Source: Aplysia californica
Taxonomy: Eukaryota
DNA: 64,000 bases
Direction: 5' to 3'
Assembly: GCF_000002075.1 (NCBI RefSeq)
Contig: NW_004797359.1
Location: 1,532,711-1,596,710, forward strand
Shown here: one piece after another, positions 1 to 64,000 of the stretch
Layout of the letters: every line of letters starts with the position of its first letter
How positions within the stretch are numbered: position 1 is the first letter of the stretch
The notes under the pieces: generated by a model
Told to the model about the DNA's origin: nothing
Database searches by the model: none
The model's input: the letters and a program-made list of their open reading frames with translations, nothing else
Translations under genes and position numbers: made by a program

Positions 1-156
1 ACAAAAACAAAACAAAACAAAAATGAACTTCTTTACATGGGAATCAAACTCACATCTTCTACGTGCAACAGCGAAGAGCGCGTTACCATCACATAGCAAA
101 CGGTGTTAGATTCTCTATGCACGAGCCCCAGTGAAATAAGCGGACGTTTGAAACTT

Positions 157-338
157 TTAGTTTTAGTAAAAGTTTTACGGCACTTGCAACACAATAAGGT
201 CATATAAGTCTGTGGCGAAGATTAGAGGTGTTACAAGAGAGAAACAAACACAAAAAAAGAAGGAGGAGAGATAAGGACGATAGATGTTTGAAAGGAAAGA
301 AGAAGCAACCCACACCAGAGCAGCCGCCAACCACCCAC
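157..338 (-). mobile_element. Short retroposon family A (~185 bp, (ACTAAA)n tail)
   Basis: Near-identical copies at ~8385-8594, 16050-16239, 18742-18912, 25845-26013, 37370-37979 (split), 54745-54862, 56295-56460 and 61194-61368. Confidence 0.8.
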
Positions 339-1606
339 TGTTTGAAACTTAATAAATCTCAACAGGTACACAAAGAACAGATCTGAAAGTCTTTATCGAT
401 ACATGATGTGTTGCTCTCAGATGGGCGAATACAAAAATTATAAATTCCATTGTAAAGAATAACTGTTGCGTGATCACTAATAAAACATTCCAATAATAGA
501 ACCTGTTACCGAAGTCTATGGGATTTGGGGGTGGGGCGGGGTGGGGAGGAGAGGAGTGGGGAGGGGTGGAGGGTTGATAAATGAAATAAAACTACAGAGG
601 AAATAAATCTCGACTGTGCCCTATTGAATTGTTTCTCTTCACTATGTTTATTATTTTGTACCTCTCAAACTGTTTCGCCGCTTCCTTCATCTCGGGAAAA
701 AAATAGTTTGTCTCCTCATTCATCCGACGCTTTTTCAATTTCATCCCTGGTAATATGAGAGTCAGTCTTGTCTCCCTTGAAAGTATGATTTATATAGCGA
801 GGCTTGCGGTTGTCTGTCTACCTGTCTGTCTGTCTGTGTGCCGGACACAGAAACAGCTGGTGCGGAATGTAGACCAGTCAGTCAGAGCGGCGCAGGGGCG
901 TCAGCTCATAGCTCATCATCTAAAAGTAAAGTCTAGTGGTCTTACCCCCCCTCCCCCCTATCTCATTTCACCCTCCCTTACACACGCACACATACACACA
1001 TACACACACACACACGCATATTTACGCAAGCACGCACACACACACACACAGCGCGCGCGCGCGCATATTTACGCAAGTACGCACGCGCGCACATACATAC
1101 ACACACACANNNNNNNNNNNNNNNNNNNNNNNNNNNNNNNNNNNNNNNNNNNNNNNNNNNNNNNNNNNNNNNNNNNNNNNNNNNNNNNNNNNNNNNNNNN
1201 NNNNNNNNNNNNNNNNNNNNNNNNNNNNNNNNNNNNNNNNNNNNNNNNNNNNNNNNNNNNNNNNNNNNNNNNNNNNNNNNNNNNNNNNNNNNNNNNNNNN
1301 NNNNNNNNNNNNNNNNNNNNNNNNNNNNNNNNNNNNNNNNNNNNNNNNNNNNNNNNNNNNNNNNNNNNNNNNNNNNNNNNNNNNNNNNNNNNNNNNNNNN
1401 NNNNNNNNNNNNNNNNNNNNNNNNNNNNNNNNNNNNNNNNNNNNNNNNNNNNNNNNNNNNNNNNNNNNNNNNNNNNNNNGGGGGGATACTTTACATTTAT
1501 TGCCTATTCGACAAAGCTTACAAAACTTTTTAAACAGAAAGGATGGGCTGTCCTTGTGTGGAAGCATTTTTGTTTTATCTTTGTGTATGGATGTGCTGTA
1601 AATCAT

Positions 1607-2014
1607 ACGCAACGCGGTGGAATCAGGCTCTCGTCAATTTCGGGGCATATAGAGTTATTGGTATTATCTTAAAGCTTGTCCATTCGCCTTGCTTTTGATT
1701 GAAACAATATCTATTTATCTTGGATAGAAGTCAAGATATTGATGATTGAAGGAGGTTGGGTGGCCTGGTTTCAGAGGTAAAATTTGCGAGAAAATGGCCG
1801 CCAAAGTTGAGTTATTTCCTAAACTTGAGAGCCGATTATGCCTTAAATCAACGGTTTTCAGCACAATCCAAACAGAAATGTGTTCTTTAAAGGGCGTGAA
1901 AGGTGTTGAGCTTAAAAACAAAAATTCTATTAAAATTCCCAAACCTGCGGGAAAATGCCAGTGTCTTCACTTTGACTATTTTGACGAGCGCCTGATTTCA
2001 CCACGCTGCCTCAT
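1607..2014. mobile_element. ~430 bp MITE, family H
   Basis: TIR GGTGGAATCAGGCTCTCGTCAA / TTGACGAGCGCCTGATTTCACC; copies at ~7845-9124 (split), 17267-17707, 30675-30870, 38486-39008 and 55095-55130. Confidence 0.75.
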
Positions 2015-2029
2015 AATAAAACATTATTA

Positions 2030-2208
2030 TGTCCTCGCGGTTTTATGCACCTCGCACAATTTAGCCAAATTTGATCATTTTTTTGCATAATTTCTGATTA
2101 TTTTCCCCTTTATCATTCTTTGCTAAAATTAACAGAATCGCACAATTTCACATTTTTGGGCTTAGTTTGCATAATTTCAGATTTTTTTCGCATAAAACCG
2201 CGGGGACA
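2030..2208. mobile_element. MITE family D copy
   Basis: Same body and TIRs; TSD degenerate. Confidence 0.8.
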
Positions 2209-2983
2209 GATATAATATAATAATATATTCCTCTTGACAGAGATTCAAAACAATTCCAAACTGGTCTTTAATCGTATGATCCTCCTAGGTACAGTGCCTT
2301 TCCTTATCTTGTCACCTTGGCTATTTTGTGACCATTGAGTGTTTGTTCATCGTTAACGTTAAGGGATTTAGAAACAACACGCAAGATGATCATCATCATC
2401 ATCATCATCGTTGCCTTTCTCACCCTGGATCAGGATACAGGCCATAAAGACGATCACTTTGGGGGGGGGGGGGGTTTGTTTGTCGTTGTTTTTGTCGTTG
2501 TTTTTCTTTTGCGCACGCAGTGGAAAAAAACAAAGAACAGACATGCAAAGCACAGCAGGCCAGAGCTGTGGTTGGTCGGAGGGCGCCACTAGTAGTTCCT
2601 TTTACTTTGTTCTTCCCTTGTGTTGTTTCTGTCTGTGAGTCTATTGTTCTGTCTGTCTGTCTGTTTGTTAGTCTGTCTGTCTGTCTGTCTCACCTTCATC
2701 CCGCAGAAATATTGCAGTTACTGTGTTGCTATGCTTCTCTAATAATAAACAGAAAATACATGAATTGCCTGATTAAAACATTCCGTCTGCCCTAAGTTTA
2801 TTTGTTTGTTTGTTTGTTTGTTTGTTTCCTAGAATTACATTCAAATCATAGAATTATAATAAGATAAGTGCTTAAGTGCTACAAAATGTGATGATCTTGT
2901 AAAGATTGTTTCTAAATCAGCTTTACGGGTGCGGTTTGTACAAAGTAACGTTATCATTAATTATTCATCGCTATGATCGTTGG

Positions 2984-2984
2984 G

Positions 2985-3025
<41 letters not shown>

Positions 3026-3052
3026 GCTGTTGTTGTTGTTGTTGTTGTTGCT
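2984..3052. repeat. (GTT)n microsatellite (another at ~3800-3878)
   Basis: Read directly. Confidence 0.95.
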
Positions 3053-3814
3053 ACTACAAGTATATGGTCTATGTACCATCTGTATTTTTTTGTGCAGCCT
3101 TCTGTGAACAAAACTTTCCAAGGTGAATGAGCGATGTGTCTTAAGTAAAGTAAGGATGCACAGATTTTGTTTCAATAATTTTCGAAACAGCAGATGAAGT
3201 TAGTTACACTTATGTATCATCATCTTTTTAAAACAGGGGAGGGGGAAGGGGCATAGCACTTGTAATTTTGTAAGCAGAGATTTAAATAATATGTGTGCAT
3301 GTGTGTAGGATGAGGTAGAGTGTATACTAATGTATATATNNNNNNNNNNNNNNNNNNNNNNNNNNNNNNNNNNNNNNNNNNNNNNNNNNNNNNNNNNNNN
3401 NNNNNNNNNNNNNNNNNNNNNNNNNNNNNNNNNNNNNNNNNNNNNNNNNNNNNNNNNNNNNNNNNNNNNNNNNNNNNNNNNNNNNNNNNNNNNNNNNNNN
3501 NNNNNNNNNNNNNNNNNNNNNNNNNNNNNNNNNNNNNNNNNNNNNNNNNNNNNNNNNNNNNNNNNNNNNNNNNNNNNNNNNNNNNNNNNNNNNNNNNNNN
3601 NNNNGTGTTGTGAGTGTGTATGCGTTTACATTGTTCATTACAAGGCGAAAAAGGACATGTCTATTCAGTAATAGACCTATTGTAGAAACCTCCACCTGGA
3701 CTAGTGAATTGTTTTCTGCTTTGTTAGTACAGTATGTAATGTTGGAAATGTGGGCCCTTTTGTTGAGTTGGTTTTGTTTTGACTTGTTTTTGTTTTTTTA
3801 TTGTTGCTGTTGCT

Positions 3815-3846
<32 letters not shown>

Positions 3847-5044
3847 GCTGTTGCTTTGTTGTTGTTATTGTTGTTGTTTCTGATTTCTTTTCTGATTTCT
3901 TTTTAGCGGTGGGCGCCACTGGTAATTTAGTCCTGCCACATAAACTTTACTATGCCTTTGTCATTGCTGTCTATCTATGACTGGATCTTTGTCTTTTTTG
4001 TGTGTGTTAAATTCTGGCACTGTATGACAGTCACAACGTTTATACGCCTCATGTACTTAACTTTTTTTAAAGAGAAAAAAAACAACAACAACAAAAACCA
4101 GCAACTGAGCAGATTGTAAATTGGCCCCTTTTCATTCTCGGCGTTGGATCGACCGATTAAAAAAAACCCACAACTCAACAAACAAACCAACAACAAAAAA
4201 TATTACATAGATATCTATTCTATTTCATATTATTTTTATTGATGCTTGAATATCATTATCTCGCTCATACTTACACTTACAAGTACTGGAGGCCTTGCAA
4301 TATTCTTTAAACAATGGTCCTGTGACAACATGACATACATGTACTATGTTGTTTAGTTTTTATAGCTATGTACGAGTAGATCATGCACGTTTTCTTCTTC
4401 AAGTTCCCGACCACCGGCGTCCGTGGTGGAGCGGTTGGGTTGTGCTTTGCTGTCGCATGCAGGAGACCCGAATGCATAGTGAGGAGAAATTTTTGTTGAG
4501 TATCTCGGTCTTTCTGTTGGGATGTTGTTTCCCTGTCATCATGGAATGACCCAGACAGGCAGGGTCGGAAATTATCAAAACTGTCGATGGAGGCCACAGA
4601 GATGGAGGCATACAAATTTAATAAACACAGTCTCTCCCAAGTGGACGCGTGTTAAGGGACATAATCGCAGTAATAACTCTTCTTCGTTAGAAAGACATCC
4701 TGGTTATTTCCCTTTAATTTAAACCTCAACACACAGTCGGTAGTGGCAGATTCTTTTATGATGGTTACAATGAGAACGAGTAATGCAGACAAATGAAGAC
4801 TACAAGGGAAAAACGAATATATATATATAGTCACAAACTGAAAAATAATATGAAGTTATGAACCCACGAGCTTTAAAAATTGGCACCCTCACAATTTCCA
4901 GTTCGTGACTGGAGTCGTTTTCCCCTGTGCTCTTCAAGTTCTTTCTCTGGCAAATTGAATTCTGCTTTTCAAACTCATCTGAGGTCAAATAGCTTTACAA
5001 GACAAAAACTTCAAATTGAAACTATGTAGTACTAAATGTACATG

Positions 5045-5380
5045 TGGCATCGGCGGCCCAGTGATTAGGCTCTCAGACTTGCAACCGTAAGGTCGTGGGT
5101 TCAAATCCCGTCAGAGACCCGACATTGTGTCCTTAGGAAAGGCACTTTACACAAATTTTCCTCACTCCACCCAGGTGAGAATGGGTACCCAGCTATAGAC
5201 ATGGAAAGATCTTGTCGGTTTGTTAGTGTTTGAGAGCTTAATCGGCTGCACTGTACGCTTCCCGGGAAGCCGAGAAAAAATCTGAGTGGTCTATGCTCTG
5301 CTGGGGTAATAATATAGTGTAAAGCACATATATAGAGCTTGCTGTTGAGCCGGGGTATGCGTTATAAAAATCTATTTACA
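5045..5380 (+). mobile_element. tRNA-derived CORE-like SINE
   Basis: tRNA head (GGGTTCAAATCCC) then TGTGTCCTTAGGAAAGGCACTT..CTCCACCCAGGTGAGAATGGGTAC; related copies at ~17866-18175, 20825-21080, 27908-28004 ((ATT)n tail) and 38875-38942 (-). Confidence 0.75.
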
Positions 5381-8145
5381 ATAAACTTAGTGGGTTTTGC
5401 GGTTGTTTCAATTTTTCTTTTCAGAAAAAAAAAGCTCAAGACAAAAAGGATAGCACATTTTACAATCAAGCAATTATAAAATGAGACATTTCTCTCTGTC
5501 TGAGACTGTAATGGCCGGATAATCTTCGGCCTACATCTGCACACAAAGCAGACTGTGTCATTAGGAGGCGGGCTGCCTCGACACTGCTTGTCACAACCAA
5601 CAATAGAGTTATCTCCCTTTTAAACCTATAGTGTACATCTTTGCAACCAACACAAGCTTAGTGATATTCACTGATGTGTACAATCCCAAAAGGCAGGAGT
5701 GTCTTTTATTTTAACCCTATCTGTATGCCCTGGGGTCATTTTGTACCCCCGGGTAGTATTCTTCACATTTTAGAATACTTCTAGTATGAAGATCTCTTTG
5801 AAACTTTCAGTATTTCTCAAAAAATCATTTTAACAGGCGGATTAATGAGTAAATTTCCTGTTTGGAAAGTGGTGGCACAGAGTTCCCCACGTCGTATGGA
5901 TACGATAGTAAAACGCGACATACCGATAGAATTTTTAGAATTTTAATGCAGGTGTTTTAGCCTACCCCCCCCCCCCCTCAACTCCATCAACACAGTTTAT
6001 ATCTTTTTTAAAAGAAGTGCTTCTTACCCTGCCCCTGCCTGTCAGGTGTCAGGGCCAACCGGAACTGAGAAGGATACAACAACTTAGCGGAAAGATCGAC
6101 TTGCTCAATAACATTTCTTGACACTAAGGTTTCAAACTCTGGTCTCCTCTTCAACACCACAGATATGGGTGGCAAATTTGTAGCTTTTGGAACCCAGTGG
6201 AAGAAAATCTGTCTGTAACCAAAATCTATCATGCATATATAGCCTATATGTATCAAATTATACAGTTTACAAAAGAGGATTCGACCCACATTTTAAGTTT
6301 GATCATTGAAAAGCAAATTACTTGTTGTTATCAACTGATGTATGAGAAGCAAAGAGAAATGCCAAAGCCAAAAGAAAAGATTTCAAGCTGCGCATTTCCA
6401 CAAGTAGATTTAAAGGCCCAAAACATGGCAAACAGAATTGGTACCAACGGCCAATCCTTATTTCTTCTACTTTGCATAGAAATATTCTCCTCTTCAGACG
6501 CGTTGGTCGCTTTTGCTGTGTCGATCAGAACAAACGGAGGTGGAGATGCAAGTGACAAGACCAGGGTTNNNNNNNNNNNNNNNNNNNNNNNNNNNNNNNN
6601 NNNNNNNNNNNNNNNNNNNNNNNNNNNNNNNNNNNNNNNNNNNNNNNNNNNNNNNNNNNNNNNNNNNNNNNNNNNNNNNNNNNNNNNNNNNNNNNNNNNN
6701 NNNNNNNNNNNNNNNNNNNNNNNNNNNNNNNNNNNNNNNNNNNNNNNNNNNNNNNNNNNNNNNNNNNNNNNNNNNNNNNNNNNNNNNNNNNNNNNNNNNN
6801 NNNNNNNNNNNNNNNNNNNNNNNNNNNNNNNNNNNNNNNNNNNNNNNNNNNNNNNNNNNNNNNNNNNNNNNNNNNNNNNNNNNNNNNNNNNNNNNNNNNN
6901 NNNNNNNNNNNNNNNNNNNNNNNNNNNNNNNNNNNGCAAACGATAGANNNNNNNNNNNNNNNNNNNNNNNNNNNNNNNNNNNNNNNNNNNNNNNNNNNNN
7001 NNNNNNNNNNNNNNNNNNNNNNNNNNNNNNNNNNNNNNNNNNNNNNNNNNNNNNNNNNNNNNNNNNNNNNNNNNNNNNNNNNNNNNNNNNNNNNNNNNNN
7101 NNNNNNNNNNNNNNNNNNNNNNNNNNNNNNNNNNNAAGAAATGGCTACAGTCAGCAAAGTTAATTTCTCAACATTTATACAAATTTTTGCGAAAACGTTT
7201 TTTAAACAAGACAATTTAATCACAGAATCTGTTTTATTTTTATCATACAATAAAATGTATAACAATTATACATGACATGTGTATAAAACTTCCTGCATTT
7301 TCATCAAAAACGATTTTTTGCAAGTGATGGGCAAGTAATTCTATATTTTTCCATTAAAAATATTCCAAACAACCAACAAACCCCTCGGAGAAAGTCAGGG
7401 AAACTAACATAAAAATAAACCACCAGGCATGATAAAAAATGGTAACACTTTCCAAAATTATTAACATTTATTTTGTAAAGTAACGAATATTGATCCATTT
7501 CATGTTGTAAAAATAATATAGATTCTAGATCTAGTTGAATATCTTGTTAAATTGTAAAATCCAGATTTTATACAGGTATAACATTTGTGCTTTTTTCCAC
7601 AGATGTATGTTTCACACACAATACACATCCCCCGACACACAAACACATAGAACACACACATATGTACATATACATCCAAACATATACACACACAATATTC
7701 ATACTCACACAGAGGCACACATGATAAAAACATTGTGTCTACAATTCTATATTTCCAGAAAACATTCTATACATACCATAAAATAAAAAATTAAACTACC
7801 TGTGTTTTTCACCAATATCGAAGTGTACTGTGAACTGAAAAACTGTAGCGGGGAGAAATCAGGCACTCGTCAAAACAATGAAATCAAAGAAATACATGTA
7901 TAATCAGCATTTTTATGGCCGTTGGGAAACTTTTTTTGAATTTTCTTTTACTTGGCTCAACATCTTTAATGTCCATTAAAAGAAAATAATTTATGGGTAG
8001 ACTTTACTGAGAAACATTGATTAAAGGCACACCAACAAAATGTTAATTTGCTGTTTCCAAGAACTCTCAAGCTTCAGACAGAAGTCGCCAAACTTTGGCA
8101 GCCATTTACTCGCTAATTTTGCCTTTCCAATCAAGCTACCTCCCG

Positions 8146-8948
8146 CAATGGAGAAGCACAGGCTGCTTTCATATCTTTGAATAGGATTTGGAAGACCAGA
8201 AATATCTCACTTCGAACAACGTGTGAGACATGGAACCCATCTCAGACTTGCATAAAAAGAGGATCCAGGTTTTCTAGGACAAGTGCTTGGCGCTCATATG
8301 ACCTTATGCAGTTGCGAGCGCCGTAAAACCTCTACTAAAACTAAACCAGGAAAAGTGTCTAAAAAAGTTACTGAGGATCAGATGGGTTTTTTTAGTAAGT
8401 GGTTTTTTTGGTGTAAAAGTTTTAAGGCGCTTGCAACACAATTAGGTCATATAAGTGCTAAAGACTAGAGGCGTTACAAGAGAGTAACAAACACAAAAAA
8501 TAAGGAGGAAAGATAAGGAGGAGAGATAAGGACGATAGATATTTGATAGGAAAGAAGAAGCAAACCACACAAGAGCACCCGCCAACCACCCACAGGATCA
8601 GAAATCTGATGGACAGACAAGGTCACCGATGAGGAAGTGTTTTAAAGTAAAACAAGACAGATCCCAGTCAGAGATGAGGTAGGAAGAAGGCTGTGGCGAT
8701 GGAATGGACATACTCTCAGGAAGCCAGGCAGATGCATTTAAAAAAGTGTTGGATTGGAATCTTGAGGGTAAAAGATCTTGAGGAGAAAACGCGTGGAACC
8801 GGGAGAAGAATCATAGAAATTGATGTACAGAAAAGTGAGAAGACGGAATAACATCACAAGATGCTAGCCCAGAATAGATAAAGGTGGAAAGTGTTTGCTC
8901 GTGGCCAGACCCTGGTGTAGGGTGAGAAAGGCAATGATGATGATGGTG
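8146..8948 (+). mobile_element. 5'-truncated, decayed RTE-clade LINE 3' end (interrupted by retroposons)
   Basis: Remnant peptides AQAAFISLNRIWKTRNISLRT and RRLWRWNGHTLRKPG..VLDWNLEGKR, then a (GAT)n tail. The same 3' end is on the minus strand at ~2388-2460 and ~30872-30995. Confidence 0.75.
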
Positions 8949-9318
8949 AATCAAGTGACCCCCATTTCCTTCAATTGAGAATATCTTGACTTCTAATACT
9001 TTTATTCTAGATAGATGGGTACATATTTCGTCAAAAGCAAGACAAAAAAAACAAGTTTTAAGATGATACTATCAACTCCACATACTAAAAATAGACGAGT
9101 GCCTGATTCCATCACGTCGTGACATACATATATGCACACCAACAGGCGTCACATCATGTATATATAAATGTAGACATTCCTCTCTGCATCTAAAACAACT
9201 TCATAACTGAACGTAGGTTTCAAACTGAGGCTTAACGTTTAATAACCAAGGCAAGGTCTCACAACAAAGCAAAGCATGGCAGTTTCACAACTTTCTTTTT
9301 TGTGTGTAGGTGTTTCTA

Positions 9319-9520
9319 TGCCCTCATCGGCACAAATTTAGATAATTTAGTATGCAAGCTTCTGACCCAGCCTGTCAGAGGGAACCCACATTTAGGGGGA
9401 TACAACATTCTGGCAAAAAGGCTGAGATATTCAATAAAAACTTCTCTGCCCTTAAGAATTGAACCTGGGTTTCCGGAATGCAACAGCAAAGTGACTAACT
9501 GCTACACCACCAACACCAGC
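9319..9520 (-). mobile_element. tRNA-derived SINE, family G
   Basis: Minus-strand head GGTGGTGTAGCAGTTAG..GGTTCAATTC; related copies at ~25-110, 4390-4610, 6030-6160, 12815-12930, 26174-26385, 27130-27330, 48300-48415, 61085-61495 and 63200-63360. Confidence 0.65.
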
Positions 9521-9628
9521 GGTTTCATAACTGAGGCAAACAGTTTTATAACCGAGGTAAAAAGTTTATAACTAAGGTATAAAGTTATATAACTGAGGCA
9601 AACAGTTTTATAACTGAGGTAAAAAGTT

Positions 9629-12379
9629 TTACAACTGAGGCTGGCAGTTGCTGTCCAGTTCTCGCGTCTGCTGTACCACCAAGACCTGGGGGGGCAGAGC
9701 CACACTGTGTCGGGTCATGGCCGGGTGGAGGGGTGCTTGCGGCGGCAGCGGGTGGGGGAAGGGCAGCCTCTGGTGCTGTGGCTGCACGCCGAGCTGCTGC
9801 TGGTGCTGGGGGAGCAGCGGGTGGTGGGCGTGGTGCGGGGGCAGAAGCTCCTGCAGGTGTTGGCTCGACGGCTGAGAATCAGCAACAGCGCTGGGCTGAT
9901 AAACTTGCTGATACAAGCGCTGCTGATGCTGTTGCGCTTCAAACTCTCGTGCTTCCACCTGTATGTGTAGAGGCGGAGGTGGGGGCGGTGGAAGACTGAG
10001 GGGTTGCAGCTCGAGCCGATTGTGACTGTCTTGCTGCAGGGGAATAAACGTCTGCGTCGCGGTGAGCAGAGTGGCTGTTGTCTCCCTGCTCACTTCCACG
10101 ACAGGAGGCTGCACGCTGGGCACAGATATCAAACGCTGGTGTCTTTGCTGTTGCTGCAGTAATTCACATTGCTGCTGTTGCTGCTGCTGCTGTTGCTGTT
10201 GTTCGTGTTGAAGCTGCTGTTGATACTGCTGTTCAGGCGTATCCCGATCTTGTTGAAGAGGTATCGTTTTGCTTTGCTCTGACTTCAGATTCCTCTCATC
10301 ATCCTCTTCTCTCCCACGTTGCACCTCGCCTTCAGGCACTTGTAACCCGTGTGACTTGACATGATTCCTAAAGGTGGAGAGCCACGTAAACGACTTCCCA
10401 CATACCTGACAGTGGTGTGGCTTCTCTCCCGTGTGTACGAGTCGATGGCGCCGCAATGACCACTTCACGGAAAAACACGCCCCGCAGATCTCACACGTAT
10501 ACGGCTTCTCCCCAGAGTGGGACTTTCGGTGGTTGGCGAGGTAGAACTTCCGCGAAAACTTCATACCACAATCCGGGCACTCGTGCTCCTTCACGGCCGA
10601 GTGGCGCCGTAAGTGAATGTTGAGATTAGTCCGTTGTGAAAAGCAACTACCACACAGCTCGCACACAAAAGACTTTTCTCCGGAATGCACAACAGAATGT
10701 GTTTTCAAGGACGCGCGGTCGGTGAAGCTCTTGTCACACCTGTCGCACTTAAAGCGACGGTCTCCTGTATGCAGCTTCTGATGACGGTACAATTCATAGA
10801 TTCTGTAAAACGATGTGCCACACAGGTCACAGGTGTGACCTTTCTGTCTGTTCGGGTCATGACGTTTCATGTGAGCTTTGCAGTCAGCTTTACGGGAAAA
10901 CGCCTGGGGGCAATGAGGGCATTGATACGGTTTCTGCCCTGTGTGACACTTCATGTGGTCTTCATAAGCGGAAGAACACGCCAGAGTTTTATCACAAATG
11001 GTGCAGTGGCAGGTGTGGATTTTCATGTGGTTCTTATAGGATCTTCGACCTACAAAGCTTCTTTTGCAAATAGCACAATGGTGGGTTTCAAGATGTCGAG
11101 CCATTGAGACTTTCTTTGGTTTGTATTCAATCCCTTTGTGTTTTGATGACATGTGTCTATGCAATTGGTGAGGATATGAAAACTTAGTTCCACAAATTTC
11201 ACATTCACATCGATGGATTTTTATATGCTTCAGGTACTCCCCCTTTTTCCTGAAGGATTTCATACAGATGCTGCAAGAGAAGGAGGTTTTGAGGGAATTC
11301 CCTTTACCGATTTGTAAACCATCTGCTGGTTTTGTAAGTCTACTAGGTTCATCTTTCTCCTCCTCTACACCCACAGGAACACTTTGGGGGCCAAGGTTAG
11401 CTTCTAAAATCTCACAACCTTCAGGTTCAATATTTTCATCGCAGTTATTCACTGGGATCTCTTCTTCCTCATCATCCGGAGGACATACTGACGGACTGTC
11501 TTTCCCATCACAATCCACAGACAGAATGTCCTCCTCCTCCTCTGCTTCCTCAGTCACATCAACAGATACAGGCACTGGCACATTCGATCGCTCTCTGCTT
11601 TTACAACTCTTTTTTGACTTTTTGGAGGGCTTTGACTGTGAGACACCTTTCCTCTTTGGTTTAGAAGCCCCTTCATCAACTCTCTTACCTGAATCTTTTT
11701 TCCGGTCCACGAGTCTTTGAGCTCTTTTCGAAGTTCTTGAACGTGTTTTCACGAAAACTTCTTGTTTTTTAGTCTGTGCTCGCGTTTTCCTAACTTTCAG
11801 CGGTTTCGGAGCCGCTTTAGATTCTGTGACTTTTTCTTTGAGATTCTCGGGTGTCTCATGCTGAGAAAACCTATCGAGAATATCTCTCAACGGCAAAGGT
11901 GGAGAACTTTTGACATACTGCTGAAGGGCTGAAGAGAACATGCCTTTTCTGACAAACTGTTCCTTGATGTACACAGCTTTGTTTTCTTCTAGAAACTCAC
12001 AGGACTCTGCAAGAACCTCGAGAGCTTTCAAATAATCTTCAGCCTCTTCATCTTTCCGCCGCAGTCTCCCGAAGAACACAAGTCGCTGGAATAAGACGAA
12101 AATGTAAGGCAAACACAGATCTTCCAACCTTTCCATTAGAGTCATCAACAAAGAAGTATCCCGTTCACTGACATTCAAAGACTGTACTATATCTCTGAAT
12201 CCTCTCTTGCTAGCAAAGCTCAGTAAAACAGAAGTACAGAGTCTATCACCTCTGTCTGACATTTCACTCCCACTTTGACACATCTCACTCTTCATCTCTC
12301 TCCAGAGAGTCAAAACAAGACATTCTAAAGCTAAGCTCCCAGGGAGCTCTTGGCCTAAGACTTTGATACTTGACCCCAT
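9629..12379 (-). CDS. C2H2 zinc-finger protein (916 aa, 11 fingers) with a diverged retrotransposon Gag-capsid-like N-terminus and Q/P-rich C-terminus (ZNF-A)
   Basis: Uninterrupted ORF with 11 CxxC..HxxxH units and TGEKP-type linkers. ATG is in AGGATGG context with an in-frame TGA just upstream; candidate acceptors at 12511-12512 and 12438-12439. aa ~25-175 align with the Gag-like region of ZNF-B. Confidence 0.93.
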   Translation of the reverse strand: MGSSIKVLGQELPGSLALECLVLTLWREMKSEMCQSGSEMSDRGDRLCTSVLLSFASKRGFRDIVQSLNVSERDTSLLMTLMERLEDLCLPYIFVLFQRLVFFGRLRRKDEEAEDYLKALEVLAESCEFLEENKAVYIKEQFVRKGMFSSALQQYVKSSPPLPLRDILDRFSQHETPENLKEKVTESKAAPKPLKVRKTRAQTKKQEVFVKTRSRTSKRAQRLVDRKKDSGKRVDEGASKPKRKGVSQSKPSKKSKKSCKSRERSNVPVPVSVDVTEEAEEEEDILSVDCDGKDSPSVCPPDDEEEEIPVNNCDENIEPEGCEILEANLGPQSVPVGVEEEKDEPSRLTKPADGLQIGKGNSLKTSFSCSICMKSFRKKGEYLKHIKIHRCECEICGTKFSYPHQLHRHMSSKHKGIEYKPKKVSMARHLETHHCAICKRSFVGRRSYKNHMKIHTCHCTICDKTLACSSAYEDHMKCHTGQKPYQCPHCPQAFSRKADCKAHMKRHDPNRQKGHTCDLCGTSFYRIYELYRHQKLHTGDRRFKCDRCDKSFTDRASLKTHSVVHSGEKSFVCELCGSCFSQRTNLNIHLRRHSAVKEHECPDCGMKFSRKFYLANHRKSHSGEKPYTCEICGACFSVKWSLRRHRLVHTGEKPHHCQVCGKSFTWLSTFRNHVKSHGLQVPEGEVQRGREEDDERNLKSEQSKTIPLQQDRDTPEQQYQQQLQHEQQQQQQQQQQQCELLQQQQRHQRLISVPSVQPPVVEVSRETTATLLTATQTFIPLQQDSHNRLELQPLSLPPPPPPPLHIQVEAREFEAQQHQQRLYQQVYQPSAVADSQPSSQHLQELLPPHHAHHPLLPQHQQQLGVQPQHQRLPFPHPLPPQAPLHPAMTRHSVALPPQVLVVQQTRELDSNCQPQL

Positions 12380-13420
12380 CCTGGCAAGTCTTCCTCACAA
12401 TGGAGCCGATTCACTGAGTTAAGACATTCGCAAAAATCTACAGGGACAGAAGAAGGGAACACGCTTCCACAGTCCTGGATCCAGGCCCAACATCATTGGC
12501 TCGACACAACCTGGGAAAAAACCCAGAATAAAAATATCAAATCATCAGGGCTATTTGGTGTATTTTTCTTTCAATCAGGGTGGGAAGGATATAACTTCAC
12601 AAACTTTCCTGAATCTCTCTACAAGACATGATGAGCACACTAGTAGTAAGTTCTTTTTCTTCATTTATCCACAAATATAAGGTATTTGAATAAAATTTTT
12701 GTGTAATATATATTTTTAAATTTAAATGGCATCTCTGCTTGATCGATACTAAAATGTTTATTCCATCATCAATGCAGAATTTATACTAAGTAGGAGGCTG
12801 GCTGCAGTAACACAGCCTGTCAGGGCCAACCCTGCTGTGTTGGACACTGCACCCTAGCAGAAAAACTAGAGATATATAAACTTTGACACGCAGGAATGTA
12901 ACTCAAATCTTAAGTGAGAGCTACAGAGTGAAAAACTAAGCCATTATTATATTATTAATACCACATCCACATACACCGGTAATTTTTTGGATTTCGTTTA
13001 AAGTGAATTACAAGAAATTATTGGCCTAAATCCTACAAAAAGTAAAGATATTCATGGGTGGAGTGAAGGCTACATGACATATATTGTGAAGCTTCCCCTA
13101 ACCTATGTACTACAGTCGACTCCACTTGTGATTGTGTTGAACTCCCTTGAGTTGATCTTTTTCTCGGGTTTCAGAACCTTTCTTTGTTTCTTTACAGGTC
13201 CCAAAGGTTAACTTTAACCTCAGATGAGTTTATCTCTCCCCCCCCCCCCCCCCCCCCCCCCCCCACTATTTAATGATTTTGTACTTACTGTAGCAATTCT
13301 ATTCATTTTTGGACTTCGCTCTTTGAAAAGTTATGTTTACTTGGCAGGGAACACAATTGTCATGATGCATCCCCATCGCTTACTAGAATGCTTTACAATC
13401 TTTGCTTTTCAGTGGCAGCG

Positions 13421-14398
13421 ATGGATACTCAGCTGCGCTCAGAGTGCCAGGGTCTTCTGGAGCAGCTGAAAGCTTCCCAGCGGCTGTTGACTGAACAGGT
13501 GTCTTCCCAAATGGGACGAGTGACTCTTGCTTCTAGTCAGAGATCTGGTGTCTCAACTACTTTTGATGACCGAGACCCCATTATTAGTTACAATCTAAGT
13601 AAAAATGCGAGCAAAAAGTCCTCAAAATGGAAATTTGGCAAAGATATCACAGCTGACGTTAATGTAGCTCAGGAGGCTGATACTGACCTCAAGCCATCCT
13701 TAGCCAGAGACAAGTTGTGTAGTCTGGCTAAGAGTCGAAATCGCCATGACAGCTTAGCCAGTGGGCTTAGTACTCAAGACAGCTTTAAACCAGGGAAGGA
13801 AAACTGTAATGTAGCAGACAGAACTTTAGGATATGACAGTCGTCCTTTATTATTATCATCATCAACCTCGTTGCTTGAGGGCAGAACCGCACTCTCAGAC
13901 TTCTCAAAGAATGAGATGGCATCTGTGGAAGACAATAATGCCGTGACATCCTCTTCCTGGCAGCCAGCAACGCCCATCACTCAGAGAAGACGTCAGCTCA
14001 TAGATCGTCACACTGCCGTACCCACCAAGCTCAATGCTAAGGAACTCAGAGATCTAGAGAAAGAAAGGTATTTGAATTTCAGCTACTCACACATTGAAGT
14101 TGATGATCATGTGACCCGCCTCAAGTCAACAGGGGACCTTTCTGAACCTGAAGAAACAGAGACTGGTGATAAAAAGACACAATCTTCATTTTCTACCGAA
14201 CATTCGCCTGCTGCATCTCATCTAACAAGTCTCCCCGATCGTGGTCCCACCAAACCTGAAAAGCAGGAGAGCTTCAATTCGCAGCTTCTTGATGATGGGA
14301 ACAATCGTAAGCTCAGCAAGTTTGTGAAGGAAGCTGCAGTGAAACCCAAGAGCATCCTCAACTCCAGCGCTTACTACAGCTTGAATTCAAGCAAGAGG
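13421..14398 (+). CDS. MIIP: MIIP coding exon 1
   Basis: Acceptor AG 13411-13412, ATG 13421, donor GTAAGC 14399; 326 open codons. Confidence 0.8.
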
Positions 14399-17300
14399 GT
14401 AAGCAAAAATATCTTATAAAATTTACTGGAACCATCCTCAAAGTTTTTCCTTTTAACCTGAAATCATGTGAGTTAAAAAAACAAAGATGAAAAAAGAAAG
14501 TATGACACGTATAAAAACTGTATGATTCTCTTTTTAGACATCTGTATTCTTTCTTTTCAGAAATTCAAGAAGAGAGATTTTTACCATTAATTACTGAACT
14601 TTTACAATCATGTTACTTGAATAGGCCTACTGAAAATAACATCAACTGTGACGTATCTAAATGCACTCTCTTGTCTTGATTTTTGCTGCATGATGTAATG
14701 AATGATGATATGATGATATCTGTCTGTCTGAATTTGTATTAGATTTAAATGAATCTGACTCTAGAACCATACTCTAAAACCTTGGATGTCTAGTATTTTG
14801 TGACATTGTTCTGACTTTGCCGTTCACCGTTGTCTGTTCCCAGAACAACTCAAGGGTACGATTCAACTCGTCTCAGTCCAGTGACTCCCAGACTCCACTG
14901 CCGGACCATCGCCTTCTCGGCTATGACTGGATTGCTGCCCTGCTGGACAATGACTCAGCTTTGATCAATCAGTCTGAGAGTTTCTTTGATGAGTTGAGGG
15001 ATTTTCGCAGAGCCAACAAAGACGAGTGCTCCAACCAGTTCTACATGAAGTAAGTGTGGATACGTCAATTTTTTTAATGTTTTGGGCTTTTTGGTTTTTA
15101 TTTTGATTCCTTGTTGACTGACTTATGTTGCTGATTAGATAGCTTTGATTGTTAGCCGCTAGTGCCTGTGATGTAGTAGTTAGGCTCTTCGCAGTTCATG
15201 CTGAAGACATTAGTTTCAATCTTATGTTGGGATGTCATTTTATCAAGTATCTTGCCATGTCCCCTGGGATCACGGATGCTAGTTCAAAGACATTTAAAAA
15301 CCTAAGCGGTAATGTGGGAATTTTCAAAAACCTGAAAGTCATCGTACAGAAAGATAAGATGGCAAAGACTACAAAAAACTAGTTTTAACATATGGGCCTT
15401 AAGAGGATAGGGGCTTTTTCAGGACTACTCTTCTGCTTCAAGACTTATCGTTTTGCATGTTGCGTAGTCGCCAGTTTTTAAACACGTACGTGCCGGCCCC
15501 AGTCTAAAAAACCTGCAGACCTAGGTCTGTTGAGGTTAAAAACCAGCGGGGCCGGCATATGCTGTATCCCGCCTTAAGCAGGTGGAAACAGCCTATGTCC
15601 TAATTGGTGTGAGTTGTATGAATGGAGACATGAAATATATTAATTGTGTAATAATTTGATTATTGGGCCATCCTCAAAATATGGAACATGTGTTTGTATT
15701 CTAAATGCTAGCTCCGACATTATAAAATCCATGCAAGAAGGGAAGATGACAGAAAGGGCAAGAGGGGAGATAAAGAGAAGTTGAGAAACCGTTTTGCTTG
15801 CAGGACTATGGAACCAGATATCTCACCCTCGTCTCATAGTTGTTTGCTGGTTTTTATGGATAAAGAGCTTCTTTTTTCCCACACAAACAAACAAATAAAC
15901 AACTATGCATCGTGTACAATCCTCAGAGGCCCTCACACCCTGGTGGACACAGAACCTTCTGAGGTGGTTGAGGCTCTCACGGAACCAAGTATGTTTGGGT
16001 TTTTTTTGTGTGTGTGTTTTGTGTTTTTTATATGAGTCTCAAACGTTGTCTGTGAGTTGTTGGCGGGTGCTCTGGTGTAGTTTGTTTCTTCTTTCCTATC
16101 AAACATCTGTTGTCCTTATCTCCCCTCCTTCTTTCTTGTGTATGTTACTCTCTTGTAACACATAATCCATTCTTCGGCACTTATATGACCTTATTGTGTT
16201 GCAAGTGCGTAAAACGCTTACTAAGACTAAAACTAAAACATTGTCTAGTATATCTCAGAAGTGCCAATTTTCCCTGATAAATCTTGAAATCCGGATGTCT
16301 GAAAATGTCTGGATTTTTACTGACTTTTACGTGATGTCATACTGCACTTTGTTCGAAAATACTCGTGATGGAATTATATTTAGAGATGTATTGATCAATA
16401 CAATCAGTAAATTTTGAGTATTCACACACATGCATTTCCACAAGGGTGCAGAAAATTTCTAAATTTTATTGTAGCGAGTTGGCATCTCTGCTGTTTGTGT
16501 TTTTGTTCTTGCTTTTCTCATTGTATGCAATATATCTGTAATGTGTTCTTAGATTGACTCTGTGTGTGGATGTATTGCGTTCTTTTAAATGAAAATGTTT
16601 GTGTGTATTAAGTCTCATAGACAAATATCTATTTATTCCTAGTGAACTCGTAATTACATGTACTTTTTTTGCTATTCACGGAGAAACCAAAATTTTCATT
16701 AGGCCTACTGTCTCTTATTACCAATTAAAAAAGAAAATTAAAAAAATATATTGTTAGTTTGTGGAAAAGATGATTTATTATGGTCATAGTTTTGATATGG
16801 ATTTACTCTGCTGCCTTCATTCAGAATTGTAAGTTCGAGGTAGTTACATGAAGATTATTTTTTTCAGAGGTTCGTCCTTACATTGTCAATGACAGACTTT
16901 TCACGGAGCCGTTTAGACCCAACCTTATCCCTTACGAAGATGAGGATATACCTCAAAGGCAGAAAAGCAAAGAGCCAAGTAAAGATAACCCTAGATTTGT
17001 CAGGTAATGTATTTTTTAATAATTCTAGTCATCATCATTATTTGATATCATCTTATTTGGTCCTTAATTTCTAATTGAATGTGCTGTCAAATCTACTCTA
17101 ATTGCAACCTGTTCAAGACAAACAAACTCTTCTCTCCCTCCCCCCTTTCCTGCTCCCTTGGTTTTGAAAAAATATTATAACGACATTGTTTTTAGATGTC
17201 TGCTAGTCTTACACAACTTTCCGCCTGAAGAGTGGGTGGCCGTCTTGGACAATTTCAACTATATTTGTGTCACGACGAGATGGAATCAGGGGATCGTCAG

Positions 17301-20133
17301 TTTTTGGGCAGGTTGAGTTATTTGTATCGCCTTGTAGCTTGTTTATTTGTCTTGCTTTTGACGAAAGAAATACCCATTTTTCTTTAATGCAGGTTGAGAT
17401 ATTTGCGATTGAAGGAGGTGGGGGTTGCCTTGTTTTAGAGGCAGTATTAGAGAGAAAATGGCTGCCAAAGTTTGGTTCTTTTCAAAGCCTGAGCGTCTGT
17501 GGAAACTGACAGTTTATGTTTTTTGTACCTTAAATCAATATTTTTCAGTAAAATCCTCACATAAATGGGTTCTTAAATGGACATAAAAGGTGTTGAGCCA
17601 AAAAAGCAAAATTTCTATAAAAATGACCTAACCAGCGAAAAAATGCCGCTTTCTTTACTTTTGTTTTAATCTAATGAGCGCCTGATTTCACCAAGCTGCC
17701 TCCCATATGTATTTGATGTTCCTTGAATATCATCCCAAGATTGGGGAAAAAAGAAAGATCACTATGAATAGGCCAGCCAAGGGAGTTATTATGAGTTTGT
17801 GTGGATTTTCTGATTTCAAGAGGAACAAACTGAACTATGTGATGGAAAAGATATATTTTAATTGAGGTTGCCGGTTCGGGGTTCAAGGCTCAGGCTTGAT
17901 ATTGTGTCCTTGGGAAAAGCACTTGACATGAATTTTCCTCACTTCAATCTGATATGAATGGGTATCCAGTTATAGACAAAGAAAGATCTTGTCTGTAAGT
18001 TAGTGTTTGAATGCCTGTAAAATGGTTTCTTTGCACTGTATGCTTCCCAGGAAATTGAACTTGCTTCAGAATTCTTTCAGGTCTGCTGGGGTAATATAGA
18101 TTGGAACATTCATAGAGTTTGCTTTTGAGCTGAAATGATCACTGTACAAATGCTATTTATTATGTATCATTATTACAGTATTTTACCCACCACTTTAACA
18201 CTTCATCATTTTCTCTCCCTATTATGTGTGTTTCAGGGTGAGCATTCCGCGGTCAACTCTTTCAACCCCATACCGTGTCAAACCACACAGACGACGCAGT
18301 TTCGATGCGGCTGACTCGTGTGCTCTTATGGATGTAAGCAAATCTCAGTAGATACCTCTCTTTCTCATGGCTTGATTTTTTTTTTACTGGTTTGGTTTTT
18401 TGGGTTTTAAAAAAAATTTTTTTGTGTTTAAACCTAGGGTGGATTGTTAGCGGGTGCTCTATTGTGGTTTGCTCCTTCTTTCCACTCTTTCCAGTCAACT
18501 CCGCTTGTATCTAAGTCATTTGAGTTGATCTTCGTTTAAATTGATCTCTTTCTCGAGACCCAGAACCTCTTCGTCTCTACAGGTCCCAACAGTTAAGTTT
18601 ATCTTTTTTCCACCCCTTCCCACACAACACCAATTCATCTCTCCTTTCATTTTAACGCCTCTCTCTAGCAGTACCTCTTATTTTTTTAACTTCAGATATT
18701 GTGTTGAATTTTGTCGTATATTGTACAGAACACACATTTTCTGTGGGTGGTTGGCGGGTGCTCTGGTGTGGTTTGCTTCTTCTTTCCTATCAAACATGTG
18801 TCGTTCTTATCTCCCCTCCTTCTTTCTTGTGTTTGTTACTCTCTGGTAACATCTCTGATCTTCGGCACTTATATGACCTTATTGTGTTGCAAGTGCCGTA
18901 AAACTTACTAAATCTAACACTTTTTTTATCAGCACTTATATGACCTAATTGTGTTGATGCAAATGCTTTAAACCTCTTACTTACCAAATAAACATGTTTT
19001 CTCGACCTCCGCAGCACTGCCTGCTGGGCTGGGAGAATACTCGGCCAGAGATGTTGCCGGCCGCCAAGTCCCTGGACCTGAACACAGAGGCGGGAACTCG
19101 ACAGGACTCAGTCGTCACGGTAAAGATCTACTTGTATTTTTGTTATTGCGCTCTCATTACTGTCAAAGTCTGTTTAAATAATCTTTTGTGAGTTTTTGTT
19201 TTTGTTTGTCTCTACTAACAACACTTCTCCCCCCCCTTTCCAACCAATATATTGATAGCTGAGTGCAAAATATTGGCAAACCCTAAATTGCAAAAGTAAT
19301 TGAGTAGAGAGACCAGGAGGGAGGGACAAACAGAATAGAGAGACAAAGAGGATGGAATGAGAAAGAGTAGAGAGGCAGGGAAGGAATGAGAGAGTAGAGA
19401 GACAAGGAGGGAGGGAAAGAGGAGATCATACAAACTGTCCCCGGGGTTTTATGTACCCTGCATAATTTAGCAAAATTTGATCATTTTTTGCATAATTTCT
19501 GATTATTTTCCTTTATCATTCTTGGTTAAATTTAACAGAATCGCATAATTTCACATTTTTGGGCTCAGTTTGCATAATTTCAGAATTTTTCTTGCATAAA
19601 ACGATGGGGACAGTACAAAGAGGGAGGGAGAGAAAGAGTGGAGAGACAAGGAGGGAGGGTGAGAGAAAATGTAGAGACAAGGAGGAAGGGAGAACAAAAT
19701 TAAAGAGAGAAGAAAGAAACAAGGAGGGAGGGAGAGAGAAATTAAAGAGAAGAGGAAGAGAGAGAACAAGCCATGGCAACCTATCACCATATCTTTTTTT
19801 TTATCTTCACAGAGTCTTGCGGAGGCAGAGCGCCTGGCAACTGGTCCTCGCCACGCCGGCTGGCCCTTGGTCCGGTCCCATGGGCGGCTTCAGACTCTGC
19901 CTACCTGGCGCAAACACTACCTGGACACCACGCTCAACATGACGCAGCCCCCAGCGGCAGCCAACAGCTCACGCGCCAGCTCACATTCCGCGGGGGTCAC
20001 TGGTGCAAAACGAGTCACGGATCGCTTACTGCAGTCCACCTACTCCAACATGTACGAGATGGAGAGACTGAAGCAGGAGAGGGAGCTGGAGAGGAAGAGG
20101 GAGGAGGAAGAGAGGGGCAAAGGGAAGAATTGA
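13421..20133 (+). CDS. MIIP: Migration and invasion-inhibitory protein homolog, 7 coding exons, ~634 aa (span includes introns)
   Basis: Exons 13421-14398, 14844-15049, 15927-15988, 16868-17003, 18237-18333, 19015-19119, 19813-20133; all GT-AG and phase-compatible. MIIP motifs LGYDWIA, FFDELRDFRRANKDEC, VNDRLF, RVSIP..HRRRSFDAADS, HCLLGW, LDL. Confidence 0.9.
14844..15049 (+). CDS. MIIP: MIIP coding exon 2
   Basis: LLGYDWIAALLD...FFDELRDFRRANKDEC; AG/GT bounded. Confidence 0.92.
15927..15988 (+). CDS. MIIP: MIIP coding exon 3
   Basis: GPHTLVDTEPSEVVEALTEP; phases 2/1 fit its neighbours. Confidence 0.75.
16050..16239 (+). mobile_element. Family A copy
   Basis: GTTGGCGGGTGCTCTGGTG...CGGCACTTATATGACCTTATTGTGTTGCAAGTGC..ACTAAAACTAAAA. 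Confidence 0.8.
16868..17003 (+). CDS. MIIP: MIIP coding exon 4
   Basis: VRPYIVNDRLFTEP...PRFVR; AG/GT bounded. Confidence 0.88.
18237..18333 (+). CDS. MIIP: MIIP coding exon 5
   Basis: VSIPRSTLSTPYRVKPHRRRSFDAADSCALMD. Confidence 0.92.
18742..18912 (+). mobile_element. Family A copy
   Basis: Same sequence as 16050-16239. Confidence 0.8.
19015..19119 (+). CDS. MIIP: MIIP coding exon 6
   Basis: HCLLGWENTRPEMLPAAKSLDL. Confidence 0.92.
19435..19613. mobile_element. ~180 bp MITE, family D (CTGTCCCC TIR, 6-bp TSD)
   Basis: TIR CTGTCCCC...TTTTATG / CATAAAA...GGGGACAG; TSD TACAAA; other copies at 2030-2208 and 51781-51959. Confidence 0.85.
19813..20133 (+). CDS. MIIP: MIIP terminal coding exon
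   Basis: Acceptor 19811-19812, phase 0, open to TGA at 20131-20133. Confidence 0.8.
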   Translation, partial: SLAEAERLATGPRHAGWPLVRSHGRLQTLPTWRKHYLDTTLNMTQPPAAANSSRASSHSAGVTGAKRVTDRLLQSTYSNMYEMERLKQERELERKREEEERGKGKN

Positions 20134-20672
20134 TGGGATGTATGTCGCATAATTGATGCGGTGTGTTATGTACTGCCCTTCAACTGGCGAGGTCATGGTC
20201 TGTGTCTGTTGCCATCCCCCTCTCCTCCCCTTCCGTCTCCTTTTCTCTCTCTCTCTTGGCATTTTTCCCCCATTTTGAATTGAAAGTTACAGTATGGAAT
20301 GTCTTATGTCTTTGCTGTTGAATTTACAACCCAAAATGAGGTCAGACATATTGTGCCTTTATCATATCCATTTTATCTTTCGTCTGTGTGTGAGTGTGGG
20401 TGTGAATGGTAAAAGTGGCTGGGAATCGTTGAAGATGAGGAATGCAGAAATAAAATTTCATATGTGCTCTGTGATAAATCAAAAGGACAGACTGATTGTA
20501 AGTTGTAGACGAATGGTTGCAGTTCAGTTGTTTTTTTAATAAGCTTTCTTGCCCAAGCTCATACCTTTGTCATTTTTTAAATTCCCTTATGTCCATTTTA
20601 TCCTTTTAGTGCAAGTACTTAATTTATTCAAACTCTTGTATACTACTGTAGTTCGGTGTATGTGTAACAGCA

Positions 20673-20678
20673 AATAAA
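20673..20678 (+). terminator. Candidate poly(A) signal of MIIP
   Basis: AATAAA followed by T/GT-rich sequence, ~540 nt after the stop. Confidence 0.45.
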
Positions 20679-21572
20679 CTTAGCAATGGTATGGATGATA
20701 TTGTTAATGTGATTTCTTACTTTGACTTTTATGTGAGGAGTTGTTTTTTTCTAATTATTATAATTATATTTACTGTGGCTTCGCAGGGAAACCCACAAGA
20801 CTATTCCAAGTGCATTTTAGTGAAGTCGGTAGTCTAGTGATTAGGCTACCGGACTCAGACAATGTGGGTTCAAGGCTTAGCTCGGCCCGATGTTGTGTCC
20901 ATGGGAAAGGCACTTTTCATGAACTTCCCTCATTTCACCTTAGCGTGGGAGGGTACCCAGTCATCAGGGAAAGATTTGTCAGTATGTCCAAGTCCAGGTT
21001 TTTTGTGCCTCTGTGAAATGGAGGCTTGCACTCTAGGCTCCATGCCTGGGAGGCCAAGAATGCTTCTAGAGTCTTCTTGGGCAACAATGGTTGTGTGGCT
21101 CCTAGAACATGGATGCGATATACATATATATATATATATATATAAATTAAACGTAGTAACAGTCAACTTCGCTTGAGTTGATCTTCGGTTAAAGGGCTCA
21201 GGAGTCAAATTCCACACCAGGAGACCCAATTTTCTTGTAAAATATCGAAAATGAGTTTGAGACATTTTCTGACAGTTGGATCAATCTAGTTTACAAACAT
21301 GTATCTATTATAATGTTGAAAAACACTCAGAAAAGAGCGCTAAGTGAGTCCTCGCACTGCATAATTTATTTTTCACCCCTCTCATGACATCAACAGATCC
21401 TTCGTCAGCTGCGTTACTTACTACTCTGTGAAAAGTACTTGTGTCTGGGGCGAAATACATAGTAGTCTATGTCGGAGAAAAGAACATTCCAGAGCGAGAA
21501 AATGAAACGTAGAGAGTAACATGGTGAAAACAACTACAAATGCAGAAGCACACGAGTATGACTTTATAACAT

Positions 21573-21578
21573 TTTATT
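21573..21578 (-). terminator. Candidate poly(A) signal of PRXL2B/SelU3
   Basis: AATAAA on the minus strand ~230 nt downstream of the SECIS. Confidence 0.55.
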
Positions 21579-21804
21579 CAGAATATTTTTTAATGTTTCA
21601 TTTCTATAATGGCAAAAATATAAAAAATGTTATACTCATTCTTGAATTATACAGTGAACTTTGGTAAAAATAACTATCAACAAACTATCATTACTATCAA
21701 TGAAGAAAAAGTTTGATATATATATCATGATACTGTGGCCTAGTCAAGATGCACAATCTTCACTACACATGTGCAAACTGGCAGTGTTGCCCTGCCGAAG
21801 AAAG

Positions 21805-21897
21805 CTGGCGGTGCTCTTTTTGTCACGAGAGACCATTCAGCTGACACCGTGCCCGAGGGGTTTTTGGTGCCTGCGTCAAACACAAGAGCACAGCCAG
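21805..21897 (-). promoter_or_regulatory. Candidate SECIS element (type II, UUGA core) in the PRXL2B/SelU3 3' UTR
   Basis: Minus strand: CUGGC.GUGCUCUU pairs with AAGAGCAC.GCCAG (helix I); UGAC/UGAA kink-turn core; GCAGGCACC/GGUGUCAGC helix II; apical AAAAA with a CCC/GGG mini-stem. Confidence 0.78.
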
Positions 21898-23676
21898 TCA
21901 GTCTTGAAGCCAGCAGTTGCCAGTTTGGACACGTGTATACTCACCAGTTACACACTTCACTAGCACCCAGTACTGATAACGAGCATTAAATTAAGGCTTT
22001 GATAAAAACTGAATGAAATGTAAGAACCCATACAGTACAAATGAAATTGAAAGAATGATACAGTTATACAGTCCACATCAATCGCACAGGAATGTATCAC
22101 GAGTCATGTATTCACCTAGATCTATCACTACAAACTGACAAACAATCTTGACCACGGAATCAAAACTTTGAGAAGAGATGACAACGTCAAAATGCGAAAA
22201 AAAAAAAAAGTTTCGCTACAAGATCTTCTAATCAGACATATGTATATGGTATATCAAAAGTTGCCCGAAATATTTTGATGAAAGCATGTAGAAATACCTG
22301 AGCCAGTCAAAAAAAAAAAAAAAAGAAGGAAAACCAGGAAAAATGTCCTGACTCTCGAATTGTAAATTTCTGCTCTCCACCATATCCCTGAACTATATAA
22401 ATAAAAGAGAATTTCCAGGCCCAAATCATAAAGACGATGAAATCATTAAGTATTCTGTCTGGCTAAAACTTAAACATTACATTGCGCAAGTCACAATTCG
22501 GATACATTTGATTTTCCCAATGTCATTCTTTAGTTCCAGAACAACAAATAAATATATTGAAATCAGGAGAAGACTACAACACTTCATCATCCCCCACCAC
22601 ATGAGCAATAAGGCACTCGCAGAAAACCTGAACCAAAATGAAAAGACAGTAATACAGTACAGAAGACTACCAAAGTATTGCCCGTTTTGAACTTGAAAAT
22701 TTGATTTCCTCTAAACTAAACCTGATTTATGCGACTCTTAACATTCTACCATCCTGCTTTTCAAATGCTTCTCATCCTGGCATAACAACATCAACAACAC
22801 GTGCAATATTGGCAAAAACACTCCTCACCCTGCAGAGATAGCACCAGTTTCTCTGTGTAGTGTCATTGACTCAGAATGCTATTTACAAACACTGTGTACA
22901 TGTGGTTAGTAGAAAAACCAATTACAGGCTTGCCAACTTTTGAGCTACTGAATTCTGGAATTTTGAATGCTTCAGAGCGCCACGGACACACACTCCTGTG
23001 ATAGGCCACAAAAACCGCTCAAACAAACCAGTGGAGAAACGGAGAGAGAGATGAGAATGTAACAGCACAGTTACTACACATACCCCTTTGTCCATGCCTT
23101 CGAGTTTTGGTTTTTCTAAGAAAAAAATAATACTTTTGGAGAGGGGGGGGCACATCGTGCTGGTGTCTCGGGAAAGGTTCGGGAATGACAATTGCAATTC
23201 TGGAATTTCCTGAAAAATTCAGGAAGGTTGGCAAGCCTGCAATTTTTTTTGTTTTTTCATAGTGAAGAGAATACAAAATACGCCTACTGACCGTTTAGAA
23301 AAAAACAACCTCCTCTCTCTTATCACATAACTAAAACAAGTGCAGGTGTTTGCACACTGTAGTAGAAAAATAACAAAACAATCTGTGCCATTACGTTTTC
23401 AACAAAGGTTTCGTACCATCCTAAAATGAATGTCCAGCACGTAACTCCATTAAAAGTTACAAGATATATTTCATGTTTCAGTTGTACCCTGAAGGACACA
23501 GAAACAAAAGCCTTATAAACTGTTTCTAATCAATAACTACACCTTCAACTGCCAGACCCATCCTCCCACCTGAATATTTCACAACTTAACTCTACCGTAC
23601 GACTATGTGCAGTATTTTTTTTTCTTCCTCACATTTTATAAAGCTTAACAAACAGCCAACTGAACTGTTTTGATCA

Positions 23677-23843
23677 CTACGACTGTGACTTTTTGGGCAG
23701 GGCACAAGCTCCGTTGTCGCAGTCCACTGCAGGAGCTGCCTCCACCTCCACGCTGCCTTCTATGCCCAGAGCTTTCAACACATCGTTCGGGTCCACGTGC
23801 TCCCCGGGATTCTCTTGCTTGTACGTCAGGAGAGCTTTTCCGC
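23677..23843 (-). CDS. PRXL2B: PRXL2B/SelU3 terminal exon
   Basis: GKALLTYKQENPGEHVDPNDVLKALGI...CDNGACALPKKSQS-TAG. Confidence 0.9.
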
Positions 23844-26800
23844 CTGGAAAGAAAATTTACACCTCGTGAAAGTCTCTGCTAACGCACGTCTGTATTGAGA
23901 CAATGATGGTTGTTGAAGCGTGAAGCCCATACTGAAGACACAAGGGAATAAAAGAAGGAGGAGTTGGCGCAGGGGGGGAGAAAGTTTCGTGTGTGTGTGT
24001 GTGTGCGCACTGAACTATCTCTTCCAGTCACATGGATAAAGCCTAAAGGCCCGGTTTCACGGAACGATAAATTGTACAAAAACTGGACGATCTAGCGATC
24101 ATACGATAAATCGTTAGGTGTAACCACAAAATTGTACCAAATTTGGACAATTGAACGATGGTTTGGAGACTCGATCTAGAAATCAAGCCCTGCTTGATAT
24201 TTTCTGTGCGATCACAGTCAAACTTGAGGGAGACGCGCTGTGACGTAGATTCACTTTGAAATTTGCCGCTGCGCAAAATTAAACTCAGAACTCAAATTTT
24301 AAAAAATAATTACCGTACGTAAAAACTGATTTCATATTCGTAATCAGCGTCTCATAATATGCAAAGTTGCTCGCGGTGAACCTGATTTGGTTGGTTATTA
24401 TTTATATTTTAGCAATTTTATTATTCAGTTGATTGTCAATTGTGAAACTGCATTAAGGTCACTCTGTGCATTGCACATCTGCAGTCAGGTCAAAGCTTCC
24501 GGTTCTACACACACACAGTAGGCCTACAGTACGGCCACCCTTTTCTAAAGACACTGTTCTGCTATATCAAAATGTACAGGGGGGGGGGCTTCTGTGATCT
24601 AGAGGTAGTGTTCGCCTTTCATTCATTAGGTCCAAAGCTCGAAACCTTCACATAGAGAGCAGGCAATTCGCGTTCGTTGCAGAGACATGGTGGCTTTATG
24701 ACGAGGAATCTCCTCAATCGATAGAAAACTGGATGATAGATTGGAACGTGTAAACAGACAACAGTTCGATCAAACAGACAGTTCTCTCATACGACGAATC
24801 TGATACTATTTATCCTAGCATGTAACCCGGGCTTAACACAATGGATGAGAAAGCCTGAGTGGTGAATATTATCTGGCCTATTCACAGAGGCACTCGACAA
24901 CACAAAGAACATTTGTGAGAACACAGAGGCAGAGAGAATGGTACACGATACATGTAGGAGAAATGAGGACAAGAGCAGGGCATCCAGATTAGGAGTAAGA
25001 TACCCAGCTAAGGCAAGTGGCCTCTTTGTCTGGGCATCCATTATGACCCATTTCAAAACAGCCTTTCCACCCACATTTGACAGGCTTCCCCCTTGTCCTT
25101 CTAATTATCTTCTCAACAACAGGTTCGGGGGGNNNNNNNNNNNNNNNNNNNNNNNNNNNNNNNNNNNNNNNNNNNNNNNNNNNNNNNNNNNNNNNNNNNN
25201 NNNNNNNNNNNNNNNNNNNNNNNNNNNNNNNNCCCCTCACCTACCCCATCAGCGGGGCCCTGACCTAATGCATTGATACTCCACAACCCTCTTGGGACTC
25301 TTGGCAACCTCTGCAGACCTTGAATTGTTGAAAGTTTCAAGTAAACAAGCTTGACCTCACTACAGAGCAAACAGTGACCCTCGACCTTGGCAGTACATTT
25401 TATCACTGATTAAGGTGCCAAAAACCGAAATCAGTCATATTACTATACCGTATGTACCGTCAAATTTATCTGAACTTAAAGCAAAATCATTTTTCAACAA
25501 CAGCCAGTTATAACTATCAGGTAGAAGTCTCTGCAGTCCATATGTAGCGTCGGTGGCCTAGTAGTTAGGCTCAAGGATCTGAACAATCAGGTAGGCACAA
25601 GCCCCAACACGCATTCATCAAAACCGAAGTTCAAGGTTCAAATTGTACAAAGCAAGAGACCTAAATTCAATTATATCAAAAGTAATTTCTTTAATTAACT
25701 TTTCAACGCAAAGCAAAAGGCCCATGCTGGGCATCAGTAGCAACTGCTGAGTGCCTCCAGACAATAGCACATCCTCGGTCAAGGCTGTCGGACTCCTGTC
25801 ACCAAAAATCACACAACGCATCCTTTTTTTTTTGCTCACGATTTAAGTAAGAGTTTTATGGCACTTTCAACACAAATAGATCATATGAGTGCCGAATTTT
25901 AAAAGATATTAGTAAAGAGTAACAAACAAAGAAAAAGAAGGAGTGACAAAGAGAACATTGTCTTTGATAGGAAAGAAGGAGCAAACCACACCAGAGCACC
26001 CGCGAACCACCCACACACATTACGGTGTCATTACCTTGATCAATGACAAAAGCACCTCCGTTCTGCCAACCATCGCCTTGAAAGTTGCCACTCACGTTCT
26101 CCTCCTTACCCTGAAACAACCAGAGGAAAAACTGTATTTCAAACACATTTACTTTTTCTAACAGAGATGTTTTATGCCCTCATCGACACAATTTAGATCA
26201 TTTGGGAGGAGCGCTTGGAATCCGTCTATCAGGACACACCAGGCCAAGAATGAGAAGGTTACAACTTCCCAGCTTAGCAGTGAGACTAAGATACTTCCTA
26301 AAACACCCCTTCCCCCAACCCCATGGAATCGAACTCAAGTCTCCTGTGTGCGAAGTGCCTAACCACAACACCAGCAGACACCAGTAATGTTACACATAAT
26401 GAAAGGAAGGTAATTATGTACGATAAATAACAGTCATAAATATAATATTAAAATAAATAAATTCTTTGTACCTATGAAACGAGATCATTTTTCATCAAAA
26501 CCAAATGAAAGGAAAAAGGCAAGATGAAAAATGAGAAACAGCACGAGGAAACGAAAGAAGAAAATTTAAAAAATCTGCATTAGTAGTTAAGAAACAGTCT
26601 GATATTTCTGCACACAAAAAGACCACCAAATATATTACCTTGGCGAGGGTGTCTCTTGTCTTCTTCCCAAACATAGATGGGATCAGGGAGAACACATTTA
26701 ACCTGCAATAATAATTACAGCAATAATGAAGTACTAACAAACATTCAGTTCAATTTTGAAACAAGGACTACAGTGAAACAGAAAGGTTAATGTATAAAAC

Positions 26801-29800
26801 TATCAATTATGGAAGCAGGAATAGCATTGTGAATTCACTTTCAGAAAGTTTTTGTTCTACAACACATTGAAACAAGAATACACATATAAAGTAAGCACCC
26901 AGAAAAAGTCAAATAGACAGATAGAGCCAGTAAAAGGAAAGAAAAGAAAGTAGGGCCTACTGTCACTGATCTCCCAGGCTCATTTACTCACCCAAGAATA
27001 GAGGAATACACAACGGATGCTTGTTGAGTTCTCATATATGCTTTGCCTTATTTGAAAAGCAATAATCTATGATACCAAGGTTCAACTTCACTTTTTCATT
27101 TTTCTTTTTAATATAGGCATTTCTAACATCCCAATCAATAAAATTTAGATCGCTTTCAGGGCAGGCTTTCAACCCTGCCTGTCAGGGCCAACCCAGGCAG
27201 AGAGGGATGCAACATCCCAACAGAAAGAGCAAGATACTCAATAAAAAATAAACTCCCTATTTGGGAATCAAATTCGGATCTCCAGAGGGTGATAGCCAAG
27301 CAAGCACCTAACCGCTACACCACAGACATAAATACTTCACTTTTCGTCAACTATTATTAACACTGATTACAAGACAGAAAGAGTCCAAACCATAGAAGTA
27401 CATTTGTAACAGCCTTTGCCAAAGATCCCATTGCTTTTTGTCCCAGATTNNNNNNNNNNNNNNNNNNNNNNNNNNNNNNNNNNNNNNNNNNNNNNNNNNN
27501 NNNNNNNNNNNNNNNNNNNNNNNNNNNNNNNNNNNNNNNNNNNNNNNNNNNNNNNNNNNNNNNNNNNNNNNNNNNNNNNNNNNNNNNNNNNNNNNNNNNN
27601 NNNNNNNNNNNNNNNNNNNNNNNNNNNNNNNNNNNNNNNNNNNNNNNNNNNNNNNNNNNNNNNNNNNNNNNNNNNNNNNNNNNNNNNNNNNNNNNNNNNN
27701 NNNNNNNNNNNNNNNNNNNNNNNNNNNNNNNNNNNNNNNNNNNNNNNNNNNNNNNNNNNNNNNNNNNNNNNNNNNNNNNNNNNNNNNNNNNNNNNNNNNN
27801 NNNNNNNNNNNNNNNNNNNNNNNNNNNNNNNNNNNNNNNNNNNNNNNNNNNNNNNNNNNNNNNNNNNNNNNNNNNNNNNNNNNNNNNNNNNNNNNNNNNN
27901 NNNNNNNCTGCTGGGGTAATAATATAGTGTAAAGCGCATAGAGCCTGCTGTTGAGCGAGGATATGCGCTATACAAATGCTATTTATTATTATTATTATTA
28001 TTATATACACAAACCAACACAGTGAGATATTCTCATTATTGACTAAACAGAGACCACAATTATATATTCTTTTCACCCATTGCTTGCTAACCTGGGAGAT
28101 TTTGGTAGGTGGCAGGGGGTGGGGATTACCTGAGTAGTGACGCATGTTATTTAATACCTCGCTTGGAACTACATGTAGAAGGCAGACGATTGGTACGAAA
28201 AGTTTAGCCTCTTAAAGTGACAAAAATGGACGCTGGCTATAAAAAAAATTGACAAACACTGCTTTAACTTGTATGACAACGCAACAACTCCAGTTTCAAT
28301 AGATAGATGGGGGGTGTGAGAGGTTAGAGATTTTTAAAAGTACCTGGTGAAATGTTAGATCAAGCATCTGATGGCTTTCTACCTCCTCATGGTGTTGCTC
28401 GAAACTATTAAGTATGCCCTTCACTGTTTTGTATTTAATCTAAATTCACTACTTTGTCTTTGTGTACTCATTACTACTTTGTATGCTCTAAATAAAATTG
28501 CTTTGTAAGCTCTGAAATGCTTACAACAACTCAACAATGAATCTAAGCAAAGTTAACAGAGGAAGAAGGAATTACTCCTTTAATTTCAACAGAGCACACA
28601 GGCATTTTTATGGCACCTCCTCAAGGGTTCCCTTCTTTAACTAAGACAAGTTTTTGCCCCTCTGTAATATCTTAAGAGTTAGAAACTACAAAAATAAAAC
28701 TCTTACTGAGTTATAAAACCAAGGGATTCAGATAAGGTTTGACCGGTCAATAAGTTGATAAACAGTCCCATGACTCATCCTTAGGCCCTGAAGATTACAC
28801 CACATCAACGAGGTCAAATTCTTACAAAACAAAGTTCACTGCACTTCGAACAAGAAATTGAGTAATTTTCCATGAAAACAATCATTTCAACTTTCCTCTT
28901 CTTATTCCTTTCTCCTCATCCTTCCCCGGCTCCCCTCTTTTTTTTTCTCTCCTGATTAGCTACATGTCATTACCATTACCCCCCCCCCCCACCCCACCCC
29001 CCAAAAAAACTGCTGCCTTTTACACAACCAAGCATAAATCTAAGTCTGAGTTCCATTCATCACAATTATTAGTGATATTCCTAACACTTCCTCTGGCACT
29101 CTTATTTTATTCAACATATGTAAAGATAGCATTACCCGATTGCCATTTTGAGAGAAAGAGGGACAGAAAGAGAGAGGGAGAAAGAGAAAGGGAAGGAGAG
29201 AGAGGGAAGGAGAGAGAGAGACTAGAGAGAGAGAGAGAGAGAGAGAGTGAGAGTGAGAGAGAGACAGGGAGAGGGAGAGAGAGTGAAACAGAAACTGAGA
29301 GGGAAAAAGAGGGAGGGGTGGAAGGAGAGAGAGAGACATCTTGTTTGACTTGGGTGTGCGCATGTATAGTGCAAGCTGTTGACAAAGCAGGTGAAAGCAC
29401 CCTGTTCATTTCTTTCTCTAGTAAGCCTATTAAATTATGTAATACCAGCACGTTATAGCTCTGGTTAAATTATCAATGAAAAATGGAACCTCACTTTCAA
29501 CAAGCCAAAGTGACTGAAATCTATTTGGTAACTTGTACTCGTATTATTAAATCACGCCTAAACAGCAATGAAATATAGAAAAATAATATTCACCATAAAC
29601 AATTACAATGAATGAAAGATTCCAAAGAAAAAACAGTGCTGCTTACCTTCTAAAACCAAGCTTTTTGTAACAGTCTTTCTTCTGGTCAATGTACAGGTCT
29701 GTGACAAAACAGAGTTATTCCTTTGTGAGTAAGAGTACTTTAACTAAAAAAAAAGAATTTCATCAAAATACTTCCACCACAAAAACACAATTTCTTATTA

Positions 29801-32800
29801 ATCTTTTTTTTTTCTTTCTATGAGTATGAGCAATCTCTCCCAATTGAAAATCCTCCTTTACTTAACCAAACAAAATCCAGGGGTCCCGCAGATCCAACTT
29901 TAAACGGACTCCACTGTACAGTGGAAACCTGATATAACAGGGATGGTGGGACCAGAGAAAAAGTCCTTTTATATCAGATCTCTGTAAAATCAGAGAAGCA
30001 AGGGAAGTAAGCATTTGTGGACTAATCCAGCAGTATTTATCATATGCATGGGTAGTTTCCCTTGCCACAAGCACCATGTGGCAGGCCTGCACATGACACA
30101 TTACGCGTGCGGGTAGCTAGGGCTAGATCAAAGTCTGCAGCACTCTGCAGCCCTCTCTCGCTTCAGTCGCTGTGTGTGCTAGCAGTGGCATGGTTTGCGT
30201 GGGCTTGCTCCATAACTGCGTTACTCTCTCTCTCTCTCTCTCTTACTTTTTACACATTGTTAACGAGCCTTTGTCCCTGCTATAACCGATTGGGCTCAAA
30301 TGAGGCCCTGTTATTGCCGATAACTTTTAATAGAGACAAAAAGTAGGAAAAAACGGGGACTTTAAAAATCGCTGTTATTATCGGATTCCTGTTATTTCCG
30401 GGCCTGTTATATATGGTTTCCACTGTATATTAACTTTTGTCTATAAATATTAAAACTGTTAACATAACAGTAACAGAACTCCGTTCAAAATTACATCATT
30501 TACTCAACCAGCCCCTCCCCGCCACACAGGCTGTAAAGGATCTCAGCAATGTTTCGGCAACTGATAAAAATTCTATAAACCTTCGATATAGAAAGTCTTA
30601 AGCTTAATATTCTGTAACATGACATAGGTATGGGTATACACAGTTAATTAAGTTAAAATAAGATAAATATATGTGTGGTACCAGGGTGAAATCAGGCGCT
30701 CCTCATAAAAATGAAATCAAAGAAACTGGAAACCAGCATTTCTCTGCCTGTTGGGCGTTGGGCATTTTTTTTTCCAGCACAACACCTTTCAAGTCCACTT
30801 AAATCACATTTCCAGGTGGATTTTACTGACAGAGGTTGATCAAAGGCACAAAAAATTAAATTTGCAACTTCCATCATCATCATCATTGCCTTTCTCACCC
30901 TGGGTCAGGAATAGGCCACGAACAAAAACTCTAGACTTTTCCCTATCCCGGGCTAGTCGCTTGATGTCACTCCACATCTTCCCACTTTTCTGTACAATTG
31001 ATTTTGCAACTTACAAGTACACATTGAAAATCTTTAAGTCACCAAACCATGGAGACCAATTTACTCACTAATTTTACTTCCCAAACTAAGCAACTCAACT
31101 TCCATGGATTGTAACAACTTCTGTTCAAGATAGGAGGAGTTTCTTTTAATCAATTAGAGAATACATGACATGGATTCACTCATGATATGCTCAAATTTGG
31201 CGAACATATATTTTCACTTTTTAAATCATATTCTTACCTCCTTTGAAAAATTCTCCTTTCACAAAGTCCTCTACGCCAAGTTCCTCAAGGCCGATACCCA
31301 CAAATTTAACATTGTTAGCATCAAACCGAGGTTTCAACTGGCTTATCTGCTGGGCTCCAACCCGACACAACTGTCATCCGAAGCGACGCAGAAAAATGAG
31401 GACCACTCGAGAATCCTTCCAGAATGACTCAATGGGCACCATCTGAAACAATACACATGAAATCTTCACACCTAGATTATCTTCTCTAGATCTAGAGTCT
31501 AGATCTATAGGCTTGTTTGTTTTTGTAAAGTGTTTTACGGCGCTCGCAACTGCATAAGGTCATATGAGCGCGCAGGACACACCTAATATTTTCAGTTGGT
31601 AGGAAATTTTGAATTTTGCCCGGGTGGCAGCCAAAGCCTACTCTTATCGATTTTATACCACCAATGGATCTTTAATGTGCGCAACTTGCACACGGGCCCT
31701 CTGAGATTTTTCGCCCTTGTCTGAGAAGGCTAGGTGTAGATCTTTCCTACCAGGAGATCAAGGGTGTGGCAGAAAGACAGCAGTAAGGAGGAGCCAAGGA
31801 GTAGCAGTAGAAAGGATGCAGAAAGAGTCAGGAGCCTAAAGGAGGGAGCAAAGGAGGTGAGGGGGTGGGGGCAGAAAGTGGAAATGAAAGCAGACAACAG
31901 AACATTGCTAGAGAGCAGGAAAGAAGGTGAAAGGAGACAATTTTAGAGAAGAAAATTTTTCGATCGCTACCCGGATTCAAACCCGTGACCTTTTGAATGA
32001 GAGGCCAACACCTTAACCTCTAGGCCACAAGAGCTCCGGCATCTTATAGGCTACATATATATATGGCATGGGGATATGATTCTGAAAGAAAGTGGCTATT
32101 CTCACCCGGGTGGGAATAGAAATACGATCGACCTCTCACCCCGGGTGAGACTTGCCACCATAGGCTATTCTCACCCGGTGTAAAACAAGACCTGCTTAAT
32201 TTTCCTAATTTCGGAATATTTTCTATCAATGTGGATGATCAAACGGATAAAGGCAAAGAAACGAATATGTTATAGCACAAAAGTAAGCTAATTGTATCTA
32301 CTACAAAGATGCTATGGCTATTTCACTTTTCGAATCGAGCCGAACTACGGGGGTCGCTATTTTGTTTTGCCCGGAAGTTCTCGCAAGATCTACTCCTCCC
32401 CTCTTCTCTCTCTCTGTTTCTTTCTGAATACTGTCTATCAGTGTGGACGATCAAATTGACCAAATCAAAGTTAAAAAATGATGTTAAAACACAAAAGTAA
32501 ATTAATTTGGTCGTCTACAAAGACGCTACGGCTATTTAACTTTTCGAATCGAGCCGAACTACGCGGGTCGCCATTTTTGCCCGGAAGTTCTCGCGCTACT
32601 CCTCTCTCTCTCTCTCTCCACTGCCCACAGACAAAATTGTTCGCTTTTAGTAGGCTAACAGTAGTAATGGAACGTTTGTTCACGGCACAGAATTCTACAA
32701 TTTTTCTGTTATATCACAGTGTAGAATTCTGTGGTTTAGGGTGAACGCAAAATTGGTTGGCCTAGATCTAGGCTATAGCGGTGAACGCCCACCGGGTGAG

Positions 32801-33181
32801 AATAGCCAAAAGACTCGCCTGCGCTATTCTCAGGTGGCCATTGTGAAACTAAAATAAACAAGTGCCGAAATGCAATTTCTTGAGAAACTAAATTGCAGCA
32901 GAAATACATGTACAACAGGTAGACTCTATGTCAGTTGAATTAGCCATAACCCACCATATCTAATAAAATGGAAGGTTAATTTATAATAAAATCCACGTCG
33001 TCACGGGTGACGGAATTGGAAAGCCTCCGAAAGCCCATGACGGATGATATCTCTAGCATTCCCGGTTCCGTCCATTGACCATGTTTAATAACGGGGTAAA
33101 AAAAAGTTGCAAAAATTTCAGCATTACCTCTCCAGTGGACACATTCTTCACTTGATTTTTTGCTATTTTTGAAGGCTCCAT
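23677..33181 (-). CDS. PRXL2B: Selenoprotein U3 / peroxiredoxin-like 2B (prostamide/prostaglandin F synthase family), Sec-containing, 6 exons, ~205 aa (span includes introns)
   Basis: Exons 33181-33128, 31442-31238, 29698-29647, 26702-26639, 26110-26035, 23843-23677; all GT-AG and phase-compatible. Protein MEPSKIAKNQVKNVSTGE-MVPIESFWKDSRVVLIFLRRFG(U)QLCR...VGIGLEELG..DLYIDQKKDCYKKLGFRR..GNFQGDGWQNGGAFVI..YKQENPGEHV..VLKALGI matches the FAM213B layout. Confidence 0.92.
24048..24833. mobile_element. Possible PIF/Harbinger-like MITE
   Basis: Imperfect TIRs GGCCCGGTTTCAC / TGTAACCCGGGCT with TAA-like flanks. Confidence 0.4.
26035..26110 (-). CDS. PRXL2B: PRXL2B/SelU3 exon 5
   Basis: GKEENVSGNFQGDGWQNGGAFVIDQG. 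Confidence 0.92.
26639..26702 (-). CDS. PRXL2B: PRXL2B/SelU3 exon 4
   Basis: LNVFSLIPSMFGKKTRDTLAK. Confidence 0.88.
29150..29337. repeat. (GA)n-rich tract (pure (GA)n also at 40277-40335)
   Basis: Read directly. Confidence 0.95.
29647..29698 (-). CDS. PRXL2B: PRXL2B/SelU3 exon 3
   Basis: DLYIDQKKDCYKKLGFR; AG/GT bounded. Confidence 0.9.
29919..30425 (-). mobile_element. Shorter MITE of the same Tigger-like family
   Basis: TA-CAGTGGAAACC...GGTTTCCACTG-TA; reverse-complement match to 35099-35969 without the transposase part. Confidence 0.85.
31238..31442 (-). CDS. PRXL2B: PRXL2B/SelU3 exon 2 containing the Sec UGA (31376-31374)
   Basis: FLRRFG-TGA-QLCR; homology continues past the TGA in the same frame. 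Confidence 0.93.
31514..32040 (-). mobile_element. SINE family B copy
   Basis: Reverse complement of 55361-55872; flanking TATAGGCT at 31506 and 32045. Confidence 0.85.
32088..32839. mobile_element. MULE-like non-autonomous element, family F
   Basis: Subterminal inverted GGCTATTCTCACCCGG / CCGGGTGAGAATAGCC, internal ~175-bp duplication, 9-bp flanks ATTCTGAAA/ATTGTGAAA. Confidence 0.7.
33128..33181 (-). CDS. PRXL2B: PRXL2B/SelU3 exon 1 (may extend in frame to an ATG at 33301)
   Basis: ACAATGG start, MEPSKIAKNQVKNVSTGE, donor GTAATG. Confidence 0.8.
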
Positions 33182-35098
33182 TGTGGTTGTAGGGGCTTCC
33201 AACGGCTCCAAGTAGTTCACGAGTGCAAGGAACGGCCAAAAGACAACTTTACACAACAACCACACAGCTATCGTCAGCCACTCTTGTAGCTCTGATCCCA
33301 TGACGTTAGAGTTGTTTCCCGTGCTTGTTATGAAAACAAATGTTATGTAAAGCTACACACTTGCCAAGTAAGGTAGTTTATAGCTTAATTTAGCGGTAAA
33401 AAAATCTTACAATGAATCTGTTTTTTGAGATTGAATTAAGTATTTCTGCAGTTGTAGAGTTAAATTTAAAAAATATATAGATCTATTATTTTTTATTTTA
33501 TTTTAGTGTGAAAATTGATAATCATTCAGTTTTACCAAAGTAAACAAAAAAGTTCTTTTTGTAATAGTAGCTTAATCCAAAAATGAAGAAAATGCAGGAA
33601 AAATATAGAGAGAGAATACCGATCGAGATCACGTGACAATTAAATTCAGCCACAAAATTCTGTGAATTCAGCTGATCGATCACGATCTCTTACTCATTCT
33701 TACATAATTTTCTTGGGTTCATGTGGGAGCGGCGGAATGAAAACACATGAAAACTTACTGGTTGTAAAGTAAGGGGGAAATGCGGAAATCCAATACTCAT
33801 CTAATATAATATTTGTAGGGGTTTTAAAATCTATATTATACCTAATTCTCGGTTTAACTTGTAAATTAATTAATTTCTTTTGGAGCAGAAACTTCTATAA
33901 TAAGACTCTCAGGAAGACCCCCCACCCCCAACTCCAATCCGAAAAAAAAGTTATTTCCAGTGCCAATTACGGCATGTNNNNNNNNNNNNNNNNNNNNNNN
34001 NNNNNNNNNNNNNNNNNNNNNNNNNNNNNNNNNNNNNNNNNNNNNNNNNNNNNNNNNNNNNNNNNNNNNNNNNNNNNNNNNNNNNNNNNNNNNNNNNNNN
34101 NNNNNNNNNNNNNNNNNNNNNNNNNNNNNNNNNNNCAGATAGATGATCGGAGTCAAAGCCTTAAAAAAAAAAAAAGGGGGGGGAATTTTTTTGGGCCCCC
34201 CCCCCCCCCCCCCCCCCCAAGAAAAACAATTACAACAACTAATTACTGTCTACGCTAGGCATTTTTTACACGTACCGTACATATTAGCTACCTATGATCA
34301 CTCTTACAGAATCACCACACTCACTCCAATAGGCTTATATATTAATTACTGACTGAAACAATTTGGTCTGCTATTATTATAACTATCACCAGTATGATAA
34401 AGCAGATTCTACAGACACTAGCATTTAATATGTGTAAATTTAGCAGGCGCAAAAAAAATGAATGACCATTTCTAAACCAAAAGCCACGATATGACGTCGT
34501 AGCGTTAATTTAACTTACTGAGATCAGCCGAAACTTCGAACACTCTCTTCACTCGACCATATTATATTATAAATTGGTTGTTTATCATAATAATATACAC
34601 ACACATTATAAAGCAGTAGCTGTCGGTCTCCTTATTCAATGTCCTCACAATAGTGTTGATGGTCAGCCACCGCCGGCTCTGCTCTTAATAGATGTTACAT
34701 CATTTCAGTAACAATAGGTGATAAACATCGTCGTGTTGGCTTTAAACGTAAATAGTTACTTAAGGAACCCGAGTTGTGCTCCTGCGGGTGTAAAGTAAAC
34801 ATGCCCGTGCGTGGGTTTGTTTTTGTTGGCGTGTGAANNNNNNNNNNNNNNNNNNNNNNNNNNNNNNNNNNNNNNNNNNNNNNNNNNNNNNNNNNNNNNN
34901 NNNNNNNNNNNNNNNNNNNNNNNNNNNNNNNNNNNNNNNNNNNNNNNNNNNNNNNNNNNNNNNNNNNNNNNNNNNNNNNNNNNNNNNNNNNTGCGCTCCA
35001 ATCGACACAATTCAGAAGGCCGGCTTCGCGATTCTGCCTGTCAGGACCAGCACAGGCTGAGAGAGCATAGTATCCCAGGAGACAACCCCGAGTCGATA

Positions 35099-35969
35099 CA
35101 GTTGAAACCATATATAACAGGCCCGGTAATAACAGGGATCCGGTAATAACAGGGATTTTTTTAAATCCCCGTTTTTTCCTACTCTTTGTCTCTATTAAAA
35201 GTCATCAGCAATAACAGGGCCTCATCGGAGCCCAACATGTTATAGTTATAGCAGCAGGGACAAAGNNNNNNNNNNNNNNNNNNNNNNNNNNNNNNNNNNN
35301 NNNNNNNNNNNNNNNNNNNNNNNNNNNNNNNNNNNNNNNNNNNNNNNNNNNNNNNNNNNNNNNNNNNNNNNNNNNNNNNNNNNNNNNNNNNNNGCAAGCC
35401 CACGCAAGCCATGCCACTGCAAGCACGCGCAGCGTGTGAAGCGAGAGAGGGCTGTGGTGTGCTGCAGACCTCGATCTAGCTAGAAACCTAGCAACACGCA
35501 CGCGTAATGTGTCTCCAACGATGTCAAGCGCAAGATAAAATGCCTTTCAATTGACAAAATATACTAAATAACCCAGGCTGTTGACAAAAAGCAAGCTTCA
35601 CTGGCAGAGATTTGCCGTCAGTTCGACTTTCCACAAGGGTCGATTCACACCATTATCAAGGATAGAAAGAAAAAAGAGGCAGCATACTCTAATGGAAAGT
35701 TAGCTCTGGATCGAAAGAAGATGAGACTACCCGACGCAGATACTGTGGACCAGGCTCTTCTGATGTGGTTTAAGGAGGCAAGGAGAAAGTTGGTGCCAAA
35801 ACCTCTATTCGTGGGTACTTGTGGCAAGGGAAACTACCCATGAATAAGTACAGCTGGATTAGTCCACAAATGCTTACTTTCCTTGCACTTCTGATTTAAC
35901 AGGGATCGATATATTATAACAGGACATTTTCTCTACTTCCACCATATCTGTTATATCAGGTTTCCACTG
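35099..35969 (+). mobile_element. pogo/Tigger-like DNA transposon deletion derivative with a CENP-B-type HTH transposase remnant (~35507-35797)
   Basis: TA-flanked TIRs CAGT(T/G)GAAACC...GGTTTCCACTG; remnant KRKIKCLSIDK..SLAEICRQFDFPQGSIHTIIKDR..RKKMR..VDQALLMWFKEAR with an internal stop. Confidence 0.85.
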
Positions 35970-36285
35970 TATAATTAAAAGATGTTCTCGGTCTTCCCAC
36001 TCTGGTACATGTCGTATCGCGCTCCGATCTCCTGCGTGCGACAGCGATCAAAATTGCCTATAATTAATTNNNNNNNNNNNNNNNNNNNNNNNNNNNNNNN
36101 NNNNNNNNNNNNNNNNNNNNNNNNNNNNNNNNNNNNNNNNNNNNNNNNNNNNNNNNNNNNNNNNNNNNNNNNNNNNNNNNNNNNNNNNNNNNNNNNNNNN
36201 NNNNNNNNNNNNNNNNNNTTTGCTCTTGGGCTAGGGGCTGCTACTGTGGTGACGACAGCATTACCCCTTTTAAGGTGGTGGGAAG

Positions 36286-36841
36286 GTTGGGTTTTTTTTT
36301 CTTTTAAAGCGTTTTACGACGCTCGCAACTTCATACGGTCATATGAGCACGCGGGACACATAAAACATTTGTAGAAAATTTTGAATTTTGCCCGTGTGGC
36401 GGCCGAAGCCTACACTTAACGATTTAGTAGACCACCAAGAGATCTTTAACGTGCGCAACTTCCACACAGCACCTCCAAAATGTTTCGCCTTTGCCTGAGA
36501 AGGTTACGTGTACATCTTTCCTACCAGAAGATCAGGGATATGGCTGAAACTACTGAAAGACAGCAGTAAGATTAGTAGTAAGAACAAACCGAGGAGCAGC
36601 AGCAGGAAAGGCTGCAGAAAGAGTCAGGCGCCCAGAGGAGGAGGGAAAGGAGGTGAGAAGGTGGGGGCTGAAAGAGGTGTCGAAAGCCGAAAGCAGATGA
36701 CAGAACAAGCTAGAGAGCAGGAATGGAGGTGAAAGGAGACAATTTTAGAAAAGAAAACATTTCCGTCGCTACCCGGATTCCAACCCGGGACCTTTGAATA
36801 AGAGGTGAACACCTTAACCTCTTGGCCACGAGAGCCCCCGG
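36286..36841 (-). mobile_element. SINE family B copy
   Basis: Reverse complement of 55361-55872; TSD GGTGGGAAG at 36277-36285 and 36842-36850. Confidence 0.85.
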
Positions 36842-36977
36842 GGTGGGAAGAGATCAGAGAATTTGAAAGCAAAGTTATTCCCTGACACTTACCTGTGTGC
36901 CACGGCGGTCGTCTGGGCTATCTTGAGGTCTGGACATGTAATAATAATAATAATATATTATATATATATAATATATA

Positions 36978-37222
36978 TGTGTGACATGTGCTGATAAAAT
37001 TAGTTACTTTTCAGATTTTAGTAAATGGAAATCAAACCATCACGCTTACAGGTGAAGTTTTAACAATTCATAAGTATCAAAATAAAAGGCATGAGTTATA
37101 GTTAAAGAATATAATGGCATCAATAGAAATTTTACAAATTTGGCCCTAGTGTCAATTTTTGGCAAATACCACCATTTATGGATTGCAAGAAGTAACTCAT
37201 TTTGTCAGCACGCCTCACATAT
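36978..37222. mobile_element. MITE with ~30-bp TIRs
   Basis: TGTGACATGTGCTGATAAAATTAGTTACTT ... AAGTAACTCATTTTGTCAGCACGCCTCACA. Confidence 0.6.
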
Positions 37223-37434
37223 GACTCACCCCCCAAGGTATAAGTACTTCCGAAGGCTACTGCATAAATATACAAGGTAGTTTTCTGAGAGGTCTAAGTC
37301 TAACCAAAACTTGTCCATGGATGAGTGAAAACATCTGCGACAATAGTTTGTCTTCAGTTGTTGTTTTTTTGAGTAAGAGTTTTTCAACACTTGCAACACA
37401 AGGACATATAAGTGCCGAAGATTAGAGTATTAGA

Positions 37435-37848
37435 ACCCCACAGGGTAGTACCACTGATTGTAGTGTCTTTAGGCCATTCCCAAAGGGGGGAAATTTCTCG
37501 TTCAAGCACAGTAGAATTAATTGTAAATGGGCTGATTCATCATGTCACGCTCATAACTGTGCCTGATCTACAACAGGGAACTGCTGCTTTTTCTTTCCTA
37601 ATCCTTACTATTGTCATTTTTCCTCTACTTCTTTTTTATGTTTGTCACTCTCTTGAGACCTGTTATTTCCTGGGTGCCTTGATAGTCGAAGCAGACCTTG
37701 TGCTGTTGAAGCTAGAGAGGTGAGCAGAATAAGTCTGATTCCCTGTAAAAAGACTTCTCTGTTGACATCCACCCCTTGGAGCTCATATGACCATGCAGTT
37801 GCGAGCGCTGTAAAACCCTCTACTATAAAAAAAAAAAAAGAAAAAAAA
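37435..37848 (+). mobile_element. Non-autonomous retroposon, family C, nested in a family A copy
   Basis: Stem-loop tail plus poly(A); TSD AGAGTATTAGA at 37424-37434 and 37849-37859. Confidence 0.85.
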
Positions 37849-40275
37849 AGAGTATTAGAGGTGCTAGAGGTGTTCCAAGAGAATAACAAACCTTAAAAAA
37901 GGAGGAGAGATCAGGATGGTAAACTGAATGGATAGGAAAGCAGGAGTAAACCACACAAGAGCACCCACCAACCACACGCAATAGCTTGTCTACACTTGCC
38001 AATAACTCATGTACTGGTACTAGCACTTTACTAGACTAGGAAGGTGAGAAGTGACACGAGGAGTGAAAAATCTTCTTATATTATATTTATTATATATATA
38101 CATGCATTTTTCATGAATTATGAATCTGGGACGAACTCTTAGCAGACAACACTGTCTACTAGCTGTTCCATGGCCTGCCTCTGAGCTCCTCATAACTTTT
38201 CTTTTGCAGAAGCTACAAAGTTTTTATGCAAAAATATCAATAATATTAGAAGCCAAGCTAAAGAAGATTCTAGAACAAGTAAAAAAAAAAAAGAAGTGTA
38301 CTGTAAACCACATGTTAGCTCTTGCTTTCCTTTCACCTTTAATGACAATTAACAATTTATTTTCAAAACTTTTTTGTTCATTAAAGATTAAATGGTTCAT
38401 TAACATGGGAGACAGTCGATAACAACATAAGAAAAAGAAGTAATCAAACACTTGAACTTGAAGTTGAAGGGCATGAAGAAATAAATGTGAGGCATCATGG
38501 TGAAATCAGGGGCCCGTCAAAATAATGAAATCAAAGAAATCGACATTTTTCGGAGTTTGGAAATTTTTATTTTAAAAATTTGGGGGGGGGGGGCTCAACA
38601 CCTTGTATTTTGTACGTCCATTCAGATACACTTTTATGAGTGGATTGTATGGAACAATGTTGATTAAAGGCACGAAAAAATGTAAATTAGCTGTTTACAA
38701 GGACTCTTGAGCTACGGAAATCACCAAACTTTGGCAGCCATTTTCTTGCTTATATTTTATTTCTGAAACAATGCAACCCCACCTCTTTCAATCCCAAATA
38801 TATCTCAGCTTCTATTCAAGATAAATGGATATTTTTTTCATTGAAAGCAAGGCAAATGAACAAACTCTAAGATGATAATAATAACAATAATAATAGATGG
38901 CATTTGTATAGCGCATATCCCCGCTCAACAGCAGGCTCTATGATACCACCAATAACTCCATAATATGCCCAAAATTTGACGAGTGCCCGATTCCACCGTT
39001 TTGTGACAGAAATTAAATAGAAAACATCATGTTCAAAGATCCACCAAGCCAAACAGTAATCCATTTCAAGTTGAAATGGAACTTCATTGTAAGCTGCAGA
39101 TGTTTAAAATAATGTTGTTTTCAAACAATGGTGTTCCACTGTAGTCTTTATTTGACTATATAATGCTGATCTAATACAAATAAATAATATTGAAGTCTGT
39201 AGGCTGCAGTATGTATACAATAAATATGCAATGCTTCCACTTCCACGTTGTAAAAAAATTTACTGTGTAACCTGCACATGTTACCAATTACAACAACGAG
39301 TTTTCACTGCACGCTGCCTATAATATAATGTTTACAATGAATGCTTTATCTTGAGAAGAGTTAATTGTTCTCTAGTCGGCACAATAATGATGCCATTTTC
39401 TGTAGAATTTCACAGTAGTCTGCACACACAGTCTGTATAATATACCTCTATAATAGATCAACATGTTAACCAATAAACTGCTTTCCAATAGTAGGATTTC
39501 ATTGCAGTCTGTACTATCGGCTGCACAAGTTCAGAACATTCCATGGAAAGTGACACAAATAAAGAGGAGGTGATGGCCTACTGAAAAAATCCTGTGCAGT
39601 GAGAGTTGAAAGAGACAAAGGATAATTCCGGCACATAATTATTTGCTTGAGTAAAGACAAGCGTACTGTATATAATATTGGAAAAACAATAGGCCCAATC
39701 CGATAGACAGAAATGAAAAGTCAGATTGATAGACACAGATGCGCGTACAACAGAGAGTGAGAGAGAATGGAGGAAGTAGGATCTTTCAGTAGCACCCTCC
39801 AACCAAGAATGTATGAGCCAAAAAATGTGAATGGGGGACTGTTTTGATCCAAAGAATCTAGTGCTTGATCCGATTCTCTTGTATGTCATATTCTAAACTA
39901 AGGCTAGATCCACTAGAACTGAGAAACCTGAGTGTCACAATTCTTCAAAAAGAAATTTGTTTTTTGTGCTTTAAAAAACCCCCAAATCAATTGACCATGA
40001 TGTAGCCTATCAGGAAAAGAAGGTGACAGTGGATAAGGCACATTCTTTTACAATTTTGGAAGCCAGCCCACAATGTAACAAGGCAAAGCTGAAGGCAGAA
40101 TCCCCAAGGGAGGAAGAAGAGAGGAAGGTCGAGATCCAACTGAAAACAAGCTCCGATTTTCAAGGAGGATCTCAGACTAAGACAGATAGAGGGAACAGCT
40201 GACTGGAGGTAGTTCTAAAAGATTGCCCAGAATAGAATAGAAGTGGGAGCCCTTCTTGACAGTCTTTACCAAATT

Positions 40276-40339
<64 letters not shown>

Positions 40340-40397
40340 TCCTGTGCTGCACTACCGATGGTGGTACATTGAGACAGAGAATCACCAAGAAGAGCCA

Positions 40398-43300
40398 TCA
40401 AGTGGCCAAGGTGTAGGTGGCGTGGGTCTGGGGATGGAGGTTGGGGGAGTTCATCTCCGAGTGTACGACTTGTCTGTGGAGGTCAGCCGACTGGCCCAGC
40501 TGCTGAAGGTGAAGCAGGTCAGAACCGGCGGTGGGCACTTGCTGCAGGTGCTGTTGCAGCTGCTCCAGCGGCTGACTCAGGGTCGGCTGCAGCTGTATTC
40601 TATGGGGGTCAGAGGTCAAGGGAGTTAAAGGTTGCAGCTCAGCATGATGGTGGAAGTTGGCGCCAGTATCTAGGCCGAGGGTACCCGTGCTCCCAGCTGT
40701 TGGTTTTCCTGAGAGCTGGAAGAGCAAAGGAGGGGCTTGTAGGACAGAGGCAGAGCTGAGGGGGACCCTGGTGTTACCACAGGTGATGGAGAAGCTGCTG
40801 TTGCTGCTGTTGCCAATTACATCGAGGAGATTTTCTGGAGCAGAATGGTTCAAGACTGGTGTCTGCTGTAGCGGCTGCAGAGTCTGATGATGTTGCTGTT
40901 GTTGCTGCTGATGTGGCTGTAGAATTTGCAGCTGCTGATTATGATCTGTGGTCAGTGCGGGCGGGTTGTGAATGCCATGCGTTCGTTTTAAGTGCTTGAG
41001 CACCGAGGAGCGCTTCGTGAACCTTGTGTTGCAGATGTGGCATCTATGAGGCTTTTCCCCCGAGTGCAGACGTTCGTGGCTTCTCATGTGTGAAGAGCAG
41101 GTGAAAGCCTTGCCGCAGACACCGCACTTGTAGCGTCTCTCCCGGTTGGAGTCGTGAGTCTTCATGTGATCACGGAGATAACCTTTCAGGGAGAATCTCG
41201 CACTACAGATGGGACATGAGAAAGGTCGTTCTCCTGTGTGCTTCCTCACATGTCCTTCCATGTGCGACCTCTGCAAAAACTTCTGGCCACAGATCGGGCA
41301 CTTGAACGGCTCCTGGCCACTGTGAATCTTCATGTGTTTACTCAGCTGGTGGTTCTCGCGGTATGACGCCCCACAGAGCGAGCACACAAACGGACGCTCG
41401 CCCGTATGTTTCATGAGGTGGAGTTTGAGCTTGCAGGAGTGAGTGAATGACAGGCCACAGAACTCACACGAGAATCTATCTGCAGGCTTCACACCTTCAT
41501 GGATTCTTTTCACGTGTTTTTTCATGCTGGACATCTGCGAGAAAGCCATGTCACAAATGGTGCACTTGTACGGCTTCTCTCCCGTATGCTTTCTCTCGTG
41601 GTTGCGAAGCTGGTACGACTTGAGGAACGCTGCACCACACGTGGCACAGACGTGGGGTCGCTCTCTGTTCTGAGAGTGGATCTTCATGTGATTGCGGAGG
41701 TAGTAGGATAGCTTGAAGCTGACTCCACATACGTTGCAGGTATGCGGCTTATGATCGAGGTGGGTCTGTACATGGTTGTTCAAGGTCGTCTTCAGCAAAA
41801 ATCTTCTCCCACAAGTGGCACACTCGTGTCGTTTCTCCCCGGTGTGAATGTTTTTGTGATTGATCAAGATGCTCTTCTCTGCAAATGAAGCTCCACAGAT
41901 TTCACACATGAAGGGCTTGGTGGCGTTGTGCTTGCTCATTGCGTGCAACTTCAACTTTGAAGGGTACTGGAACTGCACCCCACAGATATTGCATGGGTAT
42001 CTACTAGTGCGATGTTCTTTCCGCCGGTGCTGATTGTATTCCTGCATGCTGCGAAAAGTCAGATCACAGTCTTCACATTTCACTTTTTCCTCTTTTGAAT
42101 GGGATACTTTATGCTGATCTAAAGCTCTCTGACTGTCAAAAGTCATTGGGCAGTTGGCACATTTGAACGTGAGAGACTCTGGATGTTCCTGGCGCATGTG
42201 TTTGGTGCGGTGAGACGAGCTGAGAAAATTCACACCACAAATGTCACATTTGTTGACTTTCTTCCTGGAATGAGTCCGTTGTACATGACGCTTTAACAGG
42301 TTCCTCGTGGCATAGGAGGAACTACACTCTGAGCACTTGTGCTTGGCATTTTTCTGTAAGTCTCGCCTAAGGGGCAAATTTGGTCCACATGTAATACTGT
42401 CTCCACCATCTTCTGGGTGGCTTGCTGAAGAAATACACGACTCAAGTTTATTGACCTCTAGGCAGGCCTGTCTTTCATTTACTCCCACTGAGTGAGAGCT
42501 CACGTTGTTTTCAGGTACTCCAGAAGAGAGATCCACATCATCTTCAGAGAGATACATGGTACCCAAGAGGCTTTCCTGATACTCTTCTTGACGTTTCATT
42601 TCAACACTCTCTTGCTTGGGACTGTCTATGCCATCAAATGTGCTCGATACATCATTAAGTTTGGGCCCAGTTTCACTCTGACCCTGAACTGCATCTTTTT
42701 TAAACACACGACAGATGACAGTTTCTGAGGATGACTCGTCCTTTGAGACTTTCTGTTCAGCTACATCCACATCAGAGACGCCGTACCTGACCACTTTCTT
42801 CACGTTACGTTTGGGTCGTCCAGGCTGAGTGACAAGGCCAGAACCAGATGTAACAGCTTTCCTCTCACTTCTTTCATTCCGGTCACAGCTCTCAGCATGG
42901 ACATGTGTCAGATTATCACCATTACCCCTCACTGCAGCATTATTGTTCACCAATGGATTACAAGATGAAGTGTCAACATTTTCACTATCACTGTCACAAT
43001 TTTCATTAAATGATAACTTCACTTGCAGACCAAACTTAGCACCTTGACACCTTCCAAAATCTTCAGAGGCAAAATTCAAACAGGTAGCTATGATTTGTTG
43101 AAGATTAACTTTATCCACACTTTGCAACTTTTGTCTCAGTTTTTCATCTCTCACTCCCTTCACAATTCTGGAAGACAGATACCTCTTTTTATGCTCCTCA
43201 AAACAACAATTGTCTGCCAGAGACAAGAGATCTACGATAAATGAGTGAACACTTTCATCATTGCCTTGACATCGGGTAAAAAACTTATGTCTTTCATACA

Positions 43301-43601
43301 GCAACAAGAAGCCAGGAACACAAAAATGTTCAATCTCTGTCAAAATATTTTCAAGCTCTTGTGGTTCAATTCTAATCTTAGAACTTGACAAATGGCTGTT
43401 GATTCTTTCCAAAAGCAGTTCACTCCCTCTGAGTAAGTATCTAAAGATGGAAGCTGTAGTGGCATGAGGAGTGAAATGAGATCTGTCAATTGCTGGCACA
43501 TTTTGACAGAAGAGTTGAAACCTGGCCTTGAGGATGGTCCATCTGCTGGAATCTGGCAAATCCTGGGAGCTCTTCTCGGGCCGCTGAATAGCAAACTCCA
43601 T
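40398..43601 (-). CDS. C2H2 zinc-finger protein (1067 aa, 16 fingers) with an N-terminal Ty3/Gypsy Gag-capsid-like domain and Q-rich tail (ZNF-B)
   Basis: Uninterrupted ORF with 16 C2H2 fingers. GCCATGG start with an in-frame upstream stop; polypyrimidine tract plus AG acceptor at 43657-43658. N-terminus contains HFCVP..YERHKFFTRCQGNDESVHSFIVDLLSLADNCCF..RIVKGVRDEKLRQKL. Confidence 0.95.
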   Translation of the reverse strand: MEFAIQRPEKSSQDLPDSSRWTILKARFQLFCQNVPAIDRSHFTPHATTASIFRYLLRGSELLLERINSHLSSSKIRIEPQELENILTEIEHFCVPGFLLLYERHKFFTRCQGNDESVHSFIVDLLSLADNCCFEEHKKRYLSSRIVKGVRDEKLRQKLQSVDKVNLQQIIATCLNFASEDFGRCQGAKFGLQVKLSFNENCDSDSENVDTSSCNPLVNNNAAVRGNGDNLTHVHAESCDRNERSERKAVTSGSGLVTQPGRPKRNVKKVVRYGVSDVDVAEQKVSKDESSSETVICRVFKKDAVQGQSETGPKLNDVSSTFDGIDSPKQESVEMKRQEEYQESLLGTMYLSEDDVDLSSGVPENNVSSHSVGVNERQACLEVNKLESCISSASHPEDGGDSITCGPNLPLRRDLQKNAKHKCSECSSSYATRNLLKRHVQRTHSRKKVNKCDICGVNFLSSSHRTKHMRQEHPESLTFKCANCPMTFDSQRALDQHKVSHSKEEKVKCEDCDLTFRSMQEYNQHRRKEHRTSRYPCNICGVQFQYPSKLKLHAMSKHNATKPFMCEICGASFAEKSILINHKNIHTGEKRHECATCGRRFLLKTTLNNHVQTHLDHKPHTCNVCGVSFKLSYYLRNHMKIHSQNRERPHVCATCGAAFLKSYQLRNHERKHTGEKPYKCTICDMAFSQMSSMKKHVKRIHEGVKPADRFSCEFCGLSFTHSCKLKLHLMKHTGERPFVCSLCGASYRENHQLSKHMKIHSGQEPFKCPICGQKFLQRSHMEGHVRKHTGERPFSCPICSARFSLKGYLRDHMKTHDSNRERRYKCGVCGKAFTCSSHMRSHERLHSGEKPHRCHICNTRFTKRSSVLKHLKRTHGIHNPPALTTDHNQQLQILQPHQQQQQQHHQTLQPLQQTPVLNHSAPENLLDVIGNSSNSSFSITCGNTRVPLSSASVLQAPPLLFQLSGKPTAGSTGTLGLDTGANFHHHAELQPLTPLTSDPHRIQLQPTLSQPLEQLQQHLQQVPTAGSDLLHLQQLGQSADLHRQVVHSEMNSPNLHPQTHATYTLAT

Positions 43602-44310
43602 GGCTTGTTAATGGTAAGAAAGTTGTGGTTCTTCCTTCAGTTCAGCTGGTCACCATCTGAAAAGGAAAAAAAAAAATCTTAGTATGGTATAATGTCAAAA
43701 TATTTGTTAAACAGGATGACAAATTACCACAGCTAACACTTTTAACAGTGTTGTCGCCGGTGGCAACTTGATTTTAATACAAAATTATAGCTGTCTTGCA
43801 TAACTCACAAGTACACCAAGACAGAATGGAAACTGATAGAGGTACAATCAGTCACTTCGCACCTTGTGTTTTTTTATCTTTTCTAGATGAGCTTTTAACT
43901 TTGCCTTCAATTTCTTTGTCTCCTTAATAATGCATCACTCTTGAAGTCTGGTATTGATCAAAATCTGGGCCATCCTGCTCAGTTCTTCTGCTGGCCCCTA
44001 CAGCTACTGTCAATGGGGTTAGCCCAGTTTCCAATCTCAATACTAGCATGTTGGTGATTGAGCTAGTTCAAAACATACAAGTATATTGTTGTCTATTATA
44101 ATGAGACTTTCCAAGACATCCACCTGTCTAATATTGTACAATCACTTTTCTCCTCAAAAATGGATGTCTGTCTAGGGCAATTTTGACTGTAGTTTACAAA
44201 CCCTTTTTCCAAAGTTAATTTAGCATGAGGAAAGGACATGATTCAAACAATGTAAATTGTAATGCTTATAATTTACGCAGTGGCTACGTTCACGGCGCAG
44301 TGAATGTAGT

Positions 44311-45049
44311 TTGCAGGCTATGTTCACGGCACCCTGAATCATCCACCATTGGCACAGAGGCACGACTGAAGCGCTACGGTCACTCAAACTCAAAGTGAAT
44401 GAGGAAACAGCACAGGGATACTTGATCTAGTCAGAAAAATAATGCAGCAGTGGTCTGAATGCAACAGGGTTTACGGATGGCGAAGGCGGGCACAGCAAAA
44501 CAGCCTCGGTCGACAAGGCCTCGCTCGCTGGACGCGCGGAACACGAATTCGATCCTCTTCCCGTGTGCGAACCCGGCAACGCTCGACAATAAATTTAAAA
44601 ATTTAAGGCGTTCGAAGAAACAAGGGAGAATGAAAGAAGGCCAAGGCAAGAAGAGGGGTGGGAGGGGGTGAAGAAAAGAAAAGAAGCAAAAGGGAAAAGG
44701 GTAGGAGGTGAAGTGAGCAAGATCATTCGGTGTTTTGATTTGCAGTTACGTTCATTAAAGTCAAGAGTAGGGGGGGGGGGGTTTATTTTAGGGGGGCTTG
44801 CCCCCCTGACCTAATAAAAATTATGGAGGGGGGGGGGGGGGTGTCATGCCTCCCTGAATTTGATCATAATTTGATGTTTTGCAGTTAGGTTGCATCCCCG
44901 TTCTTTGTGTTGCCTATTCGGTCATCAAGACTTCTCGATTTCTTCTCTGGATTAAACAAATGATGGATCATGGACTATATGATAACCGGTCACTCTTAAA
45001 TTGCAAACAACATTCAGGCCATTCAGGGCGCTGTGAACGTAGCCTGCAA
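44311..45049. mobile_element. MITE with ~29-bp TIRs
   Basis: TTGCAGGCTATGTTCACGGCACCCTGAAT ... ATTCAGGGCGCTGTGAACGTAGCCTGCAA. Confidence 0.65.
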
Positions 45050-45302
45050 GCTTTGACTAACAACATTACTGTCAACTTTTAAAAAAAAACGATAGTATAG
45101 ATCTAGATCTAGTAGTAAGTGACAGCACATTGCAAGTAAAGACCTTGAAACAAGTATTTAGTCTGGGTCAAACTCAACAGAAAGGTACTTTCTATGACTA
45201 CAATCTACATCTCTAGATCTAGATTCTATTAATCTCAGTGATAGCGCGTCGACAGGTGGATCGTTTTTCTCCCCAAAAAACGACAGTGACTAGATTGTAG
45301 AT

Positions 45303-46073
45303 GGAAGTGGCTATCCTCACCCGGGGTGAGAATAAAAATACGATCTACCTCTCACCCCGGGTGAGATATGTCAGCGTTGGCTATTCTCACCCGGTGTGAA
45401 ACAAGACCTGTTTTTCCTACTTTCGGAATACTGTCTATCGGTGTGGATGATCAAATTGACATAAGCAAAGAAAAAATGACGTTATAGCACAATTTAAGTA
45501 AGCTAATTTGAATTTGATCGCCAATAAAGATGCAATGGCTATTTCACTTTTCGAATCGAGCCAAGCTACGGGTGTCGCCATTTTGTTTTGCCCGCAAGTT
45601 CTCACAAGATCTACTCTCCTCCCCTCTCTCTGTCTCTTTCTGAATACTGTTTATCGGTGTGGACAATCAAATTGACCAAAACAAAGTTTAAAAATGATGT
45701 TCAAACACAAAAGTAAATTAATTTGGTCGTCTACAACAGACAAAGATGCTACTGCTATTTAACTTTTCGAATCGAGCCGAACTACGTGGGTCGCTATTTT
45801 GTTTTGCCCGGAAGTTCTAGCGCGACTCCTCTCTCTCTTGTTCTCTCTCCACTGCCCACAGACAAAATTGCAGGCTTTTAGGCTAACAGTAGTAACACAA
45901 GAGCGCTGGAAGGTTTGTTCACGGCGCAGAATTCTACATTTCTGTTATCACAGAGTAGAATTCCGTGGTTCAGGGTGAACGCTACACTTTGGACTTGGTT
46001 GACCCAGGCTATAGATTCTAGCTAGCGGTGAACGCACACCGGGTGAGTATAGCCAAAACTGGGCTCGCCATTC
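45303..46073. mobile_element. MULE-like element family F copy
   Basis: Collinear with 32088-32839; perfect 9-bp TSD ATTGTAGAT at 45294-45302 and 46074-46082. Confidence 0.75.
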
Positions 46074-46077
46074 ATTG

Positions 46078-46370
46078 TAGATCTAGATCTAGATCTAGAT
46101 TCTAGATGTAACTGTACTGTATCAGTATCAGAGTAGATCTAGATCTAGATCTATCTAGAATCTAGACAGATCTACCACTACCACCGGTATCGCCAGTATC
46201 GGCGGTTCAGTGCTAGAAAAACGAGAAAAAATAGAATTTTTCAGTTCAGTCAAAGATGCCGACTGCCCTAAAATTTAGTAGATCTAGAATCTAGATTCTA
46301 GATCTAAATCTAGATCTAGAATCTAGATCTAGTAAAAGTCTTTACTCTAGAATCTAGATCTAGATATAGA
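46078..46370. repeat. (TCTAGA/AGATCT)n palindromic microsatellite cluster
   Basis: Runs of AGATCTAGATCTAG; smaller clusters at ~45097-45112, 45210-45226 and 31484-31507. Confidence 0.85.
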
Positions 46371-46417
46371 TTACATATTTTAAAATATTGGGTGTACGAA
46401 AAGAACAAAGGCAATAC

Positions 46418-46570
46418 CTTCTTTGAATCTGATTTATAAGAAGTTGCCAGTCGGTTTCTCTAAGTCTAAGTTGCCTTTGGTTTGGTGCTAGAGAGAAACA
46501 CTAGCCTTGTTTGTTAACTGAGTGTTAGTTATTGTTGTGAATGGCTGAATGAACTGTGAACCGGAAGTGC
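46418..46570 (-). promoter_or_regulatory. Candidate promoter / non-coding first exon of ZNF-B
   Basis: ETS-type CCGGAAGTG at 46561; minus-strand donor AAG|GTATTG at 46417; TCTAGA arrays just downstream. Confidence 0.4.
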
Positions 46571-47446
46571 AGGTTCACTGCTCAAAGTGGCAACTTAATG
46601 AAAATGTTCGCCAGGTATGTTTTGTTTAAACTGTCCGAAATTATAATAAAAGTACATGTCGTATAATAACATTAGCAAATAAGCAAGTACGGGTAGTAGA
46701 TTTCGCAAAACAAAGTGTGTCTAATTTTCAAGCAGCCAGTTTTTTCTTGCTCGTATCTAATATTTTTAAAAAGCGTAATATTGCTTTAAAGAACTGTCAT
46801 TCTCAATCCTTGATACGAACATAATAATAATAATAAAATAATAATTATGGTAAGCCAATATTATAGCTTTTGAATATGTCTGAAAATTCTCATGCCTACA
46901 ACAAGTCTTAAACAGATAGTACAGCCAGTGTGCAATCACTTTATAAACTCTTACATTTTCAGAAAATCGAGCAGACTTTGTTGTGCTTACTTCCAGTTCA
47001 AGGCGTCATAGTGCTTTAATTATTGGCAGCCTAATACATTAGGCACTCCGCTCTGGTAGGGTCTGTTCTGTTTCTTTTTTTTATGCCATTGTCTGATTAC
47101 TTCACTTGCAGACCAAACTGTTTTATTAGAATTTTTATCATCTATAGACTACTTCCTGACGACATGAGTTAGTTATTGTGTCAACCCATGGAAACGACAA
47201 AAATCCTTTTACGGTTTAGAGATAGCTGTGTGGCTACTCATGTACGTCTGGCAAAGCAAGGCTTCTTGTCTTCTCATCGTAGAGTAGTCGTGGTCTTAAT
47301 TAAGGGATCTCTAAAAAGATTTGAATGTAAGTGTTTCCCGCCCCCATTGACACTATAATTTAGATCGCTCAGAAGGCAAGCTTCGACGTTAAAACCTTGT
47401 GTCACATTCAACTCTGGCTGAGATGGATAGAAGATATTTATACTTA

Positions 47447-48298
47447 CAGTCGAGCCTGTGTAAGATCAAGACGGCCACCCATTGTCAAGGAGAAAAGTGG
47501 CCGTATAAGACAGGTGGCCGTCTTAGGCAGGACTGATCAAGATGAAGAAAAAAACCATTCCTTTCAGAGGTCCCAACTGAAAGTAGCCACATTGTTGTTG
47601 TAGTTGTTGTTATTGTAGTTGTTGTTATTGTAGTTGTTATTGTTGTTGTTTTCACTGGGTTTACGTTTTCTTTTTTTTTTCTTTTGTTGCTGCTTTTGTG
47701 CAAGGGTGACAATAAAACAAAATGTGTCGGACAAGAAGGGCCGAGTGCTATGGTAAAACAAACACATGGGTCACCACCACTCGGAGAACGAGTGACGCTT
47801 CTGTCACAAGTTCATGTTGACGTCCATTGTTACTTTGTTACAGATTGGGTAAACTGTGACCACTCATCTCAAATATGATTTGAGTATGAGTTCTGGGCAG
47901 GGCTTACGGTTAGAAGGGATCACAGCGGCTTACCTCACCAGCAGCTGAAAATTTGTTACCTATTGGTCAACAGTGGGAGGGACCTACGCAACATGATCGG
48001 TTGGATGGATACTACCTAACAACAACAAGTGATTGGATTATGACGGCTCACCCACAATGCCAGGGGCCATTGCATGATTTATGACAAAACGTAATAGAGT
48101 CACAAAGGAGGCCGTCTAAGACAGGTGTTATTGTTTAGTGTGATAGGGGTTGTGTGTTAAAATATGGTGGCCGTGGCTGGACAGGTGCCTGTATAACACA
48201 GTTAAATTACATAGAAAAAACACAAAGGGGGAAATGGAAAGTGGCCATTTGTACAGGTGGCCGTCCTAAAGAGGTGGCCGTCAGGGCAGGTTCGACTG
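47447..48298. mobile_element. Tc1/mariner-pogo-type MITE
   Basis: TA-CAGTCGAGCCTG...CAGGTTCGACTG-TA with internal ACAGGTGGCCG repeats; a related fragment lies at ~63830-64000. Confidence 0.75.
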
Positions 48299-48424
48299 TA
48301 TATCCCAGCAGAAAGACCAAGATAATAAAGATTTTCCTCAATCGGGAATCTATTCTAACTCAAGTCTCCTGTGTGCGAGAGCAAAGCGTACAACTGCTCC
48401 AACAAGATGCCAGTAAGTCATAAG

Positions 48425-48810
48425 CGAATTCTATGAGGATGGTGAGGCCCACAAATCTACAGTGCAGTGACTAAGAAGAGACAGACAAGCTCATCATTCT
48501 CTGCGACTTCAAGGCCAGAGTTGACACTGTATGATCATCGATAAGGGAGTAATTGGAAAGAAACTCAGTTGGTAAGAGCAACAGCAACACTCATCTTGTT
48601 CTGAAAACTTGTGCGATCCAGAACCTTCTGATTACCGACACAATTTTCCACAAGCCCAGCATGAATAACCAAGATGTCATCAATGCATACACCCTCACAG
48701 TAAGCATTGACATGAAATTACATTTGTTAGTGTTAGAGAGAAGGACATAACATACGGTGTTGACTGCTGGACTGACCACAGACTCATTTTAACTAAGACT
48801 GGTTGGATGA
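48425..48810 (+). mobile_element. Decayed RTE-type LINE endonuclease fragment
   Basis: DKLIILCDFKARV, VGKSNSN..LKTCAIQNLLITDTIF and DCWTDHRLI, broken by frameshifts. Confidence 0.7.
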
Positions 48811-51156
48811 GAAGGATGACAAAATTCAGAAGTCTCCGCAACAGTGTATTACGAAATGCATTCAGAGCCACAGAAAAACACCAAAACGACATTACAGTGG
48901 AACGGGTACAATGTTGTTTATTGAAAAAAAGGTTTGGTGAAAAGTACACTTTTTTCACAGCCACCAGAGACTGAGGGCCAAGGTAACATACCTATCAAAA
49001 TTACATAAATGAAAGAGTTTGCAAAAATGTTCTTAAAATCTTTAAAAAATGAGTTTGTTAAGTTTAAGGATTTGAAATTTTCACTTATAAATACAGCCAA
49101 AAGAAGAAAACTTCAAACCGTGAAGCTATGAGCAGTTGTCATTACCAGTCTTCTCAACTCACCCAAACTGCCAAAAAGAAATAACCAAACAAGAGGCAAG
49201 GTTAAGCATTCCGCCCATAATAGTTGCACCTTTCATTGTGATTCAAAACATTTACAAAAAGCAGTATATACAAATGTAAAAAGTACCGTAATAAAATTTC
49301 AAATGTACAGATGAAGTAGAATAAACTTGAGTCTGAAAAAAACCCAACATAATAATAGGTTGATCACAGCAGAAAATGCAACAATTATGTTACCAAGTTC
49401 ATGAAACATCATGAATCATCAGTATAGATATAGGCAATCAACAGCAACACTGAAAAGCCAACAAGAAAATCTTCTAATCCTGTATGCCAACATTTTTGAC
49501 AATGTAAAAGACAGAATTCTTGTACACATGCAAAGAATAAAAAATAATTTCCCACCACCTGCTTTTAAAGACAAAACTGAAGCTTTTAATGTAACCAGGA
49601 TGACTGTGCAATGCAAAGCCAACAAAAAGAATCGTATTTTATTTTGGACACTATCGATTTAGCTTAAATTAAGTATAAAAAGCTCATATAATACCTCACA
49701 TGAAGGATACAATAATCATGTACTCTCTTTAGCTCTGAAATACACGCCCACTAACAGAAAGCTAAATTTGGAACAATATTCCATGTATGGACTTAAATAA
49801 AGGCAGAGAGCAAGAGCTCGCTGATGGCTCAAACTCCAGAAGTGGCCTAAGCCACAATTAAGTAGGTAAGTTGAACAGAAAGACCCATTGCCAAAATAAG
49901 CATAGTAAAAAATTGTATCTTTTAATAGCACACCACATGGACAAAGACATAATTTGATTTGAAGGCACAAACCGTTTTCTGTATGAGCTATGGCACATCA
50001 AAGGTACACACTTAACACTAAGACGTAAACTGTACATTTTCAACACATAGACTAATATAAATAACACGATGAGGAATGTTGTAAACAAGACAATAAGTCT
50101 GTGAGGCAGCCTCCATTCTAATATCAGCAAAACTAACAGAGAAACTCCTAAAGTAACATGTGTTGTTGATGCTGTTACAGTCAAAGATAAAACAACAAGG
50201 TGTGAGTGTAAAAATAAGTCTGCAGAGAGATGTAATAATAGTTGTGAATTGCATAGAGCATGCTGCAGAACACAGAATACACTTTGCTCTTCTTCTTTTT
50301 CTTCTATTTAATAAGGAATAAACAGCCACAAAAGTTCTATAAATTTCTGAAATAAATCAAGACTACATCATAAAATATGGTTATAAGTGAATTGAGGAAG
50401 AAAGAACATAAAAAAGCACTACATGAAACATACATGCAAAGATTTACAGCGTGAAAAAATTCCATGACTTTCTGAAAGAAACAATGACTGCATCAGTAAT
50501 ACTGATTTAAGGTAGCCTGATAATCATGTGCAAAGTACAACTTCAGCATGAAACAATTAAAAAAAAAAAAAAGAGAGACACGATTCATAATATCTAAGCT
50601 GAAGGAGAATAAATGGGAACAATTAAAATTATCAGGTGATCATGTAACTATTGTACAAAGTTACAACATTTCATTCAGTTTTGGGTACTCACACTCCTAC
50701 TCACAGACCTAACCACATCAGACAGTGTAAGTCAGTCTTGCAAGGCAAGAAATGGCACAAGAAGAACAATGTTTCCAAGTACAGCTAGTCAAAGCAACAA
50801 AGTTCATAAACTGTACTTTTGTGTTGATTATGAATGACGGAGGAGAGATACAATTCTTTTCAACATCATCATTAATTACAAGTATAGGACGAAAAAATGA
50901 AAATTATTTTAGAAAACTGCAAAAAAGGCACTAAAGACATACTTTAATTTTTTGTTATCCAGTAACATTTTAGAAATAATAAAACAAAAAAATAGCTGCA
51001 GTAGAACTATCACAAAAATTCATAGACAAATAGGTAACGATAGTCAGGAAACTATAATTTTTAACACCCCCTGCGCCAAAGTATGACGGCCATGATGTAT
51101 GCGAAAGTGTCAACTGTATGGGCTTTTTTTTATGTCTCAGTGAAGAAAAATCCATG

Positions 51157-51256
51157 TCAGCGAGGTGATGCTTGAATCATTAAGCCGTTCTCAGGCTTCA
51201 TTGTGATAAGAGGAACCTGGCGCACCTCATGAGACGGATCCAAACTCAGTCTGAAT
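51157..51256 (-). CDS. CYP4 terminal coding exon
   Basis: [35 protein letters not shown]. Confidence 0.9.
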
Positions 51257-54200
51257 CTAAGGAAAATTTGGGGGCAAATATTAGTAGTAGGTCAGGAGAA
51301 AAACATTAAAAGAGAAGCAAACGAGACATGTGTAATCAAGCAAAACTTTGACTATCAATTAATTCCAAAGGTAATAGAATGGGCCTTCACACTTTTCATA
51401 AGGTTAATCTTTCAATAATTTCAATTACCTGTTTTTGTCATCTCTGTCAACAAAGTGAAAAAAGATACCAGCTCAGTTGTTTAAAAGTGCAGACGGCATG
51501 ACCTATAACAATCATTTTTGGCTACAAAGAAATATCCCCAGCAAGTCATTCAGCTTCATCAAGTATCTAGTGACATTTGAAATACAAGGTCACAGAACTT
51601 ACCGTTTGATTGTTTTTGCCACAGTCACTTTCATCTCATTCAAGGCAAAGTTTTGGCCAATGCAGTTTCTAGGATAGACGAAAGATTAATATAAAAATGA
51701 GTAAGCTTGAGTTCGAGAAGAGTACAGTGGAGTCAGCATAAATCAAAGTCTGTGGAATTGCTGGATTTTCTTCAGTTTAGCTGTCCCCGTCGTTTTATGC
51801 AAGAAAAATTCTGAAATTATGCAAAGTGAGCCCAAAAATATGAAATTATGCTATTCTGTTAATTTTAACAGAGAAAGATAAAGGAAAATAATCAGAAATT
51901 AAGCAAAAAATGATCAAATTTTGCTAAATTAGGCGGGCTGCATAAAACCACGGGGACAGGTTTAGCCAAGTTTTGGGTTCAGAGTCAGAGAAGTTGCTAA
52001 AATGCTGTCAAACTCAGGTATAACAGGACAGAAGGGACCGGCAGATTTTCCCTGTTATAAGCGAGTCCTGTTATAACCGTAATCAAGGGAAACTACCAGT
52101 ATCATTGCACCTTCAGCTTACTATATTCGATTACCACAGATCCTTTTCCAGTGGGCTGTTTTGCTGATACTGAGACAGAATCGATCAGTGATCCCAACAC
52201 TACTGGGGTATGCGTTTGAAAGTTTGTGTTTAAGAAAGCGATCATACAAACAGGTGAAATGTCTTGGTTGAGACAAATTTTAATAATTTGACGGATCGAA
52301 AGCAAGTTCATGCGCTGCAAGACCACTGTTATATATATCAGAGTCTGCGCAAATTGAAGCCTTTTATAGCCAGGTTCATATTACTTACACCTATATAGAG
52401 AAAAAAAAATGGAAATTTGATTTATCACTGTTATCCAAGTTCTTGTAATAACAGAGGCTGTTATAAATGGACTGGACTGCAGAAGTCATTTTCTTTTGAT
52501 ATACCTCTGTTATTGGATCAACCATGTTTGGTTTTAGCGGACTCTGGTGTATTTTAATACATCCAGCACGATAACAAAAAAGCTGACGATGTAAAAGCTA
52601 AAATGTCTGCACTGTAATTCCCACAATAAATTATAAACCAAATCTGTTTAGGGAATGCCTGAAAATGTGTATGCACCTTCAGACTTAAGATGAACAAAAA
52701 TAAGACACTGAAAGACATGAACATGAACAGGAGAAAAAAAAATCGAAGCTGAAAACATTTGAAGATACGGTATCAAGGACCATTTTACAAACATTGGGAT
52801 GTCACCTGACAGATTTAAGCAAAAAATACCATAAGTAATTTACAAAAGAGAGAGGACATATCAAAGGGAAAAAATGTTCAGTTTCCAAAATTTTTAAAAA
52901 TCATCTGTGGTTTTTCGTTAAAACGGCAGCCCTTATTTTATAAGGCTTGTAACTATTTTACACTCCCATCAATACAATTAAGATCATTTAGAAGACAGGA
53001 TTCACTGACCTTTTCTGATAGAGTCTACCGGGACAGAATGGGCTATACTTCACAAAAAAGAAAGGGCTAGTCCTATGGAACAGACTCAGAAGGAGTAACT
53101 TTTAAGAATAACTTCCCCATTTTGGAATTGAAGTTATATCTTATGGGTGCAACAGCAAAAAGTGTGACGAAAACACTGTGGGCATCAAATACGGTCTACC
53201 TAAAATCTGCCGACAACAGTTGTTAGATGTACCTGGCGCCTGCGGAGAACGGAAGGAACTGGAAGGGATCCATTAGGCACTGCTTGTCGGGGTGAAATCT
53301 GTTGGGGTCAAAGGTCAGAGGCTCCTCCCAGACATGAGGGTTGTGGTGCAACATCCACAGCTGGATGGCAACCATTGACCCTGAGGGAAGAAAAGAATTA
53401 CCCTACTTATCTCAATACAACTTATGTTTGGGTCTCAGTAATATTCATGAGAAGCACATTGACACAACAAGGGAGAGGGAAAGACATGTGGTGAGGAGGG
53501 ACGGAGAAAAGGGGAGAGAAAAAGGCAGATATATAGAAAGTAAGAGAGTGGGAGAAGGAGGAAAAAGGAAAGAGAAAAACTATCAAAAAAAGAGGGAGGG
53601 AAAAATAAAGAGACTTAATGTAAACATGAATTTCAAACTACATTGCATATGTATTTGCAGTTATAAGTATAGGTCTAGTAAGAGTTGTACCTTAAGTTGT
53701 TTTTCGGCTATGGCTAGAAACATTTTCTGTTTCTCACAGAATCTATATTTCACTGCCTAAAAGTTGCGAGGCATTCCCGCAGAGATAAGAAAAGTAATGT
53801 CTCTACCATCTGGGAAAATAATGATGTTTTTATTTTGCCTTCATCTTTTAAAAAAATAGTACAGAGATAAGATAAGTGATATCCTTACCCTTTGGGATTC
53901 GATGACCGTGAATGACGAGCTGCTCCTCCAGTGTACGTATTATGCTAGGCACGGTGGAGTACATCCTCATCGCTTCTTTGATACACATGGTGGTAAACTC
54001 CAGACTAGCCAAGTCTGTCCTGTGGAAGGATTAAATGGTCGCTTTTAAGCACTAGGGGTTATCAAGAAATATACTGTTTTCAGAAAATCGAAGGTAAATT
54101 TCTGCCCTTTGTTCAGTTTCTTTAAAAGACTGGGAGAGTTTTCTCTATAACCCAACAAAGATAGACACCAATGAAACCAAATTTCTTCTATAGGTAGGGC

Positions 54201-57200
54201 AATGCCCACTTTAGGGGTAGGTCAAGATTTCTGAAAACCTCTGAAATCTGGAGTTAGCCCGCATGTCCATAAAAGCGACCAAATGCTTTCACATGTTCTT
54301 TCTTCTTTTGTTTTTAATCTCAATTGCAAACCTCTTGAAGACCAATATATAGGCCTATCATTTTCATACATTGGGTCATCCTGCTGAGCTCCTCTGCTGA
54401 TCTGCACAGCTTCTTTTGTAGTGTTTGTGGAGTTGGCCACACTTCATGTCTTGTCTGATATTTTCTCACAGTTTTTGTATTCCTTTTATTGTCTAAGTGC
54501 ACATGCTCAAAGATCTAATAGAATTTTCCTTCACAGTTTAAATTCAAAATATTACACATAGTGAAAAGTTCCCACATTATTTTGTCCAGTAAACTGACAT
54601 AAAACTATTAAGCACACTGTGTCACAGTCTGGTCAATAAATGAGTTTACTTGTGGATTATAAAAACTGACCACAAATTTTCTAGAAAGAATTTTACGTTT
54701 TTTGTGACACCAACGGGTTATACAAGTGTTTAAGATTACAATTTTAACTAAAGAGTTACACATAAAGAAAAAAAAGGAGGAAAGATCAGATAAGAATGTA
54801 AGATGTTAGAGTTTGAAAGAAAAAAAGGAACAAACCACACCAGTGCACCTGCAAACCACCCATCCACTCCTCTATGAAAGCTCCCCACACTACAACTTCC
54901 ACAACTGACAAAAACTAAGTACACACTAGCACACACATAACATTAACAAAATTGTCAAGATGTGAAAATCTTTTCATTATGTTCAAATTTTGTTAAAATA
55001 TGTGCTTTTATGCAACGAATATAATATATATTTCACTGAAAGCAAAGCAAATAAATCAGTTTTCAGATAATACCAATCACTTCAAATGCACAAAAATTGA
55101 CGAGCGCCTGATTCCACTGCGTCGTGACACATGTGTTTTGCCACTTCATGTGCATGTTCGCTAAGTGTGTGTGCTAGATTGTACAACACATCAATGTAAC
55201 CAACCACTGGACAGTGTCCCGGTCACCCATGACGTCCTTGACCTCCTGGTAGACTTTTTCCTGGTACTCGGGGTGTCCAGTGAGGCTGTAGAGTGTCCAG
55301 GAGATGCCACTGGCCGTTGTGTCATGACCTGGAAAACATCAGAAGGTAAAGTCAATCTCTGGGGGCTCTCGTGGCCTAGAGGTTAAGGTGTTCGCCTCTC
55401 ATTCAAAGATTCTGGGTTCGAATCTGGGTAGCAACCAAAAAATTTTCTCCTCTAAAAATTGTCTCCTTTCACCTTCTTTCCCTCTCTCTTGCAATGTTAT
55501 GTCGTCTGCTTTCGTCTCCACTTTCTCCCCCCCCCCCCCCACCCTCTTTGCCCCCTCCAATGGGCTCCTGACTCTTTCTCAAGCCTTTCTACTGTTACTC
55601 CTTGGCTCCTACTTACTGCTGATCTTCTGGTAGGTAGGAAAGATCAACACCTAGCCTTCTCAGACAAGGGCGACAAATCTCAGAGGTCCCTTGTGCAAAT
55701 TGCGCACGTTAAAGATCCCTTGGGGGTATAAAATTGATAAGAGTAGGCTTTGGCCGCCACCTGGGAAAAATTCAAAATTTCCTACCAATTGAAAAATGTT
55801 TGGTGTGTCCGCGCCCTCATATGACCTTATGCAGTTGCGAGCGCCGTAAAACACTAACCAAAAAAAATAAAAATGACAAGCCATTCTCAGCGGCTCGCGG
55901 TCGGAACCGCTGTGCTGGTGAGCCACTGACAGAGGCTTGGGCACATTCCTTTACAATGACTTCCACGTCAAATTGCTTTTCAGCAAATACCTAAAACAGG
56001 TCTCTTTTATGGGAGTTCATTCATTAGATGACGATCTGTCAAAATAAGTTCACTTGTTTTGATTAAATAACCAATTTAGTGACATATATAATAAGTCACT
56101 TTTAAATTTCATACTAAAAGAAGGCCTTGGCATAGTGGGTTTACCTGCTTCGGAGATAAAGAGTAAGGGACTTAAGGAGGGCATAACTGATACCCACGGT
56201 GTTAAAGAACACAAGCTCTGGCACTTAATAAAAAACAGTAGAATATACACAGTACATTGCATTCTGACTTTGCTTCTGAGGGTTTTAGTATAAGTAAGTG
56301 TTTTATTGAACTTGCAACACAAATCGTATATAAATGCTGGAGATTATAGGGGTTACTAGACACTAACATACACAGAAAAGACGGAGGACAGAAAAGGATG
56401 ATAGATATGTGATAGAAAAAAGGAGCAAACGACCATATCAGAGTATCCGTAAACCACTCACTGACTCTAGGGGGTCGTAAAATCAAACCATGAAAAAAAA
56501 ACTCTCACAAAACCCTCGCTAATCAAAGTTTCTGAGAATAATGACAGGTAGGAATTCTCTTAGTGACAAAGTAAAGTTGACATAAACAAAAAAATCAACA
56601 TTTTCACTCACTGTTTATTCTACAGTGGAACTCTGATTCATCGAGCTCGCATTCAACGAGATGAGATAGAGTCCCCGTTTTTTGTCTTCTTTAAAATCAA
56701 TAAAAATAACCCGGATTCAACGAGCACTTAAATCAGCAAGCTCGGATTCAACGAGGTCGCTTCCAGGGTGTACAGTCCCCGCAGACGTGGCTTCGCTCAT
56801 TTTTCTCCCACAACCAACTTTATCTATTCCTGGAAACCATACATTGCACCTGCATCGTGAACCATTATTCACTTAAACGATTGATGCAACCAATCAGCGG
56901 CCTTTTTTCGTACCAACACATGTATCGTTGGCCCGTACACATGTCTACTCTGACGTGTGTCGGGATCGGAAGGGCGGCCTGTACACGTGTGGATGTGTGT
57001 GCGTGTCGGGGAAGGGGGGGGGGGTGACACTAGCAGTCCGGGCGTTGAACCTCGAAGTTACAAACGCGTCACGGTCTTTCCCCCCCCCCCCCCCCCGGCA
57101 ACTGATCATTATTACGATGATAAGATAGTCTTCACGTAAATCTTCATAATGAATTGTGCACTTGTCTGTGGAATCAAAAGATTCCGTATGCTAGGCTAGG

Positions 57201-59552
57201 CTCTACACAGCAACACAACCTTTTGGTGAATGATCGAGGAGACTCAGGCGCATGCATTTGAACGAACCTGTCTTTGTTTTTTTTACACAACTCATAATAT
57301 GCAGGCATTTCAGGCAATACTTGTGACTTCTCTTTATACATTACTCGCTCAGTGCTAGTAATTATCTACAAAAAACTTGTGTTTGCTATAACGAACACTC
57401 GGATTCAACAACATTTTAGGTCAGGCCCGGCCCGGCGACCTCATTGAATCCGAGTTCCACTGTATAAACTTTTTTCCATTGGAGTTTTCTAAAGGCAGAT
57501 AGCCAGAGACTGTAAAAAAACCCATTACTTTGAATTACTACCTGCAAAGAGGAATGTATCAACCTCATTTCGAATTTCTACCGGCGACAGCGCATCTTTG
57601 TCATCAGTTCTGGTTAACAGCAAGATGTCGAGGAAATCTTTTGTCTTCTTGGACACTATCTTCTGCAGCTCAGTCTCATCAGCATTTTCCTATAGTGAAA
57701 AATCTTGAAAACAAAAGATAGCCATACCGTGTTCTTGTGATAATTAACAATCATGATTATAATACCACCACCACCACTACTAAATTTCACTTGTAAAGCT
57801 CATTTTCAGTACGGAAGCGCTCAACGTGCTTTACAATAATACAAAGGACACAACACCATATGGATCTAACATATTTTACACAGGAAAGGAAGGTATTACA
57901 TATAGAATAGAAAAGCATTACACTAACCAAGAAAGCACTGGAATTATTACACATAAAAGAGGAAAGCATTTACATACAGAATAAAAATATTACACTTACA
58001 AAAGGTAAGTAATGCATACACTTATTAAGGTAAAAATTTTACAGACCAGAGATGAGAAATATACTTACAAAAGGAAGGAATTATACTTGTAGAGAAAAGC
58101 ATTACACATTACAAGAGGAGAGCACTTTTGTGTGTTTTAGTAGAGGTTCTACAGCACTCACAAATGCATAAGGTCATAAGAGCGCTAAGGGGTGGATGTC
58201 AACAGAGAAGTCCTTACAGGGAATCAGGCTTACTCTGCTCACCTCTCTAGCTTCAACAGCACAAAGTCTGCTTCGACTGTCAAGGCACCCTGAAAATAGC
58301 GGGTCACAAGAGTGTGACAAACATACAAAAGAAGTAGAGGAAAAACAACGATAGTAAGGATTAGGAAAGAAAAGGCAGAAGTTCCCTGTTGCAGTTCAGG
58401 AAAAGTTATGAGTATGACATTGATGAATCAGCCCATTTACAATTACAATTCTACTGTGCATAAGAACATGGTTAATGTCCCCCCCTTTGGGAATGTCCTA
58501 AAGAAACTTCAGTCAGTAGCACCGCCCCAGGGGGTGTGGAGAGCACTTTACTTACAAAAGGATGGTACAATAATGAAAGAAAAACAATTTCACTTACAAG
58601 AGAAAATTAAATTGGGAGGCATTTTCTTTTCGTTCCCAAGAAAATAATACACTTACCAATGTCTCTATTCTTTTGGCTATAATCTGTTCAGACATCTGAT
58701 GAGTGAGCTTGCACAGCTCATAAAACCGTTTGCCTTTAGCACTCCACTTATACAAAGTGTCATTGAAATGAAGAGGACTCCTGCAAGAGAATCAAACCCC
58801 GAAAAGAAAAACGAAACAAAAAAATTATTGATGTTCAAAGTCCCGGCTTCGCAAAAATTATATATTTAAAAAATAATTTATTTTTAAAGAAATAAAATAA
58901 GGAGAGATAAAGAGTTTCTAAAACATACAAGTACTTTCCTGTACATTACTCTTTCTGTTTCTGTTTGTTTGTTTGTTGTTTTGTATGCATCTTTCAGGCG
59001 TAGTTTTTGAAGGGTCTTCACATGGAGGTGACATGCATGACATTCCTTGATAGAAAAAAGTGGTTGCAAGCACCAGTGTATTTGTAAAACAATATGTGCT
59101 GGTACTTTATTGTCTATTATGTGGTGTAGATGTAACTTTTGAATTATTTTCTGTTTGTAGGGTGCAAAACAACTTCCAACAACTCAATCATTTTTGTAAC
59201 ATAATCGTTGTAATAATCCCAATTCCTGTTTGGAGATGCAAGAAGAGTGGTACTTATCTTTTCTTTTCTTTTTCTTATCTGATATAGCAATAACACAATA
59301 TTAACTACAACTAGAGAAACAAAAACGACAGCAGCAACAACAGTAAAATCTATAACAAACGATATTGTTGTAGCACAATAATCATGGAAAAGTAAGCTCA
59401 ACAAAGCATGTCTATGTGACATATTATTATTTGCCCTGACTCAGTTTCAACATGGCTACATCAGCATGTTTAAAAAGCTTGGAACAGCGTTAAAAGCTTT
59501 AATACAATCTATAAGTTCTCACTCACACATAATATACATATTAGCACACTCA

Positions 59553-59597
<45 letters not shown>

Positions 59598-59726
59598 ACA
59601 AAAACAAACACACATTCATAATCATACACTCAGACACACATACACACACAAATGCACACATACAGGTACCCATAAACATTCACAAACTCACATTAGCACA
59701 CACATTCACACATACAGGTATTCCTC

Positions 59727-59811
<85 letters not shown>

Positions 59812-62800
59812 GATCAAGGAGGACTTACAGAGTCCTTTCTCCCCACAGAGTGACAAGTTCAACAATAGCTGCAGTATATGAGCTGTCGCTGGAGACAGAG
59901 AGAACAAGTGTTAACGATGTAATGAACGAGCCATAGCAAAAATGAGTCGTTAGTTTGTGTGAGTAAAGAGATGCACATCAAAACAATAACGTTCATTTAC
60001 TGCTGGGAAAAAAGTAAGAAAGACAGACAGAAACAACAGAGGAGAAATAAATAAATAGCACCTACTAGTGGCACCCTCTAATAACCATTAAATTTTTTAA
60101 AATCAGTTGAAGCTGGAGAGAGAAGGAATGAGTCTAATAACTCTACCAGCTATGATAACTTTATCTTCTCTGATAGCTCTATGTACTCTAATAACTTTAC
60201 CATCTCCTTTAAATTTACCTTCTCTGATAACTCTATGTACTCCAACAACTTTACCTTCTCTGAGAACTCTATGTACTCCAACAACTTTACCTTCTCTGAT
60301 AACTCTACGTACTCCAACAACTTTACCTTCTCTGATAACTCTATGTACTCCAACAACTTTACCTTCTCCGATAACTTTAACTTCTCTGATAACTCTGTGT
60401 ACTCCAACAACTTTACCTTCTCCAATAATTTTAACTTCTCTGATAACTCAATGTACTCCAACAACTTTACCTTCTCTGATAACTTGGTGTACTCTGATAA
60501 CTCTATGCACCCCTATAACTCTATGGACTCTGATAACTTTACCTTCTCTGACAACTCCGATAACTCTATGTACTCTGATAACTCTAGGTACTCCCATAAC
60601 TCTATGTGTTCTGATAACGCTATGTACTCCTCCGATAACTCTATGTACTCTGATAGCTCGACATACTCCGATTACTCTACCTCCTATAATATCTCTGATA
60701 ACTCTACCAACTGTGATAACTCTACCTTTTCTGATAACTCTACCTCCTCCAATATCTCTATGTACTCCGATAACTCTATATAATGTACTCTTCCAATAAC
60801 TCTATGTACTCCGATAACTCAATATACTCCGATGACTCTACCTCCTCCAATATCTCTATATACTCCGATAACTCTACCTCCTCCGATATCTCTATATACT
60901 CCGATAACTCTACCAACTGTGATAACTCTACCTCCTCCAAAACCTCTATATACTCCGATAACTCTACCTCTTCCGATATCTCTATATACTCCGATAACTC
61001 TACCAACTGTGATTTATATTCTTTGTACTCTGATAACTCGATTAGTCCGATAACTCTATGTACTCTGATAAAGTCTTAGTTGTTTTTATGTCCCCATCTA
61101 TACAATTAAGATCATTTGGGAGGCCAGCCTCTGACCCTTCCTGTCATGTCAAAGCCAATGCGGGTAGAGAGGGATACATTATCCCAACAAAAACTTTAGT
61201 TTTAGTAGGAGTTTTACAGCACTTGCAACACAATAAGTTCATATAAGTACCGAAGATTAAAAGTGTTACAAGAGAGTAACAAGCACAAAAAAGAAGGAGG
61301 GGAGATAAAGACGATAGATGTTTGATAGGAAAGAAGAAGAAAACCACACCAGAGCACCCGCCAACCACCTATCCAGCAGAAAGACAGAGATACTATTAGA
61401 TCTAGATAAAAATTTATTCTCCCTCGGGAATCAAGCTAAAGTTTCCTGTGTACAACAGCGAGGCACCTAACCGCTACACTATAGACACCAGTCTGGCTGT
61501 CTGTCAACATACACAGCTACTTGTCTTTCAGTCTGTCAACGTACACACCTGCCAGTCTGTCAACATACACACCTGCCAGTCAGGCAACATACACACCTGC
61601 TAGTATAACAGTCTGTCAACACACACACATATTTGTCTTTCAGTCTGTCAACATACACACTTGCTAGTCTGACAGTCTGTCAACATACACACCTGCCAGT
61701 CAGGCAGTCTGTCAACATACACACCTGCTAGTCTGACAGTCTGTCAACATACACACCTGCTAGTCTGACAGTCTGTCAACATACACAACTGCTAGTCTGA
61801 CAGTCTGTCAACATACACACCTGCCAGTCAGGCAGTCTGTCAACATACACACCTGCTAGTCTGACAGTCTGTCAACATACACACCTGCTAGTCTGACAGT
61901 CTGTCAACATACACAACTGCTAGTCTGACAGTCTGTCAACATACACACCTGCTAGTCTGACAGTCTGTCAACATACACACCTACCAGTCAGGCAGTCTGT
62001 CAACATACACAACTGCTAGTCTGGCAGTCTGTCAACATACACATCTACCAGTCAGGCAGTCTGTCAACATACACATCAGCTAGTCTGACAGTCTGTCAAC
62101 ATACATACCAGCTATTCCGGCAGTCTGTCAACATACACACCTGCTAGTCTGACAGTCTGTCAACATACACATCTGCTAGTCTGACAGTCTGTCAACATAC
62201 ACACCTATCAGTCAGGCAGTCTGTCAACATACACATCAGCTAGTCTGACAGTCTGTTAACATACATACCAGCTACTCCGGCAGTCTGTCAACATACACAC
62301 CTGCTAGTCTGACAGTCTGTCAACATACACAACTGCTAGTCTGGCAGTCTGTCAACATACACATCTACTTGTCTTTCAGTCTGTCAACATACACACCTGC
62401 CAGTCTGACAGTCCACTAGTCTGACAGTCGGTCAACATACACACCTGCTGGTCTGGCAGTCAGACTGGTAAGAGAAAGCACACTGTAGAATCACGTCCAG
62501 CGCAAGTTTGTCAATCAGATCAAACAGTTCAAAAGCTTCTTCCTTGACTGAAAACGCTTCCATTTTCGTCTGGAGAAAAAAAGGTTTCTATTACCAATTG
62601 AAGTACATCTTGTAGCCCACATGATGTCACAGCACAGTTTAAATCTAATAAAACTGACTTGATGGATAAGTCATTGATTCTTTTACTCGTTACAATTAAA
62701 TATTACTAAAAATTTATGTCAACGACAACAGTCTACTTAAATTATGCAGCCTGACACACTGATAATCCAGGGAGTTGGGAGCCAATTGCTTATTCAAAAC

Positions 62801-63794
62801 TTTAGAACAAATAAACTCACACTCTAGTATGTAAGCTTGATTTATCTTACAGCAATAAACAAAGAAGTTAAATAAAATTGTATTTCACATTCAAGTCTAG
62901 CAATTAAATCCGAAGATGCAAAAGAAAAAAAAATTGGGGTCAAACTTGTCATACCAGTATTCTAATGAATCATAAGATTCATTCAAATGTGCTGGAGACT
63001 AAGCAAAAATTTCAGAGATCATATTTACTCCCACCTTGCACCTCACTTTAAGTTTACGATACTTTTCACACATGATAGCAAACTATATGCTATAGTTGGG
63101 ACACAAGGAACGCCCAGTGGTGTTCTTTCGCACTACCTTTTATTAGGCGTGTTCTATGATGTACTATCACACGTCTCACATAACCTGAGACTGTAAACAG
63201 TAGTGCAGTGGTTACGCGCTTCACCATCTCACGAAGATGGCCTAAGTTCAATTCCATTTGGAGAGAATTTCAATTGAATTGAGTATTTTGATCTTTCCGT
63301 TGGGCAGGGTGTTGTATCCCTCTTAGCCTGGGTTGGCCCTGAAAAGCAGCACCAGAGCCCACAAACTGAATAATCTAAATTATGTTGATGGGTTGGATAC
63401 AGCTACAACAGTGAATACAACACCCAAATCACAAAAGAACATTTTTTCAAATGTAAAAACCTTTTCAATGGACATGATCATTAACACCATACCTTTACCA
63501 AGAATATACTTTCAGCATTAAAGATTTAAATTTAAATACTACAAGCTAAAACTGCATAAAACACAATAATCTTTCAAAAGTGTGTTCATGGGATTTTAGC
63601 ACTTACAAGCATTGTGTTGGCACATGAATTGTACACAGCCATATATGGTTTGAGAATGTCGAAATGAAAAGCTGGAGTGAGGAGTCGTCTGCTCTTCGCC
63701 CATTTGCTGCCGTTTGAAAGTATGAGTCCTTCCCCGAGCCAAGGCAGACCCATATCATAGAAAGACACCAGAAACGATGACCTTGGTTTTGGGG
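51157..63794 (-). CDS. Cytochrome P450, CYP4 clan (CYP4F/4A-like), 3' ten exons; 5' end lies beyond the window
   Basis: Exons 63794-63607, 62569-62445, 59888-59829, 58780-58657, 57689-57542, 55328-55205, 54019-53889, 53380-53233, 51668-51603, 51256-51157; all GT-AG and phase-compatible. Motifs [65 protein letters not shown]. Confidence 0.95.
51603..51668 (-). CDS. CYP4 exon (heme-ligand Cys)
   Basis: [14 protein letters not shown]. Confidence 0.95.
51781..51959. mobile_element. MITE family D copy
   Basis: Inverted relative to the 19435 copy; TSD GTTTAG at 51775-51780 and 51960-51965. Confidence 0.85.
53233..53380 (-). CDS. CYP4 exon (PERF region and start of heme loop)
   Basis: [19 protein letters not shown]...FLPFSAGAR. 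Confidence 0.95.
53889..54019 (-). CDS. CYP4 exon (K-helix ExxR)
   Basis: [15 protein letters not shown]...IPKG. Confidence 0.93.
55205..55328 (-). CDS. CYP4 exon
   Basis: [25 protein letters not shown]. Confidence 0.93.
55361..55872 (+). mobile_element. tRNA-derived SINE, family B (Nin/Deu-like central domain, stem-loop tail)
   Basis: A box TGGCCTAGAGG, B box GGTTCGAATC, central GCACGTTAAAGATCCC..AAGAGTAGG, tail CATATGACCTTATGCAGTTGCGAGCGCCGTAAAAC then A-rich; three copies in the window. Confidence 0.85.
56623..57462. mobile_element. Tc1/mariner-pogo-type MITE
   Basis: TA-CAGTGGAACTC.GATTCA...TGAATCCGAGTTCCACTG-TA. Confidence 0.8.
57542..57689 (-). CDS. CYP4 exon (start of I-helix)
   Basis: KDFLDILLL...[13 protein letters not shown]. 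Confidence 0.93.
58129..58537 (-). mobile_element. Retroposon family C copy
   Basis: Reverse complement of 37435-37848; TSD GGAGAGCACTTT at 58117-58128 and 58538-58549. Confidence 0.85.
58657..58780 (-). CDS. CYP4 exon
   Basis: [37 protein letters not shown]. Confidence 0.9.
59559..59808. repeat. (CA)n microsatellite cluster (also ~980-1109)
   Basis: Read directly. Confidence 0.95.
59829..59888 (-). CDS. CYP4 exon
   Basis: [19 protein letters not shown]; phases fit. Confidence 0.85.
60130..61070. repeat. 18/36-bp minisatellite in a CYP4 intron
   Basis: Units ACTCTATGTACTCCGATA and ACTTTACCTTCTCTGATA; these explain the spurious ORFs at 60107-61079. Confidence 0.95.
61194..61368 (-). mobile_element. 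Family A copy inserted in a family G SINE (61085-61495)
   Basis: Reverse complement of 16050-16239, flanked by the two halves of a family G SINE. Confidence 0.75.
61495..62465. repeat. 32-bp minisatellite (~30 copies) in a CYP4 intron, derived from the exon-intron junction
   Basis: Unit CAGTCTGTCAACATACACACCTGCTAGTCTGA. Confidence 0.95.
62445..62569 (-). CDS. CYP4 exon
   Basis: [27 protein letters not shown]. Confidence 0.9.
63607..63794 (-). CDS. CYP4 exon (first in window)
   Basis: [34 protein letters not shown]. Confidence 0.93.
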
Positions 63795-64000
63795 CTAGAG
63801 GAAACAAAGCAGGACATACAGTCACGAATTGTTGAAGGTGGCCACCCATTGTCACAGAGAAAGGTGACTGTGTTAGACATGTAAAAACCTTAGACAGGGT
63901 AATGATAATACCCCCGGTACACAAAAAATAAATCAAAAAGTGAAGCGGGAAGAAGTTGTCTGTACAGGTGATTGTCTTGGACAGGTGACTGTAAGACCGA

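What the first reader, a model, noticed from the sequence alone, without database searches (positions are those of the whole stretch)
11850..12379. A second, far more diverged Gag-capsid-ZNF 28 kb away implies an old gene family
Seen: ZNF-A LMERLEDLCLPYIFVLFQRLVFFGRLRRKDEEAEDYLKALEVLAESCEFLEENKAVYIKEQFVRKGM aligns almost gap-free to ZNF-B ILTEIEHFCVPGFLLLYERHKFFTRCQGNDESVHSFIVDLLSLADNCCFEEHKKRYLSSRIVKGV (shared C.P, R..FF.R, DE, L..LA..C.F.E, K..Y, KG). Both genes have one coding exon, the same strand and the same order: capsid, charged linker, fingers, Q-rich tail. Their finger arrays differ (11 vs 16). Inference: one domestication, then duplication and long purifying selection with diversifying DNA specificity, as in KRAB/SCAN/ZAD-type families. 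The two proteins may heterodimerise through the capsid domain.
Basis: partly seen in the sequence, partly recalled or inferred. Interest (0 to 1): 0.8.

Follow-up and report, generated by a model that had tools for sequence, protein, structure and literature searches.

The report
Old capsid-zinc-finger gene family in snails
Two neighbouring sea-hare (Aplysia) genes each join a retrotransposon capsid domain to a zinc-finger DNA-binding array; each has its own counterpart in a pond snail, so this is an old, apparently undescribed snail parallel to the vertebrate SCAN zinc-finger family.

Summary
ZNF-A (9629-12379, minus strand, 916 aa, 11 fingers) and ZNF-B (40398-43601, minus strand, 1067 aa, 16 fingers) share an N-terminal domain of about 175 aa (31% identity over 91 aa, E 3e-11, z = 16 against shuffles).

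That domain is a truncated Ty3/Gypsy Gag capsid:
- It matches the first ~165 aa of thousands of "K02A2.6-like" Gag-Pol polyproteins.
- It models as a two-lobed all-helical fold whose structural matches are nearly all retroviral, PNMA2, PEG10 or MOAP1 capsids.
- Pfam does not detect it.

The family is old. Lymnaea stagnalis carries an A-type ORF (598 aa) and a B-type ORF (1065 aa) as reciprocal best matches. B-type orthologues keep all 16 fingers in order, and further paralogue groups exist in Candidula and Biomphalaria.

Phylogeny cannot place the fast-evolving A-type. However, all nine fused proteins and none of 70 native Gags share a hydrophobic replacement of a near-invariant K-N pair, which favours one domestication.

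"Diversifying specificity" holds between paralogues only; within the B-type the array is conserved. Heterodimerisation is untested.

The parts
9629..12379 (-). ZNF-A: complete single-ORF gene, 916 aa (A-type capsid-zinc-finger protein)
   Evidence: ORF list. In-frame stop 18 nt upstream of the ATG. Collinear with the Lymnaea ORF L005 9812..11608 over A aa 50-677, E 8e-87.
11855..12379 (-). ZNF-A capsid (CA)-like domain, aa 1-175. Helices 18-104 form the N-lobe; helices 113-174 form the C-lobe (CA-CTD-like, pLDDT above 90).
   Evidence: Aligns to the Gag part of Gag-Pol P0002, E 5e-10. Profile search. AF2 model pLDDT 79.8. Foldseek: RSV CA-CTD TMt 0.73, rmsd 2.7; also PNMA2 and HIV CA.
11282..11854 (-). 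ZNF-A charged linker (~191 aa; 20% K+R, 20% D+E), probably disordered
   Evidence: Composition. No sequence conservation even between orthologues.
10349..11275 (-). ZNF-A array of 11 C2H2 fingers
   Evidence: Regex and Pfam. Weakly collinear with the 10 fingers of the Lymnaea A-type: 7.25 against 3.9 +/- 1.6 identities per finger.
9632..10348 (-). ZNF-A Q/P-rich tail (236 aa; 23% Q, 14% P). Absent from the Lymnaea A-type, which ends after the last finger.
40398..43601 (-). ZNF-B: complete single-exon gene, 1067 aa (= P0001; B-type)
   Evidence: ORF. Public gene model identical to the ORF. 1:1 orthologues P0023 (Physella), L006 ORF (Lymnaea) and P0009.
43047..43601 (-). ZNF-B capsid (CA)-like domain, aa 1-185, two lobes
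   Evidence: BLASTP to Gag-Pol P0002, E 2e-9. AF2 pLDDT 80.2. Foldseek: PNMA2 capsid TM 0.49/0.51 over 181 columns; HTLV-1 and HIV-1 CA; MOAP1 and PEG10 CA-CTD TMt ~0.7. Retroviral Gag dominates the viral library.
42336..43046 (-). ZNF-B linker (~235 aa; charged, S/T-rich)
40977..42335 (-). ZNF-B array of 16 C2H2 fingers, conserved finger by finger in Physella, Lymnaea and P0009
40401..40976 (-). ZNF-B Q/S/P-rich tail (190 aa)

Best explanation
ZNF-A and ZNF-B are two anciently separated paralogues of a gene family of euthyneuran gastropods. In this family the capsid (CA) part of a Ty3/Gypsy 'K02A2.6-like' Gag sits at the N-terminus of a tandem C2H2 zinc-finger protein encoded by one exon. Both CA lobes are kept; the nucleocapsid zinc knuckle and all of Pol are lost.

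Shown:
- The domain is homologous to native Gag and models with a capsid fold.
- Fused relatives exist in Aplysia, Lymnaea, Physella, Biomphalaria and Candidula.
- The A-type and B-type were already distinct before Aplysia and Lymnaea diverged.
- The B-type keeps its finger array and most DNA-contact residues. The A-type evolves much faster over its whole length.

Inferred:
- One domestication and fusion occurred, followed by duplications.
- The proteins are sequence-specific nuclear transcription factors. The fingers read DNA, and the Q/P-rich tail (where present) activates transcription.
- The ex-capsid domain acts as a protein-protein association module, giving homo- or hetero-oligomers, as the CA-CTD-derived SCAN domain does in vertebrates.
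- The stretch just before the C-lobe is the best candidate for a new interface. There every fused protein has replaced a near-invariant basic-Asn pair of native Gags with bulky hydrophobic residues.
For: Gag origin:
- The A domain hits Gag-PR-RT-RNaseH protein P0002. BLASTP of A and B to its aa 58-160 gives E 5e-10 and 2e-9.
- The A+B profile finds 4308 proteins at E <= 1e-3. Most long ones match at aa ~6-165, followed by a CCHC knuckle near aa 225, protease near 285 and YxDD near 560.
- Natives carry RVT_1, RT_RNaseH, Integrase_H2C2 and rve and are named K02A2.6-like.
- 10 of 42 family members hit Pfam Retrotrans_gag weakly.
- The family profile reaches the HIV-1 CA end plus NC.

Fold: AF2 models have pLDDT ~80, with the C-lobe above 90. 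Foldseek top hits are almost all retroviral or domesticated capsids.

Family and age:
- Fused relatives are P0009, P0023 (Physella), P0089 (Candidula), P0090, P0096 (Biomphalaria) and P0012 (Lymnaea). All those checked have a single coding exon.
- Lymnaea has an A-type ORF (L005, 598 aa) and a B-type ORF (L006, 1065 aa). Best matches are reciprocal: A-LymA 33%, E 3.5e-19; B-LymB 32%, E 2e-26; cross pairs E ~1e-10.
- A and LymA form a clade with SH-aLRT 99.
- B-type fingers show a 16/16 diagonal, and 40/64 contact residues are identical to Physella.

Single origin:
- Without A, the seven other fused domains split from all natives with SH-aLRT 99.8.
- ML trees under LG+C20 put all fused proteins on one side of a branch.
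- At A positions 93, 94 and 96, all 9 fused proteins and 0 of 70 natives have bulky hydrophobic residues. Natives have N at position 94 in 68/70. At position 85, natives have F in 60/70 and no fused protein does.
- A scores 80.8 bits on the fused profile built without it, against 70.1 +/- 4.5 on size-matched native profiles. LymA scores 56.2 against 43.0 +/- 3.7. Natives score about half as well on the fused profile as on their own.
- A and B have the same orientation, lie 28 kb apart, and have no pol remnant nearby.
Against: - Placement of A on a backbone tree is unresolved. Expected likelihood weight is 0.46 for positions in or at the stem of the fused clade and 0.54 inside natives; 41 of 62 native-internal placements are not rejected by the AU test.
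- A constrained tree that excludes A from the fused clade is not rejected (p-AU 0.68).
- Support for monophyly of all fused proteins is only 36-66.
- All fused rows have long branches, so long-branch attraction could inflate the 99.8 split. The hydrophobic signature could be convergent if it serves the same new function.
- Finger arrays of A, B, P0089 and P0096 show no collinearity with one another.
- Linkers and tails are not alignable.
- No flank synteny was found with Biomphalaria, Physella or Candidula, and in Lymnaea the two types lie on different contigs.
- Foldseek E-values are weak (0.02-1).
- Function (DNA binding, oligomerisation, activation) is entirely inferred. There are no expression data, and ZNF-A is not in the protein collection.
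Confidence: 0.75

Rival explanations
1. Independent captures. The A-type and B-type arose from two separate fusions of Gags from different K02A2.6-like Gypsy lineages to unrelated C2H2 genes. Their resemblance is only the general Gag resemblance.
For: - A's best single-sequence BLAST hits are native Gag-Pols (26% identity, E ~1e-13). They rank ahead of the other-species fused proteins (P0009, P0089) and score higher than B (46.6 bits).
- The ML placement under LG+F+G4 is next to native P0078, and native placements hold 54% of the likelihood weight.
- There is no collinearity of finger arrays, linkers or tails between A and B.
Against: - The fused-specific hydrophobic signature is shared by A, LymA and all other fused proteins and by 0 of 70 natives.
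- Both A-type members score better on the fused profile than on any size-matched native profile.
- The mixture-model ML trees group them.
- The Gag is cut back in the same way in both: both lobes kept, knuckle lost.
- Both are single-exon genes in the same orientation, 28 kb apart.
- Lack of finger collinearity also holds between B, P0089 and P0096, whose Gag domains do group together.
Confidence: 0.17
2. ZNF-A is a decaying or neutral duplicate (or an assembly or annotation artefact) rather than a working gene. Its divergence reflects relaxed constraint.
For: - A has by far the longest branch (about 4 changes per site).
- It is absent from the protein collection although B is present.
- One finger position between fingers 2 and 3 is degenerate.
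- It has lost several near-invariant family residues (N94, E98, Q107).
Against: - The ORF is 916 codons without interruption, with 11 intact fingers.
- The domain still models confidently as a capsid fold.
- An orthologous intact 598-aa ORF survives in Lymnaea with shared A-type substitutions (R in place of the family Q; an identical seven-residue core around the invariant Cys) and collinear fingers. Survival in two lineages separated since the base of Euthyneura requires purifying selection.
Confidence: 0.04
3. The capsid domain still assembles. The proteins form Arc- or PNMA2-like capsids or higher-order lattices, for example to package nucleic acid or to restrict related retrotransposons by co-assembly with their Gag, rather than acting as simple dimerising transcription factors.
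For: - Unlike SCAN, both capsid lobes are retained.
- The best full-length structural match of B is the PNMA2 capsid protein.
- Related K02A2.6-like elements are abundant in animals.
Against: - A 600-900-aa appendage of linker, 10-16 fingers and tail is hard to fit in a closed shell.
- The nucleocapsid knuckle is lost.
- Near-invariant native residues at the lobe junction are replaced in all fused proteins.
- Deep conservation of B's DNA-contact residues points to a fixed DNA target.
Confidence: 0.08

Closest known systems
SCAN-domain C2H2 zinc-finger family of vertebrates (SCAN derived from the C-terminal capsid domain of a Gmr1/Gmr30-like Gypsy Gag; Emerson and Thomas 2011, as summarised in PMC8321522)
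   Same: A Ty3/Gypsy Gag capsid piece sits at the N-terminus of tandem C2H2 proteins. The family has several paralogues whose finger arrays differ. The expected role is an oligomerisation module on transcription factors.
   Different: - The host clade differs: euthyneuran gastropods, not tetrapods.
- There is no Pfam SCAN hit for A, B or any of 42 family members. No SCAN chain appears in the PDB sequence or fold searches.
- Both capsid lobes are kept (~175 aa) rather than the CTD alone (~84 aa).
- The donor Gag is K02A2.6-like.
- There is no KRAB partner.
- Only a few members per genome are known so far.
Stand-alone domesticated Gags: Arc/dArc, PNMA, RTL/SIRH (PEG10), MOAP1
   Same: Two-lobed Ty3/Gypsy capsid fold. 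PNMA2, PEG10 and MOAP1 are among the best structural matches. Pol is lost.
   Different: Those proteins are not fused to DNA-binding arrays, and several still form capsids. They are vertebrate or insect genes. The 2021 survey of Gag co-options lists none in molluscs. It searched with Pfam Gag models, which miss this Gag type.
Native 'K02A2.6-like' Ty3/Gypsy Gag-Pol polyproteins (e.g. P0003, P0027, P0028, P0049)
   Same: The Gag N-terminal ~165 aa is homologous along its whole length, with the same conserved W, C.P, F.R.Q, E, C.F and G positions.
   Different: - Natives continue into a CCHC knuckle, protease, RT, RNase H and integrase. A and B continue into a linker and C2H2 fingers.
- Natives keep F85, K/R93 and N94 (A numbering). 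All fused proteins have changed them.
KRAB- and ZAD-type lineage-specific C2H2 expansions
   Same: An N-terminal effector or association domain plus a tandem C2H2 array. Paralogues have unrelated arrays. A and B are neighbours on the same strand.
   Different: The B-type is a conserved 1:1 orthologue with fixed finger number and contact residues across Aplysia, Lymnaea and Physella. That is not the rapid turnover typical of KRAB clusters. Only two members lie in this 64-kb window.

Membership tests
Ty3/Gypsy Gag capsid-derived domain | Sequence homology to the Gag region of Gag-Pol polyproteins of LTR retrotransposons | tested here: met
   BLASTP of A and B to P0002 Gag, E 5e-10 and 2e-9. The profile finds 4308 proteins, the long ones being Gag-PR-RT-RH-IN.
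Ty3/Gypsy Gag capsid-derived domain | Two-lobed all-alpha capsid fold (CA-NTD plus CA-CTD) | tested here: met
   AF2 pLDDT ~80, with 8-10 helices. Foldseek hits are almost all capsids: PNMA2 TM ~0.5 over the full length; RSV, PEG10 and MOAP1 CTD TMt 0.68-0.73. E-values are modest (0.02-1).
Ty3/Gypsy Gag capsid-derived domain | Match to a curated Gag model (Pfam Retrotrans_gag or clan) | tested here: not met
   No Pfam hit for A or B at E <= 1. Only 10 of 42 relatives hit Retrotrans_gag weakly. The curated models do not cover this Gag type.
Ty3/Gypsy Gag capsid-derived domain | Nucleocapsid CCHC knuckle after the capsid (complete Gag) | tested here: not met
   No CCHC in A, B or any fused relative, whereas natives have one at aa ~215-250. 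The fused proteins therefore hold a truncated Gag (CA only).
SCAN domain family | Match to the SCAN model (PF02023) or to SCAN structures | tested here: not met
   No SCAN hit. No SCAN chain.
SCAN domain family | N-terminal capsid-derived domain followed by tandem C2H2 fingers | tested here: met
SCAN domain family | Domain mediates selective homo- or hetero-dimerisation | not testable with these tools
   No multimer prediction or experiment was available.
SCAN domain family | Vertebrate (tetrapod) origin from a Gmr1/Gmr30-like Gag CTD | tested here: not met
   Hosts are euthyneuran gastropods. Both lobes are retained. The nearest natives are K02A2.6-like.
Tandem C2H2 zinc-finger transcription factors | Multiple canonical C-x2-C-x12-H-x3-5-H fingers with TGEKP-type linkers | tested here: met
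   11 fingers in A and 16 in B. Pfam zf-C2H2 E 7e-35 and 7e-47; zf-H2C2_2 E 5e-35 and 6e-74.
Gastropod capsid-ZNF family (defined here) | Fused-specific signature at the lobe junction: aliphatic residue instead of F at A-pos 85; bulky hydrophobic residues at A-pos 93, 94 and 96 | tested here: met
   All 9 fused proteins, including A, B and the Lymnaea A-type, and 0 of 70 natives.
Gastropod capsid-ZNF family (defined here) | Monophyly of all fused capsid domains against native Gags | tested here: inconclusive
   Without A the split has SH-aLRT 99.8. With the A-type, ML trees agree but support is only 36-66. Placement likelihood weights are 0.46 against 0.54. The AU test does not reject exclusion of A.
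KRAB-like fast-evolving ZNF clusters | Rapid turnover of finger number and DNA-contact residues between related species | tested here: not met
   B-type: 16/16 fingers collinear in Physella, Lymnaea and P0009; 40/64 contact residues identical to Physella; 69% identity of the array to Lymnaea. The A-type is faster (42% identity) but still collinear.

The most novel reading that the evidence does not exclude
Euthyneuran gastropods independently reinvented the SCAN principle. A complete two-lobed Gypsy capsid was domesticated once, remodelled at the lobe junction into a hydrophobic association surface, and fused to C2H2 arrays. The result is a small network of transcription factors (A-type, B-type, and the Candidula and Biomphalaria types) that pair selectively through their ex-capsid domains. 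The adjacent Aplysia genes A and B would be a heterodimerising pair.
Probability: 0.3. Interest if true: 0.75.

Novelty: new variant of a known kind. Interest (0 to 1): 0.6.

Why it matters
Capsid domestication is known mainly from vertebrates and insects (Arc, PNMA, RTL, SCAN). The survey I read lists no mollusc case, and its Pfam-based screen could not see this Gag type.

A second, independent marriage of a Gypsy capsid with C2H2 arrays would show that "capsid as transcription-factor association module" is a repeatable evolutionary solution. It differs from SCAN in being in another phylum, retaining both lobes, and having been stable since the base of Euthyneura.

It also offers a natural comparison for asking which capsid surfaces get repurposed. 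Practically, it gives Aplysia, Lymnaea and Biomphalaria workers a defined transcription-factor family. Its members are now annotated only as "zinc finger protein 540-like/836". In Lymnaea they are split into partial models, and ZNF-A is absent from the protein set.

Tried and rejected
- Pfam on the N-domains: no hit.
- PDB sequence search with the single domains: only chance hits (GET4, GET3, CLM-1) at E ~1.
- Word-based protein searches: B's domain found only itself. A's domain within the whole protein found one Gag-Pol. A's domain alone found nothing. So A has no close relative in the length ranges searched.
- "MEF..P.P" start and "C.P" as fused-specific markers: rejected. Natives have C.P too, and at least one native-clustering fragment starts with MEF.
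- Finger collinearity as proof of whole-gene duplication of A and B: none found. It is also absent between other paralogue groups, so it is uninformative.
- Linker and tail similarity: not significant even between orthologues.
- Flank synteny with Biomphalaria, Physella and Candidula loci: none beyond low-complexity matches.
- DNA similarity between the A and B flanks: the three matching blocks are interspersed repeats with many copies in the window, not duplication remnants.
- Careful (bootstrap) IQ-TREE runs did not finish in the time allowed. Quick-search trees, a placement scan and AU tests were used instead.
- Pfam on neighbouring ORFs (13388-14419 and others): nothing.
- tRNA scan of the window: none.

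Constraints observed:
- No N stretch was filled.
Only alignments and profiles for searching were made.
Full report
**Where we are.** ZNF-B's exact protein is encoded on scaffold KB941485.1 of assembly GCA_000002075.2. That assembly is Aplysia californica AplCal3.0, a euthyneuran heterobranch gastropod. The window holds several N runs; none was filled.

**1. The observation.**
- The window has two long ORFs on the minus strand. ZNF-A is 9629..12379 (916 aa). ZNF-B is 40398..43601 (1067 aa).
- The N-terminal ~180-190 aa align with 31% identity over 91 residues and two gaps, E 3e-11.
- The Smith-Waterman score is 113 against 31 +/- 5 for 2000 shuffles. That is z = 16, and no shuffle reached it.
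- A has 11 canonical C2H2 fingers and B has 16.
- Both proteins run domain, charged linker, fingers, Q/P-rich tail.
- B's public gene model equals the ORF.
- A has an in-frame TGA 18 nt upstream of its ATG, so Met-1 is the first possible start in this exon.

**2. What the shared domain is.**
- Pfam and PDB sequence searches see nothing in the two domains themselves.
- The word-based search with A's domain found one protein, P0002. It is a Gag-protease-RT-RNase H polyprotein. Both A and B align to its aa 58-160, E 5e-10 and 2e-9.
- Because the family scans left the domain open, I ran the exhaustive HMMER search with an A+B profile. It found 4308 proteins at E <= 1e-3 and 159 at E <= 1e-10.
- The long hits match at their first ~165 residues. 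They then carry a CCHC knuckle near aa 225, a protease motif near 285 and YxDD near 560.
- Pfam finds RVT_1, RT_RNaseH, Integrase_H2C2 and rve in them. Public names are "K02A2.6-like".
- Ten of 42 relatives weakly hit Pfam Retrotrans_gag, and none hits SCAN.
- AlphaFold2 models built on a 42-sequence alignment are all-helical and two-lobed, with pLDDT ~80 and above 90 in the C-lobe.
- Foldseek returns almost only capsids. For B these are the PNMA2 capsid (TM 0.49/0.51 over 181 columns), HTLV-1 and HIV-1 CA, and MOAP1 and PEG10 CA-CTD (TMt ~0.7). For A they are RSV CA-CTD (TMt 0.73, rmsd 2.7 A) and PNMA2. The viral library gives retroviral Gags.
- The E-values are modest (0.02-1), but the hits are uniform.
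- The domain is therefore a Ty3/Gypsy Gag reduced to its capsid part. The nucleocapsid knuckle and Pol are gone, and no pol remnant lies near either gene.

**3. A family, and how old it is.**
- Among the 150 listed hits, five full-length proteins carry 9-16 C2H2 fingers behind the Gag domain: P0009, P0023, P0089, P0090 and P0096.
- Their sources are Physella acuta, Candidula unifasciata and Biomphalaria species. A Lymnaea stagnalis fragment (P0012) also belongs. All are euthyneuran gastropods.
- The three loci fetched are single coding exons.
- A finger-by-finger identity matrix shows a perfect diagonal of B against P0009 and against Physella P0023. Up to 16-18 of 19 variable positions are identical per finger.
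- Forty of 64 canonical contact residues are identical between B and Physella, and several fingers are identical at all four.
- A, P0089/P0090 and P0096 show no such diagonal with B or with one another.
- The decisive find came from A's best-matching fragment, P0098 from Lymnaea (37% identity over 95 aa). Its locus holds one uninterrupted 598-aa ORF, L005 9812..11608, with the Gag domain, a linker and 10 fingers.
- That ORF is collinear with A from aa 50 to aa 677, E 8e-87.
- It shares A-specific substitutions. These are R in place of the family's near-invariant Q, and an identical seven-residue core around the invariant Cys.
- Its fingers are collinear with A's at 7.25 identities per finger, against 3.9 +/- 1.6 off the diagonal.
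- Lymnaea also has the full B-type: L006 10001..13198, 1065 aa, 16 fingers, with a 16/16 diagonal and 69% identity in the array.
- Best matches are reciprocal. A-LymA gives E 3.5e-19 and B-LymB gives E 2e-26, while cross pairs give E ~1e-10. A and LymA form a clade with SH-aLRT 99.
- Hence the A-type and B-type were already distinct before Aplysia (Tectipleura: Aplysiida) and Lymnaea (Panpulmonata: Hygrophila) diverged. From memory, not tested here, that is on the order of a few hundred million years.
- "Old gene family" is therefore right.
- The evidence is the orthologues, not the A-B divergence. The capsid domain is only ~32% identical even between B-type orthologues whose fingers are 69% identical.

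**4. One domestication or two?**
They say nothing about A-B kinship.
- Without A, the seven other fused domains separate from all natives with SH-aLRT 99.8.
- With A, or with A plus LymA, ML trees under the site-heterogeneous model put all fused proteins on one side of a branch. Support is only 36-66.
- I scanned all 75 attachment points under LG+F+G4. Expected likelihood weight is 0.46 for positions inside or at the stem of the fused group and 0.54 inside natives.
- A constrained tree that keeps A out of the fused group is not rejected (p-AU 0.68).
- Phylogeny alone is therefore undecided. Long-branch attraction is a caveat for every fused row.
- Two other lines favour one origin.
  - (i) Just before the C-lobe, natives have F at A-pos 85 (60/70), K/R/T at 93 and N at 94 (68/70). 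All nine fused proteins, both A-type members included, have an aliphatic residue at 85. They have bulky hydrophobic residues at 93, 94 and 96. No native has the latter combination.
  - (ii) On profiles built without them, A scores 80.8 bits on the fused profile. It scores 70.1 +/- 4.5 (maximum 77.7) on size-matched native profiles. LymA scores 56.2 on the fused profile against 43.0 +/- 3.7 (maximum 51.2) on native ones. Natives score only about half as well on the fused profile as on their own.
- Both proteins also show the same truncation, the same single-exon structure, and the same orientation 28 kb apart.
- Taking these together, I put one domestication at roughly 0.75-0.8 and independent capture at about 0.17.
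- The flanks of A and B share only interspersed repeats. No synteny with other species' flanks was detected. In Lymnaea the two types lie on different contigs.

**5. How it most likely works (inferred).**
- Both proteins are sequence-specific DNA-binding factors.
- The B-type has a fixed, deeply conserved array and so presumably a conserved target.
- The A-type evolves much faster over its whole length. Its array is 42% identical to Lymnaea's. It has the longest capsid-domain branch in every tree. Its Q-rich tail is present in Aplysia and absent in Lymnaea.
- By analogy with capsid C-terminal domains and SCAN (established knowledge; SCAN as summarised in PMC8321522), the ex-capsid domain is most likely a self-association module. 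The remodelled hydrophobic junction is the candidate new surface.
- The Q/P-rich tails are candidate activation regions. This rests on my own knowledge of glutamine-rich activators, not on a test here.
- Nothing here tests oligomerisation, localisation or expression. The A+B heterodimer idea remains open.

**6. Comparison and novelty.**
- The closest known system is the vertebrate SCAN-C2H2 family.
- This family works like it in architecture, but it fails SCAN membership. There is no SCAN model or structure match. The host phylum and the donor Gag differ. Both lobes are retained.
- It is also unlike KRAB-type arms-race clusters, at least for the B-type.
- The 2021 survey of Gag co-options lists seven animal cases and none in molluscs. 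It screened with Pfam Gag models that miss this Gag type.
- Three further full-text searches found no description of a mollusc capsid-C2H2 family.
- I therefore rate it a new variant of a known kind. The qualifier is that the literature held here is incomplete.

**Limits.**
- Only the best 150 of 4308 hits could be inspected.
- The representative library clusters at 50% identity. Neither A nor B appeared as its own representative, since no hit was below 1e-30. The count of fused members and their taxonomic spread are therefore lower bounds.
- Careful bootstrap searches did not finish.
- No spliced model was used, so no joined-exon step arose.

Noticed in passing
window 9629-12379 (-); L005 9812-11608; L006 10001-13198: Annotation gaps. 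ZNF-A's exact protein is not in the 15-billion-protein collection although ZNF-B's is. In the Lymnaea stagnalis assembly both family members are intact single ORFs (598 and 1065 aa) but are annotated as strings of partial gene models (140 + 320 aa; 167 + 138 + 123 + 72 aa).
   Followed up: partly
ZNF-B 40977-43601 compared with L006 and P0023: Within the B-type orthologues the ex-capsid domain evolves far faster (32% identity) than the finger array (66-69% identity). This is the reverse of KRAB-type families, where fingers change and the effector domain is conserved.
   Followed up: partly
window 9522-9641: A 21-bp tandem repeat (5.8 copies, 81% matches) starts at ZNF-A's stop codon and runs into its 3' flank.
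   Followed up: no
window 13238-13264: A homopolymer run of about 27 G (read on the minus strand) lies ~0.9 kb upstream of ZNF-A's start. It sits between ZNF-A and the divergently oriented ORF 13388-14419.
   Followed up: no
window 13388-14419 (+): A 343-aa Ser-rich ORF lies head-to-head with ZNF-A, about 1 kb from its ATG. It has no Pfam match and may be an exon of an unrelated gene or may be spurious.
   Followed up: partly
window 8465-8589, 223-334, 16056-16159, 18747-18856, 25916-26010, 37864-37975, 54752-54859, 61265-61368 and others: An interspersed repeat of ~125 bp (73-84% identical copies, both orientations) has at least 9 copies in the window. A ~55-bp element (8286-8340) has ~10 copies. 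Copies lie downstream of both ZNF genes and mimic flank homology.
   Followed up: partly
window 59559-59809, 60154-61071, 61490-62413: A (CA)n microsatellite of 125 units is followed by an 18/36/54-bp satellite (~0.9 kb) and a 32-bp satellite (29 copies, 85% matches). The satellites produce the long spurious ORFs at 60107-60799.
   Followed up: no
P0003, P0010, P0037, P0077 (database proteins): Several top-scoring 'native' proteins are 1.8-4.4 kaa long, with two or three Gag, protease or RT copies. They are gene models that run through nested or tandem retroelement insertions. Only one (P0003) entered the reduced trees; its near-identical relatives, P0037 among them, were left out as duplicates, and P0010 and P0077 were not used at all.
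   Followed up: no

What the first reader, a model, noticed from the sequence alone, without database searches (positions are those of the whole stretch)
31360..31400. Hidden selenoprotein: in-frame UGA forms a UxxC redox motif in PRXL2B/SelU3
Seen: FLRRFG-TGA-QLCR in exon 2, with four further intact homologous exons downstream. Knowledge: human PRXL2B (FAM213B) has LRRFGCVVCR, so the UGA sits exactly at the first Cys of the thioredoxin-like CxxC. Mammalian SelU-family members are Cys forms, while Sec forms occur in other animals. Inference: Sec41 rather than a pseudogene stop; automated annotation would probably truncate or mis-splice this gene. A C-terminal CDNGAC could act as a resolving pair.
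Basis: partly seen in the sequence, partly recalled or inferred. Interest (0 to 1): 0.7.

Follow-up and report, generated by a model that had tools for sequence, protein, structure and literature searches.

The report
Gastropod SelU3 selenoprotein with unusual SECIS
This intact, spliced snail or sea-slug gene has a UGA "stop" exactly where human PRXL2B has its catalytic cysteine, so it very likely makes a selenium-containing antioxidant-type enzyme of an already known invertebrate family that gene databases usually cut short.

Summary
Confirmed, but a known kind. On the minus strand a six-exon PRXL2B/SelU3 gene (all introns GT-AG) has one internal stop, TGA at 31376-31374, in FLRRFG-U-QLC, aligned with human catalytic Cys44. 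Contigs from six runs of six studies, four of them spliced, match exon 2 with no difference. Of 55 related loci, 40 show the motif: 38 TGA, 2 TGC. The 162 codons after the UGA are under purifying selection (dN 0.18, dS 1.83). The genome holds tRNA-Sec, SepSecS and a Sec-GPx gene with a SECIS. The protein groups with heterobranch gastropods. Sec-form SelU3 of invertebrates was described in 2012 (PMC3473315), and this scan noted the same kind in other genomes.

Three extras are less certain. (1) The best SECIS is a type II hairpin 1.8 kb into the 3' UTR with U instead of A before its core (about 70%); Rfam and two custom models missed it. (2) An upstream in-frame ATG would add a 40-residue hydrophobic segment resembling those of two relatives (about 45%). 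(3) The C-terminal CxxxxC is optional in the family, so at most an accessory relay. Sec insertion itself was not measured.

The parts
33182..33301 (-). In-frame upstream ATG (33301-33299) and 40-codon hydrophobic N-terminal extension; possible membrane-anchored long isoform (use of this ATG inferred, not shown)
   Evidence: Open frame, Kyte-Doolittle peak 2.1; similar to the N-termini of P0005 (0 of 5000 shuffles) and P0010 (10 of 5000), not P0021; spliced contigs reach 33297 at most
33128..33181 (-). Exon 1 coding part from the conserved domain-start ATG
   Evidence: GT donor; joint 33128/31442 in contigs of X2, X4, X20
31238..31442 (-). Exon 2 with the RRFG-U-QL-C redox motif
   Evidence: 0 differences in contigs of X5, X10 and X2, X4, X20, X6
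31374..31376 (-). In-frame TGA, inferred selenocysteine codon (U41), aligned with human Cys44
31365..31367 (-). Cys44, second residue of UxxC, inferred resolving cysteine
   Evidence: Cys in all 66 homologues that show the motif
29647..29698 (-). Exon 3
   Evidence: AG/GT borders, open frame
26639..26702 (-). Exon 4
   Evidence: AG/GT borders, open frame; tblastn-type match
26035..26110 (-). Exon 5
   Evidence: AG/GT borders, open frame
23677..23843 (-). Exon 6 coding part to the TAG stop
   Evidence: X10 contig holds 23210-23842 and exon 2 with 193 nt between, the length of exons 3-5 plus one base
23704..23721 (-). C-terminal C192-x4-C197 motif, possible accessory redox relay on a flexible tail
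   Evidence: tail pLDDT below 50 in the model of relative P0002
21580..23676 (-). 3' UTR of about 2.1 kb
   Evidence: X10 contigs cover 21602-23223 and 23210-23842; AATAAA sites
21836..21879 (-). Best SECIS candidate, type II, core UUGAC...UGAA (U at the usually purine position), 8 of 9 positions of helix II paired, A-run, 3-bp helix III; a helix I flanks it (about 21897-21803)
   Evidence: not recovered
22790..22866 (-). Weaker rival SECIS candidate with canonical AUGA but a long, branched, unstable apex
   Evidence: Top window hit of model R2, E 0.33; 1.0 of 9 expected pairs, folding z +1.4
21573..21594 (-). Two AATAAA hexamers, likely polyadenylation signals
   Evidence: X10 contig ends at 21602

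Best explanation
This is an intact, single-copy, spliced SelU3/PRXL2B gene of a heterobranch gastropod whose in-frame UGA is very likely read as selenocysteine, giving a thioredoxin-fold reductase with a UxxC active site. Shown: gene anatomy, the TGA, its conservation, spliced transcripts, purifying selection, tRNA-Sec and SepSecS in the genome. Inferred: SBP2 binds the type II hairpin at 21879-21836 and, with eEFSec and Sec-tRNA, recodes UGA41. Inferred from human PGFS: the Sec41 selenolate, held next to Arg37 and Arg38, attacks a peroxide bond (a prostaglandin H-type endoperoxide or another lipid peroxide) and forms a selenenylsulfide with Cys44. It is then re-reduced from NADPH through a thiol reductase such as thioredoxin, perhaps helped by the mobile C192-x4-C197 tail. 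When recoding fails the UGA, 136 nt before the next exon junction, would end translation and likely trigger nonsense-mediated decay, which would tie the mRNA level to selenium supply.
For: One internal stop in the 246-codon long frame, at the catalytic position. Spliced contigs from 4 runs of 4 studies and DNA-type contigs from 2 more keep the TGA. 38 TGA and 2 TGC among the 40 of 55 loci with the motif. L007, 96% identical to P0002, has TGA where P0002 has W, which explains the 15 W-x-x-C database proteins. After the UGA, dN 0.175 and dS 1.83 over 162 codons against L007; dS is 2.68 or saturated against three more. tRNA-Sec at 79 bits (cut-off 47) with anticodon TCA; SepSecS exons; a GPx gene with U and a GUGA SECIS. 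The SECIS candidate is the top hit of my pattern scan in all 128 kb of both strands; 1 of 300 UTR shuffles reach its score; its span (44 nt) and expected pairing (7.7 of 9) fall within the range of 20 homologue SECIS. A-to-U at this position cost only 22% of incorporation in rat GPx SECIS, as reported in PMC1874613. Profile hit to human PGFS at E 3e-57, and a model of a relative matches 9USA at rmsd 1.8. Cys44 is the proposed nucleophile of PGFS (PMC12938796).
Against: No peptide, ribosome-profiling or 75Se evidence. No canonical SECIS was found. Rfam gave no SECIS hit, and both covariance models built from homologue SECIS missed the candidate. Those models are weak: R1 also missed the two in-genome controls, and R2 scored them only E 0.075 and 2.2. 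The U-core pattern was tried after the canonical pattern gave nothing good. The hairpin's folding z is -1.0 against -3.1 and -2.7 for the controls, and the 3' side of its internal loop is long. All 20 homologue SECIS have A or G at that position. No gastropod 3' UTR long enough to test conservation was available (L007, L008). The substrate is untested.
Confidence: 0.95

Rival explanations
1. Sec is inserted, but the working SECIS is not the UUGA hairpin: it is the AUGA element at 22866-22790 or another element not seen.
For: Canonical AUGA, AAA 12 nt later and a UGAU 3' core; best window hit of model R2, 17.5 bits, E 0.33, between the two controls. All 20 homologue SECIS have a purine before the core.
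Against: Span of about 77 nt against 39-60 in homologues; branched apex; 1.0 of 9 expected helix II pairs; 187 of 200 shuffles fold as well; pattern score 13 against 19.
Confidence: 0.25
2. The gene is a pseudogene or a nonsense allele; translation stops at codon 41.
For: No canonical SECIS recognised by Rfam or by the custom models.
Against: Same TGA in 38 loci of diverse animals; dN/dS about 0.1 after the stop; all exons and splice sites intact; spliced contigs in 4 studies; no second Cys-form copy found in the genome search.
Confidence: 0.02
3. The UGA is read through with Cys or Trp, edited, or skipped by alternative splicing as some database models imply.
For: 15 database proteins show W here and 4 named models splice round the codon.
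Against: The W is a TGA in L007, the near-identical DNA of P0002. The only alternative codon in related loci is TGC, the Sec/Cys pattern. All four spliced contigs carry exon 2 whole and unedited.
Confidence: 0.03

Closest known systems
Sec-form SelU3 of non-deuterostome invertebrates (Jiang et al. 2012, PMC3473315; six genomes including the gastropod Lottia gigantea)
   Same: SelU3/prostamide-prostaglandin F synthase lineage with Sec in place of the first Cys; a non-deuterostome host fits the paper's picture that Cys forms belong to deuterostomes.
   Different: The paper reports AUGA_AA SECIS for almost all invertebrates and GUGA_AA in sponge; the candidate here is UUGA_AA. The sections read (8, 11) mention no hydrophobic N-terminal extension or C-terminal CxxxxC. 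Its supplement, which holds gene structures and SECIS, could not be read.
Human PRXL2B / FAM213B / PGFS (PDB 9US9, 9USA; PMC12938796)
   Same: 44% identity over 181 aligned residues; RRFG-x-x-x-C motif, both arginines and the proline loop kept; Pfam PF13911 in full-length relatives; same fold in a relative's model.
   Different: Sec for Cys44; a C-terminal CxxxxC that human lacks; a possible hydrophobic N-terminal segment; activity on PGH2 untested.
SELENOU1 / PRXL2A of fish and birds (PMC13134290)
   Same: Same family and fold; a Sec form in the same thioredoxin-like motif (family knowledge).
   Different: A different subfamily; in vertebrates all Sec-encoding SELENOU genes belong to the U1 branch and SELENOU3 is Cys.
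Deinococcus FrnE with C-terminal CXXXXC (reviewed in PMC8945050)
   Same: Works-like analogy only: thioredoxin-fold CXXC enzyme with an optional CXXXXC on a C-terminal tail that helps regenerate the active site.
   Different: DsbA family, bacterial; no homology was tested or claimed; no evidence here that the tail reaches the active site.

Membership tests
Eukaryotic selenoprotein gene | In-frame UGA at a position that is Cys in homologues, with conserved frame on both sides | tested here: met
Eukaryotic selenoprotein gene | UGA present in the spliced mRNA | tested here: met
   Spliced contigs of X10, X2, X4, X20 with 0 differences over exon 2; run kind is a guess, splicing shows mRNA origin
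Eukaryotic selenoprotein gene | SECIS element in the 3' UTR | tested here: inconclusive
   Well-formed type II candidate with a non-purine before the core; missed by Rfam and both models
Eukaryotic selenoprotein gene | Sec machinery in the genome | tested here: met
   tRNA-Sec, SepSecS, Sec-GPx with SECIS; eEFSec, SBP2, PSTK and SPS2 were not searched
Eukaryotic selenoprotein gene | Selenium found in the protein | not testable with these tools
   Needs 75Se labelling or mass spectrometry
Eukaryotic type II SECIS (PMC2647825 consensus) | UGAN/KGAW quartet, G-Y first pair, A-run about 11-12 nt after UGA, helix III | tested here: met
   UGAC/UGAA, G-C first pair, A-run from 10 nt after UGA, CCC/GGG helix
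Eukaryotic type II SECIS (PMC2647825 consensus) | Unpaired purine before the quartet (usual, not invariant) | tested here: not met
   U in the window and in the DNA contig of X5; the paper calls only UGA/GA invariable
SelU3 / PRXL2B subfamily | Closest named relatives are prostamide/prostaglandin F synthases; PF13911 domain | tested here: met
   the tree held no SelU1 or SelU2 rows, so it does not test the subfamily split
SelU3 / PRXL2B subfamily | Reduces PGH2 or prostamide H2 to the F2-alpha product | not testable with these tools
   Catalytic residues kept; activity unknown

The most novel reading that the evidence does not exclude
Many invertebrate SelU3 genes, this one included, use two starts in one exon to make both a soluble and a membrane-anchored Sec-dependent prostaglandin/lipid-peroxide reductase; here it is recoded by a natural UUGA-core SECIS and recycled through a C-terminal CxxxxC arm that some molluscs have repeated two to four times.
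Probability: 0.25. Interest if true: 0.55.

Novelty: new member of a known kind. Interest (0 to 1): 0.3.

Why it matters
The main result corrects annotation: mollusc PRXL2B entries named "prostamide/prostaglandin F synthase-like, partial" lack their catalytic residue because it is Sec (0 of 14 named invertebrate entries carry the motif). It gives a natural Sec counterpart of a human Cys enzyme with a solved structure, useful for asking what selenium adds to endoperoxide reduction. If the UUGA hairpin works, searches restricted to AUGA or GUGA miss real SECIS elements. If the long isoform exists, SelU3 has a membrane-bound form that my searches did not find in print.

Tried and rejected
Rfam scans of 15000-34000 and 21500-23900 gave no SECIS hit. 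RF00031 over the genome gave only 2 matches, both under the cut-off, so Rfam is insensitive here. Model R1 recovered 15 of its 20 training elements and neither control, and its ten window hits (E 2.6-8.7) did not include the candidate. Model R2 did not list the candidate at E up to 10. The first canonical-pattern scan gave only poorly paired AUGA/GUGA hairpins. A blastn of the UTR against the related loci found nothing. A protein search with exon 1 plus the extension found no hit (weak evidence). The Pfam Rdx family search of the genome found nothing (short exons, uninformative). No holder run is on record as RNA, and the two raw-read runs had no depth at exon 2. A conserved stem-loop right after the UGA (Sec redefinition element) was considered: mean folding z -1.3 in 24 genes against -0.14 to +0.20 in eight other windows, but -0.48 for this gene and no consensus pairs in 37 aligned sequences, so it is not supported as a shared structure. 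The protein part of the C-tail census used a faulty pattern for Cys forms and was redone. The bacterial promoter scan does not apply to this organism. The protein Atlas gave no answer. Literature searches that found no report of a gastropod SelU paper, of Sec-form PRXL2B by that name beyond one vertebrate survey, of a SelU N-terminal anchor or of a natural UUGA SECIS: (open-access library only).

Full report
Anatomy. The motif lies on the minus strand. Six coding exons were traced: 33181-33128, 31442-31238, 29698-29647, 26702-26639, 26110-26035 and 23843-23677, with GT-AG introns. The only internal stop is TGA at 31376-31374, codon 41 of 205 from the ATG at 33181, in FLRRFG-U-QLC. A genome search with a full-length relative gave 6 matches: five are exons 2-6 of this gene and one is a weak match on another contig, so no second copy was seen.

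Is the TGA real and in the mRNA? Eight runs were laid. Contigs from six runs of six studies cover exon 2 with no difference: X5 (DNA?, possibly the source of the assembly), X6 (probably DNA), and X10, X2, X4 and X20. X2, X4 and X20 join 33128 to 31442 across intron 1. The X10 contig holds exon 2 and exon 6 with 193 nt between, which fits exons 3-5 plus one base. A second X10 contig covers the 3' UTR to 21602, next to AATAAA at 21594 and 21578. The two raw-read runs (X23, X24) had minus-strand depth of 3-6 at the far 3' end and none at exon 2, so they do not test the codon.

Conservation. Of 109 homologous proteins, 51 have CxxC, 15 have WxxC and 43 lack the segment (41 without a match, 2 spurious matches). 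The named CxxC entries are vertebrate. None of the 14 named invertebrate entries carries the motif. Four (Plakobranchus, Mytilus, Capitella, Crassostrea) splice round it and ten begin after it. These tools may not show records that bear U, so correctly annotated entries could exist unseen. At DNA level, 40 of 55 related loci show the motif: 38 with TGA (37 distinct) and 2 with TGC. L007 is 96% identical to P0002 and has TGA where P0002 has W. The 162 codons after the UGA give dN 0.175 and dS 1.83 against L007. In a 30-row tree the protein falls in a 13-row clade (support 99/98) with Elysia, Plakobranchus, Biomphalaria and Candidula, so the host is likely a heterobranch gastropod.

Machinery. 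The genome has a tRNA-Sec (79 bits, cut-off 47, anticodon TCA) and SepSecS. The two weak RF00031 matches lie downstream of a glutathione peroxidase gene with U at its active site (Pfam GSHPx) and of ADP-ribosylglycohydrolase-like exons with an in-frame UGA (Pfam E 0.0014; SelJ-like by recall). I used them as in-genome SECIS controls.

SECIS. Rfam found none. A pattern scan with AUGA/GUGA cores gave scores of at most 12. After I relaxed the base before UGA, a hairpin at 21879-21836 scored 19, against 23 and 20 for the controls and 13-25 for 20 homologue elements. It is the best hit in 128 kb of both strands, lies 1798 nt after the stop and about 240 nt before AATAAA, and 1 of 300 dinucleotide shuffles of the UTR reach its score. 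Its minimum-energy fold is the type II shape, with span 44 nt and 7.7 of 9 expected pairs. It meets the consensus of PMC2647825 (main text read) except for U before the quartet. PMC1874613 (passages) reports that SBP2 prefers A and then U there, and cites a 22% loss for A-to-U in rat GPx SECIS. Against it: the relaxation was post hoc; folding z is only -1.0 (controls -3.1, -2.7); and two covariance models missed it, though they also missed or barely scored the controls. R2 preferred an AUGA element at 22866-22790 (E 0.33) that folds poorly. The two closest relatives with DNA, L007 and L008, show no SECIS in 1065 and 860 nt of UTR, which fits long UTRs cut short but gives no test. I put the UUGA element at about 70%.

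N-terminal extension. An in-frame ATG at 33301 adds 40 residues with a hydrophobic core. It resembles the N-termini of P0005 (Plakobranchus; 0 of 5000 shuffles) and unnamed P0010 (10 of 5000), whose Met sits at the same place, but not that of Mytilus P0021, which is hydrophobic and of like length. Of 27 loci examined, 16 had at least 90 nt upstream of the domain Met (9 were shorter, 2 lacked the Met). Eight of the 16, this gene included, have an open, hydrophobic in-frame stretch, against 0 of 32 off-frame controls. Without this gene the count is 7 of 15 against 0 of 30, Fisher p 1.4e-4. The thresholds were mine and the loci are related, so the p value overstates the case. Only 5 of the 8 show an upstream Met, and the close relative L007 has a stop 6 codons upstream. 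Spliced contigs reach 33297, 33273 and 33161: most of the extension is in the mRNA, but the ATG itself is not covered, and contigs cannot show starts. I give the long isoform about 45%.

C-terminal CxxxxC. It is present in 7 of 24 Sec-form transcript-like loci and in 32 of 42 full-length Cys-form proteins (9 more left out by length); human lacks it. Six proteins, five of them named molluscs, repeat it 2-4 times. In the AlphaFold model of relative P0002 the tail has pLDDT below 50, so contact with the active site is untested. Since UxxC has its own Cys44, the tail is at most an accessory relay, as proposed for FrnE (PMC8945050, passages).

Mechanism. A profile of 14 relatives hits human PGFS at E 3e-57, and the P0002 model matches 9USA at rmsd 1.8. 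In PGFS, docking places the PGH2 peroxide next to residue 44, beside Arg41, and Cys44 then forms a disulfide within the CXXC (PMC12938796, passages). The equivalent residues here are U41, C44, R37 and R38. Sec recoding, selenenylsulfide chemistry, the substrate and nonsense-mediated decay (UGA 136 nt before the next junction) are inferred from established selenoprotein biology, not shown.

Known or new. PMC3473315 (passages and sections 8 and 11; supplement unreadable) found Sec-form SelU3 in non-deuterostome invertebrates, with Cys forms in deuterostomes. PMC13134290 (passages) finds Sec only in the SELENOU1 branch in vertebrates. PMC3753652 and PMC2375036 were read as passages; the latter gives A or G as the bases seen before the quartet. 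Earlier notes of this scan record SelU3-type selenoproteins in other genomes; I did not check them. Verdict: a real, ordinary member of a known kind, with two unproven features (UUGA SECIS, anchored isoform) worth a bench test. Interest 0.3.

Noticed in passing
L065:3375-4100 and L006:1512-1555 (G000 contig C140): GPx4-like glutathione peroxidase gene with in-frame UGA at the active site and a GUGA-core type II SECIS about 3 kb or less downstream of the exons seen.
   Followed up: partly
L064:2786-3530 and L005:1511-1554 (G000 contig C52): ADP-ribosylglycohydrolase-like exons with an in-frame UGA and an AUGA SECIS downstream; SelJ-like by recall.
   Followed up: partly
L002:1500-1586 (G000 contig C485): tRNA-Sec gene, anticodon TCA.
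   Followed up: yes
L069 (G000:C166:200132-200266): One exon of a paralogue, 51% identical over 47 residues to a SelU3 relative; looks like SelU1/PRXL2A by recall; its active-site exon was not examined.
   Followed up: no
L007-L055, first 30 nt after the UGA: Fold more stably than synonymous shuffles on average (mean z -1.3 in 24 genes; the two TGC loci +0.4 and +1.0), but no shared structure.
   Followed up: yes
P0005, P0008, P0016, P0017, P0081, P0105: C-terminal CxxxxC unit repeated 2-4 times in tandem in Plakobranchus, Elysia and Haliotis SelU3.
   Followed up: partly
window 9629-12394 (-) and 40398-43607 (-): Two long open frames (921 and 1069 codons, stop to stop) rich in C2H2 zinc-finger repeats.
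   Followed up: no
window 13277-14419 (+) and 19675-20133 (+): Open frames that look like exons of a plus-strand gene converging on the SelU3 3' end.
   Followed up: no
window 31475-33100, 29850-31070, 25780-26200: High-copy interspersed repeats in introns 1, 2 and around exon 5; copies of the intron 1 and intron 2 elements recur near 36300-36820 and 35100-35960.
   Followed up: no
window 60085-60800: Short-period tandem repeat open in three frames.
   Followed up: no

What the first reader, a model, noticed from the sequence alone, without database searches (positions are those of the whole stretch)
43060..43601. Domesticated Ty3/Gypsy Gag capsid fused in frame to a 16-finger C2H2 array: an invertebrate counterpart of SCAN-ZNFs
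Seen: aa 1-180 of ZNF-B read RWTILKARFQLFCQ...ILTEIEHFCVP..YERHKFFTRCQGNDESVHSFIVDLLSLADNCCF..LSSRIVKGVRDEKLRQKLQ..VNLQQII. Knowledge: this follows, block by block, the Gag capsid pattern of metazoan Ty3/Gypsy elements as I recall it (W..W..RF..Y; F..YC.P...ER..F..R.Q...ES...Y..L..LA..C.F; RD..V.G.....LR..LL....L.L..). That covers both the N- and C-terminal capsid halves. Seen: there is no CCHC knuckle, protease, RT, integrase core or LTR, and the ORF is intact, has a Kozak start and a splice acceptor, and continues into zinc fingers. Inference: a host transcription-factor gene that captured a whole capsid as an oligomerisation/effector module. This converges on the vertebrate SCAN domain, which derives only from a capsid C-terminal domain. 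It might assemble, or bind Gag of active elements. I know of no described family like this, but cannot confirm novelty without a search.
Basis: partly seen in the sequence, partly recalled or inferred. Interest (0 to 1): 0.92.

Follow-up and report, generated by a model that had tools for sequence, protein, structure and literature searches.

The report
Retrotransposon capsid fused to snail zinc-finger genes
A sea-slug zinc-finger gene starts with a complete capsid domain taken from a Ty3/Gypsy retrotransposon, and the same fusion is kept in at least six slug and snail species, so it is an invertebrate parallel to the vertebrate SCAN zinc-finger proteins that I found described nowhere.

Summary
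Window 40398-43601 (-) is one intact 1067-aa ORF. Residues 1-185 are a Gag capsid (CA) domain, followed by a 235-aa linker, 16 C2H2 fingers and a Q-rich tail. Pfam does not recognise the domain. An exhaustive phmmer search does: 1858 hits, the best being the N-termini of CA-PR-RT-RNaseH-IN (Ty3/Gypsy-order) polyproteins. An alignment-based AlphaFold model (pLDDT 80.6) has 4+5 helices, as in Ty3 CA. Its fold matches are almost all retroviral or domesticated capsids, but only at E about 1e-2. There is no CCHC knuckle, pol domain or LTR.

The assembly accession points to Aplysia californica. The same fusion occurs in Physella, Lymnaea, Elysia, Plakobranchus and Candidula, and in a second gene in this window (9629-12379). 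All finger-linked CA domains form one clade (bootstrap 99), which suggests a single capture.

The domain is under selection. Deep orthologues keep 30-34% identity (z 16-21), while the adjacent linker is randomised. In a physid pair dN/dS is 0.23 for aa 1-140.

The likely role is a protein-protein interaction or oligomerisation module of a transcription factor. That role is inferred, not shown. I rate it a new variant of a known kind.

The parts
40398..43601 (-). ZNF-B: complete single-exon coding sequence, 1067 aa plus stop (CA domain, linker, 16 C2H2 fingers, Q/H/P-rich tail)
   Evidence: ORF list. The identical protein, P0151, is called on NCBI GCA_000002075.2 record KB941485.1.
43047..43601 (-). 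Capsid (CA)-like domain, aa 1-185, starting at the initiator Met just as retroelement Gags do
   Evidence: phmmer hits to Gag N-termini. AF2 model with pLDDT 80.6 and nine helices. Fold matches are nearly all retroviral, PNMA2, PEG10 or MOAP1 capsids.
43320..43553 (-). CA N-terminal lobe, aa 17-94: four predicted helices (17-34, 45-57, 61-74, 80-94)
   Evidence: The Ty3 CA-NTD is a four-helix bundle (PMC6525542). dN/dS for aa 1-95 is 0.19 in the physid pair.
43047..43313 (-). CA C-terminal lobe, aa 97-185: five predicted helices (97-109, 118-132, 135-149, 153-160, 167-185). This is the best-conserved part against active Gags.
   Evidence: pLDDT is above 90 for aa 100-180. TM-score 0.67-0.70 to the MOAP1 and PEG10 CA-like CTDs. 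The best phmmer stretches cover aa 79-175.
42342..43046 (-). Linker, aa 186-420: S/V/E/N/D-rich, no recognised domain, no CCHC remnant
   Evidence: No residual similarity between deep orthologues (z -1.3 to 1.1).
40977..42335 (-). Array of 16 C2H2 zinc fingers, aa 423-875
   Evidence: Regex positions. Pfam zf-C2H2 and zf-H2C2_2. 67-68% identical to Physella P0009 and to P0006.
40401..40976 (-). Q/H/P-rich C-terminal tail, aa 876-1067, ending in YTLAT, which is shared with orthologue P0006
43657..43676 (-). Putative 3' splice site (polypyrimidine tract plus CAG) 56 nt upstream of the ATG. It implies a non-coding first exon further upstream.
   Evidence: Sequence only. Not verified with transcripts.
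9629..12379 (-). ZNF-A: paralogous 916-aa gene on the same strand, about 28 kb away. It has a divergent CA-like N-terminus (about 11840-12379) and 11 C2H2 fingers (10349-11275).
   Evidence: Its N-terminus is 31% identical to ZNF-B over 91 aa, E 3e-11. These are the only two CA-like domains in the window. It falls inside the ZNF-linked CA clade.

Best explanation
ZNF-B is a host gene for a sequence-specific DNA-binding protein. Its N-terminal 185 residues are a domesticated, complete (two-lobed) capsid domain of a Ty3/Gypsy-type LTR retrotransposon.

Origin (supported by the tree). In an ancestor of heterobranch gastropods, the 5' part of a gag ORF, from its own start codon to the end of CA, became joined to a C2H2 finger array. 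The nucleocapsid knuckles and pol were excluded. The fusion gene then duplicated, giving ZNF-A and ZNF-B here and other paralogues in sacoglossans and land snails.

Shown: homology, fold class, loss of all other retroelement parts, orthology across species, a single clade, and purifying selection on the domain.

Inferred: the CA domain serves as a protein-protein interaction module. The most likely form is homo- or hetero-oligomerisation between family members through CA-CA contacts, as the capsid-CTD-derived SCAN domain does in vertebrates. That would multimerise the finger arrays on DNA or recruit partners.
For: Homology. phmmer of aa 1-200 gave 1858 hits. The top hits are polyproteins matched at aa ~68-160, with RVT_1, RT_RNaseH, Integrase_H2C2, rve and aspartyl protease downstream. 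Clean elements read CA-PR-RT-RH-IN. 8 of 58 aligned homologues hit Pfam Retrotrans_gag, and 2 hit PNMA.

Fold. The AF2 model built from the alignment has pLDDT 80.6 and 4+5 helices. The top ~50 PDB matches and the top 20 BFVD matches are retroviral or domesticated capsids.

Host-gene status. No LTRs, pol or CCHC. Only two CA copies occur in the window, both heading ZNF genes. Orthologues exist in Physella acuta (XP_059141748.1), Lymnaea, Elysia, Plakobranchus and Candidula. The orthologues whose loci were fetched (Physella and Elysia) also have single-exon ORFs.

Single capture. The ZNF-linked CA domains form one clade, UFBoot 99 / SH-aLRT 99.

Selection. CA is 30-34% identical between deep orthologues, with z 16-21, while the linker is at z about 0. 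dN/dS is 0.44 for aa 1-175 (bootstrap 0.23-0.92) and 0.23 for aa 1-140.
Against: - No direct Pfam or PDB sequence hit. The best profile hit is dArc1 at E 0.69.
- Foldseek E-values are only about 1e-2, and none is <=1e-3.
- Whole-model TM-scores are 0.3-0.46. This may reflect inter-lobe orientation, which I did not test.
- Constraint on the domain is modest compared with the fingers (omega 0.44 against 0.06). In the recent physid pair it is similar to the linker (0.37).
- aa 141-175 show 13 replacements and no silent change.
- Domesticated copies sit on long branches (ZNF-A 3.16), so long-branch attraction could inflate support for monophyly.
- No expression data, no oligomer prediction and no binding data were available. 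The proposed function is by analogy with SCAN.
Confidence: 0.6

Rival explanations
1. Anti-retroelement factor. The CA domain binds the Gag of still-active Ty3/Gypsy relatives and poisons particle assembly (dominant-negative, like Fv1, enJS56A1 or Ty1 p22), or it tethers them. The fingers may target element DNA at the same time.
For: The domain keeps both CA lobes and remains detectably similar to many apparently intact Gag-Pol elements. The last CTD helices evolve fast in physids, with 13 replacements and 0 silent changes in aa 141-175. That is the pattern expected of an arms-race surface. Capsid-derived restriction factors are known (for example Ty1 p22, PMC4599808, listed).
Against: The fingers are strongly conserved (67-68% identity between deep orthologues, omega 0.06). 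That fits fixed host targets better than fast-changing transposon targets. The excess of replacements rests on 35 codons in one species pair. I could not search Aplysia for active elements of the source family.
Confidence: 0.15
2. Mostly a passenger. The CA sequence supplied a promoter, 5' exon and start codon when the gene formed. It persists because it lies upstream of essential fingers in the same ORF, and it has little function of its own.
For: Any frameshift in it would destroy the fingers, so an intact ORF alone proves nothing. In the physid pair omega for aa 1-175 (0.44) is close to that of the linker (0.37). ZNF-A's copy is highly divergent: 20% identity to ZNF-B in the alignment and a branch length of 3.16.
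Against: At deep divergence the CA domain keeps significant similarity (z 16-21), whereas the linker in the same ORF is fully randomised. aa 1-140 have omega 0.23, upper bound 0.51. The residues that are near-invariant across active Gags (P96, F107, Q112, C132, G149) are retained in ZNF-B. The family alignment supports a confident fold. A fingerless clade member, P0044, keeps the domain.
Confidence: 0.15
3. The protein still assembles capsid-like particles, as Arc, PEG10 and PNMA2 do, with the finger array carried as an appendage.
For: Both CA lobes are present, unlike in SCAN. Structural neighbours include the assembling PNMA2 and PEG10 capsids.
Against: About 880 residues follow CA, including a 235-aa disordered linker and a DNA-binding array. 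No nucleocapsid is present. Nothing here tests assembly. The domain has diverged a long way from active Gags (about 30-38% identity at best).
Confidence: 0.05
4. It is part of a mobile element or an assembly or annotation chimera, not a host gene.
For: The nearest sequence relatives of the domain are multicopy retroelements.
Against: The ORF is continuous in genomic DNA in the three species whose genomic loci were read: Aplysia, Physella and Elysia. No LTRs, pol or NC are present. The 16-finger architecture is orthologous across species. The Physella gene lies among ordinary host genes: NSUN5-like, TPR and amidohydrolase.
Confidence: 0.02

Closest known systems
Vertebrate SCAN-domain zinc-finger proteins (SCAN derived from the capsid C-terminal domain of Gmr1/Gmr30-like Gypsy elements; Emerson & Thomas 2011, as cited in PMC8321522 and in bioRxiv 10.1101/2025.03.03.638093)
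   Same: An N-terminal module derived from a Ty3/Gypsy-type capsid is fused to a C-terminal tandem C2H2 array in a host gene family that then duplicates. NC, pol and LTRs are lost.
   Different: This is an independent event in heterobranch gastropods. No member hits Pfam SCAN. The whole CA is retained, N-lobe and C-lobe starting at the Gag start codon, not the CTD alone. There is no KRAB. The family seen so far is small (at least 10 representatives) rather than dozens per genome. Dimerisation is untested.
Stand-alone domesticated Ty3/Gypsy gag genes (Arc/dArc1, PNMA family, PEG10/RTL, MOAP1)
   Same: A bilobed CA fold is retained under selection in a host gene after loss of pol and LTRs. These proteins are among the top structural neighbours (PNMA2 8rb3, PEG10 7lga, MOAP1 7lgc; dArc1 is the best PDB profile hit).
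   Different: Those proteins are essentially Gag alone, some with NC or protease, and several assemble capsids. Here CA is the N-terminal 17% of a DNA-binding protein. The capture event and the host lineage are also different.
Gag of active Ty3/Gypsy (Metaviridae) elements annotated 'K02A2.6-like' in invertebrate genomes
   Same: Direct sequence homologues over aa ~1-176 (E down to 3.7e-20), with the same start (ME...), the same order of conserved blocks and the same predicted 4+5 helices.
   Different: In those elements CA is followed by CCHC knuckles, protease, RT, RNase H and integrase. Here it is followed by a linker and 16 C2H2 fingers.
Other lineage-specific N-terminal partner domains of C2H2 arrays (KRAB in tetrapods, ZAD in insects, FiNZ in cyprinid fish)
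   Same: A clade-restricted N-terminal domain is coupled to tandem C2H2 fingers in genes that duplicate locally.
   Different: Those domains are not capsid-derived. KRAB recruits KAP1, and ZAD is a zinc-binding dimerisation domain. This comparison rests on general knowledge and on the introduction of 10.1101/2025.03.03.638093.

Membership tests
Ty3/Gypsy Gag capsid (CA) homologue | Significant sequence similarity to the Gag region of elements that carry PR-RT-RNaseH-IN in that order | tested here: met
   E down to 3.7e-20, with matches at polyprotein N-termini; domain order CA-PR-RT-RH-IN in P0133, P0120 and P0158.
Ty3/Gypsy Gag capsid (CA) homologue | Direct match to a curated Gag model (Pfam Retrotrans_gag PF03732 or PNMA PF14893) | tested here: not met
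   No Pfam family at E<=1 for aa 1-200. The link is only transitive: 8 of 58 aligned homologues hit PF03732 (best 3.4e-5) and 2 hit PNMA.
Ty3/Gypsy Gag capsid (CA) homologue | Two-lobed all-helical CA fold (four-helix NTD plus five-helix CTD) | tested here: met
   The AF2 model has pLDDT 80.6 and helices 4+5. The Ty3 description comes from PMC6525542. This is a prediction, not an experimental structure.
Ty3/Gypsy Gag capsid (CA) homologue | Statistically significant structural match to solved capsids | tested here: inconclusive
   Nearly all top Foldseek hits are capsids, with probability 0.97-1.00. However, the best E is 1.1e-2 (PDB) and 4.6e-3 (BFVD), and none is <=1e-3. The CTD-only matches have TM 0.67-0.70.
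Ty3/Gypsy Gag capsid (CA) homologue | Self-assembly into capsid or oligomers | not testable with these tools
No multimer prediction or experiment was available.
Active LTR retrotransposon | Flanking LTRs | tested here: not met
   No long direct repeats flank the ORF in 34-50 kb.
Active LTR retrotransposon | NC knuckle, protease, RT, RNase H and integrase | tested here: not met
   Pfam shows only C2H2 families. The protein has 0 CCHC and 0 YxDD motifs.
Active LTR retrotransposon | Multicopy and dispersed in the genome | tested here: inconclusive
   Only two CA-like sequences occur in the 64-kb window, both heading ZNF genes. The protein cluster has one member on one contig. A genome-wide tBLASTn of Aplysia was not possible.
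SCAN-domain zinc-finger proteins | SCAN box (Pfam PF02023) at the N-terminus | tested here: not met
   ZNF-B has no SCAN hit at E<=1. No member of the 58-sequence alignment has one at E<=0.01.
SCAN-domain zinc-finger proteins | Capsid-derived N-terminal module followed by tandem C2H2 fingers | tested here: met
   The architecture is analogous but the origin is independent.
SCAN-domain zinc-finger proteins | Selective homo- and hetero-dimerisation through the domain | not testable with these tools
   No experiment or multimer model was available.
Domesticated (co-opted) gag gene | Orthologues retained in several species | tested here: met
   Physella P0009: fingers 68% and CA 32% identical. P0006: fingers 67% in the regional global alignment (54% over the longer BLAST alignment that includes the tail), CA 30%. 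Also Lymnaea, Elysia, Plakobranchus and Candidula. Synteny was not detected within +-10 kb of the Physella gene.
Domesticated (co-opted) gag gene | Purifying selection on the gag-derived part | tested here: met
   omega is 0.44 for aa 1-175 (P(omega>=1)=0.018) and 0.23 for aa 1-140. Deep-orthologue similarity is z 16-21 against about 0 for the linker. Caveats: one species pair, and aa 141-175 look unconstrained or positively selected. The Elysia haplotigs were too similar to test.
Domesticated (co-opted) gag gene | Expression as a host transcript | not tested
   No RNA-seq was available. Logan contigs of about 4 kb carry full orthologous ORFs, but I could not show that they are cDNA.

The most novel reading that the evidence does not exclude
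Heterobranch gastropods evolved, independently of vertebrates, a family of transcription factors headed by a full two-lobed retrotransposon capsid. This capsid still makes higher-order CA-CA lattices or engages the Gag of active elements. The proteins would then couple sequence-specific DNA binding to capsid-type assembly or to retroelement restriction. The fast-evolving last CTD helices would be the conflict interface.
Probability: 0.15. Interest if true: 0.85.

Novelty: new variant of a known kind. Interest (0 to 1): 0.66.

Why it matters
SCAN-ZNFs have been the only known case of a retroelement capsid recruited as the partner domain of C2H2 transcription factors, and they keep only the capsid's C-terminal half. 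A second, independent capture in molluscs that keeps the whole capsid would show that capsid-plus-finger fusion is a repeatable evolutionary solution. It also offers a natural comparison for asking what a capsid fold contributes to a DNA-binding protein: oligomerisation, partner recruitment or transposon defence.

There is a practical point as well. The domain is missed by Pfam, so these genes are annotated only as 'zinc finger protein 540-like' or 'zinc finger protein 84'. A profile built from this family would improve the annotation of gastropod genomes, including the neurobiology model Aplysia and the schistosome-host relatives among the Hygrophila.

Tried and rejected
1. A direct Pfam scan of aa 1-200 found nothing. 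PHROGs gave only noise. The same was true for ZNF-A.
2. PDB sequence searches were not significant. The single sequence gave only GET3 noise at E about 1. The profile gave dArc1 at E 0.69.
3. Single-sequence AlphaFold was unusable, with pLDDT 40.7. Only the alignment-based run was used.
4. The word-indexed homologue search with ZNF-B aa 1-200 found only the protein itself. With Physella it found one relative, P0166. The census therefore rests on the best 150 of 1858 phmmer hits and is a lower bound. ZNF-A itself is too divergent to appear among those 150.
5. dN/dS on three Elysia loci gave too few changes to say anything: dS 0.01-0.05. Two come from one assembly and are probably haplotigs; the third is from the Elysia crispata genome.
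6. A tblastx synteny test of the Physella locus (+-10 kb) against the window found only the ZNF itself. Synteny is not shown.
7. I tried to show that the Logan contigs are spliced cDNAs. There is no poly(A). The 5' difference from the Physella genome looks like an indel, not a GT-AG intron.
8. I considered calling Q112-G-x-x-E-x-x-x-x-F a major homology region. [quoted passage not shown]
9. The sister group of the ZNF clade among retroelements is unresolved (supports 60 and 11). No specific donor family can be named.
10. tRNA and Rfam scans of the window found nothing.
Full report
WHAT IS THERE. On the minus strand, window 40398-43601 holds one uninterrupted ORF of 1067 aa. The ATG sits in gccATGG context with an in-frame stop three codons upstream. 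A polypyrimidine tract plus CAG at 43657-43676 looks like a 3' splice site; this is read from sequence only. Pfam finds nothing in aa 1-200 at E<=1 and only C2H2-type families from aa ~421 onward. A regular expression counts 16 fingers at aa 423-875, with no CCHC knuckle and no YxDD motif. No LTR-like direct repeats flank the ORF in 34-50 kb. The exact protein is recorded on NCBI assembly GCA_000002075.2, record KB941485.1, a 1.66-Mb scaffold. From memory this is the Aplysia californica AplCal3.0 assembly. The taxonomy of the closest relatives, all heterobranch gastropods, agrees with that. Nothing here is human. The N runs were left untouched, and the self-locus was fetched with only 500-nt flanks, which contain no N run.

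IS THE N-TERMINUS A GAG CAPSID? The curated libraries do not see it. There is no Pfam hit, no PDB sequence hit and only noise in PHROGs.

- Sequence. An exhaustive phmmer search of aa 1-200 against 1.84 billion cluster representatives gave 1858 proteins at E<=1e-3 and 33 at E<=1e-10, the best at 3.7e-20. The best hits are long polyproteins matched at their own residues ~68-160, and many alignments extend over query aa 1-176. Pfam on these hits shows RVT_1, RT_RNaseH(_2), Integrase_H2C2, rve and retroviral-type aspartyl protease.
- Element type. Three clean single-ORF elements (P0133, P0120, P0158) read CA (aa ~15-170), PR, RT, RNase H, IN, which is the Ty3/Gypsy order. In a 58-sequence alignment the short homologues continue after the CA region into CCHC knuckles, whereas ZNF-B does not. 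Eight of the 58 members hit Pfam Retrotrans_gag (best 3.4e-5) and two hit PNMA.
- PDB profile. The alignment profile's best PDB hit is the Drosophila Arc1 capsid, but at a non-significant E of 0.69.
- Structure. AlphaFold without an alignment failed (pLDDT 40.7). With the alignment it gave pLDDT 80.6, above 90 for aa 100-180, and nine helices: 17-34, 45-57, 61-74, 80-94 | 97-109, 118-132, 135-149, 153-160, 167-185. This 4+5 arrangement is what Dodonova et al. describe for Ty3 CA: a four-helix NTD and a five-helix CTD (PMC6525542).
- Fold search. The roughly 50 best PDB matches listed are all retroviral or domesticated capsids: HTLV-1, HIV-1, FIV and EIAV CA, the PNMA2 capsid, and the CA-like CTDs of MOAP1 and PEG10 (TM 0.67-0.70, rmsd 3.1-4.8 A). 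In the viral library the top 20 are all retroviral Gag. The E-values are only about 1e-2 to 5e-3. The fold evidence is therefore consistent in kind but not significant alone. The case for homology rests mainly on the sequence search.

Overall, both capsid lobes are present, and the gene's start codon coincides with the start of the ancestral gag (ME... in ZNF-B, its orthologues and many active Gags).

IS IT A HOST GENE? A profile search of all six reading frames of the window finds only two CA-like sequences. Both lie at the N-termini of zinc-finger ORFs: ZNF-B, and a 916-aa paralogue, ZNF-A, at 9629-12379 on the same strand.

Among the best 150 phmmer hits, the following carry the same domain ahead of C2H2 arrays:
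- P0009, Physella acuta XP_059141748.1, annotated 'zinc finger protein 540-like'.
- P0051, Plakobranchus ocellatus, annotated 'Zinc finger protein 84'.
- P0135 and P0089, Elysia crispata.
- P0091, Candidula unifasciata.
- P0006 and P0104, unnamed Logan contigs.

P0005 is a partial Lymnaea stagnalis protein. P0044 has the domain but no fingers.

ZNF-B, P0009 and P0006 are orthologue-grade. All have 16 fingers that are 67-68% identical, about 30% identity across CA aa 1-174, and, for P0006, a shared C-terminal YTLAT. The genomic loci in Physella and Elysia also have single-exon ORFs. The Physella gene lies among ordinary host genes: NSUN5-like, TPR and amidohydrolase. I could not show synteny with the Aplysia window. 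The census is a lower bound, because only 150 of 1858 hits are visible and divergent members such as ZNF-A fall below that cut.

ONE CAPTURE OR MANY? I aligned 185 profile columns of the CA region. A 148-row quick tree placed all finger-linked domains plus P0044 in one clade, SH-aLRT 93. A careful IQ-TREE run on 67 rows (the 10 clade members, the 45 nearest Gags and 12 spaced others) gave that clade UFBoot 99 / SH-aLRT 99. Rows left out were the near-identical cluster members P0153, P0155, P0159 and P0160, and sequences covering too little of the domain, including P0089. A caveat applies: domesticated copies are long-branched (ZNF-A 3.16, ZNF-B 1.6), so attraction could inflate the support. 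The donor lineage is unresolved. The named hosts are Aplysia, Hygrophila, Sacoglossa and Stylommatophora. That places the capture no later than the common ancestor of these heterobranchs, a dating that rests on general knowledge.

IS THE DOMAIN UNDER SELECTION? ORF integrity alone is uninformative, because a frameshift would also destroy the fingers. Two other tests were made.

1. Deep orthologues (ZNF-B, Physella, P0006). CA is 30-34% identical, and global alignment scores are 16-21 SD above shuffles. The linker that follows in the same ORF is 13-17% identical, with z from -1.3 to 1.1, which means it is fully randomised.
2. A closer pair: Physella acuta against a Logan contig (P0166, 83% identical in the domain; overall dS 0.30). 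NG86 dN/dS values are in the table below.

| Region | dN/dS | Bootstrap interval or note |
|---|---|---|
| aa 1-175 | 0.44 | 0.23-0.92; P(omega>=1)=0.018 |
| aa 1-140 | 0.23 | 0.12-0.51 |
| linker | 0.37 | |
| fingers | 0.06 | |
| tail | 0.27 | |

The last 35 residues, aa 141-175, carry 13 replacements and no silent change. This could mean relaxation or positive selection, but the sample is too small to decide. Three Elysia loci, two of them probably haplotigs of one assembly, were too similar to be useful. The domain is therefore clearly not neutral, yet it is much less constrained than the fingers.

HOW IT PROBABLY WORKS. The shown facts are these: a host C2H2 protein carries a complete, folded, selected capsid domain and no other retroelement part. 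The inference is that the capsid fold is a self-associating module, and its only known counterpart on zinc-finger proteins, SCAN, is a dimerisation domain. The most economical function is therefore homo- or hetero-oligomerisation among family members (ZNF-A and ZNF-B are neighbours) or recruitment of partners to the DNA sites read by the fingers. I put about 0.9 on the identity (a domesticated Ty3/Gypsy CA fused to C2H2 fingers) and about 0.5-0.6 on the oligomerisation role. Rivals are a Gag-binding restriction role (hinted at by the fast C-terminal helices), a largely passenger role, and residual capsid assembly. A mobile element or an artefact is effectively excluded.

COMPARISON AND NOVELTY. 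The nearest known system is the vertebrate SCAN-ZNF family, which derives from the capsid CTD of a Gmr1-like Gypsy element (PMC8321522; 10.1101/2025.03.03.638093). The gastropod family shares the architecture and the class of donor. It differs in four ways: it fails the SCAN membership test (no PF02023 hit), it keeps both capsid lobes, it lacks KRAB, and it arose in a different phylum. It also resembles the stand-alone domesticated gag genes (Arc, PNMA, PEG10/RTL, MOAP1) in fold and evolutionary mode, but not in architecture. Full-text searches found no description of capsid-C2H2 fusions in invertebrates. The survey of gag co-option across eukaryotes by Wang & Han does not mention molluscs. 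Absence from the searchable library does not prove that the family is undescribed. I rate it a new variant of a known kind.

LIMITS. I had no transcript evidence, no multimer prediction and no genome-wide copy count. dN/dS comes from one informative species pair. The fold-search E-values are weak. The organism's name is recalled from the assembly accession. The alignments and the profile were used only for searching, tree building and structure prediction.

Noticed in passing
window 9629-12379 (-): ZNF-A is a second capsid-headed C2H2 gene of 916 aa with 11 fingers, on the same strand about 28 kb from ZNF-B. Its CA domain is very divergent: 31% identity to ZNF-B over 91 aa, a tree branch of 3.16, and the near-invariant Q replaced. 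Its fingers are only about 35% identical to those of other family members.
   Followed up: partly
P0044 (Logan contig, 819 aa; not in the window): This member of the ZNF-linked CA clade has an N-terminal CA domain (MEFELSF...) followed by about 640 residues of low-complexity sequence, with no zinc fingers and no Pfam domain. It groups with the Elysia and Plakobranchus genes.
   Followed up: partly
Physella acuta L006:10421-10525 against L007 (aa 141-175 of the CA domain): The last two CA helices show 13 amino-acid replacements and no synonymous change between two physid sequences, while aa 1-140 have dN/dS 0.23. This may be positive selection or local relaxation. There are too few sites to decide.
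   Followed up: partly
window 43642-43656 (-): Directly after the putative splice acceptor there is a four-codon upstream ORF (ATG GTG ACC AGC TGA), 40 nt ahead of the main ATG.
   Followed up: no
window 40277-40336: A perfect (GA)30 microsatellite begins about 60 nt downstream of the ZNF-B stop codon, in the presumed 3' UTR. The first AATAAA or ATTAAA signal is about 1.2 kb further on (39152).
   Followed up: no
window 13388-14419 (+): A 343-aa Ser-rich ORF lies between the two ZNF genes on the opposite strand. It has no Pfam match at E<=10.
   Followed up: partly
window 45420-45818: Two tandem copies of a unit of about 216 nt (86-87% identical) lie about 2 kb upstream of ZNF-B. (TAGATC)n-type arrays lie at 46078-46372.
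   Followed up: no
window 60107-60799 (+): A highly repetitive stretch gives long overlapping ORFs made of [12 protein letters not shown]-type repeats. It coincides with a strong negative GC skew (-0.34) in 60-62 kb. It is probably a minisatellite, not a gene.
   Followed up: no
window 1110-36218 (ten N runs): Ten runs of N, 100-458 nt long, all lie in the first 36.3 kb. None touches ZNF-B, but four lie 4-6 kb downstream of it. They were left as they are.
   Followed up: no
P0001, P0003, P0004, P0092, P0109, P0128 (database proteins): Several top-scoring 'K02A2.6-like' polyproteins are evidently chimeric gene models. They contain two Gag regions, Gypsy plus Copia RT, a Tc5 transposase HTH or a phospholipase A2 in one protein. 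Their domain order should not be trusted. Only P0133, P0120 and P0158 were used to define the element type.
   Followed up: partly
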